NCBI GenBank assembly: GCA_965215565.1
Contig: CBDCDZ010000004.1
Coordinates: 2,624,001-2,688,000 of the forward strand
DNA from: Trueperaceae bacterium
Lineage (GTDB): Bacteria; Deinococcota; Deinococci; Deinococcales; Trueperaceae
DNA: 64,000 nt
Direction: 5' to 3'
Under the pieces are notes generated by a model, which saw only the letters and a list, made by a program, of their open reading frames with translations, was not told where the DNA came from and made no database searches. How positions within the stretch are numbered: position 1 is the stretch's first letter; each line of letters begins with the position of its first letter. Below, in pieces: positions 1 to 64,000 of this stretch. Both the position numbers and the translations under genes were made by a program.

Positions 1-2636
1 ACCGCGTTGACCCGAGCCTGTTCGACGAGCAGGTCAGGTAGAACGCTCTGCTGCTCGCTCGTCATTTCAAGGCCGCGAGCGACGTACCTGCTAGCCTGCT
101 CGGGCATGTCTTGGAGTCTGGCGGCGCAGCTTAGGTTGCAGAGAACATAAGGCGTGAGGCTCGTAAACATGAGCTTGTCGCAAAGGCTCAAACTCCGTTC
201 CAGGTGACGCTGCGCTTCCTCTAACCTTTGAGCGTCCAAGAGCAAAAACCCCAAGTTGTTGAGGCTTCTCGCTACGCCGCGCTCGTCACCCAACGTTTCG
301 TGCAAAGCCACGCTGCGCAGATGATAGCGCTCCGCAAGCGCCCCTGCCCCCGCCGCTGTGGATAGATTGGCGAGGTTGTTGACCACCGTCGCTTCGTGGC
401 GAACCTCGCCTAGACGCTCGTATAGCTCGAGACTCTCCTGGAGATAGCCTAGCGCCCGGTCGTAGTGGTCCATACCGAGCAGGGTACCGAGGTCGACGAG
501 CGTGCGGGCTCTGAGGGACGGCTCACCGGCTTCAAGGAGGCGTAAGCTCTCCTCGGCGCAGCGGATGGCCTCCCCCCGCCTTCCCGACTGAGCGAGTTGC
601 CAGGACACCGCCCGGTAAAGCTCACCCAGGGTCCGAACATCTGGCGAGGCTGCCCCTTCGAGCGTCACGATGGCTTCCTTGAAAAAGGCTGCGCCCTCGC
701 TAGCGCGGCTCGTAAATTCGAAGAAGAATTGAAACATGATGATACCTGTCCAGAGCGCTTCGCTATCTCCTTCGTTCAGCCACCCAGCCCAGACGGACTG
801 CAAATTAGCGAGTTCAGCGTCTAGCTCCGCGAGTACGATCTGGGATCTCTTGCCGCGAATGGCGTCTCTGCGTCCCTCTAAAAAGGTTCTAAAGTACACC
901 GCGTGCTCGCGGCGCACCTCTTCTTCAAGCTCGGGCTGCGCTAAAAGTTTTTGCCTCGTGAACTCGTAGAGCAGCGGGTGGCGGTCGTAGCGTCCACTCG
1001 GCTGCGGGCGTAAGAGCGCTTTGTCACCCAGCGCGACGAGGCGCGATAAGCCTACGCCCGCGACCCTTTGCGCCGCCTCTCGGGTAAACCCACCCCGAAA
1101 CACCGCTAAGCCCATGAGGGCGCGCTGCTCGTCCTCGCTGAGCAGCCGCCAGGAGGACTCAAACGCCGCCAGGAGGCTCGCTTGGCGCTCGGGCAGGTTG
1201 CGCACGTTGCCACTCAGCGAGATCAGGTCCTGCCCTAGATGTTCGGCTATCTGTTCGCAGGGCAGCACGTTGACTAGAGCTGCCGCGAGTTCGGTAGCGA
1301 GCGGCGAGCCTCCGACGGCGCGGCAGATGCGGGCGACGGCGTCCAAGTCCCTTTCCGAAGGGTCAAAGCCCTGCCGGTGGCGTTTGGCGCGTTCGACGAA
1401 CAGGGTGAGCGCGTCTGAGCGTGCATCCTCAAAGGGTAAACCCTCCAACCACAGGACGAACTCCTCAGCCAGGTTGAGGCGTTCGCGCGAGGTGACGAGC
1501 AGGGTGAGGTTGGGGCAGCGCTCTAACAGTTCAGGTAGGAGCATCACCTCATCTATGAGGTGTTCGAAGTTGTCGAGAACGAGCAGCCTAACCCGGTCTC
1601 CGATGGCTGCGGCGAGCGCCTCGACTGGAGTCTCGCTGCCAGGCTCACCTTTAAGCTCCCCCTTGATCTCAATGCCGAGTGTGGCGGCAAAGCGGTAGGG
1701 AAGCTCACTCGGTGAGGTGAGCGACTCGAGCTTGACGAGGTCAACTCCATCTCGGAAAGCTCCCTGCTGAATCATCCGGTTGGCAATTTGGAGCGCCAGC
1801 CGCGTTTTGCCCATGCCCGCTAGACCGACGACGCTGAGCAGGCGTTCACCCTGACCCAAGAGGCTTTCAGCCGCCGCTATCTCCTCGTGGCGTCCGATAA
1901 AGGACGTGCCCCGCGTCGGTAGGGGTTGCGCGGAGGGGCGCAGATGCGTTCTCGCTTCAGCGGGTGTAAGCGTCAAGTCGAGGCCGAAGTCGTGCGCGGC
2001 TCGCGCTACGTCCGCTGCGTAGGGGTGCTCATCGGCTCTAAGCAGCGTGTATACGCGGGGCATCAGCTCGGGGTCTAGCCCGCCCCCTAATTCACTACTG
2101 CCCAGCACCGCGCACCCATCTTTCGCGCACTGTGCGCCCGCACTAAAGCGTCCCTCTTTCGCTGCCGCTTCGCCGAGTTGCACGTGCGCCTCACACACGC
2201 GTCCCGCTAAGAACTCGCGCGTGCTGTAGACCCAACCTTCTAGTTCCGCCGACCAGTCGCTCAGACCGACGCCGCTCAGGAAGGGTCCTTTGTAAGCCTC
2301 TACTGATCGCTGAAGTGCAGACTGGGGCGTAGGGTGCTCCAGCCTTTCTAAAAGCTCGCCCGCGTCAGTTGGCACAGTCGCCCAGACATGTGCGTCATCA
2401 CCTTCTACAACCTCACCGCAAGCCTTTCTGAGCCTCGAGAGTTCGGTGGACAGGCTCGCTAAGGGGTCCTTAGCGTGGGGCCAGAACAGCGTAGCGATGC
2501 GCCGCCGCGCCTGTTTGCCTTCCAAGCAGAGGTAGGCGAGCACAAGGAGCGGTTTGGTGCGCCTGAACGGCCGCCCCTCTAGCTGAAGGCCGCCGAGCGT
2601 GCGTAACCTCACTTCGCCTTTGTCGACCTGTGCCAC
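1..2636 (-). CDS. AfsR/SARP-type regulator: wHTH/BTAD + STAND (NB-ARC-like) ATPase + TPR; runs off the left edge (partial)
   Basis: Not in the ORF track because no stop lies in the window. Sampled segments translated by hand fall in one frame from GTG 2636: RTKPLLVLAYLCLE, Walker A GLAGMGKT (~1803-1826), TPR-like ALGYLQESLELY. Paralog of 4821..7655. Confidence 0.85.
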   Translation of the reverse strand, partial: MAQVDKGEVRLRTLGGLQLEGRPFRRTKPLLVLAYLCLEGKQARRRIATLFWPHAKDPLASLSTELSRLRKACGEVVEGDDAHVWATVPTDAGELLERLEHPTPQSALQRSVEAYKGPFLSGVGLSDWSAELEGWVYSTREFLAGRVCEAHVQLGEAAAKEGRFSAGAQCAKDGCAVLGSSELGGGLDPELMPRVYTLLRADEHPYAADVARAAHDFGLDLTLTPAEARTHLRPSAQPLPTRGTSFIGRHEEIAAAESLLGQGERLLSVVGLAGMGKTRLALQIANRMIQQGAFRDGVDLVKLESLTSPSELPYRFAATLGIEIKGELKGEPGSETPVEALAAAIGDRVRLLVLDNFEHLIDEVMLLPELLERCPNLTLLVTSRERLNLAEEFVLWLEGLPFEDARSDALTLFVERAKRHRQGFDPSERDLDAVARICRAVGGSPLATELAAALVNVLPCEQIAEHLGQDLISLSGNVRNLPERQASLLAAFESSWRLLSEDEQRALMGLAVFRGGFTREAAQRVAGVGLSRLVALGDKALLRPQPSGRYDRHPLLYEFTRQKLLAQPELEEEVRREHAVYFRTFLEGRRDAIRGKRSQIVLAELDAELANLQSVWAGWLNEGDSEALWTGIIMFQFFFEFTSRASEGAAFFKEAIVTLEGAASPDVRTLGELYRAVSWQLAQSGRRGEAIRCAEESLRLLEAGEPSLRARTLVDLGTLLGMDHYDRALGYLQESLELYERLGEVRHEATVVNNLANLSTAAGAGALAERYHLRSVALHETLGDERGVARSLNNLGFLLLDAQRLEEAQRHLERSLSLCDKLMFTSLTPYVLCNLSCAARLQDMPEQASRYVARGLEMTSEQQSVLPDLLVEQARVNA

Positions 2637-2829
2637 GGCTGCGCCTCATCTCTGCCCCTGTCCCTTTAGCCCTATAAAATGTTCTCTCGCTTTCAGTTTA
2701 CACCTTTTCGCTTTGGCGCTCTTGAAGGATGTTGACCACCCCTTCGCCGCAAGAACCTTCAAGACGCTGAGGTCTATCTCGCTTAGCCTCAGCTATGGCT
2801 CTAGAGCGCAGTTGCGAAGAGGTCGTCTG

Positions 2830-4473
2830 GTGAGAGGGCGCGGCGTACAGAAGCGTCCGCGTTGCCGCGCCGTTTTGGGTCCTTACGGACCACCCGTCAC
2901 GGTGGGGCTGGCGCAAGCTGCCGAGGACGAGGTGGCGCAGCGCATCTGGCAGCGTGATGTGACGCTCTGGCCCGGTGCGTCGGACGCTAAACAGCTCGGC
3001 TGGTTGGACGCGCCCGAGCGGATGAACGAGACGTTCGCGCCCCTACAGGCGTTCGCCGAGGAGGTCCGCCGCGAGGGGTTCGAGCGCGTTTTGCTCCTCG
3101 GCGTGGGTGCGCCGCACTTGGCGCTCGAGCTGATCCGCCGCACCTTTGCTCAGGCTGAGGGGTATCTCGCCCTGAGTGCGCTCGCCAGCACCGACGCGGA
3201 CGCGGTCTTAACGGAGGCGAAGCGCTTGGACCCGGCGACGCTCCTCATCGTCGCGGATAAGGTGGGTGGGGCGTTGGAAACGCGCACACTCTTTAGCTTT
3301 TTCTCCAACTATCTGGAACGCGAGCTAGGGGCGGAAGGGGCAGGCCGCCGCTTCGCTGCCGTCGGCAATCCCGGCGACTCACTCGCAGCACTTGCAAGCG
3401 AGCACCGCGTCCGCACGGCTTTCTTAAACGACCCAGACGTCCCCGGCTGCTACGCGGCGCTCTCGCTCTGTGGGCTGCTCCCGGCAGCGCTCGCGGGGGT
3501 GGACGTGTCCGCCCTGCAACGCCACGCGCGCGTCGGGGCGGCGGCGTGCCGCGCCGAACCAAAAACCAATGCGGGCGTGTGGCTCGGCACGGTGCTGGGC
3601 GTTTTGGCAGGAGCCGGACGCGACAAGGTCACGTTCGTGCTGCCCGAAGAACTCGCCGGCTTAGGCGCGTGGTTGGAGCGGCTCTTAGCCGAAGCGACGG
3701 GCAAAGAGGGCGTGGGCATCGTGCCCGTTATCGGTGAGCCCCTGGGTGCGCCCGAGGTCTACGGTGATGACCGGGTCTTCGTCCGTTTCGAACTCGACGG
3801 TGCAACCTCAGCGCCACATGCGCCTTTGCAGCAGTTAGAAACCGTAGGGCACCCCACCTTGCACCTCACGTTGCCCAGCCCCTACGCGGTGAGCGAACAG
3901 CTCTTCGTCTGGCAGTTCGTGGCGGCGGTAGCGGCTTATCAGTTAGGCGTCAACCCCTTCGATCAGAGTGAGGTCGCGGAGGCTGACACCCGCACGCAGC
4001 ACCTCATGGCGCACTACGCCCAAACCCACACCATGCCAGACACGTCGGCTGCGGTCTCCGCCGAGACGTTGGCCGTGTTTCTCAGCACGCTCGAGCCGGG
4101 CGACTACGTCGCGCTGCAAGCGTACCTGCCGCCATCTCAAGAGGTCACCGCGAGTTTGGAGAGGCTCCGCGTCGCCCTGCGGGACCGCTTCAGGGTGGCG
4201 GTGACCTGTGCGTTTGGACCGCATTATCTGCACAGCACGGGGCAGCTTCATAAAGGGGGCAAGGGTGGACACGTCGTGCAGCTCGTGTCCGAGCCGAGGC
4301 AGAACGCGCCGATCCCTCCTTCGGCGGGTGAGCCGCCGTCCTTTTACACGCTGAAAAGAGCGCAGGCGTTAGGGGATAAGCAAGCGCTAGAAGCGGCGGG
4401 GCGGCGGGTGATTGGGTTTAATTTGGGGCAGCGGGTGGTGGCGGGGCTTGAAGTGCTTAGCCGTCTATCCTAG
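2830..4473 (+). CDS. Glucose-6-phosphate isomerase-like protein (PGI half of the Tal-PGI family) with degenerate active-site motifs; start uncertain
   Basis: LGWLDAP, GRDKVT, AEATGKEGVGIVPV, GVNPFDQ, GPHYLHSTGQLHKGG, AQALGD. The track start at 2599 overlaps the divergent gene, so GTG 2830 is preferred. Confidence 0.75.
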   Translation: MRGRGVQKRPRCRAVLGPYGPPVTVGLAQAAEDEVAQRIWQRDVTLWPGASDAKQLGWLDAPERMNETFAPLQAFAEEVRREGFERVLLLGVGAPHLALELIRRTFAQAEGYLALSALASTDADAVLTEAKRLDPATLLIVADKVGGALETRTLFSFFSNYLERELGAEGAGRRFAAVGNPGDSLAALASEHRVRTAFLNDPDVPGCYAALSLCGLLPAALAGVDVSALQRHARVGAAACRAEPKTNAGVWLGTVLGVLAGAGRDKVTFVLPEELAGLGAWLERLLAEATGKEGVGIVPVIGEPLGAPEVYGDDRVFVRFELDGATSAPHAPLQQLETVGHPTLHLTLPSPYAVSEQLFVWQFVAAVAAYQLGVNPFDQSEVAEADTRTQHLMAHYAQTHTMPDTSAAVSAETLAVFLSTLEPGDYVALQAYLPPSQEVTASLERLRVALRDRFRVAVTCAFGPHYLHSTGQLHKGGKGGHVVQLVSEPRQNAPIPPSAGEPPSFYTLKRAQALGDKQALEAAGRRVIGFNLGQRVVAGLEVLSRLS

Positions 4474-4584
4474 CTTCACCTTCTCATGAATACTCCGATA
4501 TCTTCAGGTTGACGAGCTGTCTAAATGACAACCTATCAGAAAGGTACATGATGAGAAAGTTTAGTTTCCGTATGGCTATACTTC

Positions 4585-4741
4585 TAGCAGGTATCATCTA
4601 GTCTGAGTGTACGTAAGTTTTGCGAAGCAACACTCCCACTTTCGAGAACATCGTTTGGCACGCACATTTTGAGATGAAGTTCCGTTACAGCAAAGCTGTG
4701 AAATCTGCGTTCGTTTGTCTCAGTATGTTTTGGAAGTGCTA
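4585..4741 (+). repeat. Dispersed palindromic element family A (TAGCAGGTATCATC...GGAAxTGCTA), copy
   Basis: Aligns by eye with the copies at 10301, 16608, 19571 and 27824. Confidence 0.85.
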
Positions 4742-4820
4742 TTCTAACGGCTATCCTTTCGTTCATAACCCAGATCTTTGGAGAAGACCCTCCCTTTTAA
4801 GCACAGGGATAGTGCGCTTT

Positions 4821-7655
4821 CTAAAGTTTCCTGAGGAGGCGCACTGCCTCCTCTAAAGTCAAGCGTTTTCCTTCGTGTAATATTGAGGTGAACTTCGGCG
4901 GGGAAAGCGAAGCGTGCGCCGCGTCCACCACCCGCTGATAATCCTCGTCTTCTTCCAGGGGCGACAAGTTGAGTGAGCTGCGTAGGGCGTGAGCCGCGCC
5001 CAAAAGCTTAACAGCATCTTCCGCGTGTATGGTTGCCACCGGCAGAGCGAGGTTCACGAGGACAATACTTGTGAGGTAGGTGTTGTTTGCATCTCGCGCG
5101 CCGCGAAGCGCTCGCATAAGATAAGCGCAACCCTCTTCGTGCTCTCCCCGGAGGAGAAGGAACTTGCCGAGTAAGTTCTCTGCGTACGAAATGAGAGGTT
5201 TATAGCCCACACTGACGCATTTACTAAGGCATTCACGCACAGTGCGCACCGCAATCTCTGACTCTCCTCTCTGCTGCGCGAGAGAGGCGTAATTGTAAAG
5301 CGTTCGCGCTGTTGCCACATTGTCACCCAGCGCCCGTTTAAGCGCTAAGCTCTCCTCGTAAAGCCGCGCTGCACATTCCAGGTTTCCTACGTTCGGAGCC
5401 GCCTCTAAGCTCGCAAGGTTGGTGAGCACTTTAGCTTTAAGTGAGGTATCGGTGGTGCCGAGCAGACAAAGCGCACGCTGATAAGCGCCTCGCGCCTCGT
5501 CCGCCCTATGCAGCACGCGGTAGAGGGTGCCGAGGACGCTGAGCGTCCTAGACTGCTCAGTGTCCTCGCAAGCCAAGGCGAGGCTTTCCTCGGCAATGCG
5601 AAGCGCACGCTCGAACTGGCTCAACCGGTAGAGAAGCTGGGCTTGGTGGCGCAGCAAAGTGACGCGCAGCTCCGCGTGCGCGCCAAGCGCAGCGAAGTGG
5701 TCGCTGGCGCTAGCAAACAGCGCTGTACCCTCTTGTGACCTGCTGCTGAAATCGAAGTACTGCCACAGTGCGGGCAGGGCTGCTGCCACCGCGTCCCCCT
5801 GCGCGTGTTCGAGCCAGTAGGTCCAGGCGAGCTGAATGTTGCTAACCTCTTGCTCGAGGTGTTGAAGCACCGTTTGGCTGGCTGAGCTGTCGGATCGCTC
5901 GGGCTGGGACGCTCGAGCCGCTAGAAAAGCGCGGTAGTACGCCGCGTGCTTACTCCTCAGCGCCTCGAGGTCGCCTTGCTCCGCCAGCTTCCGCTGCGTA
6001 AACTCGTACAGCAGGGGATGCCGCCCAAAGCGCCCCTCGTCACGCATCACCAACAGCGACTTGTCCACCAACGACACGAGCGTAGGCAGCCCCGCCCCAA
6101 CCACCTCTTTCGCCGCCTCCTGACTGAATCCACCCCGAAAGACCGACAGCCCCTGCAGCACCCGCCGCTCCTCGTCCGAGAGGAGCCGCCAGGAATACTC
6201 GAACGCCGCCTCGATACTGCGGTGACGCTCAGGCACGTTGCGCAGGGTCGTGCTGAGCACTTGACTCTGCCCAAGCTGCGCGGCGATGTCGGCGCAGGAC
6301 ATGAGGCGCGTCCACGAGGCGGCTAGCTCCAAGGCGAGCGGCGAGCCCTCGACGCGCCTACAGACCTCTTCGATCGCTCGCACGTCCTCCTCGGTGGGTG
6401 AAAAGGTGAGGTCGGCTCGCCTAGCACGCTCCACGAAGAGCTGCGCCGCTTCGGAGAGCCCGTCGGCTGAGTCCGCACCGGGCAGCCCCTCCAGCCACAT
6501 CACCCACTCCTCTTCCAAGTTGAGGCGCTCGCGCGACGTGACCAAGACCTTGAGGTTAGGGCGGCGCGTGAGCAGGTCTGAAAGAAGAGGGGCAGCCCCC
6601 ATGACGTGTTCGAAGTTGTCGAAATACAGGAGGCACCGCTTGGGAGCGAGGTGTTGGGTTATTTGCCCCAACACCTCTGACCCGTCAAGCTCGAGCCCAA
6701 GCGCACCAGCCAGGGTGCTCAGCACCTCATCCTCTCGGGTCAACGCGACGAGCCAGACGGGGTAGAAGTCCGCGAACAGCTCGGCTTGCACTCTGATGAC
6801 CTCGACTGCCAACCTGGACTTACCCATCCCGGCCATACCCACGAGGGTTACGAGCCGAGCCTCACCCCGGAGCAGGTCCGTCACGGTGCGAACCTCCGAG
6901 CTGCGCCCGACGAAGCTCGTGTTGTAGGTGGGCAGGGTCTGCCTTTCAAGACATAAGCGTCGCCGCGCCGTTTCAGGTGTCAGGTCAAGAGGCAACCCTA
7001 GCGCGTCCGCGCGTTGCCTAAGTTGCGCTCTTAGAGGATGCTCGCCCGCGGCGAGAAGCGTGTAGGCGCGGCGTAGCTGCTCGGTGTCAGGAGTGAGCAT
7101 GAGCGGTTCGCACGCCTCCGCAGCGTGCCGCGCTGCGCCCGCGAAGTCGCCCGACTTCGCGGCTCGCTCTCCCAGAGTCAAGCGAGCTTCGCAGACACGC
7201 GCCGCCAAAAACGTGCGGGTACGTTCTATCCACTCCCGCAGCTCCGCCGACACCTCTTGGGCGTTCACCTCCGGCAGAAAGTCGCCTGCGTAAAGCTCGG
7301 CTGTTCTTTCATACTCCTTGCGCTCAGCGGCGTCTAGGAGCACCCTAGCGTCTGAGCGCAAGCGCGGATACACCCGCACGTCGTCGGCTTCGAACACCTC
7401 ACCGACACGCTTTTTCAGCCTCGAGAGTTCAGTCGATAAACTCGCTAGCGCGTTCGCCGCACGGGGCCAGAAGAGTTCCGCTAGGTGCCGCCGCTCTTGC
7501 GGCCCCTCTAAGCAGAGGTAGCAGAGCAAGAGGAGCGGCTTGGTGCGCTCAAAATCGCTGCCCTCTAGCGCCAAGCGCCCCAAGGTGATGAGTTTGGTTT
7601 GGTGAGAGGAAGACTGGACCATAGATATTCCCGTGCTACACCGAGCGTAATGCAA
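4821..7655 (-). CDS. AfsR/SARP-type regulator with STAND ATPase and TPR repeats (start may be Met at 7622)
   Basis: N-terminal RRHLAELFWP wHTH, FVGR, GMAGMGKS Walker A, YFDNFEH Walker B, LVTSRE, GSPLALELAA, C-terminal TPRs. Confidence 0.9.
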   Translation of the reverse strand: MHYARCSTGISMVQSSSHQTKLITLGRLALEGSDFERTKPLLLLCYLCLEGPQERRHLAELFWPRAANALASLSTELSRLKKRVGEVFEADDVRVYPRLRSDARVLLDAAERKEYERTAELYAGDFLPEVNAQEVSAELREWIERTRTFLAARVCEARLTLGERAAKSGDFAGAARHAAEACEPLMLTPDTEQLRRAYTLLAAGEHPLRAQLRQRADALGLPLDLTPETARRRLCLERQTLPTYNTSFVGRSSEVRTVTDLLRGEARLVTLVGMAGMGKSRLAVEVIRVQAELFADFYPVWLVALTREDEVLSTLAGALGLELDGSEVLGQITQHLAPKRCLLYFDNFEHVMGAAPLLSDLLTRRPNLKVLVTSRERLNLEEEWVMWLEGLPGADSADGLSEAAQLFVERARRADLTFSPTEEDVRAIEEVCRRVEGSPLALELAASWTRLMSCADIAAQLGQSQVLSTTLRNVPERHRSIEAAFEYSWRLLSDEERRVLQGLSVFRGGFSQEAAKEVVGAGLPTLVSLVDKSLLVMRDEGRFGRHPLLYEFTQRKLAEQGDLEALRSKHAAYYRAFLAARASQPERSDSSASQTVLQHLEQEVSNIQLAWTYWLEHAQGDAVAAALPALWQYFDFSSRSQEGTALFASASDHFAALGAHAELRVTLLRHQAQLLYRLSQFERALRIAEESLALACEDTEQSRTLSVLGTLYRVLHRADEARGAYQRALCLLGTTDTSLKAKVLTNLASLEAAPNVGNLECAARLYEESLALKRALGDNVATARTLYNYASLAQQRGESEIAVRTVRECLSKCVSVGYKPLISYAENLLGKFLLLRGEHEEGCAYLMRALRGARDANNTYLTSIVLVNLALPVATIHAEDAVKLLGAAHALRSSLNLSPLEEDEDYQRVVDAAHASLSPPKFTSILHEGKRLTLEEAVRLLRKL

Positions 7656-7945
7656 GAGGGCGAGACATCTCTTGCAAAAAGTTGACTTTCTTCAGAGTCT
7701 CTATCTCTGTGTCTCTATCTCTGTTCAACTACGCTAGAAAGGTCATCATCCACTTCCCTAAAGGGATTGTGCGGCGTAGAGACGATTCATACAGTAATAA
7801 ATACAGTAGTAAGCTATGTGCCCCTACTGCATCTGCCTCTTTCTGTGACTTTTCCAGCGAGGTCTACTGTTACCATAGAACAACCGCGCCGCACATGACA
7901 ATAGAGCAGCCGCATCAGCCTAAAGGGGACAACCAGCCCCACTGC

Positions 7946-8441
7946 TCAGCCGAAACGCTCCAATAACGCGCGCAGCCGCGCCGCGCGTTCCTGCGAACTC
8001 GCCAGCATCCTTTTGAGGAGCAACTCACCCGGTTTATCCTGGCGGCCCAGGGCAGCACTAAGCGTCACGTCTAGCCTGTTCGCCACCATCCGCTCGTGGC
8101 TCAAGTCAAGCGCGAGCATGACCTGGGGGCTGTAGACGTCTTCGTCTTCGTGCTCCAAGTAGGAGAAGGTGAAGAGCTGGGGTCCGCTCACCGGCACCGC
8201 GCCCAGCGAGAGGATGTTCTCGGCGATAGACTCGAGCAGCAGGCGCACCTCTTCATGACACACGCGCACCGCCGCGTTGAAGTTATGCGGCACATCCGCG
8301 CTCACCCACGCCTGCTTCTGATACTGCAGGCTCAGCACCATATGCGCCCCCAGATGCTCGTTGAAGAGCGGCGCGAGTTCCTTGACTGTGGCGAGTGGCA
8401 GCCGCCCAGGGATGAGGGCGGTACTCTATATGCGACTCCAT
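7946..8441 (-). CDS. DpsA/ferritin-like protein with atypical metal ligands; 5' end appears frameshifted
   Basis: IAENILSLGAVPVSG and LEHEDEDVY resemble DpsA. The frame stays open upstream of Met 8341 (LPLATVKELAPLFNEHL) to a stop at 8426; the nearest ATG (8441) is in another frame. Confidence 0.6.
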
Positions 8442-8519
8442 GTGGGACGGTTGCGAGGTTTGAGGCTCGAGCGCAAGCTTGGCTCGAGCCTCTTTCGCCC
8501 TATATCACGGTAAGCTCAG

Positions 8520-9752
8520 CTAAACCCGCTTGAACACGAGCGCCGCGTTCTGTCCGCCGAAGGCGAAGTTCTGTGACAGCACGTAGTCCACCCGCTTCTC
8601 CCTGGGCGCTTCGGGGATGAAGTCCAGGTCAAGCTCGGGATCAGGATCGAGGTGGTAGTTGTGCGTCGGGGGCAGCGTGCAGGTGTGGAGCGCCTGCACG
8701 CTGGCAATCGCCTCGATGCCGCCCGCCGCGCCGAGGGTGTGTCCCGTAATCCCTTTGATAGAGGAGACTGGCGGAACCGCGTCCGCGCCGCCGAAAACGG
8801 CTTTGAGTGCCAGCGTCTCGTTGAGGTCGTTCGCGGGCGTCGAGGTGCCGTGCGCGTTGACGTAACCCACTTGGTCAGCGCTTATGCCCGCCGACTTGAG
8901 CGCCCAATTGACCGCTCTAACCGCGCCTGCGCCGCCCGGCGCGGGCTGCGTCATGTGGTAGGCGTCGGCGCTGGTGGACGCGCCCACGACTTCGGCGTAG
9001 ATGCGCGCGCCGCGCGCTCTAGCGTGCTCGAACTCCTCGAGCACCAGAATCCCTGCGCCTTCGCCCGCCACGAAGCCGTCGCGTGAGGCGGTGAAGGGGC
9101 GACTCGCCGTCTCGGGGCTCTCGTTGCGCGTCGAGAGGGCTTTCATCACGGCGAAACCGCCGATGCCGATAGGCGTCACGCACGCTTCGCTGCCGCCCGT
9201 GATCATGATTTGGGCCTCGCCGCGCTGGATGATGTGAAAGGCGTCGCCGACTGCGCCCGAGCCCGTCGAGCACGCCGTGACCACCGCGCTGCTCGGTCCT
9301 TGCAGTCCGTAGCGCATCGCGACTTGCCCCGAACCCATGTTGGCGATCATCATCGGGATGAAAAAGGGGCTCATGCGCATCGGGCTGCGCTCGAAGCGAA
9401 TCTTCGTCTGCGCCTCCCACGTCTCCAAGCCGCCGATGCCGCTGCCGATGCACGTGCCCGTGTGCTCGCCCGCCACCTCGTCTTCGCTGAGCCCCGCGTC
9501 CTCTAGTGCTAGCGCCGCGCCGATAAGCGCGAAATGTACGTAGCGGTCTAGCCGCTTCGCCTCCTTGCGCTCGATGTACTGGGAGACGTCGACGTCGACT
9601 TCGCCCGCGATGGTGACGTCAGTTTGGCTGGCGTCAAACCGGGTGATCTGGCGGATGCCGTTCTTGCCTTCGTGCTGAGCCTGCAAAAAAGCTTCTGCGC
9701 CGACGCCAACTGAAGTGACCGGACCTACACCTGTGACTACAACTCGCTTCAT
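8520..9752 (-). CDS. fabF: 3-oxoacyl-ACP synthase II
   Basis: TACSTG, NAHGTST, GHTLGAAG, NFAFGGQN. Confidence 0.97.
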   Translation of the reverse strand: MKRVVVTGVGPVTSVGVGAEAFLQAQHEGKNGIRQITRFDASQTDVTIAGEVDVDVSQYIERKEAKRLDRYVHFALIGAALALEDAGLSEDEVAGEHTGTCIGSGIGGLETWEAQTKIRFERSPMRMSPFFIPMMIANMGSGQVAMRYGLQGPSSAVVTACSTGSGAVGDAFHIIQRGEAQIMITGGSEACVTPIGIGGFAVMKALSTRNESPETASRPFTASRDGFVAGEGAGILVLEEFEHARARGARIYAEVVGASTSADAYHMTQPAPGGAGAVRAVNWALKSAGISADQVGYVNAHGTSTPANDLNETLALKAVFGGADAVPPVSSIKGITGHTLGAAGGIEAIASVQALHTCTLPPTHNYHLDPDPELDLDFIPEAPREKRVDYVLSQNFAFGGQNAALVFKRV

Positions 9753-9825
9753 AGGATGACCTTACCGCCGCGCTTCCTTGACGGGAACGTCTTGACGCCG
9801 TCTTTGCGGAGAAGCGCGAGCTGCC

Positions 9826-10065
9826 TTACTTCTGCGCCGCGACGAAATCCACCGCGTCGCCCACGGTGCGGATATTTTCAGCTTCTTCGTCGCTGATCTC
9901 GATGCCGAACTCGTCCTCTAAGCCCATGATGAGTTCGACGACGTCTAGAGAGTCCGCGCCCAAGTCGTCCACGAAAGACGCCTCCTCTTTGACCTCGCCA
10001 GGATCGGCGTCGAGTTTGTCGGCGGTAACTTCTTTGATCTTATCCAGAATTTCGCTGCGTTCCAT
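9826..10065 (-). CDS. acpP: Acyl carrier protein
   Basis: [12 protein letters not shown]. Confidence 0.97.
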
Positions 10066-10234
10066 TGACTGTCCTCCAAAAGTTAAGGGTGTTTCGGGTA
10101 AATCTCAGGGATTCTAACACGGGCTGTAAAGAGAATGCACGCTGAGAGGGTTGCCGCAATACCACCCGGTGATGTGAGTGCTGGCTCGAAGCTTCTTTAG
10201 TAGCAGCGTGTCTGAGGGCACACACCTTGCACGG

Positions 10235-10300
10235 TGACCAGATGATACCTGCTACCTTGACCAGATGATACCTGCTTGCACGATGACCAGATGATACCTG
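10235..10300 (+). repeat. Three tandem copies of TGACCAGATGATACCTG (terminal motif of family A)
   Basis: Copies start at 10235, 10258 and 10284. Confidence 0.9.
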
Positions 10301-10434
10301 TAGCAGTTCCAAGACATACTGAGACGGATGAGCGCAGGTATCATCATCGAATGTGGGTGCTAGTTAGGCACTTTTCGCAAAGCGAAACGTCGTTTCATCT
10401 AGTGAGCGTGTCTCAAACCAGATGATACCTGCTA
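10301..10434 (-). repeat. Family A element, inverted copy
   Basis: TAGCAGTTCCAAGACATACTGAGAC...CCAGATGATACCTGCTA. Confidence 0.9.
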
Positions 10435-10437
10435 CTG

Positions 10438-11175
10438 CTAATACGCCACCATACCCCCGTCCACCGCGAGCGTCTGTCCATTGACATACGCCGCGTCTTC
10501 GCTCACTAAGAAAGCGACGACTTTAGCGACCTCTTCCGGTGAGCCGAAGCGCCCCGCCGGAATCTGCCCCAGGTAGCGTGCTTTAAGCTCGTCTGAAAGT
10601 TCTTCGGTCATGTCCGAGGCGATAAAGCCCGGCGCGACCGCGTTCGCCGTGACGCCCTTGCCGCCATACTCCTTGGCGAGCGCCTTGGTGAGACCCAAAA
10701 GCCCCGCTTTGGCGGTGACGTAATTCGCCTGCCCGACGTTGCCCATGATGCCCACTACCGATGAGATATTCACGACGCGCCCCCACTTGCCGCGCACCAT
10801 GCCGCGCAGCGCCGCTTTGGTGAGGTGAAAGGCGCTCGAGAGGTCCGTGTCGATCACGTCCGTCCAATCTTGCGCTTTCATGCGCATGGCGAGACCGTCT
10901 TTGGTGATACCCGCGTTGTTGACCAAGATATCCAGTCCGCCGAACGCCCCGCTGACCTCTTTAATCAACGTCTGGCACGCCTCGGAGTCCGCGATATCGG
11001 CGCTGAAAACTTCGGCGTTTACGCCCGCGTCTCGTGCGAGCTTAGCGACCTCTTCGGCGGGCTCCGCCCTTCGGACGTAGTGCACGGCGATATCATGACC
11101 TTTTCGCGCCAACTCGAGCGCCATCGCCCGCCCTAAACCGCGACTCGAGCCCGTCACCAGCGCCGTCCGCGTCAC
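10438..11175 (-). CDS. fabG: 3-oxoacyl-ACP reductase
   Basis: TGSSRGLG, NNAGIT, YVTAK; fab operon context. Confidence 0.96.
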   Translation of the reverse strand: MTRTALVTGSSRGLGRAMALELARKGHDIAVHYVRRAEPAEEVAKLARDAGVNAEVFSADIADSEACQTLIKEVSGAFGGLDILVNNAGITKDGLAMRMKAQDWTDVIDTDLSSAFHLTKAALRGMVRGKWGRVVNISSVVGIMGNVGQANYVTAKAGLLGLTKALAKEYGGKGVTANAVAPGFIASDMTEELSDELKARYLGQIPAGRFGSPEEVAKVVAFLVSEDAAYVNGQTLAVDGGMVAY

Positions 11176-12101
11176 CTTGCGACCTCTTGTAAGTTGGCTA
11201 AAGTGTCAGCGTCATAGACAGGGTGCGCTTCCGCCGTTTTATCCACCCGCTTGACGAGCCCGGCTAGGACCTTGCCCGAGCCGAACTCTAAAAACGTCGT
11301 CACGCCCAGACGCTGCAAGCGTTGCACCAGTTCAACCCAGCGCACCGCCCGCGTCACCTGCTCCTCTAAAAGCTGCGGCGCGCGGCTCACATCCGCTATA
11401 ACGTCCGCCGTGACATTGCTGAGCACCGGAAACGAGGGCGTATGAAACTCGGTCTCTTTGAGAATCACAGCGAGCTTGTCCGCCGCGGGCTTCATCAAGC
11501 GGCAGTGAAAGGGCGCGGAGACGTTGAGAGGAATGACTCTCGCCCGCACCTCTTTAAGCTTTTCGCTCGCCTTCTCGACGGCGTCACGTTCACCGGAAAT
11601 CACCGTTTGCTCGGGTGAGTTGTAGTTCGCCACCTCTACAATCCCGCCAGAGTCCGCCGCAACCTCTTCGCAGACCTCTTTCACCTGCGCTGCGTTCACT
11701 TTGAGCACCGCCGCCATCGCACCCTCGCCTTCGGGCACGGCGTCTTGCATGTACTGTCCGCGCTTACGCACCAGTTTGAGGGCGTCCTCGAGCTTAACGG
11801 ACCCCGCCGCCACGTGCGCCGTAAATTCACCTAAGCTGTGTCCCGCCGCGTAGCGAGGCCTCTCTCCGCCCGCCTCGACAAATGCCGCGAACGCCGCCGC
11901 GCCCGCCGCGACGAGCGCGGGTTGCTGGTTGGCGGTGAGCTTGAGCGTGTCCTCGGGACCCTCCCACATAATCTTTAAGAGTCCGGGCAGGGCGGCTTCG
12001 GCTCTGTCTAAGATGGACTTGGCGGCGGGACTCGAGTCGTAAAATCCCTGCGCCATCCCTACCGCCTGTGAGTTCTGCCCCGGAAAGAGCGCCGCAATCA
12101 T
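11172..12101 (-). CDS. fabD: Malonyl-CoA:ACP transacylase
   Basis: FPGQNSQ, GHSLGE, SAPFH; ATG overlaps the fabH stop. Confidence 0.96.
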   Translation of the reverse strand: MIAALFPGQNSQAVGMAQGFYDSSPAAKSILDRAEAALPGLLKIMWEGPEDTLKLTANQQPALVAAGAAAFAAFVEAGGERPRYAAGHSLGEFTAHVAAGSVKLEDALKLVRKRGQYMQDAVPEGEGAMAAVLKVNAAQVKEVCEEVAADSGGIVEVANYNSPEQTVISGERDAVEKASEKLKEVRARVIPLNVSAPFHCRLMKPAADKLAVILKETEFHTPSFPVLSNVTADVIADVSRAPQLLEEQVTRAVRWVELVQRLQRLGVTTFLEFGSGKVLAGLVKRVDKTAEAHPVYDADTLANLQEVAR

Positions 12102-13108
12102 GCCGCCTCCATGAGCCCGCCCCAAGTGATGACGCTGGACGCCCACGTCAGCCCTGCTCCGAACGCGACGAGGAGCAGTTTATCGCCTTCTCGAATACGC
12201 CCACCATCGAGCGCGTGTTTGAGCGCCAAAGGGATGCTCGCCGTCGAGACGTTGCCGTATTCGTCCACCGTCACCACGACGCGCTCTTCGGGGAGTTCCA
12301 AACGCTCCCGCGCCGCTTTGATAATGCGCAAGTTCGCCTGATGCGGCACGAAAAGCGAAATGTCGTCCGGTGTGAGCCCCGCTCTTTTAATGGCGTCTAA
12401 TGAGGCGCTCTGCATGACGCGCACCGCGAACTTAAACACCTCTGCGCCGTTCTGGTAGATGTGGTTCGTTATCTTTGTTCCGTCAGGCAAGCACGGCGCA
12501 ACCGCTTTGGCGTGTAAGAACTTGCCGCCCGAGCCGTCCGCCCCCAACACGAAGGAGGAAAACCCATAAGGTTCCGGCACTGCTTCGATGATGGCTGCGC
12601 CCGCCGCGTCACCGAAGAGAACAGCGGTGCTGCGGTCCTCCCAGTCCACGAGCTTGGTGAGCGCCTCCGCGCCGACGGCTAAGACCTTTTTGCAAATCCC
12701 CGCCTCGACGTAGCCCTTCGCTACCGAGAGCGCGTAAAGCCAACCCGGGCACGCCGCCAAGAGGTCGAACGCGCCCGCGTCTAAATTAAAGCGGTTTTGC
12801 ACGATAGCCGCCGTCGAGGGAAAGAGCGCGTCGGGCGTGTTCGTCGCCACGATGACCATATCCACGCCCTCTAAGCTCGCCGCGCCGTGCCGACAGCGCA
12901 AATCTTCGACGCTTCTTATCGCCAAGTGAGAAGTGAACTCCTGCTCCGCCGCGACATGCCGCCGCTTGATACCCGTGCGCGCCGTAATCCACTCGTCGGA
13001 GGTGTCCATCATCGCTTCTAAATCTTTGTTGCTGAGGATTTCCTCGGGGGCGTACGCGCCTAGCGCACTGATGCCGGCCCGCGCCTTGTTGAAACTTGAA
13101 TGAGTCAC
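12098..13108 (-). CDS. fabH: 3-oxoacyl-ACP synthase III
   Basis: AACPG, PHQAN, YGNVS catalytic triad. Confidence 0.96.
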   Translation of the reverse strand: MTHSSFNKARAGISALGAYAPEEILSNKDLEAMMDTSDEWITARTGIKRRHVAAEQEFTSHLAIRSVEDLRCRHGAASLEGVDMVIVATNTPDALFPSTAAIVQNRFNLDAGAFDLLAACPGWLYALSVAKGYVEAGICKKVLAVGAEALTKLVDWEDRSTAVLFGDAAGAAIIEAVPEPYGFSSFVLGADGSGGKFLHAKAVAPCLPDGTKITNHIYQNGAEVFKFAVRVMQSASLDAIKRAGLTPDDISLFVPHQANLRIIKAARERLELPEERVVVTVDEYGNVSTASIPLALKHALDGGRIREGDKLLLVAFGAGLTWASSVITWGGLMEAA

Positions 13109-13212
13109 GAAATCACGTCCGCTCGTCTAAAGATAGGGCATGTTATACCAAACTAGTTTGAGTGTGTCACTCATACGCTGCATCTGGTGGCGCTTGTACT
13201 CTACACTTGAGG

Positions 13213-13306
13213 GAGCAATGAGGAACGAGCAATGAGTGAAAATCTTTAGACTCATTGCTCGTTACGGGCGAGCCCTGTCGTTTCATTGCTTTCAACTCAT
13301 TGCTTC
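13213..13306. repeat. Heptamer (AGCAATG / CATTGCT) inverted repeat cluster
   Basis: A related cluster lies at 58745-58826. Confidence 0.7.
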
Positions 13307-13362
13307 CTTAGCCATAAAAAAAGAGGCTGCCAAGCAACCTCTTACGTCAACAAGCTAGATAT

Positions 13363-13554
13363 TTAGTAATTATCAACGTCTAAAACTTGCTTACCACCGT
13401 ACGAGCCGCAGTGCGGACAAACGACGTGGCTGGGCTTGAGTTCGCTGCACTGGGCGCAGGAGACGAGGTTGGGCCCTGAGAGGGAATCGTGGGCACGCCT
13501 CGAGTCGCGTCTCGCTTTGGACATGCGTTTTTTGGGTACGGGATGCTTCGCCAT
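13363..13554 (-). CDS. rpmF: 50S ribosomal protein L32
   Basis: MAKHPVPKKRMSKARRDSRR, two CxxC motifs. Confidence 0.97.
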   Translation of the reverse strand: MAKHPVPKKRMSKARRDSRRAHDSLSGPNLVSCAQCSELKPSHVVCPHCGSYGGKQVLDVDNY

Positions 13555-13590
13555 GACAAACTCCTTTTACTTCTTTATCCTTAAACCTCT

Positions 13591-14154
13591 CTAGTTGTTG
13601 AGGTCCAAATCTTTCAAAACAGAGAAGGGTGATTCGGGCTGTTGGGCCTTGACGGGCGCTTCGTGATCGGGATGATCGTTCAGATTGACGCCGTCGAGCG
13701 AGAGCCCCTTGCAGGTCTCCTTACAGAGTACCGTAAGTGGCAGGTCAATAGCAAAAATTTGCGCTAAAAGTGGGGCAAAATCCACCTCTGGCTTGCCAAA
13801 GATGAGCATATCGTCTTCATCTTCGGACTCTTTTAGGGTCAAGTTGCCGTTGCCCGCTTTGTACGCCATCGGGTAAACGAGGTCGGTGCGGAGCGTCGTC
13901 GCCACGTCTGTTAAGCAGCGGCGGCACTCCTGCACGGCCGTACCGGAAACATCCCCCATCAAGAGGTAATCGTCATCACCACCCGTAGAGCGCACGCTGA
14001 GGTGCCACTCCAAGGGCGTCTCGAGCCTCAGCCCATCCGCCTCTAAAAGCGCCTCGTCTGGCATGAGCAGCCCGTCACCCTCAACCTCGCCCCCCGCGTC
14101 GGGGTCTTGCTTGAGCAAACTCGCTAAGTTGAGAATCGCATCTTGCCTAGACAT
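13591..14154 (-). CDS. yceD: DUF177/YceD family protein
   Basis: ECRRCL, LCKETCKGL; directly upstream of rpmF. Confidence 0.9.
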   Translation of the reverse strand: MSRQDAILNLASLLKQDPDAGGEVEGDGLLMPDEALLEADGLRLETPLEWHLSVRSTGGDDDYLLMGDVSGTAVQECRRCLTDVATTLRTDLVYPMAYKAGNGNLTLKESEDEDDMLIFGKPEVDFAPLLAQIFAIDLPLTVLCKETCKGLSLDGVNLNDHPDHEAPVKAQQPESPFSVLKDLDLNN

Positions 14155-14270
14155 CCCATTAGATTAAGGGCTTACAGCACAGGGTGTCAAGGCGTGGTGA
14201 GACAGGGGAAAGCAGTAGTCGAGTAGTCAGAATCCAGTAGGTTTTCATGCTGAATTCTGACTACTGCCTT

Positions 14271-15308
14271 TTACGCTCCCACCACCTCTTTCGCCTTGAA
14301 GAGTTTGTTGTACTCTCTCGCTTCGCGCCCTTCCCAGCCGCGCTTGTGATAGGCGTAGCCAGCAATGAGAGGCAGCGTCACCGTCGCCTCGCCGTAGACC
14401 ATCTGCTCATACGCCAAGTCCACCTTGCCCCACGAGTTCGCCTCTTTAAGTGTCGAGCCGGAGAGTGCGCCGTCGCGCTCGTCGGCGACGGTGAGTTGCA
14501 CAGCGTAGCGGTGCATCGCCGCGTCATGACCTAAAAACTCGGCGGAGACGACGATGTCTTGCACGAAGTTTTTAGGCACGCCGCCACCAATCATAAAGAT
14601 GCCCGTCGTCCCTTGCGCGATTTTGACTTGAGTGAGTTCGCGGAAGTCTTTCACCGAATCGATGGAGACGTGCGCGTCGGGGTTGTGCGTTTGGTGGAAC
14701 ACAAGCCCAAAACCCGCCGAGCAGTCGCTGAAGGCAGGGACGAAGATAGGAACGTCACGTTCGAAACACTCGCGGACGATGGAGTCTTGTCCTAAATTGT
14801 TCTGGACGAGGTAGCGCCCCATTTCCACGATGAACTCGCGGGAGCTGTACGCGCCTGGCTCCATACCGTCTGCAATCTGCCGAACCGTGTCGTCGCAGAC
14901 GCGCAACTCCTCTTCGTTGATGTACGTATCGTAAATTCGGTCAATCGCGAGTTCGCGCAGGGTGTTATCATCCGCCGCCGTGTCGCCCTGATAGTGCTTG
15001 TAGCCGAGCCCCTCGAAGAAGTCCTGGTCTACGATGTTTGCGCCCGTCGCGACGATGGCGTCCACCATGTTGTTGCGGATAAGGTCTAAAACGACGAGCT
15101 TTTGCCCCGCCGAGACGATGCTGCCCGCGAGCGTCAAGACGATGCCCGCGTCCTCGTCGCGAATCATCAGGTCGTAAATACTTGCGGCGCGTGCGAGCGT
15201 CCGCGCGGAGAAAGCAGTTTTGCCCATCGCCTCGACTAAGGGGACGACGTTCGTTTCTTTGATGTCGATATGTTCGACGGTGTCTTTGAGGAAGTCTTGT
15301 TTTTGCAT
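14271..15308 (-). CDS. Deoxyhypusine synthase-like protein (probable homospermidine synthase)
   Basis: ATGAN, IDRIYD, GGGVPKNF, DGALSGSTLKEANSWGK. Confidence 0.9.
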   Translation of the reverse strand: MQKQDFLKDTVEHIDIKETNVVPLVEAMGKTAFSARTLARAASIYDLMIRDEDAGIVLTLAGSIVSAGQKLVVLDLIRNNMVDAIVATGANIVDQDFFEGLGYKHYQGDTAADDNTLRELAIDRIYDTYINEEELRVCDDTVRQIADGMEPGAYSSREFIVEMGRYLVQNNLGQDSIVRECFERDVPIFVPAFSDCSAGFGLVFHQTHNPDAHVSIDSVKDFRELTQVKIAQGTTGIFMIGGGVPKNFVQDIVVSAEFLGHDAAMHRYAVQLTVADERDGALSGSTLKEANSWGKVDLAYEQMVYGEATVTLPLIAGYAYHKRGWEGREAREYNKLFKAKEVVGA

Positions 15309-15349
15309 TTTTTAGCCTCCAAATGAACTTGAGAATCTGTTCAAACTGT

Positions 15350-15494
15350 CCGTGGCTAAAGAGGTGGGAAAAGAAAAAGACCACGGTATTTTGGAGTCCT
15401 ACGGCTCTTACTCGAATATTTAAGCGAAAGAGCCGCCATCGGTACTCCCCGTGGCTAGTCTGTCAATCATGAAGGGTTGGCGGGGAAAAATCAA
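15350..15494 (-). promoter_or_regulatory. Promoter (TTGATT-N17-CATGAT) and structured 5' leader/attenuator of the DHS-like gene
   Basis: Three nested helices followed by a U-rich tract, plus an alternative pairing partner (see findings). Confidence 0.55.
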
Positions 15495-15540
15495 GAGGTT
15501 GCCAGACGAAAGAAGGTTTCGCTAGCACGGTTGGAACAAG

Positions 15541-16317
15541 CTAAGTCAGTGTGATCTGCACAGGCCCCAACCCCACCCCCTCCGCCACCGCCGTATAACT
15601 TTCCCTTGCCTGAACGGGCATCGGCGTCGCAAACGTCCCCGTCGTAATGATGTCCCCCGCTCGAAGCGAATCCGAGCGTTCGTCCAACAGGTTAAGCAGC
15701 CCCTCGAGCGCGTTCAGCGGACTCCCCATCACGTCCGCCCCGCTCCCCTGCGCAACCTCTTCACCCTCTTTGAAGAGCGTCACGCGGACCTGCTCGAGTG
15801 CACCCTTCAATCTCTCCTTGCGCTCCTGCGTCACGACGAGCGGCTGCCCTACGATGAGCGCCGCGTGCAGACCGAAATCCGCCACCGCGTCGGCGGGTTT
15901 GAAGTTCCAATCTGGATAGTGGCAATCGACGACCTCATACCCTAGCGCGAGCCACTCGATATTGTCCAAAAGGTCAGCCTCGCCGCCGCGCCAGCGAAAG
16001 ATGATTTCGGGCTCGAGCTTAGGCGCAGCCGTTCCCTCCAAAGAGAGGCGTATCTCGCCATCTTGGGCGTAATGTGCCGTGTCAGAGTATATGTAACCCC
16101 ACACGGGCGCGTCCAAGCCTAGCTTGTCCCAGGCTGCTGTATTGGTCAGCCCGATTTTGCGCCCGATGACCTCATGACCTTGGGCGACGCGCCGCCGCAT
16201 AAGTTCGTCGGCGACGTCGTACGCGGCGGAGAGGTCAAAGTCCCCGTCAGAAGAAGGCGGGGTGAGGAAGGTGGCGTTCTTTCGGGCGTTCATAAGGTCG
16301 TCGGCGAGTTGGGTCAT
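15541..16317 (-). CDS. 2-keto-4-pentenoate hydratase / FAH family protein
   Basis: GRKIGLT, PKLEPEI, EVVD, GDIITTGT. Confidence 0.88.
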   Translation of the reverse strand: MTQLADDLMNARKNATFLTPPSSDGDFDLSAAYDVADELMRRRVAQGHEVIGRKIGLTNTAAWDKLGLDAPVWGYIYSDTAHYAQDGEIRLSLEGTAAPKLEPEIIFRWRGGEADLLDNIEWLALGYEVVDCHYPDWNFKPADAVADFGLHAALIVGQPLVVTQERKERLKGALEQVRVTLFKEGEEVAQGSGADVMGSPLNALEGLLNLLDERSDSLRAGDIITTGTFATPMPVQARESYTAVAEGVGLGPVQITLT

Positions 16318-16375
16318 GGGTTCATCTTGCGCGAACGCTTCCCCTAAGTCAACAGGTGAGGGAAAGAGGGTAGTA

Positions 16376-16477
16376 TAGCAAGTATCATTTGGTTTGAGCC
16401 AATCTGAGAAGAGAAAACACGCTCTAGCACTCACTTAATTGTGATGATACTTGCGTGATTCACGCTCAGTACTTATG
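16376..16477 (+). repeat. Family A element, degenerate copy
   Basis: TAGCAAGTATCATTTGGTTTGA...GATGATACTTGCG...CTCAGTA. Confidence 0.7.
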
Positions 16478-16549
16478 TCAATTGCTATAGTGAGTTGAAC
16501 GCTGCTACGTGCCCCTCGCTGCTACCTCTACATACTGAACAGGAGGGTG

Positions 16550-16575
16550 AACAAGGGGTTGAAACCCCTTGCTTC
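16550..16575 (+). repeat. REP-like hairpin family B (AACAAGGGGTTNMAACCCCTTGCTTC)
   Basis: Copies at 30045 and 38053. Confidence 0.85.
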
Positions 16576-16607
16576 GACATCAGCGTTTCTGCCTTCTCTA
16601 TATCTGT

Positions 16608-16742
16608 TAGCAGGTATCATCTGGTCCGAAACACTCTCACTTTTGAGAACATCGTACAGCACACACATTTTGAGATGAAATTCCGCTAGTCCTTGCGGAC
16701 AGAGATCTGCGCTCATCCGTCTCAGTATGTTTTGGAACTGCT
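16608..16742 (+). repeat. Family A element
   Basis: Full-length copy carrying the CCGCTAGTCCTTGCGG insert. Confidence 0.9.
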
Positions 16743-16760
16743 GTGTATTCTTCAAATCTT

Positions 16761-17864
16761 CTACGGCGCAAACGTCTCGACTCTTTCGGTGATGCTTTCT
16801 ATAAAGTCCCGCTTCAAGTTTACGCCGATGCCCGGACCTTCAGGGATGTGCTGCACGCCGTCCACTGCGTCTAAAAGGGGTTCTACAATGTCCTCGTCCC
16901 AGTAGCGAGAGGCGCTAGACGTGTCGCCTGGCAGCGTGAAGCCCGCTAGCGAACTGAGGTGGAGGTTGTGCGCCCTACCGACGCCGAGTTCTAACATACC
17001 GCCGCACCATACGGGTGCGCCGAACGAGAGCGCCACGTCGTGCGTGCGCCGCGCGTGGAGATGACCGCGCACCCGCCCAACTTTGACGTTGATCACGCGA
17101 CCCGCGCCCTGCTGCAAGCCTTTGCGGGCGTCCTCGGGGGAGTGGATGGACTCGTCCAGACAGAGCGGCGTCGCGAGTTGGCGCTGAAGCTGGGCGTGGT
17201 CGAAGAGGTCGTCATGTGCCAGCGGTTGCTCGATATAGTCGAGCCCGAGTTCGTCGAGTTGTTGAAAGACCCGCGCATCGGTCAAGGAGTACGCGCTGTT
17301 GGCGTCCACGGTGAGGGGCATGTCGGGCAAGGCGCCCCGAACGGCGCGTAAAGGTTCGACGTCCCAACCCGGCTTGATTTTGAACTTGAGGCGTTTGTAG
17401 CCCTCTTCGGCGTGGGCTTGCGCGAGTTCAACGGTTTCTTCTGCACTTTCTTGAATCCCTAACGACGCGCCCACGGGATGCGCGGTGCGCTCGCCGCCGA
17501 GAAGAACCCAAAGGGGCACGTTCGCCGCTTTCGCCTGCAAGTCCCAAAAGGCTGTCTCCAGGGCCGCCACCGCCATGTTGTGTCCGCGAATCAAGGCCAG
17601 GTCGTTCAGGAGTTGTGCGGGCGTGGTGTAGTCCTTGCCGACGACTTGGGGCAGGATATGTTTTTTGAGAACCAGCCACGCTGTATCCACCGTCTCGTAG
17701 GAATAGCCCGGAACGACGTTGGCGGTGGCTTCGCCGTAGCCTTCTAAGCCTTCGCTGAACACGGTGACGAGCAATTTGCGAAAATGCTGCTCGACGCCGA
17801 AACTCGTCTTGAAGCGGAAGCGCAGCTTGAGGTGTACGGTGCGCAGTTCGATACGCTCGATCAC
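16761..17864 (-). CDS. menC: o-succinylbenzoate synthase / N-acylamino acid racemase (enolase superfamily)
   Basis: KFKIKPG, VDAN, IEQP, LDES, WCGGMLE; GTG start with a GGGAGG RBS. Confidence 0.88.
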   Translation of the reverse strand: MIERIELRTVHLKLRFRFKTSFGVEQHFRKLLVTVFSEGLEGYGEATANVVPGYSYETVDTAWLVLKKHILPQVVGKDYTTPAQLLNDLALIRGHNMAVAALETAFWDLQAKAANVPLWVLLGGERTAHPVGASLGIQESAEETVELAQAHAEEGYKRLKFKIKPGWDVEPLRAVRGALPDMPLTVDANSAYSLTDARVFQQLDELGLDYIEQPLAHDDLFDHAQLQRQLATPLCLDESIHSPEDARKGLQQGAGRVINVKVGRVRGHLHARRTHDVALSFGAPVWCGGMLELGVGRAHNLHLSSLAGFTLPGDTSSASRYWDEDIVEPLLDAVDGVQHIPEGPGIGVNLKRDFIESITERVETFAP

Positions 17865-18200
17865 TAAAAACCTCCCTGCTAAACCTTGGTTTAACCGAAG
17901 CAGCATACCGCTAGCTGGACGCGCTCGTGAGGTTGCCTCGACCTTCTTTCACCTTCCCCAACCCGATTTGCTGTAGGTTGAGCGTGGGGTCAAGGGCGCT
18001 TGCAAACCTGCTTAAGGCAACCTTCCAAGACATCATCCTTTCCTTTGAAGCTGGCGCTACTGTTGGCGTTACGGTGTGAGCCTTTGCCGAGCGGCGCGGC
18101 TCAGCCGCGTTAGAGTGAGGGCTCAGGCGAACGCAGCCGACTCGAATTCGCAACCCAAACCACATTACGAGCAAACCGCATAGAAGCGGAAGAGGAGAGT

Positions 18201-19103
18201 ATGAACCAGGTTACGAGCACTACACCGACAGACGAAGCCGCTAAGGGCCGCCTCCCCGACTTCGTCATCTTGGGCGCGATGAAGTGCGGCACGACGAGCC
18301 TTCACGATTACTTGAACTATCACCCGGACATTGCGATGTCACAGCCCAAGGAGCTGAACTTTTTCGTCGAGCATCAGCGCTGGGAGCGGGGCTTAGTGTG
18401 GTACAAAAGTAACTTCACAGAACCAGATAAGGTCATGGGCGAGTCGTCGCCCAACTACACCCGTTACCCTTTCTTTCCGGGTGTCGCTGAAAAGATGCAC
18501 GCCGTTATGCCGGACGTCAAACTCATCTACTGCGTGCGCGATCCGGTCCGGCGCATGGTGTCGCATTACATCCACGACCACTCGATAGGTGAGCAGGACC
18601 GTCCCTTCGCCGAAGCCGCGCTCGACGAAGCGGAAGCGTACCTCTGGTGCAGCCGCTACTTCTATCAGCTAGAACATTACCTGAAGCTTTATCCGGCTTC
18701 GCAAATCAAGCTCGTCGTCCTAGAAGATATGAAGGAGAAGCCGCAGGAGACGCTCCGCGAGGTGTTCGAGTTTCTGGGCGTCGACGCGAGCTACCAAGAC
18801 GCGCGTTTTACGGAAAATTCGGGCACGATGCCGCCCGCTAAAACGCGGCGGCGCAACCCACTCAAAAGCTGGATGCGGCGCAACAACGTGCGGGGCATGT
18901 ATTGGCTCGAGCGCAACGTCCCCTGGGTCTTCGGCGCGCCGATCAAACAGCCTGAAATTGACGAGGCGCTCCACCAAAAACTGCGCGCGAAGTTGCAGGA
19001 GGACACGCGGGCGCTCCGGGACTTTAGCGGGCTCGAGCTGTCAGGGTGGCGAAGCGTCCCGCCGCAGAAGGGCACGTCGGAAGGGTCCGAACTCGCCGCC
19101 TGA
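18201..19103 (+). CDS. Sulfotransferase family protein
   Basis: PDFVILGAMKCGTTSL (5'-PSB), RDPVRRMVS (3'-PB). Confidence 0.92.
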   Translation: MNQVTSTTPTDEAAKGRLPDFVILGAMKCGTTSLHDYLNYHPDIAMSQPKELNFFVEHQRWERGLVWYKSNFTEPDKVMGESSPNYTRYPFFPGVAEKMHAVMPDVKLIYCVRDPVRRMVSHYIHDHSIGEQDRPFAEAALDEAEAYLWCSRYFYQLEHYLKLYPASQIKLVVLEDMKEKPQETLREVFEFLGVDASYQDARFTENSGTMPPAKTRRRNPLKSWMRRNNVRGMYWLERNVPWVFGAPIKQPEIDEALHQKLRAKLQEDTRALRDFSGLELSGWRSVPPQKGTSEGSELAA

Positions 19104-19204
19104 TGCGGCGACAGCGGGACCACGCGACTTAACTTCGTTCACTCTGACCAGATGATTGAGCGAAGCTATACGAAGTAACCTGCTATATTTAAGCGCGAGA
19201 ATTG

Positions 19205-19546
19205 GTGAAGCGGGGCGAACTTTGGTCGGCAGATTCACCTGATCCTGTCGGCTCCGAACCCGGCTACCGCCGCCCGGTGCTTATCGTTTCAGACGACGCT
19301 TTCAACGAGAGCGCCATCCGCACTGTTCTCGCCCTAAGTGTCACATCCAACCTAAAGCTGCGCCGCGCACCGGGCAACCTCTTTCTCGCCGCACCAGAAA
19401 CAGGGCTAAGCCGCGACTCCGTGCTCAACGTTTCGCAAATTATGACATTGGATAAAGCGTTTTTAGAAGAGCGCATCGGGAGGCTTGCAGAAGATTTACT
19501 CGACCATGTCGAGCGCGGGCTCAAACTCGTTCTCGGTTTAGCCTGA
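19205..19546 (+). CDS. PemK/MazF family endoribonuclease toxin, no intact antitoxin upstream
   Basis: KRGELW, GSEPGYRRPVLIVS, TSN, SQIMTLDK. Confidence 0.9.
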   Translation: MKRGELWSADSPDPVGSEPGYRRPVLIVSDDAFNESAIRTVLALSVTSNLKLRRAPGNLFLAAPETGLSRDSVLNVSQIMTLDKAFLEERIGRLAEDLLDHVERGLKLVLGLA

Positions 19547-19570
19547 GCCTTTTCTACCTCTTGAAGTATC

Positions 19571-19681
19571 TAGCGGTTCCAAGACATACTGAGACAGATG
19601 AGCGCAGGCATCATCACCGAACGTGCGTGCTAGACGCCACTTCGAACAGTGAGGACGTTTCAAACCAGATGATACCTGCCA
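19571..19681 (-). repeat. Family A element, inverted copy
   Basis: TAGCGGTTCCAAGACATACTGAGAC...CCAGATGATACCTGCCA. Confidence 0.9.
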
Positions 19682-19723
19682 ATCATAACGTCATGAGCAT
19701 CAAAGAACCGCAGAGCAGCCCCT

Positions 19724-20593
19724 ATGCCCGAAGCTGACACCGTCCACCCTGACGCGTCGCCCCTCACCGTCCACACGCTCGCAGAGCAACTGAGGGCGTG
19801 CGGTTTAGCGCCGGGGCAGACCGTCCTCGTTCACAGCGCGATGAGCAAGCTCGGTTGGGTTTGCGGCGGTCCGGTGGCGGTAATCGGGGCGCTTTTAGAG
19901 GCACTCGGTCCGACGGGCACGCTGATGATGCCCACGCACACGACGGGCAACACCGACCCCTCGAATTGGGAGAATCCGAGCGTGCCCGAAGCGTGGTGGG
20001 AGACGATTCGCGCCTCCATGCCCGCCTTCGACCCGCGCATCACCCCGACGCGGCAGATGGGGCGCATCGCGGAACTTTTCCGCACCTATCCAGGGGTTGT
20101 TCGGAGTGCGCATCCTATCGGCTCGTTCGCCGCGCTCGGACCCAACGCGGAGAAACTCACCGAGACGCACGCTTTAGAGGAGGAGTTCGGCGACGCTTCG
20201 CCGCTCGGCACGCTCTACGCGTTAGACGGTTATATCTTGCTGCTCGGGGTGGGACACGAGAACAACACCTCGCTCCATCTTGCCGAATACCGCACCGAGT
20301 TTCCCGGTAAGACGTTTGTAGAGGAGGGCGCGGCGATGCTTAAAGAGGGCGAGCGGCGCTGGGTCACGTTTCAGTCGTTGGACTGGGAACCGGACGACTT
20401 CGGGACGCTGGGCGACGCTTATGAGAAAGCGCACGAGATAAGGCGTCACCCCGTCGGACGCGCCGAAGCGCGCTTCATGAAGCAGCGTCCGCTCGTGGAC
20501 TGGGCGGTCAGGTGGATGGAGGAGAACCGGACGGACAGCGAGGTACCGGGAGGGGCTCGAGCAGCATTTCCGCCAGGACGAAAGCGTGATTGA
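19724..20593 (+). CDS. AAC(3)/YokD family N-acetyltransferase
   Basis: VLVHSAMSKLGWVCGG, RSAHP, NTSLHLAE. Confidence 0.92.
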   Translation: MPEADTVHPDASPLTVHTLAEQLRACGLAPGQTVLVHSAMSKLGWVCGGPVAVIGALLEALGPTGTLMMPTHTTGNTDPSNWENPSVPEAWWETIRASMPAFDPRITPTRQMGRIAELFRTYPGVVRSAHPIGSFAALGPNAEKLTETHALEEEFGDASPLGTLYALDGYILLLGVGHENNTSLHLAEYRTEFPGKTFVEEGAAMLKEGERRWVTFQSLDWEPDDFGTLGDAYEKAHEIRRHPVGRAEARFMKQRPLVDWAVRWMEENRTDSEVPGGARAAFPPGRKRD

Positions 20594-20788
20594 ACGGCTC
20601 TGAGCACTTTTCATGACGGGCTCGAGACCGCCCCTCTAGGCTCAAACTTTCATTAACATTCCTATCTTGCTTAGCACGCGCCAAACCAGGTATTATTGTG
20701 AAGTATCTAACGTTGTTGTCATTTAGGAAAGAGCGCACTGCTGCGCGACCTCATCAATTCGCATAACGCGAACCAGAAAAGGAGACTC

Positions 20789-21631
20789 ATGAAATCTGCT
20801 ATCACTTTACTCGCCGCACTCACGTTAGGTTTCAGCCTCTCTCTGGGTAGTGCACAGTCCACGGGCGGCGCAACAGGCGGGATGGACACGGGCGGAACCG
20901 CGCAGGGCGCGACGATGGACTTGGGCGGACAAACCATCATCGTCGGCTCGGACACGACGTATCCGCCTTTCGAGACCGTCAACGACGCGGGCGAGATTGT
21001 CGGCTTCGACGTAGACGTGGTGAACGCTGTCTGCGAGCGCGTCAACTGCCAGCCGGAGTTCCAGACCTACGCTTGGGACGGTCTCGTCGCGGCGATTGGC
21101 TCGGGCACCTTTCAAGACTTCGACATGATCGCTTCGGGCGTCACGATTACCGACGAGCGCGACCAGACGGCGGATTTTAGCGACCCCTACATCTTCGTGC
21201 AGCAAGCGATTGCGACGACCGTACAGAACGAGGGCTTGACTGCCGAAGACTTCACAGCGGAAGACAGCGACCTCTTGCTCGGCTCACAGCTCGGCACCAC
21301 GAACTACAACTTGGCGTTGGAACTCGTCGGCGAGGAGCGCACCGTCTCCTACGACGACTTCAACAGCGCGGTGCAAGCGCTTCTCCAGGGCGACGTGGAC
21401 GGCGTCATCTTAGACGACATCACCGCGGTTGAGTTCGAAGACCAGTACGCGGGCGACTTGGTTGTGAATATTCGTGGTCTTTCGGACGGTGAGCCTTTAG
21501 GCTTCGTCTTCGAAGAGGGTGACGAACTCATCGACGCCTTTAACGCCGGGCTCGACATGATTCAAGAAGACGGTACCTTAGACGAGCTTCGCGCTCAGTA
21601 CAACCTCGGCGACAGCGAGATGAGCCAGTAA
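20789..21631 (+). CDS. Polar amino-acid ABC transporter substrate-binding protein
   Basis: Signal peptide, DTTYPPFE, GFDVD, SGVTITDER. Confidence 0.93.
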   Translation: MKSAITLLAALTLGFSLSLGSAQSTGGATGGMDTGGTAQGATMDLGGQTIIVGSDTTYPPFETVNDAGEIVGFDVDVVNAVCERVNCQPEFQTYAWDGLVAAIGSGTFQDFDMIASGVTITDERDQTADFSDPYIFVQQAIATTVQNEGLTAEDFTAEDSDLLLGSQLGTTNYNLALELVGEERTVSYDDFNSAVQALLQGDVDGVILDDITAVEFEDQYAGDLVVNIRGLSDGEPLGFVFEEGDELIDAFNAGLDMIQEDGTLDELRAQYNLGDSEMSQ

Positions 21632-21700
21632 AGCCTCGAGCACTCTGAAAACGTCCTACCGCAAAAGTAGGACGTTTTCTTTTTAGCGGTACACTCTTCT

Positions 21701-22951
21701 ATGTCAACCTCTAAGTCGGATAACACCAACGATGTCACAAACGATACTGCAGTGGGGGTGACGCGCCCCTACGGGAGGATGCTAGGACGTATTAAGCCGA
21801 GCTACCTCGTGTTGCTGGCGCTCCTCCCTCTATTTATCTACCTCTTTATCTTCAATCAAACTTATCAAGACGCCCTGCGCTTCATCCTGCCGGGCATTGC
21901 GATGACGGTTGCGCTGACGTTTACCTCCTACACGCTCGCATTTGTGTGGGGGTTGGTTCTAGCGGGCTTGCAATTTTTGGACAAAGGACCGCGCAGCACG
22001 CTCGTTTTCCTTATCGTCGGACTCTTTTTCGGCGCGGTAGCTACCGGGCTCTACCTCTTGCCGAAGCAGGGGTACGCGCTCATCGGCGAGGCGGAGGGTA
22101 CGGTTGCCATTATCAGCGGCACGCCCGACAACTTGAGCGACGCGGTGCGTGAAGGAACCTACGAAGAGGGCGCACCGGAGCGGCGCTTCCGAGCGGTGCC
22201 GACGGCTCAAGCAGCCCTCGACCGCATCGAATCAGGAACCTATACAGGTGCGCTCGTACCGCGCGAAGTGGTACCGGAAGGTGCGAACGTGCTCTGGGAA
22301 ACCTCGGTGCTGCCGACCTCGAGGCTCAACCTCATCGCCGTTTCGGGCGCGATAGGCGTCATCATCTCTCTGCTCGCTTTTGCAAGCTGGCAGAGCGGGG
22401 AACACCCTCTAGCCATCTTCGCCGAACTTTACATCGACATCGTGCGCGGCATTCCGATGATCGTGCTGATCGTCTTTATCGGGCTCGTACTGCCGGGTGA
22501 ACTGGGACGTTTAGGACTGCTCTTCGAACCCGAGAACCGCTTTTTACGCGACTTACAACGGGGTACGTTAGCCGTTGGCTTGGCGTACGCCGCATTTATG
22601 GCGGAGATTTTTCGCGCTGGGATTCAAGCCGTGCCGAAAGGTCAGCGGGAGGCGGCAAAGGCGCTCGGGCTCTCCGGCTGGCAGGTCTCTCGCTTCGTCG
22701 TCTTGCCGCAAGCGCTTAAAATCGTGATTCCGCCTTTAGGCAACGAGTTCATCGCCATGTTCAAGGATACGGCGCTCGTCTCGGTCATCGGTACGGGTGA
22801 TATTTTCAGGCTTGCCAGGGAGTTTGCGGCGGCGCGGCTCAATAACATTCCGCCCTTCAACACGGCTGCTGTGATTTACATCGCGCTGACGGTTGGAGCC
22901 TCGAGCATCTTGCGGTGGCTCGAGCGGCGTACGGATACCGAGAGCCGCTAA
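21701..22951 (+). CDS. Amino-acid ABC permease with an inserted extracytoplasmic domain
   Basis: YIDIVRGIP, AEIFRAGIQAVPKGQREAAKALG. Confidence 0.92.
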   Translation: MSTSKSDNTNDVTNDTAVGVTRPYGRMLGRIKPSYLVLLALLPLFIYLFIFNQTYQDALRFILPGIAMTVALTFTSYTLAFVWGLVLAGLQFLDKGPRSTLVFLIVGLFFGAVATGLYLLPKQGYALIGEAEGTVAIISGTPDNLSDAVREGTYEEGAPERRFRAVPTAQAALDRIESGTYTGALVPREVVPEGANVLWETSVLPTSRLNLIAVSGAIGVIISLLAFASWQSGEHPLAIFAELYIDIVRGIPMIVLIVFIGLVLPGELGRLGLLFEPENRFLRDLQRGTLAVGLAYAAFMAEIFRAGIQAVPKGQREAAKALGLSGWQVSRFVVLPQALKIVIPPLGNEFIAMFKDTALVSVIGTGDIFRLAREFAAARLNNIPPFNTAAVIYIALTVGASSILRWLERRTDTESR

Positions 22952-23180
22952 AGGTGTTCCGTCTTGTGTTCGTGCTGAACCGTTCCTCTCGCGAGCTTGC
23001 GTAGTCTCATACACATAGCGTTTCCACGTTTCATTGCTGTAGCAATGAAACGTGCTTGTCGGATGCGTTCACGAAGTCGCCAGTGGGAGCGAAGTGACGC
23101 GCAAGCCTTGAAGAAATAAATGCAGGGCAGTTGGTGCAGCGAAGCGTGGAATTGCTAACAAAACGTGATGCACCGCCGAA

Positions 23181-23582
23181 TTATCCAAAAGGCACGCCTG
23201 CCACCAGGATGAGGTTGCAGTACGGCGTGAATTCACCTGTGCGAACGACGGCTTTGGCCCGAGCCGATCTCTCTTTCAACTCTTCATGAGAGATGCGCTC
23301 TAAAGGGACCTCTTTCAACCACAACCGCTCCAACTCCGCCGCCGCATCCGGTGACACTTCGGGCTGTTCCGCGTTGGCGAGTCCTCTTTCGACGACGAGT
23401 TCCTCGAGGATGGTCTGAACAGTATCAGCAAACGAGGGAACGCCAGGTTTGAGCGCCAAGTCAATCACCGGAACGCCAGCGGGAACGGGCAAGCCCGCGT
23501 CCCCAATTACCAAGAGGTCGCCATGACCCAGCGAGGCGACGAGGCGCGAGAGTTCGCCGTGAAGGATACCCGTGCGTTTCAT
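23181..23582 (-). CDS. rbsD: D-ribose pyranase
   Basis: LGHGD, DAGLP, RTGEFTPY. Confidence 0.95.
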   Translation of the reverse strand: MKRTGILHGELSRLVASLGHGDLLVIGDAGLPVPAGVPVIDLALKPGVPSFADTVQTILEELVVERGLANAEQPEVSPDAAAELERLWLKEVPLERISHEELKERSARAKAVVRTGEFTPYCNLILVAGVPFG

Positions 23583-23643
23583 ACGTCAAGTCATACGTCA
23601 AGAGGCTGAGTGGAGTGTCCACTCAGCCCAAGAGGTAAAGAGG

Positions 23644-24585
23644 TCAATTGCCGCCCGTCCCGCTACCACCTGTTCCGCTACCGGTCCCCGTTGCGCTGAT
23701 GCCCTCACACTCGGTATTGGTGACGAGTTCCAACTCCACCGCGATGCTCTCCGTCTCGCTCGGCACTTCGCCGCCCACCGCACGCTCCGCTGCGCCGATG
23801 GCCTCTTCTCCGAGTTGGTCCGGGCGCTGCGCAACGGTTGCGGCTAAGCGGCACTCCTGGACGGCTTGCCGCGCGTCGTCCGTACCGTCGAAACCGACGA
23901 CAAGCATGTCGCGTCCGCTCGGCTCGATCGCTTGAAGTGCGCCCAACGCCATCTCGTCGTTGTGGGCGAAGACCGCGCCGATGTCGGGTTGCGCGACGAG
24001 GATATTCTCCATGACCGACAAACCTTCAGCGCGGTTGAAGTTCGCGGTTTGGCTGGCGATGATGCTGGCGCTCGAGCACTCGTCACTCATGTACTCGTTG
24101 AAGCCTTGCCCGCGCTCCCTAGTCGCGCTCGCACCAGGGATACCTTCCAACTCCACGACATTGCCATCGCTGCCGAGCTGGTTACAGATAAACTCCGCTG
24201 CTAATTCTCCACCTGCGACGTTGTCTGAGGAAATAAAGTACGCTACGTCACCGCCGTTGATCGCTCTATCTACTGCGATGACAGGAATACCCGCGTCGTT
24301 TGCTGAGCGCACCGCAGGCACCACCGCGTCCGAATCCGTCGCGTTGATAATGAGCGCGTCCACGCCGCGCTGCACCAGGTCTTCGATGTCCGAAATCTGC
24401 GTGCTGACGCTATCTTGCGCGTCGGTGACGATGAGTTCATAGCCCGCCTCGTCCACCGCCGCCTGAGCGCCGTCGCGCAAGGTGACGAAGAAGGGGTTGT
24501 TCAGCGTCGAGAGCGATAAGCCGACGCTTTGGGCGCTCGTAAGCGTAAAGAGCGAGAGGACGAGCAGGGCAAAGAGGTTGCGCAT
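23644..24585 (-). CDS. rbsB: Ribose ABC substrate-binding protein
   Basis: STLNNPFF, SDNVAGG, NDEMALGA, VGFDG. Confidence 0.92.
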   Translation of the reverse strand: MRNLFALLVLSLFTLTSAQSVGLSLSTLNNPFFVTLRDGAQAAVDEAGYELIVTDAQDSVSTQISDIEDLVQRGVDALIINATDSDAVVPAVRSANDAGIPVIAVDRAINGGDVAYFISSDNVAGGELAAEFICNQLGSDGNVVELEGIPGASATRERGQGFNEYMSDECSSASIIASQTANFNRAEGLSVMENILVAQPDIGAVFAHNDEMALGALQAIEPSGRDMLVVGFDGTDDARQAVQECRLAATVAQRPDQLGEEAIGAAERAVGGEVPSETESIAVELELVTNTECEGISATGTGSGTGGSGTGGN

Positions 24586-24681
24586 AAGGTTCTCCTTTGA
24601 GTTGAGTTTTGATACGTCTAAACTAGTGTACCGTGCGAATTGGCGTTTGTCCAAAAACGTTTTTCAAGTTGGAGGACAACT

Positions 24682-25098
24682 TCAGGAAGCGGACGGCTGC
24701 TGTGCTAGCGCGGCTTGAAGCTCTGACACCAACACTTCATGCTCGTCACTGAGAAAGTCACCGAACACGCGGTGGACCTCGAGCAGCAACTTTAGCGCCT
24801 TCTCCTTTAGCGCAAGCGCCCTCGCCGCCTCGCCCTCCTGTTCGGAAAGCTGGTAGAGCAGTCTCGCGCTGATGTAGACCTTGTCAATGTCCAAAGTTCC
24901 GGTTGCCGCGTAGAGGTTGCGAAGCTGCTGCGGACCGAGCGCGATGAGGGTCTCTAAGCTGAGCCCGGTGAAGGTGAGGCTGAGTTCTTCTAAATCGTTG
25001 AACGTGACTTGCCCCCTGGCGCGTGCACCGAAGAGGAGTGCGGCGAGCATTTCTGAGAACTGCTTGATGGTCCGCATGATGTAGTCGGGCTGGTACAT
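24682..25098 (-). CDS. Hypothetical helical protein (DUF6483-like N-terminus) inserted in the rbs operon
   Basis: MYQPDYIMRTIKQF; lies between rbsC and rbsB. Confidence 0.65.
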   Translation of the reverse strand: MYQPDYIMRTIKQFSEMLAALLFGARARGQVTFNDLEELSLTFTGLSLETLIALGPQQLRNLYAATGTLDIDKVYISARLLYQLSEQEGEAARALALKEKALKLLLEVHRVFGDFLSDEHEVLVSELQAALAQQPSAS

Positions 25099-25159
25099 GG
25101 CTTATCCTTAGTAGACGAGTTGTAGTTGTTTTTTTCAGTGTACACGGATAAGAGCATTT

Positions 25160-25379
25160 CAGCTAGTCAGCACAGGTGAAGGCTAAGCAGCGGGTGCAAC
25201 GGCAGGGCGCCCTGCCCGTAACGCGACCACGCCTAACGAGCCTTTGAGCTTTGCTCTAACCTGTGTCAGCTAGTCAGGAAAATCAAAAACCTGAAATCCA
25301 GTCGAGCTGGTGGCTTTAGCTTCCGTTTACGGAGTTTTCGCAAGCTGCGAAGGGAACGAACGGTGCTGACTAGCTGACA
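25160..25379. repeat. Inverted-repeat element (CAGCTAGTCAGCAC / GTGCTGACTAGCTG) with an internal third copy
   Basis: Copies at 25160-25173, 25264-25277 and 25363-25379. Confidence 0.7.
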
Positions 25380-25402
25380 TGCTTGTCTTGCTAACCAGTT
25401 CC

Positions 25403-26371
25403 TCAACTGCGGTTCGCCAAAATCCTATCAATGAGTAGCGCTAGCAAAATCACCCCTCCTTTCACAATCTGCTGGAAAAATGACTCGATATTCAGGAGGT
25501 TCATCCCGTTGTTGATGACGCCGATGATGAGCGCCCCGATGAGCGTGCCGAACACGCCGCCCCGTCCACCGAAGAGCGACGTGCCGCCCACGACCACCGC
25601 CGCAATCGCGTCGAGTTCGAACATCGTACCCGCGGTGGGTTGTGCGGAGTTGAGCCTTCCCGTCAGGACGAGTGCGGCGAGCGCCGAAGCGAAGCCCGTG
25701 TAAGCGTAGGTGAAGAGAAGCACGCGCCGCACCGGAATCCCGGAGAGCCGCGCCGCCTCTTCGTTGCCGCCGATGGCGTAAACTGAGCGCCCGAGCGCCG
25801 TGTACTGAAGCAAAACGTGCGTCACGAGGAGAAAGGCGAGCATGATCCAAATCGGCATCGGCACGCCCAAAAACGTCCCGTAGCCGAGCGTGCTGAAGAC
25901 TTCGGGCAGCCCGCTCACGGGGCGTCCGTCGGTCCAGGCAAGCGCCATCCCCCGGAAGATCGTGAGCCCCGCGAGCGTGACGATAAAGGGCGCGATGCCC
26001 GCGTACGCCACGAACGCACCGTTCGCCATCCCCAGAAGGACGCCGACGCCGAGCCCCGCTAAGATAACGAGCGGCACCGCCAAACCGCCGCCCTCACCGC
26101 TAGTGCCGCCGACCGCCAAGCTCGCGCTGAAGACGCCGACGAACGCTAAAAGCGAGCCCACCGAGAGGTCGATGCCGCGCCCGATAATGACCACCGTCAT
26201 ACCGAAGGCGATAATCGCGTTGATCGAAATCTGCCGCAGCACGTTGATGATGTTGGACATCGTGAGGAAACGGTCTGAGAGAAGCGACAGGACCACGACG
26301 AGTAGGATGAGGGCGAAAAGGAGCCCGAAGCGGGCTAAGATGTTGCGCCAATTAACGTGCGCCAGTGACAT
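25403..26371 (-). CDS. rbsC: Ribose ABC permease
   Basis: GIDLSVGS, GGNEEAARLSGI, ELDAIAAVVVGGTS. Confidence 0.92.
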   Translation of the reverse strand: MSLAHVNWRNILARFGLLFALILLVVVLSLLSDRFLTMSNIINVLRQISINAIIAFGMTVVIIGRGIDLSVGSLLAFVGVFSASLAVGGTSGEGGGLAVPLVILAGLGVGVLLGMANGAFVAYAGIAPFIVTLAGLTIFRGMALAWTDGRPVSGLPEVFSTLGYGTFLGVPMPIWIMLAFLLVTHVLLQYTALGRSVYAIGGNEEAARLSGIPVRRVLLFTYAYTGFASALAALVLTGRLNSAQPTAGTMFELDAIAAVVVGGTSLFGGRGGVFGTLIGALIIGVINNGMNLLNIESFFQQIVKGGVILLALLIDRILANRS

Positions 26372-27797
26372 AACTGACCACCTCCTCGTAGGATATAGGG
26401 GTGTGAAGTTCGTGGGCAACTTTACCGTCGCGGAAGACCAGGATGCGGTCACAGAGCCCGATGAGTTCTTCGGTATCGCTCGAGGACACCACGAGCCCCA
26501 GTCCATCTTTCGCAAGTTCATCAATCACGTCGTAGATTTCGCTGCGCGCGCCCACGTCGACACCTCTTGTGGGCTCCTCGAGCAGCAGCAAACGCGGCTC
26601 CGTTGCCAGCGCCTTGCCAACGACGACCTTCTGTTGGTTGCCGCCGGAAAGTTCTGAAACGAGCTTATCCGGCTCCGGTGGACGCAAGCCGAGTCGCTCA
26701 ATCCACCTTTTCGCCTCCTCTCGCTCCTGTCCACGCTGCAAAAAGCCTGCCCGCTGAATGCGCTGCAAGATGGCGAGCGTCAGGTTTTCCTGCACCGAAC
26801 GTTGGGTCACGAGCCCTTGCGACTTCCTATCACCCGGCACGAAGAAGAGCCCGTCATCAATCGCCTCTTTAGGCGAGCCCACCGCGTCCCCGTTCAGCGT
26901 CGCGTTGCCCTCTTCGCCGAAGAGCACGCCCAATACGCGCCCGCGCCCCGAGCCGACGACGCCAGCCAGCCCAACGATTTCACCCCGCTTGACTTCGATG
27001 TCGCCGCGCTCTAAACCTTCCGCTTCAAAGGTGAACGTTGCTAATACCTCTTCTTCCGCGCTGCTCTCGCGGCTGTAGCGCTTCACGTCTCGCCCAACCA
27101 TTGCCCGCACCACTTCATCAGGCTCGACCTCATCCGTACGGTGCGTCGCCACCCACGCGCCGTCACGCAAAACCGTCACGCGGTCCGCGATATCAAAAAT
27201 CTCTTCTAGCCGGTGGCTGATGTAGATGAGGCTCGTGCCGCCCTCTCTAAGCTTGCGCACAATGCTGAAAAGCCGCTGCGTCTCGCCCGAGGAGAGCGCG
27301 GCGGTGGGCTCGTCCAGGATGAGGATGCGCCCTTCTCTCGCCACCGCCTTGGCGATTTCGATGAGTTGCTGCTCGCCGACGCTCAAGGAATTCACGGACG
27401 CCGCCGGGTTCACATTTAGCTCGACCTCTTCCAAAAGAGGTTTCGCCCGCTCGCGCATCTCACTGTGACGCACGAAGGGCGAGAGCCGTCCTAAAAAGAG
27501 GTTTTCCGCAACGGACAAGTGCGGCACGAGCGCGAGTTCTTGGTAGACCATCGCCACACCGTGCGACTGCGCCTCGGAAACGCTGCCAAAAGAGACCTCT
27601 TCACCGTTTAGCTTGAGCTTGCCCGAAGTCGGACGCTGCGCGCCCGCCAAAATCTTCATCAGCGTGCTTTTACCCGCGCCGTTTTCGCCCACGAGCGCGT
27701 GGACTTCGCCCTTTTCTAAGCTGAAGTTCACCTTTTCAAGCGCCACGACTGCGCCAAAATGCTTGCTGATACTTTGCATCTCGAGCATCACACCCAC
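26352..27797 (-). CDS. rbsA: Ribose ABC ATP-binding protein
   Basis: GENGAGKST, LSGGNQQKV, two ABC domains. Confidence 0.92.
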   Translation of the reverse strand: MGVMLEMQSISKHFGAVVALEKVNFSLEKGEVHALVGENGAGKSTLMKILAGAQRPTSGKLKLNGEEVSFGSVSEAQSHGVAMVYQELALVPHLSVAENLFLGRLSPFVRHSEMRERAKPLLEEVELNVNPAASVNSLSVGEQQLIEIAKAVAREGRILILDEPTAALSSGETQRLFSIVRKLREGGTSLIYISHRLEEIFDIADRVTVLRDGAWVATHRTDEVEPDEVVRAMVGRDVKRYSRESSAEEEVLATFTFEAEGLERGDIEVKRGEIVGLAGVVGSGRGRVLGVLFGEEGNATLNGDAVGSPKEAIDDGLFFVPGDRKSQGLVTQRSVQENLTLAILQRIQRAGFLQRGQEREEAKRWIERLGLRPPEPDKLVSELSGGNQQKVVVGKALATEPRLLLLEEPTRGVDVGARSEIYDVIDELAKDGLGLVVSSSDTEELIGLCDRILVFRDGKVAHELHTPISYEEVVSYVTGAR

Positions 27798-27823
27798 GTC
27801 CCCTCCTCTCGAGCTTCAACCTT

Positions 27824-27979
27824 TAGCAGGTATCATCTGGTTTGAGACACGCTCACCGTACAAAACGGTGTTTCCTATGGAAAACTGCGTAACTAACACG
27901 CACATTATGAGATGAAATCCCGCTAGTCCTTGCGGACAGAGACCTGCGACATTTTGTCTCAGTATGTCTTGGAACTGCT
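27824..27979 (+). repeat. Family A element
   Basis: Full-length copy. Confidence 0.9.
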
Positions 27980-28098
27980 TCTTGATGACGACTACGCTAT
28001 CTCGCACCGCCTTACGTCCTAACTTGGTGAATTTGAATGGAGTCTAACAGAAAACGTGCTAGAGGATGGACGACGAATCGTGCTCTACAAACCACGCT

Positions 28099-29223
28099 TT
28101 ATAGTCCACGCATGGTGAACATGTGCGCGAACACGCGCTTAGCAGGTGTTCGCAAAATGCCACGTAACCCAAAATCTCGGAGCGGCGCGAGCTTCGTCCC
28201 GCGTCCCATTATGGTGTTGAATTCGGCGCGAAGAATCGCAGCTTTGGCGGCGCGGCGGCGGGTCTGGCTGTAGCGTTCTAAAGAGGTCTCGAGCCCTTCG
28301 GTCTCGAGCGCGTCTGCTAACGCCCAAGCGTCCAACCAGCCCAAGTTCATCCCCTGTCCACCAATCGGGCTCACCACGTGCGCCGCGTCCCCTGCTATTG
28401 CGATTCGCCCTGCGGCGAACCTCTTCGCCAAGTACCGCTCCACGCCGAACGCGCTCAGCATGGTGTTCGTTTCAGTGGGGACCTCAACGCCTAACCTCTT
28501 ACGTACGGCGTCCGTCAAATCTTCCGGTGTAGGACTTTCTAATAGGTGCGGCATCTTTACGACCCAGCGCCGCACCTCATTCGGCAAGGGAAACGATTCG
28601 ATGATGCCGTCCGGGGTCAAGTAGAGCGCCGCGTGAGACCCTAAATCCGTGAGGTCAGCGAAGTCGCCCATGAGGTAGGTGTCGGGGTAGCGCCCGCCCT
28701 TAAAAGGAATCTTCGCTGCTCCTCGCACCACGCTGTTTTTGCCGTCGCAGCCGATGACGGATAGGGCTTTCAAGATTCGCCTTTCCCCGTCAAGTTCGCA
28801 CGTCACCTCGGCGTAGTCTCCTCTATCTCGAACGTTCAGGACGTTCGTCCGCCGCCACAGCGCACCGGGGCGAAGCGTACAGAGGTGAGTTTCTAAAAGG
28901 TTCTCCGTCACGTACTGCGGTAACGTGAGGACGAACGTGTACGGCTCCGGGCAGAGTGAAAAGTCGAGTTCGCCCAAAGGTTTAGAGCAGCCGAACGCGA
29001 GTCCTTTTTTGACCTTGACCCCTTCTGCTAAGAGGTCAGCCACCAGCCCAAGTTCCTCGAACCTCTCCAAAGATGGCGGATGAATCCCGATGGAGCGCGA
29101 GTGCTGCAAGGGCTCCGCGTGCTTTTCTAAAACGATAAAGCGGAGCCCCAACTGCGCCAAACGGCACCCCAAAAAGAGCCCGACAGGTCCGCCCCCGACG
29201 ATGACCGCGTCAAGCATCGCCAT
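28099..29223 (-). CDS. FAD-dependent monooxygenase
   Basis: GGGPVG, GCDG, GDAAH...GGQGMNLG. Confidence 0.92.
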   Translation of the reverse strand: MAMLDAVIVGGGPVGLFLGCRLAQLGLRFIVLEKHAEPLQHSRSIGIHPPSLERFEELGLVADLLAEGVKVKKGLAFGCSKPLGELDFSLCPEPYTFVLTLPQYVTENLLETHLCTLRPGALWRRTNVLNVRDRGDYAEVTCELDGERRILKALSVIGCDGKNSVVRGAAKIPFKGGRYPDTYLMGDFADLTDLGSHAALYLTPDGIIESFPLPNEVRRWVVKMPHLLESPTPEDLTDAVRKRLGVEVPTETNTMLSAFGVERYLAKRFAAGRIAIAGDAAHVVSPIGGQGMNLGWLDAWALADALETEGLETSLERYSQTRRRAAKAAILRAEFNTIMGRGTKLAPLRDFGLRGILRTPAKRVFAHMFTMRGL

Positions 29224-29920
29224 CTCGAATCAGCAAGAGGTGAAAGGGAAACGTGCGTTCGGCGCGCCAGCCTTGCGTTTCGGTACCTTGTACAACCTCT
29301 TGTAACTCATCCCTCGTGAAGCTCCGCCGGATGGAGATGAGCCCGTCGTGTGCGATAAACGAGCGGTGAAAAAAGGGTAGGGCGAGCGCGGCAAAGCCCG
29401 CGTAGGCGAAGTCAGCGCGTTCTAAGTCTTTGTGGACGACGGGACCCCGGCTGAGCTTCGCGCTCTCGCGGCAGATAGTTTGGACCTCTTCCGCCGAGAG
29501 GTGATGTAGAAGGTGGTTCGAGGTCACGAGGTCGAAGGTCTCCCCTGCTCGCAAGAGGTCAGTCGTCGAGACGCACCGAAAGGTGACGTTTTCGGGATGA
29601 GGTTGTGACCGTGCGTAAGAGATAGCGCGCTCGTCCGGGTCGATTGCGGTAATCGTCAGATTGATTCTGTCCCTTGCCGCCCACTTCGCCACCCTTCTCG
29701 GAATGTCACCCCCACCCGAGCCAACGTCTAAGAGGTGTGTATGGCTTCTAGTAGCGGCGAAAGGCAGGATGAAGCGCCTGTAAACCTTGTCCCAGCCCGA
29801 TACCAAAGCGTTGACCGCACCGAACTGCGCGTAAGTGTTGCGCAGCTTTTCCGGGTCACACTCGGAGTCGTCCATCTTCTCGCGCAAGTCCGTCTCGCGC
29901 TGTCGCAAAAAAAGTGGCAT
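29210..29920 (-). CDS. SAM-dependent methyltransferase
   Basis: LLDVGSGGG, NHLLHHL; clustered with the type III PKS. Confidence 0.9.
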   Translation of the reverse strand: MPLFLRQRETDLREKMDDSECDPEKLRNTYAQFGAVNALVSGWDKVYRRFILPFAATRSHTHLLDVGSGGGDIPRRVAKWAARDRINLTITAIDPDERAISYARSQPHPENVTFRCVSTTDLLRAGETFDLVTSNHLLHHLSAEEVQTICRESAKLSRGPVVHKDLERADFAYAGFAALALPFFHRSFIAHDGLISIRRSFTRDELQEVVQGTETQGWRAERTFPFHLLLIRDGDA

Positions 29921-30044
29921 CAGGTGACGAAGCGGTTAGCCAAAGCTTTTAGCTAACGGCTGATAGCCCTATCGGTAGTGGTCCTAAACCGAACGCCACC
30001 GTGTGATCCTTCTGCTGTCTCCACGTGACGAACGACACGTGATA

Positions 30045-30070
30045 AACAAGGGATTGCAACCCCTTGCTTC
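30045..30070 (+). repeat. REP-like hairpin family B
   Basis: AACAAGGGATTGCAACCCCTTGCTTC. Confidence 0.8.
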
Positions 30071-30128
30071 AGGGCCCGTGTCATTCCAGATAAAGCCACT
30101 ACCGCCCCATCTACTAAAGACCCAACCT

Positions 30129-31220
30129 CTAACACGCTGTAAATAGCCCACTCTCCACCGTCAAGCCGGGACCGAACGCCATCGCGCAGACTGACTCTCT
30201 AGGCTGCGCGCGCCGCATAATCTCTTTGAGGACGAAGAGCACGGTGGCGCTACTCATGTTGCCGTAGTCGTGCAGGGTTTGTCTCGAGGGCGTAAGCTGA
30301 CCCTCGCTCAGCGACAACCCCTTTTGAATCTTGTCCAAAATGGCGCGTCCACCTGGGTGAATCGCCCAGTGCTGCACTTCGTCCGGTGTTCTGCCGAGAG
30401 AGGCAAAAAGCGGCGTGAGCGCAGCTTCTAAGTTAGCCTCCAAGATGTTCGGCACGTAGCTCGAGAGCACAATATCGAAGCCGTTGTCCCCTACCGTCCA
30501 CGCCATGTCCGCTTCGCCCGTGGGGGTCAGCGTGGTCTCGAGTTGCGACAGCTCCAGCACCCGCTTATCCTCTCGCGGACGCCTCGCGCTCACGAGTGCG
30601 CCCGCCGCCCCGTCCGCGAAGACCGACGCCGAGAGCATCCGGTCCATATCCGCGCCGAGTTGGAGGTGCAGCGTGCAGAGTTCTAAGCAGACGATCAAAA
30701 CCACCGCGTTCGGGTCCGCCTCACAGAACGCCCGTGCCATCTTGAGGGCTGGAAACGCCGCATAGCAGCCCATAAAGCCGACGTGAAAGCGCTGCACGCT
30801 CGGGCGCAAGCAGAGGTCTTTGACGACAAAGAAGTCCGGTCCGGGCGCGAAAAAGCCTGTGCACGACACGGTGATGACGTGCGTAACGTCGTCGGCACTA
30901 AAGTCCGAAGCGTTCAAAACCTTTCTCGCTACGTCCGTATAGAGAGGTTTCGACGCCTCCGCGTAGAGGTCGTTACGCACCTTCGTCGAGGGCGACTTAA
31001 AGGCGTTGGTCGCCGGATTATAGAAGAGCCCTTCGGTTGCATCTTCCGTAAAGTCGTGGACGACGCTGTGACGCTTCGAGATGCCCGACTGCGAATAGAG
31101 TCTGTGGATAAGCCGCTGCGTCAACCTGTCGTCCGTGCTCGCTTTAAGCGCGTCCCTTGCTCTGTCTTGCAGAAAGTAGTTTTCGGGAACAGCCGTTTCG
31201 ATGGTATGAATCAAGGTCAT
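30129..31220 (-). CDS. Type III polyketide synthase (chalcone synthase-like)
   Basis: Cys-His-Asn triad in GFMGCY, IHPGG and YGNMSS; FGPGLT. Confidence 0.95.
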   Translation of the reverse strand: MTLIHTIETAVPENYFLQDRARDALKASTDDRLTQRLIHRLYSQSGISKRHSVVHDFTEDATEGLFYNPATNAFKSPSTKVRNDLYAEASKPLYTDVARKVLNASDFSADDVTHVITVSCTGFFAPGPDFFVVKDLCLRPSVQRFHVGFMGCYAAFPALKMARAFCEADPNAVVLIVCLELCTLHLQLGADMDRMLSASVFADGAAGALVSARRPREDKRVLELSQLETTLTPTGEADMAWTVGDNGFDIVLSSYVPNILEANLEAALTPLFASLGRTPDEVQHWAIHPGGRAILDKIQKGLSLSEGQLTPSRQTLHDYGNMSSATVLFVLKEIMRRAQPRESVCAMAFGPGLTVESGLFTAC

Positions 31221-31406
31221 AGGTTCCTCTTCTCAACTTTAAGCCGCCTGCGCGTGACGCTTATGAGCCCTAGCGCACGGTGCGAAGGGTGATAGGCTCA
31301 GTGTAGTTCAAAAACCGACGAGCAGGAACGCAGCATATGACGCTTGCGTTAAGCTTTGAGGTATAGGCTGCTGTACTCGTATGTGAATTCGAAAGAGGAG
31401 GGCAAG

Positions 31407-32774
31407 ATGGCACTTATATCCACCAACCCAGCTACCGGCGAAGAGGTCGCGCGCTTTGAAGAGATGTCTTCAGACGAGGTTAAAGACATCACCGAACGCG
31501 CCTACGAAACGCACCGGGCGTGGCGCGAGGTAAGTTTTGAAGAGCGGGCGAAACGTTTGAACGAGGCGGCAAAGATTTTGCGCGACGAAACCGAAGACTT
31601 CGCGCAGATTATCACACGGGAGATGGGCAAGCCGATCTCGCAAGCGCGCGCCGAGGTCAAGAAGTGCGCGGGTGCCTTCGACTACTACGCATCGAACGGC
31701 GCGGCGCACCTAACGCCCGAAACCATCGAAACCGACGCGAGCAAGAGCTACGTCACCTACCAGCCGCTCGGCGTTGTCTTAGCCATCATGCCCTGGAACT
31801 TCCCCTTCTGGCAGGCTGTGCGCTTCGCCGCGCCAACCCTCATGGCGGGCAACGCGGGGCTTCTCAAACACGCGGAGAACGTGACGGGCTGCGCCCTGGC
31901 ACTCGAGGACGTGATGAAGCGCGCCGGGTTTCCCGAAGGTTTATTTCGCACGCTGCTCGTGCAAGTCGAAGAGGTCGAGAAGATTTTGGACAACCCCAAG
32001 GTAGCGGCGGCGACGCTGACAGGCAGTACGGGCGCGGGTAAGGCGGTCTCGAGCAACGCAGGCAAACACCTCAAGAAAACGGTACTGGAACTCGGCGGCT
32101 CTGACCCCTACCTCATCTTGGAAGACGCCGACTTAGACGCCGCTGTGGAGGCGTGCGCTACGAGCCGCTTGCAAAACAGCGGGCAGAGCTGCATCGCGGC
32201 GAAACGCCTCATCGTCGTGGAACCTCTCGTGGGCGAATTTCAGCGCAAGCTCTTGGAAAAGATGAAAGCGCAGAAGATGGGCGATCCGACCCATGAAGAC
32301 ACCGACATCGGTCCGCAGGCGCGCCCGGATTTGCGCGACGCCCTGCACGAGCAGGTGACTAAAAGCGTGGACGCGGGCGCAACGCTCCTCTTAGGGGGCG
32401 AACTGCCGGACGGTCCCGGCGCGTTCTATCCGCCGACAATCCTCACGGACGTCTCCGAAGGGATGCCCGCCTATGACGAAGAGGTGTTCGGTCCGGTAGC
32501 GGCTATTATCACCGCCAAGAACGATAAGGACGCAGTTCGCATCGCGAACGACACACCTTATGGGCTCGGCGCAGCGGTTTTTACCAGGGACCGGGGCAGA
32601 GGTGAGCGCATCGCCGCCTATGAGCTTCACGCGGGCAACTGCTTCGTGAACGCCTTTGTCAAGTCCGACCCGCGCCTGCCCTTTGGCGGCGTCAAGGAGT
32701 CGGGCTACGGGCGTGAGCTGTCGAAATTGGGGATTCACGAGTTTGTCAACATCAAGACGGTCTACGTCGCTTGA
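31407..32774 (+). CDS. NAD(P)-dependent succinate-semialdehyde dehydrogenase family ALDH
   Basis: [38 protein letters not shown]. Confidence 0.93.
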
Positions 32775-32789
32775 AGGAAATCGCTTAAA

Positions 32790-32821
32790 GGAAAAGGCGC
32801 GCAGCGTAAAACTGCGCGCCC
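32790..32821 (-). terminator. Intrinsic terminator ending the array (between convergent genes)
   Basis: GGCGCGCAG-(loop)-CTGCGCGCC with a U-tract on the minus strand. Confidence 0.75.
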
Positions 32822-32840
32822 ACCTCCGGTTGGGAGGATT

Positions 32841-33140
32841 TTAACGTTCAGTATGGAACGTTTTGCCCTCGAGCATGTACCCAAGAAGCTTCATCGTGAG
32901 CATCGGATCGAGGCTGCTCTCCGCCCGCTCGAAAGCGACGAGAGTTCTGTCGATCAGCGCGACGAGTTTCCCCTCACGCAGTCCGAGAATTTTGATAGTT
33001 CTCGCCGCGGGGTCAAGCTGCTGAGAAGGCCCAGTAAGCTCAATGATATCGGTGATATCGAACCCCTCGAGACCGCCTGAGTACTCGAGCACAACTGAGA
33101 GCTTTTGCCCTTCGATAAGGGCGGTTGGTACTTTTGACAT
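32841..33140 (-). CDS. Array protein 1, uncharacterised ~99 aa beta-rich protein
   Basis: MSKVPT...DIIELTGPSQ...KILG...FERAES...GKTF; own -10 box, 5' hairpin and RBS. Confidence 0.75.
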   Translation of the reverse strand: MSKVPTALIEGQKLSVVLEYSGGLEGFDITDIIELTGPSQQLDPAARTIKILGLREGKLVALIDRTLVAFERAESSLDPMLTMKLLGYMLEGKTFHTER

Positions 33141-33266
33141 GCTAGTTCCACTACTAAACAATAAACACCCGTAGGTGCCCCTAGAGCTTAGCAAGGTTAA
33201 GACAAAAAGGTCAGGACAACCAAAGAAAAACGCACGACTTACCGTCGTGCGTTTCGGTCGCTCAGC

Positions 33267-33590
33267 TTACGCTTTGACAACCTTAAACGTCTCATTCTGA
33301 TGTGCCTCTAAAACATCCAGCACGCCAAGGGCGGCGTTCTGAAGGTTTTGGACAGACCGAAACTTGATGCAGCGCCCCGCTTGGTCTTCTAGTACCAAGC
33401 ACTGCGCTTCGGGAAAATTAAAGTTTCCCTTGCTCCACCCCAATACTTTGAGCGTATCCGGGTTTTGAAGCGGCATATTAGGCTCTAGCGCCCGCACCAC
33501 TTCGATGACTTCGGCGTCGTTTTGTACAGTGATCAGGTCAACCCATACGCCACGCGCTGCGTCACCTCTAACAAAGGCTATTCTTTTCAT
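33267..33590 (-). CDS. Array protein 2, 107 aa
   Basis: VDLI...EVVRALEP...KVLG...FRSVQNL...NETF. Confidence 0.75.
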   Translation of the reverse strand: MKRIAFVRGDAARGVWVDLITVQNDAEVIEVVRALEPNMPLQNPDTLKVLGWSKGNFNFPEAQCLVLEDQAGRCIKFRSVQNLQNAALGVLDVLEAHQNETFKVVKA

Positions 33591-33723
33591 TTCTTCATTT
33601 ACTTGTATTACAGCGTCCCTGGTGAGGACTCTGGCAGCCTAACAGAATCAGCGAGGACCGTAAACACTAAGAAAAAAGACGCTCAACGAGAAGTTGAGCG
33701 CCCGCGAAGCCTAAACGGAGAGT

Positions 33724-34038
33724 CTAAGCTTCAAGACCTGGAAAAGAAATTCCACGGTACTTCAAGCCGAGTTGATACGGTGACCGCTCAACTCTCGAAA
33801 AACCGGAAAACGCACGCGCAAAGGTAATGTGGTAGCCTCCGCGCCCAAGGGTAAACCCTTGGTTGTCATATGAGCCCAAGATTTCAAAACCTCTTACGAG
33901 AGATTCAAAATCTATCTTTCTATCAGGACCCTGGAGAATCAGTATCTCCATAAGGTTTACCTGACCTAAGCCCGAAAAGGTCAGTTTGACCTCTTGAGCG
34001 GGCTCATTTACCTCAATACCTCTAATAATTTTACTCAT
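33724..34038 (-). CDS. Array protein 3, 104 aa
   Basis: IEVNEPAQEVKLTFS...EILILQGPD...GFEILGSYD; clear paralog of protein 5. Confidence 0.8.
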   Translation of the reverse strand: MSKIIRGIEVNEPAQEVKLTFSGLGQVNLMEILILQGPDRKIDFESLVRGFEILGSYDNQGFTLGRGGYHITFARAFSGFSRVERSPYQLGLKYRGISFPGLEA

Positions 34039-34246
34039 GTTTCTTTTCCAAATAACAACAATGTCCCTGTTGAGGACTCCCCTAGCGTAGCCGAGGCGAA
34101 GAGGTGGCGGGGCGCTACTACTCCCTTTTCTCAGTATTGGGCGCACAAGAAAACCGCTCACAGCGCCCTCTTCACCTCTATGTTGACGCTTTAGATTCTC
34201 GCCAAAGAAAAACGCTCGAGTCTGTACTCGAGCGCTGCATGTCCTA

Positions 34247-34275
34247 TTGACATATATGACCTAGCGGCATACAAT
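34247..34275 (+). promoter_or_regulatory. Sigma-70 promoter TTGACA-N17-TACAAT giving a leaderless higB mRNA
   Basis: GTG start 7 nt after the -10 box; imperfect palindrome TATG...CATA between the boxes is a candidate HigA operator. Confidence 0.85.
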
Positions 34276-34281
34276 GCGCTT

Positions 34282-34593
34282 GTGAATGTCCTCACGCCTG
34301 GTGCACTTCGCATGTTCTGGACGAAGCACGCTGAAGCGGAGGTGCCTCTCAAGGTGTGGTACAAGGACGTTCGTAAGAGCCGCTACTGCAACCTCACCGA
34401 GCTGCGACGCACCTATCCAAGCGCCGACCTCGCAAAGGCAGAAGATGGCAGCGCGCTTACAATATTCAATATCGGCGGCAACAACTACCGCTTAGTCACC
34501 TACATCAGCTACCCATCTCAGCGCGTCTACATTCGTAAAATTATGACCCACAAGGAGTATGACCGATGGAACAGCAGGGGACGGCCAACCTAA
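34282..34593 (+). CDS. higB: HigB family toxin
   Basis: FWTKH, YPSAD, IFNIGGNNYRLV, THKEYD. Confidence 0.93.
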   Translation: MNVLTPGALRMFWTKHAEAEVPLKVWYKDVRKSRYCNLTELRRTYPSADLAKAEDGSALTIFNIGGNNYRLVTYISYPSQRVYIRKIMTHKEYDRWNSRGRPT

Positions 34594-34994
34594 CCCAAGA
34601 TATCGTAAGCGCATGGGGCGCGTTTCAGTCTCGCGCTCACCTGACTCGTCCCGAGAGTGAAGCCGACTACGCGCGGCTCGTCGCGCTCAGTCATCACCTT
34701 ATCGACACGCACAACTGCGACGAGGAGCCCTACACCTCTCTGCTCGACCTCATAGGAACGTACATGCTGGCTTGGGAAAAAGCGAACGAGCCGCCTATAG
34801 AAGACGCCACACCCGCCCAAGCACTCGCGTTCTACATGGAGCAGCAAGGCGTGACGCAGTACCAGTTGGACAAAGAGGGAGTAGCACCCCAAACGACGCT
34901 GAGCCGCATCCTTTCGGGCGAACGCGGCGTCAGCAAAGCCCTCGCCAAGCGCCTCGCCGAACGCTTCGAGGTGAGTGTAGAGATGTTTCTCTAG
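34566..34994 (+). CDS. higA: HigA family HTH antitoxin
   Basis: C-terminal HTH QTTLSRILSGERGVSK...LAERF, downstream of higB. Confidence 0.9.
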   Translation: MEQQGTANLTQDIVSAWGAFQSRAHLTRPESEADYARLVALSHHLIDTHNCDEEPYTSLLDLIGTYMLAWEKANEPPIEDATPAQALAFYMEQQGVTQYQLDKEGVAPQTTLSRILSGERGVSKALAKRLAERFEVSVEMFL

Positions 34995-35079
34995 CCTCGC
35001 CTATACTGACCGCTTAGATGCCCGCCAAAGAAAGCGCTCGAGTACAGACTCGAGCGCTACCAGTCACAAGGTGGTAAGC

Positions 35080-35397
35080 CTACACGACCGTAAATTTAGT
35101 GCCGCTCCCCAATCGTAAGGAGATGCTGACGGCATCCTCCTTGGGACGCTGCAGGCTCCGCGCCTGCAAAAAGGGTATCACCTGCCCCTCGATGTTGAGG
35201 CAGAGGTGCCCGAGGTAGGCACCCGCCACGCTCACCGTGACGCGGTTCCCGTTCGGCGTTTTGTCGCCTACAGGGAACGAAACCGGCTGGGACGGTCCAA
35301 CCAGCTTAATGACCTCTTCAAGTTGGTAGTCATCCCGCAAGATGACTAAATCAACTCTTTTACCCCCGTTTTTCATGCGGGCAATTCTTACCACCAT
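35080..35397 (-). CDS. Array protein 4, 105 aa
   Basis: RVDLVI...EEVIKLVGPSQ...FLQARSL...GTKF. Confidence 0.78.
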   Translation of the reverse strand: MVVRIARMKNGGKRVDLVILRDDYQLEEVIKLVGPSQPVSFPVGDKTPNGNRVTVSVAGAYLGHLCLNIEGQVIPFLQARSLQRPKEDAVSISLRLGSGTKFTVV

Positions 35398-35692
35398 GCT
35401 ACTTTTCCTCAACTAAACAATATCCCTGGTGGGGACTACCCCAGAATAGCGCAATGAAAGAGGTCAGCGGAGCCTAAAGCGCTCCTATCCGCGCATTGAC
35501 CTCTTTGATTCTTACCCGCAAAAAAGAAACACACAACTGTAAAGTCGTGTGCTCCTGTAAACCTAAACCGTTCGTTTAGGACTTATACGGATTCCGCTTA
35601 ATTCCTTATCACCGAGAAAGGCGCTCGGTGATAGTCCATACCGCTTCATCCGTATATTTCTTCTCATTCGCTACGCTCAGATTGATTAAGAA

Positions 35693-36058
35693 TCAATCGG
35701 AATTCGTATTAGAAGACGGAAAACGCAAGCGGTGATACCTCTTCGCGAGTTCGCAGGGCGACTCCGCTTTCCACAGATCAGAGTCGGCAGAGCCAAAGGT
35801 GACGGCAAAGGCGGGAAAGTCACCTTCGTTTAACCCGGTCTCTTTAGAGAAGTTGCCCAGGGTTAAACCCTTGCCGTCAAAACTTCCCAATATCTCGAAC
35901 CCTTCGGCAAAGAGGTTGTAAGTTACCTCTTTGTCAGGGTTGCAGAGCGTCAACTTCTCTACGGTAGAGACTTTGCGCTCTGACGAAAAGGTCAGTGTCA
36001 CCTCTTGAGTGACGAGGTTCACCTCGACGTTCTTGATGTCTTCAAATTTTATTTCCAT
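35693..36058 (-). CDS. Array protein 5, 121 aa
   Basis: VEVNLVTQEVTLTFS...EKLTLCNPD...GFEILGSFD. Confidence 0.8.
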   Translation of the reverse strand: MEIKFEDIKNVEVNLVTQEVTLTFSSERKVSTVEKLTLCNPDKEVTYNLFAEGFEILGSFDGKGLTLGNFSKETGLNEGDFPAFAVTFGSADSDLWKAESPCELAKRYHRLRFPSSNTNSD

Positions 36059-36338
36059 GTTGCTTTCTTACGTATGGTTATCTATCTCTGGTAGAGACAC
36101 CTTCAGTTTAACCTAACCAAAGAGGTCAGCAGCGCCTAAGATGCACGGCTTCTCGCTTTATTGTTCAGCGCAACCTTCGTAACAGAATCTAGCGAAGACA
36201 TCTCTAACTCACATTGACCTCTTAGATTCTTGCCTGCAAAAGAAAAGAAACACACAACTGTAAAGTCGTATGTTTCAAGTACCTAGAGGGTAAGTCTAGG
36301 ATTTAGTAACTACCTAAGCGGGTAGCTTAGGATTTCGT

Positions 36339-36650
36339 TTAGTCGAGGAATTCGTATTCCTCTTTGACGAAACAGTGTTCCCGGTATTCCGAAAACAAAT
36401 TTTCTGTGCTCCAGTCCTGTCGGAGACGACAGCTCTTTATAGCCGTGACCTCAACATATCTGGACTGGTTCCCCAAAATCATGGACCGAGGTCCGTAATT
36501 AAGCCTGGTCAAGCTGAATCCATCCATCCCTTTCAGGAGACTTTTTTGTTCACTACTTAGAGCAATGAACAATACTTCCGACAGATTAGCTCCATTAACG
36601 TTAAATGTTAACACGATACCATTTGGGGCAAATTGTACTAGTTTCTTCAT
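36339..36650 (-). CDS. Array protein 6, 103 aa (most diverged)
   Basis: IVLTF...EVLFIAL...GFSL...HCF; same promoter/hairpin unit as the others. Confidence 0.7.
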   Translation of the reverse strand: MKKLVQFAPNGIVLTFNVNGANLSEVLFIALSSEQKSLLKGMDGFSLTRLNYGPRSMILGNQSRYVEVTAIKSCRLRQDWSTENLFSEYREHCFVKEEYEFLD

Positions 36651-36895
36651 CTTTTTTCCTATTACTTTACTATATCCCTGTTGGGGATTTTTCAGAGTAG
36701 CGGAATTAAAGAGGTTCGCCCATTCTAAAGCTTGCCAGTTTTTGCTCTTATGCTGCTTCTCGTCTACTGAAAGACTCGTTAGAGACGCTTGATCCAAAAC
36801 TATATTGACCTCTTAGATTCTCGCTTACGAAAAAGAGCACGCAGTCCTCAACCACGTGCTCCAAGAGCTTCATTTTCAATTAGCGAACCAACGCT

Positions 36896-37810
36896 TTACT
36901 CTCTCCCCGTCTGCCCCTTATACGTACTCTCAAAAATCTTATCCGCATTCCCCGCCTCAAACCCCTCCCGCCGGTGCTCCCGCCCTACCTCTTTTTTAGG
37001 CAAGTCTCGGTATTCGTCAAGCACGCGCCGCTCCGCAAATTCGACGTAGGAACCCGAAATCTCTCTCGTTTCGCCGCCCGCGAATTCAGCTTCGATCATC
37101 TTCGCGACGGTGGAGCTTTGTAGGAGCTTTTCGTCGGGGCTCACCTTCACTTTGCCGCCCGAGTCGTTGAGCTTGACGCCGTGTGACTCTAAAAAGGTGT
37201 TGAAGCTCGGCACGGTGTCGTAGCCTCCCGGCAGGGTGTGAACGGAGATGGTGAAGTGGTTGAGGTAGTAGCGGTTGTAGATGACCCAGGCGGCGTACTC
37301 GCTCTCGTCGGCTAAGCGTTCGTAATCGGCTAAGCTCGGCAGTCGCCAGAGGGGTGAGTGCAAAAAGGCGTCGACTTGGGCGGCGTCGTCCAGGTCTAAA
37401 TCGTCTACGGGGTCACGTGTGACCTCATCTGTGTACGAGCGGAGGATGCGCTGCGCCTTATCGGAGAGTTCATCCACGCGCAGTTCGCTGATGAAGATGC
37501 GCGGGAAGTGCGGCTCGGGCGGGGCGTACCAGTAGGCGTTGAGTTTCTTGGTGGGAAAGTCGTAGGAATCGCGGCGCGCGTAGCCGTAGTGGAGAAAGAT
37601 TTTCTCCAGCGAGCCGATGCCCAGATGCGCGACGCCGAGGGTGCGAAAGGCGATGTGGTCATTTTGGATGTCGCTGGGCTCACGGATGACCTCTTCGCGA
37701 ATCATCGCCTGGACGATAGTCTCTACGTCGGGGACGCGCGCGCTGTAGCGGCGCATGAGACCGTCTAAAACGTGTTGCAGCGTCTCGAGTTTATGGGTGG
37801 TTGCAGGCAT
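36896..37810 (-). CDS. DUF1338 family protein (2-oxoadipate dioxygenase/decarboxylase-like)
   Basis: NDHIAFRT, PRIFISEL, ESEYAAW, NHFT, LLQSST, YVEFAER. Confidence 0.88.
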   Translation of the reverse strand: MPATTHKLETLQHVLDGLMRRYSARVPDVETIVQAMIREEVIREPSDIQNDHIAFRTLGVAHLGIGSLEKIFLHYGYARRDSYDFPTKKLNAYWYAPPEPHFPRIFISELRVDELSDKAQRILRSYTDEVTRDPVDDLDLDDAAQVDAFLHSPLWRLPSLADYERLADESEYAAWVIYNRYYLNHFTISVHTLPGGYDTVPSFNTFLESHGVKLNDSGGKVKVSPDEKLLQSSTVAKMIEAEFAGGETREISGSYVEFAERRVLDEYRDLPKKEVGREHRREGFEAGNADKIFESTYKGQTGRE

Positions 37811-38052
37811 GGCAGCTCCTTACACAAATGCAGTTAAAGCTACGATACCTCCGAGAGAAAGGTGTGTCCAGCGGTGTACGTAAGTTCGAGAGGTCATCTT
37901 CAGATTTTGCCTACGAAGGGAAGGTTGAGCTTGAAACGAAAAACCGCTTTGTAAGTAGGAAGAAGTCTCGAGACCTCTTCTCACGCCCAAAAAAACGAAA
38001 TGATTCTAAGTTGAGTGTTGCCACGTACCCCTTTTGCCACCTCAACGTGATG

Positions 38053-38078
38053 AACAAGGGGTTTCAACCCCTTGCTTC
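38053..38078 (+). repeat. REP-like hairpin family B
   Basis: AACAAGGGGTTTCAACCCCTTGCTTC. Confidence 0.85.
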
Positions 38079-38157
38079 AACATCATTGTCAAACTACGCA
38101 GCGCTACTGTCCAATAAAAAACCGCCCGGAGGCGGTTTCGTATGGGTAGAGGGTGTA

Positions 38158-38760
38158 TCAGTTGCTTTCGCCGCGCACTTGCTCCAACATCCCACCTAGC
38201 TCGTCGTAGATGCGTTGCAACTCGCTCAGCGTGGCGTCGTCTACGTTCATCGCGCCGTCTGACGTGTCGGACTCGAGGCGCGTAATGAGCGTGCCCAAGT
38301 CGCTATAGCTGCTCACGAGTTCACCCAGGTCACCCGGTGTAGACGAGGACATCGCGCCGCCCGTCATGTCACCACCCGTCATAGTACCTCCGGTCATATC
38401 ACCGCTAGCCATGTCGCCACCTGTTACGTCGCCACCCGACATGTCACCGTTCGGACCCGTCATGCTCGCCGCGTCGCCGCCTGAGAGGTCGCCGCCTGTC
38501 ACGTCATCCGCGCCGCCAGCAATTCCGTCAACCGTTGCGCCGCCCGTCATGCCACCTGTTGTAGCGCCGCCCGTCGTGCCCCCCGTAATGTTCTCGGCTG
38601 CCTCTAAGTCGCCTCCGGTCATACCGCCCTCCCCGACGAGGCTACCGCCAATTTGGGTTTCGCCCCCGGTCGTATCGCCCCCGGTTGCGCCGCCCGTATC
38701 CTGCGCGGAAACGAGACCCAAGATAATAAGCACGGCTAGAAGAACGCTGACTGATTTCAT
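38158..38760 (-). CDS. Secreted low-complexity protein with (D/A)xTGG repeats
   Basis: Signal peptide, many TGG/SGG units, short helical C-terminus. Confidence 0.75.
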   Translation of the reverse strand: MKSVSVLLAVLIILGLVSAQDTGGATGGDTTGGETQIGGSLVGEGGMTGGDLEAAENITGGTTGGATTGGMTGGATVDGIAGGADDVTGGDLSGGDAASMTGPNGDMSGGDVTGGDMASGDMTGGTMTGGDMTGGAMSSSTPGDLGELVSSYSDLGTLITRLESDTSDGAMNVDDATLSELQRIYDELGGMLEQVRGESN

Positions 38761-39021
38761 ACAATTGCCCCTTTCAAGACGTTCGTGCAGTTCAAAGTTA
38801 TGGGAAAAGAGTTGAAACGAAGAGGTGCTGGGGCGCTCGTCACCGATTTGAGATTTGCCCAGCGCACCAAAAAACTACCCCCGTAGACTTCAGTTTGTTC
38901 TTAGGCTAAGGGAACAATGTGAGATATTTTGCATTTGAGATTACGATTGGGTTTCATTAAGTTGAGGTTCCGCCGGCGTTGAAGCTTTAGGGACATCAAG
39001 GCTCGAGGGGCACCAAAAGCT

Positions 39022-39891
39022 CTACCAGCGGTAATGCCGAATATGCTCCCCGCGCCTCGCAATTTCGCTCATAGACTCGATGCCAATATCTAGGTGAATA
39101 TCCGTGAAGGTGCTGAAGACCTCTTTCGCCGACGCCTTCGTCTTGATGCCGCCCTTCTTGAGCGGTAAATCTGAAACGAGTAAAAGCGCCCCGATAGGCA
39201 CTTTGCTTGCGAAACCACCCACAAAGAGCGTCGCTGTCTCCATGTCGATCGCTAGCGCCCGCTCCTCATAGAGTTCCGCCTTGAACTTCTCGTCGAACTC
39301 CCAGAAGCGGTAATCCGTGGTGTGAACCACGCCCGTGCGGTAGTCGTAGCCCTTCTCCATGATGATCTGCGAGACAAATTTCTGCACTTTGAAGGTCGGC
39401 AGCGCAGGCACGCGGGGCGGCATGAAGTGTTTCGACGCGCCCTCATCTCGAATCGCGGCGGTGGGTACGATAAAGTCACCTACCTCCAAAGAGCGGTGAA
39501 GCCCGCCTGTAATCCCTAGAAAGAGCACGGCTTTGGGGTCTACGGTTGCTAACGTTTCGATGATAATTGCGGCGTTCGGTGAGCCGATAGAGAAGTTGAC
39601 GATCGAGACGCCCATCTTCTCGCTGTGCACTACGCTCATCGCCGAGCCGTGCGTCTCCGAGTCGCCGCACAAGGAGCGGAAGCGCTCCATGTAGTAGCCG
39701 AAGTTGGTCAAAATGATCTGCTTTTGAAAGTCGCCGGGAGACGTGCCCGTGTAGCGCTCCAACATATCCGCAGCAATCTGCCACTTTTTATCGTTGGCGT
39801 AGATGCGGTTGGGGTCCGGGAAGAGGTAGGGATTCTCTTTAGTTTCCTCTTCAATTGGATGGGCGATTTCTGCGGTGTGGTCACTGTCCAT
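39022..39891 (-). CDS. amn: AMP nucleosidase (short form)
   Basis: LERYTG, ILTNF, AIDMETATLF, GALLLVSD. Confidence 0.88.
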   Translation of the reverse strand: MDSDHTAEIAHPIEEETKENPYLFPDPNRIYANDKKWQIAADMLERYTGTSPGDFQKQIILTNFGYYMERFRSLCGDSETHGSAMSVVHSEKMGVSIVNFSIGSPNAAIIIETLATVDPKAVLFLGITGGLHRSLEVGDFIVPTAAIRDEGASKHFMPPRVPALPTFKVQKFVSQIIMEKGYDYRTGVVHTTDYRFWEFDEKFKAELYEERALAIDMETATLFVGGFASKVPIGALLLVSDLPLKKGGIKTKASAKEVFSTFTDIHLDIGIESMSEIARRGEHIRHYRW

Positions 39892-40027
39892 AGTCGAGGG
39901 TACGGGATTTAGGGATTGAGGGCAAGAGGTTGCACTTCATGTGAAAAAGTCGGCTTTGAATGCTCGAGGCTTTTAGCAATTGGCTTTTAGGTTTTAGCTA
40001 AAGGCTAACCGCTAAGCGCTTAAACAT

Positions 40028-40447
40028 TTAGAGATGCGGCGCAAGTTTACTTTCTAAAGCCCCCTTAGATAGCGCCCCCACCATCGTCTCGAGGGGTTGC
40101 CCGTCCTTAAAAAGCATCAGCGTCGGGATGCTCTGGACTCTATACGCGCTCTGTGTAGCGGGGTTTTCGTCGATATTAAGCTTGACGACTTTGAGTTTGC
40201 CTCGGTGTTCTTTGGAGAGGTCTTCCAAAACGGGCGCGACCATGCGGCACGGCCCGCACCAGGGAGCCCAGAAGTCTACGAGCACGGGTACGGGTGCGTT
40301 CAGCGCCTCTTTGAACGACGCATCTGAGGTGCTCTCGAGCCAGGGTAAGGTCTGAGCGCACCGTCCACAGACCGGAAGCTGACCCTCTGGAGAGGTCCCG
40401 AGACGATTTTTCGCGCCGCAGTTCGGACAAGTGATGAGGTTTGCCAT
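40028..40447 (-). CDS. trxC: Thioredoxin 2 (Zn finger + WCGPC)
   Basis: CPNC/CGRC plus WCGPC. Confidence 0.92.
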   Translation of the reverse strand: MANLITCPNCGAKNRLGTSPEGQLPVCGRCAQTLPWLESTSDASFKEALNAPVPVLVDFWAPWCGPCRMVAPVLEDLSKEHRGKLKVVKLNIDENPATQSAYRVQSIPTLMLFKDGQPLETMVGALSKGALESKLAPHL

Positions 40448-40450
40448 CCC

Positions 40451-41773
40451 TCACTCTAACGCCTCTTTGAACATCCCACCAGGTTGAAAGTAACGCACCG
40501 CCAGCGTCACCACGCGCACGCCCATGAGCGCGACGATACCCCACCACACGCCCGCCAAGCCTAAGCCAAGAGGCACGACGAGAAGTAAAACGAGCACCGC
40601 CGCCACTGCTGAAATCACCATCGCCCTAGCGAGATACGCAAAGTCCTCCGCGCCCATGAATATCCCGTCCCACACAAAAACAAGCGCGTTCAAGGGCTGC
40701 ATAAAGACGACAAAGGGAAAGACCGCGAGCACGAGCGCAATAACCTCTTCGTCTCCCGTGAAAAGTCGCGGCAAGTAAGGTGCGAGCAGCGCGAAGCCGA
40801 CGCCGAGGAACACGCCGACGCCCGAACCCCATACGAGCAAGCGGTTGGAGACCTCCCTTGCCGAATTCGCGTCATTCTCCCCCAAATACTTCGCCACCAA
40901 CGCTTGCGCCGCAATCGCCAGCGCGTCCACCACGAGCGCCAAAAAGAGCCAAAGCTGCGCGGCGACTTGATGCGCAGCAACCTCCAAGACGCCCACCCGC
41001 GTCGCCACCGCCGTCGCTAAGGTCAGCGTGCCGATGAGCGCGAAGGTGCGCACTGCAAGCTCCCAACCGATGCGCAGAAAGGGGCGGAGTTCGGCGAGGT
41101 TAGGGAGGATGAGGGGTATCTCGAGCCTCTCCCGCTGCTTCACCAGCAACAGCCACACAAACCAGAGCGCTCCCACCCACTGCGCAATGACCGTCGCCCA
41201 AGCCGCGCCCGCCAAGCCCCAGCCGAAGCCAAAGATGAACAAAGGGTCGAGGACGAGATTCACTAGATTGAGCCAGAGCGTAATCACAAATGGCGTCCGC
41301 GTGTCCTGATAGCCCCGAAACGCCCCGTTGCCCGCTGTGATGAGGAGCAGTGCAGGACCCGCCAGCGCACGAATCCGCAGGTACACGAGTGCAGGCTCCC
41401 GCAACCCCTCATCCGCGCCCATAAGGGTGAGAATCGGTACGGCGAAGGCTTGCAGGAGGATGAGCGCGAGAGCGCCCACGATGAGCGCCAGCGTGAACGC
41501 CTGCACCACCACGCGCCCCGCGCCCGCCCGGTCTCCCCTACCGATGGCGCGTCCTATCATCGGGGTGGTGCCGTACGCCAAGAAGTTAAAGACCACAAAC
41601 GCGAGCGAGAAGACCGAGATGTTGACGCCCAGCGCGGCTAAGGGCGTTGCGCCCAAGCGCCCGACGAAGGCAGTGTCTACCAGGGAAACGATGGGGTCGG
41701 CGGCGAGTGCGCCCAAGGCGGGGAAGGCGAGGGCGAAGATGGCGCGGTCATGTTTGTGGAGTTGAAAGGTCAC
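40451..41773 (-). CDS. MATE efflux protein (DinF-like)
   Basis: DTAFVGRLG, RGYQDTRTP, multiple TM helices. Confidence 0.92.
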   Translation of the reverse strand: MTFQLHKHDRAIFALAFPALGALAADPIVSLVDTAFVGRLGATPLAALGVNISVFSLAFVVFNFLAYGTTPMIGRAIGRGDRAGAGRVVVQAFTLALIVGALALILLQAFAVPILTLMGADEGLREPALVYLRIRALAGPALLLITAGNGAFRGYQDTRTPFVITLWLNLVNLVLDPLFIFGFGWGLAGAAWATVIAQWVGALWFVWLLLVKQRERLEIPLILPNLAELRPFLRIGWELAVRTFALIGTLTLATAVATRVGVLEVAAHQVAAQLWLFLALVVDALAIAAQALVAKYLGENDANSAREVSNRLLVWGSGVGVFLGVGFALLAPYLPRLFTGDEEVIALVLAVFPFVVFMQPLNALVFVWDGIFMGAEDFAYLARAMVISAVAAVLVLLLVVPLGLGLAGVWWGIVALMGVRVVTLAVRYFQPGGMFKEALE

Positions 41774-42402
41774 TTATTGGACTGTAAACCGACAGCGACG
41801 AGACCAGGTAACATTGTTATTGACTGGATGTTTGTTGAGAGAGAGCTCTTCAAGGTTTCTGGTAGAAGAAACACTGCACTTCTGCGGAGGTCATCAGCAG
41901 AAATTGAGTCTGCGTTAAAAATTCCAGACGCTTCTTCACCGATGAGTCCCAGACGGAAGGGAACTGATTGGAATACCGATGAGCCTATCGAAGCGAGGAT
42001 TTGATTAACTTCGTGCATCCACGGATTTGTGGCAGAAGATAAGGGATAGTCAACGGAATAAACAAGCCCCAGCATTCCAGTGGGTATACAAAGGTCGAGC
42101 CAATCTGCTCCGTTATCATCACTTTCGCGAACGACAATGCTCTCACAGCCAACTTGCAGACCATGACCTAATGTAAGAATTCCATGCCTTGGTAACTCGA
42201 CTTCACCAACAATTTTAGTTAGAGGTGGAGAAGTCTGAAAGTCATCTCGATCAGTCCACGAACCGTGAAGTTGAGGATGTGCCCAAAGACTATTAAGTGC
42301 TCTTAGGAGACGTTCGTCATCACCTTTTGGTCCTAACTCGAGACAAAGTTCATAGTACGAGCCGTACCAATTCTCTTTCTTCGTAAAAGTTTCACGGTTC
42401 AT
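41770..42402 (-). CDS. Hypothetical protein, lower GC, possibly immunity-type
   Basis: WYGSYYEL...DWLDLCIP...GLIGEEAS; stop overlaps the MATE start. Confidence 0.65.
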   Translation of the reverse strand: MNRETFTKKENWYGSYYELCLELGPKGDDERLLRALNSLWAHPQLHGSWTDRDDFQTSPPLTKIVGEVELPRHGILTLGHGLQVGCESIVVRESDDNGADWLDLCIPTGMLGLVYSVDYPLSSATNPWMHEVNQILASIGSSVFQSVPFRLGLIGEEASGIFNADSISADDLRRSAVFLLPETLKSSLSTNIQSITMLPGLVAVGLQSNK

Positions 42403-42409
42403 ATTTGAT

Positions 42410-42628
42410 CTACGCACCTAATAAGCATTCAAATAGAATACCTCTTCTCAACCTCTCGAGCCCTCCTACGACATCGCAGCAGAGGTATACCAAAAACACC
42501 AATACCGACATACATTCTGAGTCCAGAACGAAGAGGTCCGCACTCTCGACTGTGCCGCCCCACTCAGCGTATACGTTCCAAAGTGTTTCGATGTCTTCAG
42601 CAGCCGAGTCGGTGATGCAAAAGGTCAC
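42410..42628 (-). pseudogene. Truncated ParE/RelE toxin
   Basis: N-terminus ITDSAAEDIETLW is ParE-like; similarity is lost after ~35 aa; follows a ParD-like gene. Confidence 0.6.
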
Positions 42629-42912
42629 TAGTACGTGTCAGGTTCACGTTCAGCGCGGCGCTCTTTTATGTGGGTAAGTAGCTGCCGCGCAAACGCCTCA
42701 GCCTCTTCCGGCGTGCTTATCTTCGTTGAGCGTCCAGCGTCAGCTGCGTCAATACCCTCTTGCACTCGAGCACGAATTTCGGCGGTGCGTTCTTGATACC
42801 TTTGCCACAAGTCCAGAGCGTGAGCCACTACTTCGCTCTCGTCTGAGTATTCCCCTGTCTCCAACTGCTCGTCCACAAAGCGCCGCTGCTCAGGGGTGAG
42901 GTCTATCGTCAT
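42628..42912 (-). CDS. ParD-like (CC2985-type) RHH antitoxin
   Basis: LTPEQRRFVDEQLETGEYSDESEVV. Confidence 0.85.
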   Translation of the reverse strand: MTIDLTPEQRRFVDEQLETGEYSDESEVVAHALDLWQRYQERTAEIRARVQEGIDAADAGRSTKISTPEEAEAFARQLLTHIKERRAEREPDTY

Positions 42913-42955
42913 AGTTTAAGAATAGGCGTTTTCTCGAGAAGTTGCAACGAGATAC

Positions 42956-43303
42956 TCAGCCTTGTGGCTCTAAATGCGAGAGTTCCGTCCAACTTAGTGG
43001 AACAGTAGACACCATAAATGCCTCTTCCGTTTCGGTAAAAAGCGGATTGAGTTCTGCGCGTCTATATTCTTGCGCTTTCACTGAGTCAGGGTCAACGCGA
43101 ACCTTAGCTTGAATCGTCTCGTACTGCTCGAGGTCATCATACACCCACAACGCTGCAATATGATTGCCGTCCTCGGTTTGCCATCTACCGACTAAGCGAG
43201 CACCGTACCGTTTTTGAACAGGCAGCAGACGTTCACGGAAGAAAGCGTTGAAAACGTCTATCTTCCCCGGCGCTACTTTGTATTGTCGCAGTCTGAATAT
43301 CAC
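42956..43303 (-). CDS. NIPSNAP family protein
   Basis: RLRQYKVAPGK...YGARLVGRW...LWVYD. Confidence 0.8.
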   Translation of the reverse strand: MIFRLRQYKVAPGKIDVFNAFFRERLLPVQKRYGARLVGRWQTEDGNHIAALWVYDDLEQYETIQAKVRVDPDSVKAQEYRRAELNPLFTETEEAFMVSTVPLSWTELSHLEPQG

Positions 43304-43314
43304 GAGTATCCTAT

Positions 43315-44415
43315 CTACCCTGTCCTAAGTGGCACCACCATCGCCAAATAACTCGTATCCTTCAAACTCGCCAGCACGCTCGGGCTCGTCGGACCGGAGA
43401 ACGAAAAGCGCACGTCTCCATCCACGGGTCTCAGCGCACTCGCCAAGTAGTCCGCATTGTAGGCTAAGGCAATCTCCGACTCAGTTCCCTCTTGCGAGAC
43501 CTCTAACGCCTCTTGAGAGCGCCCGTACGCCCCCTCCGCTGTTATTTGCAAACTTCCATCCTTAATAAAGAGGTCCACGCGGTTATTCGCCGTCTTGTCC
43601 GCCATGACCGCTACGCGCGAGACCGTCTCTAAGAGCGCTTTGGCACCCAGCAAAATACTCACCGGAAATTGTGAGGGAATCACGCGCTCATAGTCGGGGA
43701 AAGTCCCTTCCATCAGCTTGACGTTGAGCTTAAAGGGACCGCTCTGTACCGAAAGTTGAGAGTCGGCCAGCTCGAGCTTTGCCTCCCCACTCCCCAAAAG
43801 CCTGCTGAGTTCGTCCACACTCCGCGCCGGGATGACGATGTCCCCGTCCAGCCCGCTCGCGTCCTCCATGTGATAGTACGCTAGGCGGAAGCCGTCGGTG
43901 GCAACAGCGCGTGTCCTCTTGTCATTAAACTCAACCTTGACCCCGCGAAAAATCGCCTGATACTCCGCTACGGCTGCCGCGTACCTCACGTGACTGAGCG
44001 CGTTGGAAAGCTGTGACCCGTCGAACCTACCCGCGTATCCCTCTGGAAAGGTGACCTCTGGGACCGTCGCGGCGTCAGCAAGTTGGAGTTTGGTGGCGTA
44101 GCTGCCGGAACTTATCTCGAGTTCCTTATCGTCAAACGTGAGTTCGACTAATTCACCCGGCAGTGCCCGCACGACCTGTCCGAAGACATGCGCAGGCAAG
44201 GCGGCGTGCCCACCCCCGGACACATCCGCCTGCACCGTCGCCTGGATGTCAATATCCATATTGCTGCCGCTAAAGGTGATGCCCCTCTCCCCCATCTGCA
44301 TGTTGATAAGGCTGAGCCCCGGATTGCTGCTGCGACTAGGAATGATGCGCTCGATGTTGCCGAGCACATCGGCGAGTTGTTTACGCGGAACCTGTACGTT
44401 CATAGAGGTGAGCAT
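43315..44415 (-). CDS. dnaN: DNA polymerase III beta clamp
   Basis: VATDGFRLA, GTFPDYERVIP, MVVPLR. Confidence 0.97.
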   Translation of the reverse strand: MLTSMNVQVPRKQLADVLGNIERIIPSRSSNPGLSLINMQMGERGITFSGSNMDIDIQATVQADVSGGGHAALPAHVFGQVVRALPGELVELTFDDKELEISSGSYATKLQLADAATVPEVTFPEGYAGRFDGSQLSNALSHVRYAAAVAEYQAIFRGVKVEFNDKRTRAVATDGFRLAYYHMEDASGLDGDIVIPARSVDELSRLLGSGEAKLELADSQLSVQSGPFKLNVKLMEGTFPDYERVIPSQFPVSILLGAKALLETVSRVAVMADKTANNRVDLFIKDGSLQITAEGAYGRSQEALEVSQEGTESEIALAYNADYLASALRPVDGDVRFSFSGPTSPSVLASLKDTSYLAMVVPLRTG

Positions 44416-44734
44416 ACCGAAAATCAGCGCGGGGAAAAAGCGGCTGTGGAAGAAACCAGAGGAAAGTGAAGTGGAAGAGGTTTTAAGAGGTTAGAGATAA
44501 AGAAGTCAATTTGGAAAGCGAGATATTTCTCAGCGGTCTCGAGGCTGACGAGTTAGCTTTTTAGAGAAGAGGTTGAACTATTTTTCAAAACGTCTTTTAG
44601 GTTTGAAAATTCTCTGAAATTGACCTCTTGGTTGTTCTCTTTTCAGCTTCTCTTTTTTCGTTGGTTTATGAGAACGCGCGTTTTCCCTAAGACTTTACGG
44701 TTGACGAAACGAAAATTTTTCAAAGGTTCTAATA

Positions 44735-44944
44735 CTCTATAGTAGGGCCTGTGGATAGTGTGGATAACTATGCTTTGCCCCGTCCAGGACAGCAAAGTGC
44801 CTGTGGATAATTTTGTGGATAACTCGCCTTTGCCTGTGGATAACTACCCGAGTTATCCACAGCTATCCACAGGCTGTGAAAAACCCCTAGTTATCCACAG
44901 TTTATCAACAGGATATCCACAGCTTATCCACAGAGTTATCCACA
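44735..44944. other. Chromosomal origin oriC: 13 DnaA boxes plus a DnaA-trio/GGCC unwinding motif
   Basis: Perfect TGTGGATAA/TTATCCACA at 44759, 44802, 44814, 44835, 44853, 44891, 44924, 44936; near-matches at 44750, 44863, 44875, 44902, 44913; ATAGTAGGGCC abuts the first box. Confidence 0.95.
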
Positions 44945-45166
44945 GGTGTAGATGTGTGAATTATTTGTTTGATGATAGATATACATGCTAATTTAATGGG
45001 ATTTGAGTGTTTTCATAGCACATTTTAATCTATAAAAGCACTCCATAGATGTGAGTGTAAATTTGGCAAGCCGTGCACTCAAAACTCATATTTCAGGGGA
45101 TGATTCACTTGGCTCGAGAATTACTGAATTTTAGAGCCTTTTTGCGGAAAGGCATTTAGTAGCAAA

Positions 45167-45598
45167 TTAGATAGGTTGATTTCTGATAACTAGACCGAGC
45201 TTTTGAGCCTCCTCTTTGTTTGCTTCTATCCAGTCATGACAGGAATCGCATATACCCAGAAAGTATTCAGGATTGTTATACATGTCCACATCGTTTACAG
45301 GTCGACGACCTCGCCTGTGATGAATCTGAGTGGCAATCCGCTGATTACTAAAGCAAGAAGTCTCTCTTAAAGTAGCTTCGCAGCGAGGAAATTCTGGTGG
45401 GCTCAGGTGTTGAAGTTTTTCCTGTAAAGTCTCTCCAGGAATATCACCAAAAGAACGCTTTAGATGATTCTGACGCTGAGCCAGATTTAATAGGTAAAGA
45501 GGGCGTTCCACTTTACGATAACGTTGATCTTGGCGCTTACGGTACTCACGCTCTTCAGGGGTAAAGGTACGCTTGGTTTTTGCTCTTTCAGGCAACAT
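45167..45598 (-). CDS. HNH-like (His-Me finger) endonuclease between dnaA and oriC
   Basis: CE...C...QIHHRRGR...GICDSCHDWIE. Confidence 0.72.
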   Translation of the reverse strand: MLPERAKTKRTFTPEEREYRKRQDQRYRKVERPLYLLNLAQRQNHLKRSFGDIPGETLQEKLQHLSPPEFPRCEATLRETSCFSNQRIATQIHHRRGRRPVNDVDMYNNPEYFLGICDSCHDWIEANKEEAQKLGLVIRNQPI

Positions 45599-45672
45599 GC
45601 TTCTAATTTTTCTTGAAAAAATGTATTTTCAAGGGTTATCAATCACAACACTCTCAATCCCGAGAGATGAAC

Positions 45673-47022
45673 TTACAAAAGGTCAGCCTTAATCGCCAAA
45701 ATCCGCTCTTCCAACTCTCTATCCTTCGCCATCTGTTCCGTCACCTTCTGCACCGCGTACATCACCGTCGAGTGGTCGCGTCCCGAGAAGAACTGCCCGA
45801 TTTCCGGGTACGAGTGCGGCGTGAACTCGCGGATGAGGTACATTGCCACTTGGCGCGGCACGACGAGTTCGTGCCGTCTCCCCTTTGAGCGGAGATCGCC
45901 CGCTTCCACCTCAAAGTGGTGGGCAGCAGCCTTAATAATCTCATCCATCGTCAGGTTGAGTTCGCTCGGCGCAAACACGTCAGAGAGGGCGCTCACAGCG
46001 GTCTGGCGGCTCAGTTGCGTCTGGTTCATGCTCGCGAAGACAATGACGCGCACCAATGCGCCCTCTAACTCGCGAATGTTCGAAGTCACTTGCCGCGCAA
46101 TGTAGTCGATCACATCAGGCGGAATCTTGACGCCGCGATACTCCGCGTTCATTTTGAGGATGGCGATGCGCGTCTCTAACTCGGGTGCTTGAATGTCGGT
46201 GATGAGCCCCCACTCGAAGCGGCTGCGCAGGCGGTTCTCCAAGGTGGGAATGTCTTTCGGTGGTCTATCAGACGAGAGAATAATCTGCTTGCCCGACTCG
46301 TAGAGCGCATTAAACGTATGGAAAAACTCCTCTTGCGTGCGCTCTTTTCCCGCGATGAACTGCACGTCGTCCACCAACAAGAGGTCAATGCTGCGGTAGC
46401 GATCCCGAAACGCGGTCATCTTGTCTTCGCGAATGGCGTTGATGAGGTCATTAGTGAAGGCTTCGGTGGTGACGTATTCGACGTGGAGTTTGGCGAAGCG
46501 GTCTGCTACGGCGTGACCGACAGCGTGCATGAGGTGGGTCTTACCTAGACCGGAGTCGCCGTAGACGAAGAGCGGGTTGTAAGCGCGTCCGGGCGCTTCG
46601 GCGACGGCGATGGCGGCGGCGTGCGAGAGGTTGTTGTTCGGACCAACGACGAAGTTGGTGAAGTTGTATTTCGGGTTGAGCCTCGGCTTATTGACGGTTG
46701 GCGCGGCTTCTTCGGACGTAGAAGGCGTATTAAACATATCTTGCTGCTCGGAAGGCTTGGCGGCGATAACCTGAAAGCCGACGCGGGGGCTCGGTGCGCC
46801 GAAGTGTTTAAGCGCTTCTTCTATGACGCCGCTGTAGTGATTTTTGAGCCAGTCTTTGGCGAAGGAGTGAGGGACGCCCAGCATAAAGGTTCCGTCCTCG
46901 ATGCCGAGCGGCTGTACCTGCGTGAACCAGGTACGAAACTCAACCTCGGGAATCCGCTGTTTGACGAACTCTAAGATATCGTCCCAGATGGGATCACTCC
47001 GTAATGTTGTAGGTGCTTTCAT
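45673..47022 (-). CDS. dnaA: Chromosomal replication initiator
   Basis: [40 protein letters not shown]. Confidence 0.98.
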
Positions 47023-47135
47023 CCCTATCTGACCTCTATTCGCTCGCCGCCGGTTGCCCTTGTTGCCTACACAAATCGTTTACACAAAATATCTCGCTGA
47101 AAGTATTAGTAATCAGTATAAATCCTAAGTTGAAA

Positions 47136-47240
47136 TAGCGCAGGTATCATCACTAAAGGTGCGTGCTACATGACGCCTTACCTCGTGAGACTGGTCTGAA
47201 CCAGGTGAAATCCCGCTAGCCTAACGGCTGAGACCTGCTA
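47136..47240. repeat. Family A element, partial, in the dnaA/mnmG intergenic region
   Basis: GCGCAGGTATCATC...GGTGAAATCCCGCTAG...GAGACCTGCTA. Confidence 0.8.
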
Positions 47241-47523
47241 TAGAAAGGTAGTTTAACAGATTTAAGGTGAGTATCGGTTGACTCGAGTAAGGCGTACCAT
47301 CACGAACGCGGAAGGGTGGAAAGAGGTAGTTAGCAGTCAGCATATGAAGAAGTTTTTCACTCCTGGACTCTGAATACTATCTTCTCGTTTCTTCCGACCC
47401 TGCTACGTCTGGTATCAGAAAATATGCTAAGATGATACCTTATTTGAGGTTTCTCCTCGATTTCGAGAGAATCTTTCTATGTTTACAGCTAATACGTAAG
47501 CGTTCTAACCTAACGGAGAGATA

Positions 47524-49368
47524 ATGCACGACTATGACGTTATTGTAGTGGGTGGTGGTCACGCTGGCATCGAAGCGGCGCACGCGGCGGCGAAGCTCGG
47601 TGCGGCGGTGGCGCTTGCTATCCCTAACCCTGACAAAATTGGACTGATGCCCTGCAACCCGGCGATTGGCGGGCCGGGCAAGTCGCAGCTTGTCTTCGAA
47701 CTTCATGCGCTCGGCGGCGTGATGGGTAAATTAGCCGATGAGACCGCGATTCACGCCCGCACGCTCAACGCGAGTAAGGGCCCAGCGGTGCAATCTTTGC
47801 GCGTGCAAAACGAACGTGACGGTTATAGGGCGGCGGCGCGGCGGCTTATTGAGGGTACGGCGGGTATTGATATCGTGCGTGGAGAGGTGGCGGCGTTACA
47901 TGTTGAGGATGGCATCCTAAGAGGTGTCTCTCTTACTGATGGACGCGAACTCAACGCGCCTAGCGTCGTGCTTTGCACGGGAACATTCCTCAAAGGCGTC
48001 GTTTGGTACGGCAAACAGCAGCGCGAAGCGGGGCGGCAGGGGGAAGCGCCTGCGCGTCACCTCTCGCACAGCCTCACTGCGACAGGTCACAACCTCTTGC
48101 GCTTCAAAACAGGTACGCCGCCGCGTATCCGTTCGGACTCGGTGGATTTCTCGGTGTTAGAAGTTGTCCCTGCTGACAACCCCGTCGCCTCTTTCACGGG
48201 CAAACCTGGTGCAAAAACGACGAGTAGCCCAACGTGGCTCACGCATACCACACCAGAGACGCATGAACTGATCAACGCGAATCTCGAGCATTCCGCCATG
48301 TACGGCGGCGTCATCGAAGGGCAAGGCCCGCGCTACTGTCCCTCGATTGAAGACAAAGTGGTGCGCTTCTCGGGCAAGGATAGACACCTCTTGTTTGTCG
48401 AGCCTGACGGCACCCAAACGAGCGAGGTGTACTTGCAGGGGTTCTCGAGTTCCATGCCTCCCTATCTGCAAGACGATATGATTCGCACGCTCCCCGGCTT
48501 CGAAAACGCGGTGATTCAGCGCTACGCTTATGCTGTCGAATACGACGCGCTCGACCCGACGCAGCTCGACATCACGCTGATGTCGAAGCGGTTGCCCGGT
48601 CTTTTCAGCGCGGGGCAGATCAATGGGACGAGCGGTTATGAAGAGGCGGCGACGCAGGGCTTTATCGCTGGCGTCAACGCGGCGCAGTTCTCGAGTAACC
48701 AGGAGCCTGTCAGCATTCGCCGTGACCAGGGCTACATCGGGGTGATGCTGGACGATTTGGTGCGCTGGGGCATCAACGAGCCGTATCGGATGCTGACCTC
48801 TCGCAATGAATACCGTCTGCTGCACCGTCAGGACAATGCTCTCGAGCGTCTCTCCCCTACTGGACACGCTTGGGGTTTAGTCAGTGACGAACAACTCGCT
48901 GAAGTTCAGATGAGTGAGGCTCGAGTCGCTCGAGAAGTTGAACGCCTCAGTAAGACTCGCCACGAAGGGACGTTAGCGAGTAAAATCATCTGCCGTCCTG
49001 GAATGACGTATCAAGAGGTTATTAAGCTAGTCGGTAAAAGTCCAGAAAATTTGAGTGCTGAAGAGCAAAAGAAAGCAGAGATTCTGGTTAAGTACGCGGC
49101 GTACATCGCGCGGAGCCAAAAAGAACTCGAGGCGCGAAAAGATTACGAGTCGCTAAGCCTGCAGTCAGTGGATTTTGGGCGGGTCTCGAGCTTGTCCAAA
49201 GAGGGTGGCGAGATGCTGAAACGCCATCGGCCCGTGACGCTCGGGGCAGCGCAACGTATTCGCGGCGTGCGGGACAGTGACGTGACTGCGTTGCTCATTC
49301 ATGCTAAAACGCATAGCAAGCCATCGTCTAAAGCTGTGAATGTTTCACGTGAAACAGCGACAGGCTGA
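47524..49368 (+). CDS. mnmG: tRNA uridine 5-carboxymethylaminomethyl modification enzyme
   Basis: [40 protein letters not shown]. Confidence 0.97.
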
Positions 49369-49981
49369 TCAGCTCGAACATTACGCCGATCTTATTCGGC
49401 GCTATCACATGACGCTCGACCTCATGTCGGGCGTTGCTGTTGGGGGGTTAGGAGATAAGGTTGCTGATAGCCTCGCTTATGCAGAGTTTGTACGGGAGCG
49501 GCTCGAGCCCCACCACCGAATCTTGGACATAGGCTCAGGTGTTGGTTTACCTGGCATCCCTTTAGCCGTTCAGTTTCCAGACAGTCCCATCACTTTGGTC
49601 GAACGGCGGCAGAAACGAGCGAGTTTTCTGAAGATTGTGGTGAGTCAACTTGGGCTCGAGAACGTCACTGTCGTCGCTGAAGACGTAACTTCATGGCAAC
49701 AGTCGCCTGTAACTTGGGTCACGGCGCAAGCGGTAGGGCGGTTGTTTAACCTTTACTGTCTGACACATCATTTGCACGCTGAAAGTGTCGTTCTGATGTC
49801 GCGCAAGGGTGATGTTTACATGGAAGAAGTCGCAGAACTACGAGAAAAGCTGGGCTTTTCCAACCCTGACCTCTCCCCTACTGTTTCACGTGAAACAATA
49901 TTGGTCACGCCACTCAGAACACATGGTACGCTAGTCGCAATCAGCCTTCCGGGAGGATTGCATTGCCGACCATCGGAGTAA
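49340..49981 (+). CDS. rsmG: 16S rRNA m7G527 methyltransferase
   Basis: [15 protein letters not shown]; lies between mnmG and parA. Confidence 0.92.
49341..49356. promoter_or_regulatory. parS site 1
   Basis: Perfect TGTTTCACGTGAAACA. Confidence 0.95.
49882..49897. promoter_or_regulatory. parS site 2
   Basis: Perfect TGTTTCACGTGAAACA inside rsmG. Confidence 0.95.
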
Positions 49982-50721
49982 TCAATCAAAAGGGCGGCGT
50001 CGGTAAGACGACAAGCGCCATCAACCTTGCTGCCGCACTTGCGGAGAAACGCCGTGTTTTACTTGTAGATTTAGACCCGCAGGGTAATGCAAGCAGCGGC
50101 GTCGGTATCCGCAGCCCTGAACGCACCATTTATGACGTTTTGATCGGTGATATGTCGGCGCGGCGCGTAATTGCGGATACCGAAATCGAAAAACTCAAAG
50201 TCATGCCCGCTTCCGCTGATCTCTCAGGCGCAGCCGTCGAACTCGACGCGACAACCGAGAATTTCAAACTCCTTACCAAAGCGCTCATCGGTGTGCGTCC
50301 AAACTTCGATTTTATCGTACTGGACGCGCCGCCTTCGATTGGCGCACTGACGCTCAACGGTCTCGTAGCGGCGGATCAGCTTATTATCCCTTTGCAGACA
50401 GAGTATTACGCTTTGGAGGGTATCGCAGGCATGATGGACACGGTGGAGCGGATGCAAGACTCCTTGAATCCGAATTTGCAGGTCTTAGGTATCCTGCTCA
50501 CCATGTTTGACAGCCGCACACGTTTATCACAAGAGGTTGAAGAGAATGTTCGTGAGCACTTCGGCGATTTGGTTTTCAAATCGGTGATTCCTCGCAACGT
50601 CCGCCTCGCCGAAGCGCCTTCCTATGGTCAACCGATTTACGCCTACGCGCCGACCTCGTCTGGCGCAACCGCTTATCGCCAACTCTCCGAGGAGGTTATC
50701 GAACGTGCCAGCCAAGCGTAG
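49963..50721 (+). CDS. parA: Chromosome partitioning ATPase
   Basis: NQKGGVGKTT, DLDPQGNAS, IPRNVRLAEAPS. Confidence 0.97.
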   Translation: MPTIGVINQKGGVGKTTSAINLAAALAEKRRVLLVDLDPQGNASSGVGIRSPERTIYDVLIGDMSARRVIADTEIEKLKVMPASADLSGAAVELDATTENFKLLTKALIGVRPNFDFIVLDAPPSIGALTLNGLVAADQLIIPLQTEYYALEGIAGMMDTVERMQDSLNPNLQVLGILLTMFDSRTRLSQEVEENVREHFGDLVFKSVIPRNVRLAEAPSYGQPIYAYAPTSSGATAYRQLSEEVIERASQA

Positions 50722-51547
50722 CAGCTTAGGCAGGGGGCTCGACGCTCTGCTGCCGAAAACCGAAAAAGACAAGGATAAAGGCGTAGACCAACTCCCAGTG
50801 GATACGCTCTCGGTCTCGAGCTACCAACCCCGCAAATACATCGACCCCGAAGCGATAGCAGAACTTGCCAGTTCAGTCGCCCAAAAAGGGATTTTGCAAC
50901 CGCTTTTAGTGCGCCCTCTGGAAAAAGGCTATGAAATCGTCGCAGGTGAACGACGTTTCCGGGCAGCGCAACAAGTCGGACTTAAAACGGTTCCCGCCAT
51001 CATCCGCGACCTTACGGATAGGGAGACGCTTGAGATTGCCATTATCGAGAACGTTCAACGCGAAAACCTCAACTCGGTGGAGGAGGCGCAGGCGTTCAAG
51101 CAACTGATGGATTTTGGCATGAATCAAGAAGAGGTTGCTAAGGCGGTGGGGAAGAGCCGTAGCGCAGTAGCGAACACCTTGCGGCTGCTCCAGTTGGGGG
51201 ACGCGGCGCTGTCAGCGCTGGAAAAACGCACCATCAGTGCGGGACACGCACGGGCGATTCTGGCACAGCCTGAAAGTGATAGGACGTGGGCGCTCGAGCG
51301 TATCCTCGATAACAATCTCTCGGTACGCGAAGCTGAGGGGTTGAAACGTCAGATGATCACCTCTTCAAGTCAGTCAAGCAAGAAAGACACATCGGATGGG
51401 CGCTACGCTCATATAGAAACAGATTTAGCGCGGCAGATCGGTACGAGAGTAAAGGTCCTGGGCGGCAATAAGGGTAAAATTGAGCTTCACTTTCACTCGC
51501 AGGATGAGTTACAGCGGTTGCTCGAGCTGCTCCACTATCAGGCTTGA
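50705..51547 (+). CDS. parB: Chromosome partitioning protein
   Basis: LGRGLDALL, GERRFRA, ENVQRENL, HTH. Confidence 0.97.
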   Translation: MPAKRSSLGRGLDALLPKTEKDKDKGVDQLPVDTLSVSSYQPRKYIDPEAIAELASSVAQKGILQPLLVRPLEKGYEIVAGERRFRAAQQVGLKTVPAIIRDLTDRETLEIAIIENVQRENLNSVEEAQAFKQLMDFGMNQEEVAKAVGKSRSAVANTLRLLQLGDAALSALEKRTISAGHARAILAQPESDRTWALERILDNNLSVREAEGLKRQMITSSSQSSKKDTSDGRYAHIETDLARQIGTRVKVLGGNKGKIELHFHSQDELQRLLELLHYQA

Positions 51548-51563
51548 TGTTTCACGTGAAACA
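51548..51563. promoter_or_regulatory. parS site 3
   Basis: Perfect TGTTTCACGTGAAACA directly after the parB stop. Confidence 0.95.
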
Positions 51564-51699
51564 CCCTCACTAACTCACCTTAGATTCAGTTTGTACTTCG
51601 CGAGCTTGTCCCCATAAGCTCGCATTTTGGTGGTGTTAGGATAAGCAAGCCAAAAGGCGAAAGTTCAATCTAAATCAAGTCATTTCAGAGGAGAAAAAC

Positions 51700-52677
51700 A
51701 TGAAACAACCTGTACGTGTTGCCGTCACTGGGGCGGCTGGGCAGATCGGTTACGCGCTGCTTTTCCGCATCGCTTCGGGCGACATGCTCGGCAAAGATCA
51801 GCCCGTTATCCTGCAACTTTTAGAGATTACGTCCGCTTTAGATGCGCTTCAAGGCGTCGTGATGGAACTTAATGATGGAGCCTTCCCACTTCTGCACGGT
51901 ACGACCACTTCAGACGACCCGAATGAGGCGTTCAAAGAGGTTGATCACGCCTTACTCGTCGGTTCTAAACCTCGCAGCAAAGGGGAAGAACGCGCTGCGC
52001 TCTTAGAAGCGAACGGGAAGATTTTTACAGGCCAGGGAAAAGCGCTCAACGACAACGCAAGCCGCAACGTCAAGGTGCTTGTTGTTGGCAACCCCGCCAA
52101 CACAAATGCGCTCATCGCCATGAAGAACGCGCCTGACTTGGACCCCAGGCAGTTCACCGCGATGACCCGTTTAGACCACAACCGCGCTTTAAGTCAACTT
52201 GCCACAAAAACCGATTCGCTGGTGAGTAACCTCAAGAAAATGATTGTGTGGGGGAACCACTCGAGCACCCAAGTCCCCGACCTCAGCCACGCTACCGTAG
52301 ACGGTAAAGCGGCAACTGAACTCGTAGACGAGTCTTGGGTACGTGATGACTTCATCCCCACTGTGCAAAAGCGCGGCGCGGCGATTATCGAAGCGAGGGG
52401 GGCGTCCAGCGCCGCCTCTGCTGCCTCCGCCGCGATTGACCACATGCGCGACTGGGCACACGGCACACCTGAGGATGATTGGGTCAGCATGTCCATCCCG
52501 AGCGACGGTTCTTACGGTGTCGAAGAGGGCATCATCTACTCGTTTCCCGTGACGGTTAAGAATGGCTCTTATGAAATTGTGCAAGGGCTGGACAACAGTG
52601 AGTTTGTGCAGGAGAAGATGAAGGCGACGGAAGAGGAATTAGTAGGGGAGAGGGATGCGGTTAAGCACTTGTTTTAG
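51700..52677 (+). CDS. mdh: Malate dehydrogenase
   Basis: [26 protein letters not shown]. Confidence 0.97.
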
Positions 52678-52737
52678 ATTTTTCAAGAGGCAACGAGAGC
52701 GGGTGCTAAGTCATCCGCTCTTTAACTTGAGCGGTTC

Positions 52738-53310
52738 TTAACGAGTCACAAGCGTTTTTTCTATTTCGTCAAAGATTCCAAATGGTGGTGTTCCGTAAGC
52801 TGCCCGCCACTGACCTCTTAAAGCAACTTGCGGATTTAACTTTGTTGCAGCTTCCATAATTGCTTGAGTTACCTCTTTCTGATTCCTCAAGAAAGAGGTG
52901 AAGAGCGTGGTATGCCGCCCCTGACCTTCAACCACAAGGGCAACGTTGTAGCCTCCAAAATAGTTCATGAGTACCCAAACCTCTTTGACTTGATGCCACT
53001 CTATACGCTTCTCGCTCCATGTACCTTTTCTTCGAAAGTCAGTCAAGTTTACTAAATATTGAGATGAAAATAGAGAAAGAGACAGATACAGCGCCCAAAT
53101 GAAAAAGGGAAGCATTAAAGCATGTGGTAAAACTTCAAAACTCCCCAAGTGTAAGCTCTCAAGGGTCATGTACAATCCACCTATACCCATTACAAATATG
53201 AGGGCTAATTGTAGAGATTTAAAAATACCTTTCTTCGATGTTACGGTTTTCATTACATTTTGACCTTTCCCTATTCTTATAGTGCTATCTATTCTGAGGG
53301 CTTTTGACAT
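52738..53310 (-). CDS. Hypothetical membrane protein (2 TM + PH-like domain), low GC
   Basis: Two hydrophobic segments, then KRIEWHQVKEV. Confidence 0.6.
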   Translation of the reverse strand: MSKALRIDSTIRIGKGQNVMKTVTSKKGIFKSLQLALIFVMGIGGLYMTLESLHLGSFEVLPHALMLPFFIWALYLSLSLFSSQYLVNLTDFRRKGTWSEKRIEWHQVKEVWVLMNYFGGYNVALVVEGQGRHTTLFTSFLRNQKEVTQAIMEAATKLNPQVALRGQWRAAYGTPPFGIFDEIEKTLVTR

Positions 53311-53454
53311 AACTCGAGATAATCAATTTCTCACAGAACTTCGGAGTTATTCCGATGAAGGGATTTTGTGGTATGCTCGAGCTTACGAGGTATTGCAATA
53401 CCATCAACGACGTGAAGCGGTACATATTGCAACATTGAGGAAGGCATTTCGAGT

Positions 53455-53889
53455 ATGAGCGACAAGGAGCAGATTAGAAATACCCTAAAAACTCACGGGC
53501 TACGCTACAGCAAGCCTCGAGAGGTCATCTTGAGTTTGTTCGGCGAGCGCGATATGCACATCAGCGCGGAGCAGCTTTATTTAGAACTCAAGCAGCGCGG
53601 CGAGGACCTGAGCCTTTCTACGGTCTACCTCAACTTGGGCGTGCTGCGCGGCGCGGGGTTGATTCGCGAGTTCAGCGGTGTCGGCGGGGAAGCGCTCTAC
53701 GACAGTAACGTCGGACCGCACCATCACCTTATCTGTAAGCAGTGCGGCGATATTTTAGACTTACCCGAGGTGATGATTCAAGAGGTCTCGCCCAAGCGAT
53801 TTTTGCGTGACAGCGCTGAAAAAGTGTCTGGCTGGCGGGTGGATGAGCCGTCGTTGGATTTGCAGGGGCTTTGCCCGAACTGCCAGTAG
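53455..53889 (+). CDS. Fur/PerR family regulator
   Basis: SLSTVYLNL, HHHLICKQC, CPNC. Confidence 0.93.
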   Translation: MSDKEQIRNTLKTHGLRYSKPREVILSLFGERDMHISAEQLYLELKQRGEDLSLSTVYLNLGVLRGAGLIREFSGVGGEALYDSNVGPHHHLICKQCGDILDLPEVMIQEVSPKRFLRDSAEKVSGWRVDEPSLDLQGLCPNCQ

Positions 53890-53906
53890 CACGATTACTG
53901 GCTGAA

Positions 53907-54458
53907 TCAGAAAACTACAACTGTACTGTCTTTTTTCACTGCACAAGGCCAATGCCCTTGCTCGTACCAATCGAACAAATCCAGGAAAAAGCGGTCATTC
54001 GAGAGGTCTTGAAGGATGATTTCGTCTAAGGCTCCTTCTATATCAACAAATAAAGCAGCTTTAACTGTTCCTCTAACCCCTTGAGGAATAGAGAGAGGTA
54101 CGTATTCGTTGTAGAGGTCAAAAGCTGCGTCCGACAAGGTTTGAAGACCGTGCTGTTTGATCAGGCTTCTACGAATCTCGAACTTATTGTCTATTAGCGC
54201 AATGGTTCCCTCGAGTGATACTTTAATTGCTGAATCCCAGTCCTCAACTCGATCAATTTTCCCTCTACTTTGCTCTTTTATAGGTTTACCGATGTTTGCG
54301 AAGAATTTGATGGCTTCCAAACGCTTCACGAACACTTCAACCTCATGACCGAATTTGCCCAAACGCTCTATCAATACGTCTCTCTCGGGTATTTCGCGGT
54401 TTAACTCGGCTATAGCTCGCTCTATGAGGTCTTGTGGTAGATCATCGTACTTACCCAT
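53907..54458 (-). CDS. Hypothetical protein, probable orphan immunity-type protein
   Basis: IKFFANIG...WYEQGHWPC C-terminal motif; lower GC. Confidence 0.6.
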   Translation of the reverse strand: MGKYDDLPQDLIERAIAELNREIPERDVLIERLGKFGHEVEVFVKRLEAIKFFANIGKPIKEQSRGKIDRVEDWDSAIKVSLEGTIALIDNKFEIRRSLIKQHGLQTLSDAAFDLYNEYVPLSIPQGVRGTVKAALFVDIEGALDEIILQDLSNDRFFLDLFDWYEQGHWPCAVKKDSTVVVF

Positions 54459-54688
54459 CGGTTTCCCATTGTAGACGATTCTTCTGCTTGTAGCGTCCCT
54501 ATTTTGTGAAGTTCGTTACTCGAGTCCATCCCCATCCCCAAAACCTCGTCAGAATCTAGTAACAAACGTCACGCGCTTACCTTGTACCCTCTTACGCTAA
54601 GTGCTAAAATACCACTTGAAAAGGTTGTGAAAAGCCGCACGAGGCGGCGCGTTTTGGCGTAAGCTTAGGATAACTCGAGAGGAGTTCT

Positions 54689-55036
54689 ATGTACCTTCAC
54701 CTGCTGATGATGTTTTTAGCCGCCGGTCTCATCGGCGCACTCGCGCTGATGGTTGGGGCGCTCTTAGGTCCGAAGATGTCGAGCGAGACGAAGCTCGCCG
54801 CGTATGAGTCGGGTATCCCCGCCGCCTCAACCGCCCGCGAGCGTTTCCCCGTTCACTTCTACCTCGTCGCGATGCTCTTCATCATCTTCGATATCGAGAC
54901 GGCGTTTTTCTATCCGCTAGCGGTCAAATTTCAGGCGCAACCTCAATTTTTGTTCGTCCAAGCCATTATCTTCGTGGTGATTTTGGCGATTGGGTACATC
55001 TATATATTGCGAAAAGGTGTATTGGATTGGAGATAG
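54689..55036 (+). CDS. nuoA: NADH-quinone oxidoreductase subunit A
   Basis: YESG, FIIFDIE. Confidence 0.95.
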   Translation: MYLHLLMMFLAAGLIGALALMVGALLGPKMSSETKLAAYESGIPAASTARERFPVHFYLVAMLFIIFDIETAFFYPLAVKFQAQPQFLFVQAIIFVVILAIGYIYILRKGVLDWR

Positions 55037-55042
55037 CTGTTA

Positions 55043-55123
55043 TAGCAGGTATCATTTGGTCACAGACGCTCTCACTAAAAAAGCCGCCGATTGACCCTCA
55101 CACCAATAGATGATACTTGCGTA
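55043..55123. repeat. Family A element, short copy between nuoA and nuoB
   Basis: TAGCAGGTATCATTTGGT...GATGATACTTGCG. Confidence 0.8.
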
Positions 55124-55162
55124 TTTCTTTAAGCAGCTAGTACCCGATCCTTGAAAGGACTT

Positions 55163-55699
<537 letters not shown>

Positions 55700-55790
55700 G
55701 GCAAGAAGGTAAAAGAGAAAAGGTAAAAGATAAAAGTAAATTCTTTCCTCTTTCCTCTTTCCTCTTTCCTCTCCATAGACAGAGCTGCTC

Positions 55791-56402
55791 ATGAGCTTAG
55801 TCGAGCAAGTAACAGAAACGCTCAAGAGCTTAGACGGTAAGCCCGGTGAGTTCAAAGGTATGGTCAGCGTGACGGTAGGGAAAGAGAACATTGTGGCGGC
55901 GGTTGAGTCGGCGAAAGAAGCAGGCTTCGAGATGATTTCGGATGTGATGGGGATCGACTACCTCACCTATCCGGGGCATCAGGGGAAGCGCTTTTCAGTG
56001 GCTTATAACTTATATAGCGTGTCGAAAAATGAGCGCATCTTTATCCGGGTGAACGTGGATGACGGGGAGACGCTGCCTACGATCAACCATCTTTGGAAGG
56101 GCTCGAGCTTCATGGAGCGCGAAGTCTACGATATGTTCGGCATCGAGTTCGAGGGACATCCCGACCTGCGCAAGATCATCACGCCCGAAGATTTGGACGG
56201 ACATCCCCACCGCAAAGACTTTCCGTTAGGGGAGACGCCGACCCTGTTTAACGAGGGGCGCTTTTTAGACCCCGCCTCGTTCCGCGCTGGCATGACGGGC
56301 GAAGATACAGGCATGACGGGCTGGCGCGGCGGTGTGCGTAAAGGCGTTGAAAACACGGACCAAGCTCTTCATAAGGCAACAGGGGAGACGGGAGACAAGT
56401 AG
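55791..56402 (+). CDS. nuoC: NADH-quinone oxidoreductase subunit C
   Basis: [25 protein letters not shown]. Confidence 0.95.
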
Positions 56403-56404
56403 AT

Positions 56405-57643
56405 ATGGGCGTAATTTCAGGACAAGCCGGACACGTACCCGACGCAACCACCCAAGATACGCCGGGGAGCGAATTCGAAACCAAATACATGCGTCTCAAT
56501 GTCGGACCGCAGCACCCGAGCACGCACGGCGTCTTGCGCCTGGTTGTTGACCTAGATGGCGAGCGCATCGCCACGATTAAGCCGCAAGTCGGCTACCTCC
56601 ACTCCGGCTTCGAAAAGACGATGGAGAACCGCACCTACCAGCAGGGCGTGACCTACTCGAACCGGATGGACTACCTGCACGGCTTCGGGCACGACTTGGC
56701 GTATGTCCTCTCGGCGGAAAAGCTCGTCGGCGCAGAAGTCCCTGTCAGAGCGCAGCAGGTTCGCGTCATCCTCACCGAACTCAACCGCGTGGCGAGCCAC
56801 CTCATCTTCTTCGGGACGGGCATTCTCGACCTCGGCGCGTTGACGCTCTTTTTCTACACGATGCGCGAGCGCGAGCGGATTTTGGACCTCTTCGAGATGG
56901 TCTGCGGCGTGCGAATGAACTACGGGTACTTCCGGGTGGGCGGGCTCTCCCGCGACATCCCCGAAGGCTTCACGGACGCAGTGCGAGGCTTCCTCAAAGA
57001 CTTCCCCAAGATGCAGAAGCAGTACGCTACTCTCTTCGTAAAAAACGACATCTTCGTGAACCGCACCAAAAACGTCGGCGTGATGGACAAGGAGACGGCG
57101 CTCGACTATGGGTTGACCGGACCCTCGCTCAGAGCGAGCGGCGTACCTCTCGACTTCCGCAAGGCGCAGCCCTACAGTGGCTACGAGAACTACGAATTCA
57201 ATGTACCAACGTCCACCGAAGGCGATGCTTACCACCGCTTCATGCTCCGCTTCGAGGAGATGGGGGAGAGTCTTAAAATCGTGGGGCAAGCGCTCGACCA
57301 GTTGGAAGAGGGACCCGTCAAAGACCCCGACCGCCGCATCTCCTTGCCGCCCCGTAGTGAGCTAGAGAACAGCATGGAAGCGGTCATCTTCCACTTCAAG
57401 CTCGTGACCGAGGGCTTTCACCCGCCGCGCGGCGAGGTATACGTGCCGACCGAATCCGCACGCGGCGAACTCGGCTACTACCTCATCTCGGACGGCGGCT
57501 CGATGCCCTACCGTGTGAAGGTGCGCGTGCCGAGTTTGATTAACTTGCAGTCCCTGGAGCCTACCTGCATCGGTGGACTCTTCGCAGACATGGTTGTGAA
57601 CATCGCGTCGATGGACCCGGTGTTGGGGGATGTAGACAAGTGA
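56405..57643 (+). CDS. nuoD: NADH-quinone oxidoreductase subunit D
   Basis: [18 protein letters not shown]. Confidence 0.97.
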
Positions 57644-57828
57644 GAGCTGAACAGGGACGCAATACTGGTTCGAGAGTCGGTCTCGGCATAGTCATCGGCG
57701 CGGGAATTGGGGCAGCAACAGGTGTAGGACTCGGAGTCAGTGTTTGCGTAGCACTTGTTGGTGTTGGCATTGCTGCTGTGATGGGTGGCAAACGCATTGA
57801 TAGCAAACGTGATAACAAAGAGGGGTAG
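57640..57828 (+). CDS. Small glycine-zipper membrane protein inserted in the nuo operon
   Basis: GxxxG repeats; GTGA overlap with the nuoD stop. Confidence 0.55.
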
Positions 57829-57882
57829 TTAAGAGATGAGGCTCGAGCCAAAGCAGTTTTTAAGGATTGAGTAGGGAAGAGG

Positions 57883-58194
57883 ATGAGCTTACCCTCCACA
57901 CTTGCTTTAATCCTATTCTTCTGTGCTGTGCTATTCGGTTCGCTCATTGTCATGGGCAAAATAATGTACTTTCAGCAAAAAGAAGAAGGAGAGAGAAAGT
58001 ATTCCTGGTGGGGTTTCGCAGTAAGATTCCCAATTTGGATAATCAACGCTTTTATCTTTACTGACTTCGTTGAATCTCCGCTTCTTAAAGCAATGATTCT
58101 TCTTGCCGGCATAGGTATTGCTACAGCTATAGAGGTGTTCCACATGAAGTATTTCAATGAGCAAAGTCAATCCATGAAGGAAACGCAATGGTAG
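57883..58194 (+). CDS. Small membrane protein, low GC, inserted in the nuo operon
   Basis: Three hydrophobic segments; overlaps the nuoE start. Confidence 0.6.
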   Translation: MSLPSTLALILFFCAVLFGSLIVMGKIMYFQQKEEGERKYSWWGFAVRFPIWIINAFIFTDFVESPLLKAMILLAGIGIATAIEVFHMKYFNEQSQSMKETQW

Positions 58195-58760
58195 AAACCA
58201 CGCAACCTTACTTCTCAGACAAGCAAGACACCCTCAAAGAAATCTTAGGGCGCTACCCCGAGTACGGGCAGCGCAGCGCCGTCATGCCCCTCTTGTGGGA
58301 GGTGCAGCGGGCTGAAAAACATATTAGCGAGGCAAGAGTCGAAGAAATCGCACATATCCTAGACCTCAACCCGACGGAGGTCAAAGGGGTGATGAGCTTC
58401 TACTCGACCTATCACGAGCACCCGATTGGCGAGTATCACCTGCAAATCTGCTCGACGCTTTCGTGTTCACTGGCGGGCTCAGACGAGATGTACGACTTCA
58501 TCTCCGAGGAGACCGGGCTCGTGAACGGCGAGACGAGCCGCGACGGGAAGTTCAGCATTCAAAAGGTGGAGTGCTTGGGCTCGTGCGGCACTGCGCCCGT
58601 GTTACAGGTCAACGATGTTTATTACGAGCGCGTTACGAAGTCAGGGTGTCAGAAACTGTTAGACGCCTTTAGAAACGGTGAGATGCCGGAGCCGAGCCGC
58701 GAGCGCGGTGGTGACAACGTAGGACAAGAGAAACCAGAGATTCGGAGCAATGAGCAATGA
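58188..58760 (+). CDS. nuoE: NADH-quinone oxidoreductase subunit E
   Basis: CSTLSC, ECLGSC 2Fe-2S ligands. Confidence 0.96.
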   Translation: MVETTQPYFSDKQDTLKEILGRYPEYGQRSAVMPLLWEVQRAEKHISEARVEEIAHILDLNPTEVKGVMSFYSTYHEHPIGEYHLQICSTLSCSLAGSDEMYDFISEETGLVNGETSRDGKFSIQKVECLGSCGTAPVLQVNDVYYERVTKSGCQKLLDAFRNGEMPEPSRERGGDNVGQEKPEIRSNEQ

Positions 58761-58826
58761 ACAATGAGTTGAAAGTGAAAATCAAAGACTTTTACTCATT
58801 GCTCATTGCTTTTAACTCATTGCTCT
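58745..58826. repeat. Heptamer (AGCAATG) inverted repeat cluster
   Basis: Same family as 13213-13306. Confidence 0.75.
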
Positions 58827-58845
58827 TTCGTAGAAAGGAACTTGT

Positions 58846-60186
58846 ATGAGCGATGCTGTTGCAGAGCGTCCAAAACCAATAACAAGCCGTAAAGATTCGC
58901 GCTTTGAAGTGACGATGTACAAGCACGTGGGCGTGGAGAACGCCTGGGCGCTTGACTACTATCTGGAGCACGGCGGCTACGAAGCGGCGAAAAAGGCTTT
59001 GAAAATGGAGCCGAAAGAGGTTGTGAATACCGTTAAATCGTCCGGTTTACGCGGACGCGGCGGCGCGGGCTTCCCGACGGGGGTGAAGTGGTCCTTCATG
59101 CCTCCCGCCGACGAGCGGCAGCGCTTTTTGGTTTGCAACGCAGACGAGTCGGAGCCGGGCTCGTTCAAGGACCGCTACATCTGCGAGGACGACCCCCACC
59201 AGCTCATCGAAGGTTTGCTCATTGGCTGCTACGCGATTGAGGCGACCATCGGTGTCATCTACATTCGCGGTGAGTACTACAAGGGCTATGACCGTTTGCA
59301 AAGAGCGATTATTGACGCCAGGGAAGCGGGCTACCTGGGCAAAAACATCTTCGACTCAGGCTTCGACTTCGACATCATCTTGCACCGGGGCTCGGGCGCG
59401 TACATCTGCGGTGAAGAGACCTCGCTGATGAACTCGTTCGAGGGGTTGCGGGCGAATCCGCGCTTAAAGCCGCCTTTCCCCGCGCAAGCAGGCGTGTACG
59501 GACGCCCGACGAGCATCAACAACGTGACCTCTTTAACTAGCGTCGTCCACATCATCAACAACGGCGCGGAGTGGTTCTCGAGCATGGGCACGGACGACTC
59601 GAAGGGGACGAAGCTCTATCAAATCAGCGGACCCGTCGCGAAGCCGGGCGTGTACGAACTGCCGATGGGCGCGACCTTCCGCGAGTTGATTTATGACCTA
59701 GCGGGCGGTCCCACCGAAGAGGTCAAGGCGCTCATCCCCGGCGGCTCCTCCACACCGATGCTACGTTTCGACGACGACACGCTCGATACGCCGATGGACT
59801 ACGGCTCCATCACCAAGAAAGGTTCGATGCTCGGGACGGGCGGCGTCATCCTCATCCCGAAAGAGAAGTGCATCGTCAACGCGACGTGGAACCTAGTGCG
59901 CTTCTACGCGCACGAGTCGTGTGGGAAGTGTACGCCCTGCCGCGAGGGAATCAGCGGGTGGATGACGAAGATGTATCAGAAGTTGGTGAAGGGACTAGGG
60001 GAGCCGGGGGACTTGGAGCTTATCGAAAACATGTCCGTCAACATCAAAGGTAAGTCGTTCTGTCCCTTGGCAGATGCGTGTTTAGGCCCAGTTCAGTCGA
60101 GTGTGGAACTCTTCCGCGAAGAATATGTGCATTTAATCGAAAACGGCGAGCCGATGTACCCGAGAGAGGAGTGGTGGGCGGAGTGA
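58846..60186 (+). CDS. nuoF: NADH-quinone oxidoreductase subunit F
   Basis: [29 protein letters not shown]. Confidence 0.97.
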
Positions 60187-62603
60187 AAGTTAAAGTTAAC
60201 GGTAACGAATTAGACCTCGAGCCTGGCACCTCAGCCATCGACGCCGTCTTCGCCGCTGGCTACGACGTGCCCTACTTCTGCTCGCAGGAGTACATGTCGC
60301 CCATCGGCGCGTGCCGTATGTGCTTGGGCAAAGTCGGTGCGCCGCGCAAAGACCGCGAGACGGGCGAGTGGATTAAAGACGAGGAGACGGGCGAGCCGAA
60401 AGTGTTCTTCTTCCCTAACCTGATGGCGACCTGCACAACTGCCATTATGGAGGGGATGGTCATCGACACGCAGTCCAAAGAGGTCAAGCAGGCGCAGTCG
60501 GGGATGATGGAGTTCACGCTCATCAACCACCCGCTGGACTGTCCTGTCTGCGACAAGGGTGGCGCGTGCGAACTACAAGACCGCGCGTATGAATACGGCT
60601 CCGGGACGACGCGCTTCGACTTCGACAAGCGCCACCAAGAAAAGCATCACGCTTTAAGTGAACTCATCACCTTGGACCGCGAGCGCTGCATCCACTGTAA
60701 GCGGTGCGTGCGCTACTTCGAAGAGGTGCCGAGCGATGAGGTCTTGGACTTCATCGACCGAGGCGGGCACACCTACATCGGCAACGTCGAGGACGGGCTG
60801 CCCTCGAACTTCACGGGGAACATCACGGACATGTGTCCGGTGGGTGCATTGCTGGACACGACCTCTCGTTTTAGAGGGCGCAACTGGGAGTATGACCACA
60901 CGCGCTCGACCTCTATGGATGATTCGTCGGGTAGCGCGGTGATGATTGACGCCCGCACGGGTCGAATTGAGCGCATCAAGGCGGCGCGGAATACGCAGAT
61001 TAACCTCGATTGGCTGGATGACGGCACGCGCTTTGGGCATGAGTACGCGAACGCGGAAGATAGACTCAAGACGCCGATGATTCGTAAGGGTGAGACCCTC
61101 GAGCCCGCCACCTGGGAAGAAGCCGCTGAGTTCATCAAGGGTAAGCTCGAGTCTTTGGGTGACAGTATTGGGATCGTACTAAGAGCGGACGCGACGCTCG
61201 AGGAAGCCGTCGCCGCGAAAGCCCTAGCCGAACAGCTCGGCACGGGTCACTTAGACCACTTCCCGCGCCCTGCCGCCTCGGTGATTCCAACCGCCGAGCC
61301 TGCGACCTTCACGGATGTCGCCACGAGTGACGGCATCTTCGTCATCGGTGATGTGACCGAAGAGGTGCCGATTTTAGACCTCCGCATCAAAGACGCGCTC
61401 AAAGGTGTGCCGCCCGCCGACCTCATGCCGCACGGCGTTCCTATCGCCGACTTGCGCCTCAAGGAGCGGATGCCGCGCAAGCACGGGATTTTGACCGTCG
61501 CCGCGCCCTACCGCGCGGATTTGATGCAGCACGCGGGGCGGGGGCTCGAGTACGCTGCAGGTCAAGAGGTCAAACTTCTCACCTCTTTATTAAATGTAGC
61601 GAATGGGGAAGAGGTCAGCGGCGCGGATGAACTTGGCTTAGACGCGGAACACCTCTCCAAATTAGTTGAAGAACTCAAAGCTGCTGAGAACCCCGTCATT
61701 GTTTACGGCGCGTTCGTCCTCGCCTCACCTGAAGCGGTTAAGAAGGCGAACAAGTTGGCGGAAGCGGTTGGCGCGAAGGTTATGCCGCTAGGACCGATGG
61801 CGAACTCGTATGGGTTGGAAGCGTTCGAGGTTCTCCCACAAGGTAAGAACTATCAAAAGATGATTAACGGAGAGGTCAAGGGTCTCTTTCTCTCGGGTTT
61901 GAATCCTGCGCAGAATAAATATGTCGCAAGTGTCTTCAAGAGTCTGAGTCTGCTCGTTGTCCACGACTCTTTCCCAACCGAGACAACCGAACTCGCTGAC
62001 GTCGTCCTCCCGGCGAAAACAGGTTACGAGAAAGAGGGGGTAGTGGTGAACCTCGAGGGGCGCTACCTCCCTGTCCACCCTGCACCTGTTGACGGCGGTC
62101 AATCGGAGAACTTCACCGGGCTCGTCAAAGCGTTAGGCGAAGCGATGGGGACACGGATGGACGGGCGCAGCTTGCGGAGTGCGCGGCGGATGCTCAGGAA
62201 GCAGCGCGACCTCGACTTGGATGAACTGCCCGTCGAAGGTCAAATCATCGTCAGCGAGCCTAAAGCCACTGCTGGACGAGAGGTCAGTGCAGAAGGCAAC
62301 CTCTTACTCGTGCCGAGCATGGTCAAAGCGGAGCGTTTAAGCCGTAACCCGCACATGGTGGCGGCGTATAGCGAAGCGCCTTTGCGCATCAGTGCGGATG
62401 ATGCAAAGAAAGAGGGTCTGGCAAACGGCGAACTCGTCATTTTAACTGTCGCTGGCTTCACCCGCCGCGCACAGGTTAAAGTATCTGACGCTATGCCACA
62501 AGGACTCATGACCCTGCCCGTACTGCCCGAACAACCCACTCAACTCGTTCAGTTCGACCTCTCGAGCGTCCAACGCGAACGCCAAGCGGAGGCTGCCGAC
62601 TGA
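60183..62603 (+). CDS. nuoG: NADH-quinone oxidoreductase subunit G
   Basis: [35 protein letters not shown] overlaps the nuoF stop. Confidence 0.96.
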
Positions 62604-63613
62604 TGGCGGACCCCTTACTCGTCACCTTTATCAAGGCGCTCGTCATGTGCTTCACGCTTTTGGGCGCGTTCGCCTACATGACCCTCGTTGAGCGCCGCCT
62701 CTTAGGGCGGATGCAGCACCGCTACGGACCCAACCGCGTCGGACCGTTCGGGCTCTTGCAGCCCATCGCGGACGCGATTAAGTCGGTCTTCAAAGAGGAC
62801 ATCACGGTTTCTGCGTCGGACAAATTCGTCTACTTCCTCGCGCCTTTCTTGAGCATCACGCTTGCCTTAACCGCGTTCGGCGCGATTCCGGCGGGACCAG
62901 AGGGAAGTCTGCTCGGCTATAACCCCTGGATTATGGACTTGGACATCGGACTTCTCTTCATCCTCGCCGCGACGAGTGTGGCAGTCTACGGTATCTTCTT
63001 GGCGGGCTGGGCATCGAACAGCAAGTACTCGCTCCTCGGCGGACTCCGCTCCTCGGCGCAGATGATTTCGTACGAACTCGGGCTCGGGCTCTCCATTCTC
63101 GGCGTCATCATGATTACGGGGACGCTCAATCTGCGCGAAATCGTGGAGTATCAAGAGGGGTGGCGTCTGATGCTCCTCTTGCAGCCTGTCGCGTTCGTGA
63201 CGTTCGTTATTTCCGCCGTTGCAGAAGTGAACCGCACGCCCTTCGACTTGCCCGAAGCGGAGCAGGAGATTGTGGCGGGGTACTTGACGGAGTACTCGAG
63301 CATCAAGTGGGCGCTCTTCCAGATGGCGGAGTACGTCAACATGATGACCTCGGCGGCGTTTATCAGCACGCTCTTTCTGGGCGGCTGGCGCGGTCCGGTC
63401 TTCTTGGATGCGTTCATTCCGGGTGCGAGTTCGGTTCCTTTCGTCTGGCTGATTGCGAAGATGGCGATTTTCATGTTTCTTTTCATCTGGCTCCGCGCCA
63501 CGCTGCCGCGCTTTCGCTACGACCAGCTCATGCGCTTCGGCTGGATTTGGCTCTTTGAAATTGCCCTGGCGAGTGCGATTGTGACGGGTGCGGTGATTGC
63601 GTTCGTGTTGTAA
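62603..63613 (+). CDS. nuoH: NADH-quinone oxidoreductase subunit H
   Basis: [34 protein letters not shown]. Confidence 0.97.
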
Positions 63614-63659
63614 GTGGCTAGTTGTGAGTGGTTAGGGATGAGTTGGAGGAGTGAGGTTT

Positions 63660-64000
63660 ATGAGCAAGGCTGAAGTCATTTCAATCTTCACCGCACCCGA
63701 GGCGGAAGCGCCGATGGAGACGGTGGAATCTGTAGAGGCTGTCGAAGGACAAGGCTTGAAGGGTGACCGTTACTTCAAGGACGAAGGGACGTTCTCCGGC
63801 AAAGTCGAATCGCCTTCCGATGAGGTCACGCTGATCGAGTCCGAGATGGTGGAGGCGTTTAACGAGCGCGGGGAAACGACCTTAGAACCTCACGCCTTCC
63901 GCCGCAACCTCTTGACCAAAGGGGTCAGCTTGAACGCCTTAGTTGGTCAAACCTTCAAAGTTGGCGACGTGACCCTAAAAGGGACGCGGCTTTGCGAGCC
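63660..64000 (+). CDS. MOSC domain protein (partial)
   Basis: Translated by hand: MSKAEVISIF...GLKGDRY...VTLIE...RRNLLT...LVGQTFKVG...RLCE. Confidence 0.85.
   Translation, partial: MSKAEVISIFTAPEAEAPMETVESVEAVEGQGLKGDRYFKDEGTFSGKVESPSDEVTLIESEMVEAFNERGETTLEPHAFRRNLLTKGVSLNALVGQTFKVGDVTLKGTRLCE

Follow-up and report, generated by a model that had tools for sequence, protein, structure and literature searches.

An array of six small genes in similar non-coding frames, with an embedded higBA pair, in a Trueperaceae chromosome

Organization of the locus

The window analysed here is a 64,000-nt stretch of a Trueperaceae genome, and all coordinates refer to it. It contains an array of ∼4.1 kb at 2.66 Mb on the 4.39-Mb chromosome contig, with dnaN and dnaA ∼9 kb away. 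The flanking genes, both assigned by Pfam, are a plus-strand aldehyde dehydrogenase (ALDH) gene and a minus-strand HGLS (DUF1338) gene. The six minus-strand ORFs of 99–121 aa described in an earlier sequence-only reading are all present (Table 1). We numbered the units U1 to U6 from right to left, starting at the HGLS side, so that they correspond to proteins 6 to 1 of that reading. Spacers between the array genes measure 126–295 nt, terminators included. The locus had been described as an uninterrupted tandem array. The small genes are indeed co-oriented, but a plus-strand higB–higA pair (34282–34994), unmentioned in that description, sits between U3 and U4.

The G+C content of the array is 0.50, against 0.56–0.59. 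Comparison of the ALDH–DUF1338 interval in relatives, which had been suggested as a check, found the ALDH–HGLS junction empty in both congeners; the array is absent from these two genomes and is likely to be a lineage-specific 4.1-kb insertion. The U2–U6 profile matched none of the 363 other genomes of the phylum, and U1 matched none of the 127 family genomes.

Table 1. Features of the array, with positions in the window
Feature	Position	Strand	Description
U1	36339–36650	−	103 aa; orphan; frame like other units; orthologue P0007 at 70%
U2	35693–36058	−	121 aa; subfamily U2/U4
U3	35080–35397	−	105 aa; subfamily U3/U5
U4	33724–34038	−	104 aa; subfamily U2/U4; model pLDDT 84.9
U5	33267–33590	−	107 aa; subfamily U3/U5
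U6	32841–33140	−	99 aa; third subfamily; model pLDDT 90.2; relatives carry mosaic alleles
higB toxin	34282–34593	+	103 aa; Pfam HigB_toxin E 3e-26
higA-type HTH antitoxin	34566–34994	+	142 aa; Pfam HTH_3 E 9e-8; orthologues 94–95% in two metagenomic contigs
higBA promoter	34247–34275	+	sigma-70-type; 11/12 consensus bases
Direct repeat, right copy	35001–35065	−	terminator 35033–35058 + left arm; brackets higBA
Direct repeat, left copy	34178–34243	−	terminator 34211–34236 + left arm; brackets higBA
Left arm, unit 1	36803–36826	−	imperfect inverted repeat
Further left arms	36212–36235, 35494–35517, 35004–35027, 34181–34204	−	imperfect inverted repeat
Terminator T1	36834–36862	−	intrinsic; between upstream HGLS gene and unit 1
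Terminator T2	36247–36276	−	near-identical to T3; two short hairpins precede, 36277–36338
Terminator T3	35525–35556	−	near-identical to T2
Terminator T5 + unit 5 frame	33591–33703	−	T5 33677–33703; short; without left arm; box 33636–33641; predicted +1 33629
Terminator T6 + unit 6 frame	33141–33255	−	T6 33227–33255; short, most diverged; box 33185–33190; predicted +1 33178
Last terminator	32795–32821	−	faces convergent aldehyde dehydrogenase gene
Unit 1 right arm + leader	36651–36718	−	box 36694–36699; inferred +1 36688; 5′ hairpin; A-rich leader
Unit 2 right arm + leader	36059–36129	−	box 36105–36110; predicted +1 36098; hairpin with two-sided change
Unit 3 right arm + leader	35398–35467	−	box 35443–35448; predicted +1 35436; hairpin
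Unit 4 right arm + leader	34039–34108	−	box 34084–34089; predicted +1 34077; hairpin
Dispersed ∼130-nt genomic repeat copy	35582–35712	.	other copies in genome and both congeners

Relationships among the six proteins

The motifs on which the sequence-only reading had based its case for six diverged paralogs were found in the proteins. Pairwise alignment against 1000 shuffles gave z scores of 30.5 for U2–U4, 9.8 for U3–U5, 5.8 for U3–U6 and 4.6 for U4–U6. The remaining 11 of the 15 pairs were not significant, namely six of the ten among U2–U6 (z −0.6 to 2.5) and all five that include U1 (z 0.2–2.2). These values agree with the earlier impression that U4 and U2 (proteins 3 and 5) are obvious paralogs and that U1 (protein 6) fits least well.

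When homologues were added, U2–U6 could be aligned over their full length. HHalign, which had been proposed as a check, linked U6 strongly to U3/U5 (95%) and weakly to U2/U4 (18%, E 0.0013); the U2/U4 to U3/U5 comparison reached only 0.3%, and U1 reached 0.4%. When only the U6 subfamily was used for the profile, U3, U4 and U5 were matches 2–4 among 32,164 genomic open frames (E 0.9–7). The score of U1 on the family profile, 3.0 bits, was equalled by 8 of 500 shuffles. On these comparisons, U2–U6 form one family with three deep subfamilies, separated by long branches in the tree. Paralogy is thus upheld for U2–U6 by shuffles, HHalign and profile ranks, and is unsupported for U1, which shares the unit frame and perhaps a remote common ancestry with the family.

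The family is predicted to adopt a small fold without a clear match; the models of U4 and U6 are confident (pLDDT values in Table 1). The closest structures, the DSL-Imm fold (5V77), the immunity protein PIM7 (8OWU) and a formyltransferase C-terminal domain, tie with one another at 4–12% sequence identity, and none of them is close enough to count as a true match. The literature, supplements aside, yielded no description of the family or the locus. Judged from the models and these searches, U2–U6 represent a new, undescribed protein family, beta-rich by prediction. The DSL-Imm lists of PMC9424270 may be relevant to this structural lead.

Non-coding frame of the units

Around every ORF, the sequence-only reading had recognized a common non-coding frame, and this is confirmed in all six units by the terminators, a TAnnCT box, a hairpin and a leader. 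Terminator-like sites number 17, compared to 4.6 ± 2.1 in shuffles, and eight minus-strand sites bound the units. These eight align with one another and are the top eight matches of their own profile genome-wide, the next match being the terminator of a cold-shock gene. The two terminators that had been singled out as near-identical (35522–35551 and 36243–36272) agree at 97% over 30 nt. In all six units, a purine 5–6 nt beyond the TAnnCT box opens a small hairpin, and the distance from this hairpin to the start codon is 38–40 nt. Judged from these alignments, the frames of the units are homologous.

A −10 element is present in 6/6 units and a conserved −35 hexamer is absent. In Deinococcus deserti, according to extracts of PMC4007540, the −35 element is not widely conserved and the −10 alone is usual. 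The 5-bp hairpin stem is paired in 25/25 cells across U1–U5, with two two-sided changes, although 61 of 500 shuffles do as well. Transcription would start at the hairpin and so give the mRNA a protected 5′ end, where the hairpin would stabilise the message. The predicted output is six monocistronic mRNAs, each opening with a 5′ hairpin. Coupled terminators and promoters are reported to be common in the available text of 10.64898/2026.08.19.745784, which makes the frame on its own less surprising.

A covariance model of the leader found no match elsewhere in the genome or in 127 family genomes. We rejected a solitary CRISPR repeat or CRISPR-like leader RNA: the hairpin has only the stem base in common with the resident type I-E repeat, the 8-nt handle is absent and the U2 stem is altered on both sides. 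A type III toxin–antitoxin system or known structured RNA was also rejected, with no Rfam match under E 2 across 31000–39000 and no ToxN/AbiQ-type Pfam match.

Inverted-repeat arms and the embedded higBA pair

A pair of inverted-repeat arms, absent from the sequence-only reading, accompanies several units. The left arm directly follows the terminator in U1–U4 and after U3, and complements a right arm situated within the promoter spacer. Pairing between the arms exceeds that in shuffles within U1, U2 and U3 (p 0.0005–0.004) and is no better than chance in U4 (p 0.53); U5 and U6 have no left arm. Neither arm had a further match in this genome, and 127 family genomes gave none. The arms may be an operator pair, a recombination site or a processing stem.

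The gene order of the embedded pair, with a HigB gene before an HTH antitoxin gene, together with its own promoter, marks it as a HigBA type II toxin–antitoxin (TA) module. The two copies of the direct repeat that brackets it are identical in 54 of 68 columns by our own count. This is the footprint expected had higBA entered by recombination at the terminator-plus-arm block. Once in place, higBA would counter-select deletions that span it.

Relatives and allelic variation

A search with U4 against 1.84 billion representatives (unindexed) gave four matches, of which three were true relatives. In total, 18 metagenomic proteins were found, 17 from the family and a single U1-type protein, and these were grouped per contig by the equal nucleotide size of their parent contigs rather than from contig DNA. 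Grouped in this way, a 15,736-nt contig carries U1, U2, U3, HigA, U5, U6 and HGLS; a 10,078-nt contig carries U2, HigA, U5 and U6; and a 9,378-nt contig carries U5 and U6. The gap at U4 is uninformative, as the protein collection misses U4 even from the source genome (two starts). A public run labelled marine metagenome contained low-depth pieces of U6, U4 and higA at ∼90%. Since the metagenomic contigs carry matching units, the unit set is stable within one lineage.

The units do not diverge evenly. On one contig, identity was 70% for U1 and 78% for U6, compared to 96% for HGLS, 94% for HigA, 92% for U2 and U3, and 96% for U5. More generally, U2, U3, U5 and HigA are conserved like the flanking HGLS gene (90–100%). 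For U6, there are six mosaic alleles: both versions of the loop at 22–28 occur on two different backbones, and among 190 informative pairs 83 are incompatible with a single tree. This points to recombination of U6 alleles between strains; recurrent mutation appears less likely, because the variant is a six-residue block.

Comparison with known systems

The PeSL cassettes of T4-like phages are described, in extracts of PMC2839356 (Arbiol 2010) and PMC4122927 (Comeau 2014), as rows of small ORFans in insulated units, with a repeated intergenic terminator stem-loop, promoter and ribosome site, exchanged by recombination between blocks with no dedicated recombinase known. We propose the same mode of exchange for the array, and by sequence a comparable composite block lies between its small ORFans. 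Neighbouring PeSL elements also recombine to give mini-circles; among the assembled contigs of the array, the one candidate joint (depth 2.2) is ambiguous. In those extracts, however, the PeSL promoter is of sigma-70 type with −35 and −10 boxes 17 nt apart, and the sites lie in hyperplastic regions of phage genomes rather than at an ALDH–HGLS junction of a bacterial chromosome. Unlike PeSL cassettes, the array also consists of paralogs of one family; each predicted +1 carries an additional hairpin, the long leaders contain paired inverted repeats, and a TA module is embedded.

Homogeneous polyimmunity loci (Zhang 2012), in the accessible portion of PMC3482391, are likewise tandem, co-oriented, distant paralogs of one small family (here U2–U6), lack a cognate polymorphic toxin and vary between close relatives. 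There they have short spacers, are thought to be polycistronic, are uninterrupted by a toxin gene, belong to recognised immunity families that adjoin toxins elsewhere and often lie beside a XerC/D gene, whereas the array has long, terminator-bearing spacers with higBA inside, an apparently unrecognised family and no adjacent recombinase. By analogy, the array is PeSL-like in its working and polyimmunity-like in its look, but misses defining features of both.

The rAID-1 orphan immunity arrays of Bacteroidales, as the available text of 10.1101/471110 has them, are also low-G+C rows of small genes that point the same way and have recurrent motifs between them. They are defined there by a 5′ XerD-like recombinase and homologues of known immunity proteins, both missing here, and by a G+C cut of 41%, above which the array lies. 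We rejected this assignment: of the six PF00589 genes, five lie at 0.37–0.44 Mb and one on contig C1, far from the array. Integron arrays and CALINs with TA cassettes, in extracts of 10.1101/2022.08.03.502626, likewise combine a row of small genes with recurrent inverted repeats and a TA module that drives its own expression; the array differs in having no IntI or regular attC cores, a predicted promoter and terminator of its own for each gene, and paralogous genes. This assignment was also rejected, the best TIGR02249 score being 59.5 bits against a cut-off of 265 (an integrase is not required for a CALIN), and a strict inverse core…core pair occurring in 1/8 intergenic regions. The array is more complex than first reported, and its architecture is unusual, not unprecedented.

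Interpretation of the array

Our preferred explanation is an array of insulated units that encode neutralising binding proteins, to which we give a probability of about 0.4. An ancestral terminator–promoter–leader unit would have been duplicated whole, several times, and the copies would have specialised long ago. The higBA pair would have come in via a boundary block and would now penalise deletions across it. By analogy with PeSL, the terminator-plus-arm repeats could serve as crossover points; strains likely swap alleles by ordinary homologous recombination, chiefly at the array ends. The units likely encode non-enzymatic binding proteins of orphan-immunity or decoy type, each paralog with a ligand of its own. 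We are fairly confident of the insulated architecture and mode of growth. That the products neutralise incoming toxins or phage proteins is tentative: separate, steady expression of each unit would suit pre-emptive protection and so favours this role. Counting against it, the fold evidence is weak, the range is narrow and the array has no toxin neighbour. The earlier interpretation, a repertoire under diversifying selection that grows by whole units, is supported in part.

Among the alternatives, the proteins might be small and OB-like and bind nucleic acids as RNA chaperones or regulators; each would recognise a hairpin like that at the 5′ end of its own mRNA and so control its own translation. 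We regard this reading as unlikely. Ranked next, and unlikely too, is that the array was captured from the early region of a phage or plasmid (PeSL or moron type), with products acting on other mobile elements or host defences. The layout of stem-loop terminator, promoter, ribosome site and small ORFan, PeSL-like in the cited extracts, the low G+C and the absence from congeners fit this. However, the phage homologs whose search had been proposed did not appear in IMG/VR, PHROGs, BFVD or INPHARED (U6 query only), and PLSDB (U4 query only) gave no relative; the interval contains no phage, plasmid or transposase gene, and the array terminators resemble a host terminator.

We consider it improbable that the arms are a new single-strand recombination site at which units are moved by a recombinase encoded elsewhere, as in integrase-less cassettes. 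The above-chance pairing in U1–U3, with a variable-length spacer and attC-like geometry, the inverted, self-promoted and direct-repeat-bracketed higBA, the six tyrosine recombinases of the genome and a low-depth contig (depth 2.2) that joins 36833 to 34227 at an ambiguous joint all speak for it. Against this, no integron integrase exceeds the cut-off, the nearest recombinase on the chromosome is more than 1.7 Mb away, the single strict core/inverse-core pair is made by a terminator stem, the arms are unpaired in U4, lack the left member in U5 and U6 and have no further copy in this genome or any in 127 family genomes, and duplication accounts for the family genes, all of them paralogs. Least probable of the four is that the paralogs specialised and became fixed as a cluster long ago, serving niche physiology without repertoire logic, with a frame inherited from an ancestral unit. 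The conservation of U2, U3, U5 and HigA at the level of HGLS and the long-branched subfamilies agree with such a cluster; the far greater divergence of U1 and U6 than of the flanks, the recombined U6 loop alleles and the separate terminators, which speak against a single complex or pathway, do not.

A bolder form of the insulated-array reading, to which we give low odds, would be an integrase-free chromosomal cassette system: a bank, locked by the TA pair, of decoy or immunity genes that have a new fold and are each expressed separately, with whole units moved through the terminator-plus-inverted-arm boundary, possibly by a distant recombinase, and specificity retuned by surface-loop swaps between strains. 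If the array works as proposed, repertoire building in the style of phage PeSL would be at work, TA-locked, in a bacterial chromosome, and a small fold that is predicted with confidence but matches nothing clearly would be added as a specificity scaffold. The reach is limited to a single narrow lineage, and the role is proposed from sequence and model. As the units are small, self-contained and easily cloned, their expression, circles and protection are directly testable. The dispersed ∼130-nt repeat within the array is a passenger, outside the unit design.

A possible source of the unit boundary

Elsewhere on the chromosome contig, a gene for a cold-shock protein ends in a terminator (G000:C4:4229463-4229490; 6240-6290 in the stretch L018) that is nearly identical to both hairpins flanking higBA, the plus-strand higB-higA toxin-antitoxin pair that lies between the small ORFs U3 and U4. 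A further ∼20 bases are similar to the beginning of the left arm, the conserved stretch that follows the terminator in the array. Judging from this likeness, a host terminator may have been the source of the unit boundary, i.e. the block of terminator and left arm. Between the stop codon of U1 and the next terminator, T2, there are two tandem hairpin units of 31 nt that are 71% alike.

A higBA homologue in a congener (stretch L009, G001:C1:3963000-3970000) is outside any paralog array; its neighbours are a second toxin-antitoxin pair, a regulator of the WYL type and a CRISPR array.

Other features of the window and genome

The dispersed short repeats are of three kinds, each present in many copies in this genome and in both congeners. 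The short partner frame that follows the ParD-like antitoxin is possibly broken. None of the three stand-alone ORFans near the origin has a Pfam match; two of them are putative orphan immunity proteins, judged by their general resemblance to such proteins. The 143-aa ORF, likewise without a Pfam match, presumably carries an HNH-like motif.

Features in the window
Feature	Position	Remark
Tandem hairpin units	36277-36338	
Dispersed short repeats	35582-35712; about 30000-30105 and 38000-38090	
ParD-like antitoxin, then partner frame	42410-42912	Pfam E 0.003
Stand-alone ORFans	41770-42417; 52738-53310; 53907-54458	
143-aa ORF	45167-45598	Inserted between dnaA and dnaN
Polyketide synthase row	28099-31220	
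Low-complexity secreted protein	38158-38760	Thr-Gly-Gly repeats; no Pfam match

The polyketide synthase row, in which a type III enzyme is joined by a methyltransferase and an FAD monooxygenase, is an ordinary small biosynthetic cluster. The genome also has a type I-E-like CRISPR-cas locus (G000:C4:4338580-4350500) with two short arrays whose repeats differ slightly.
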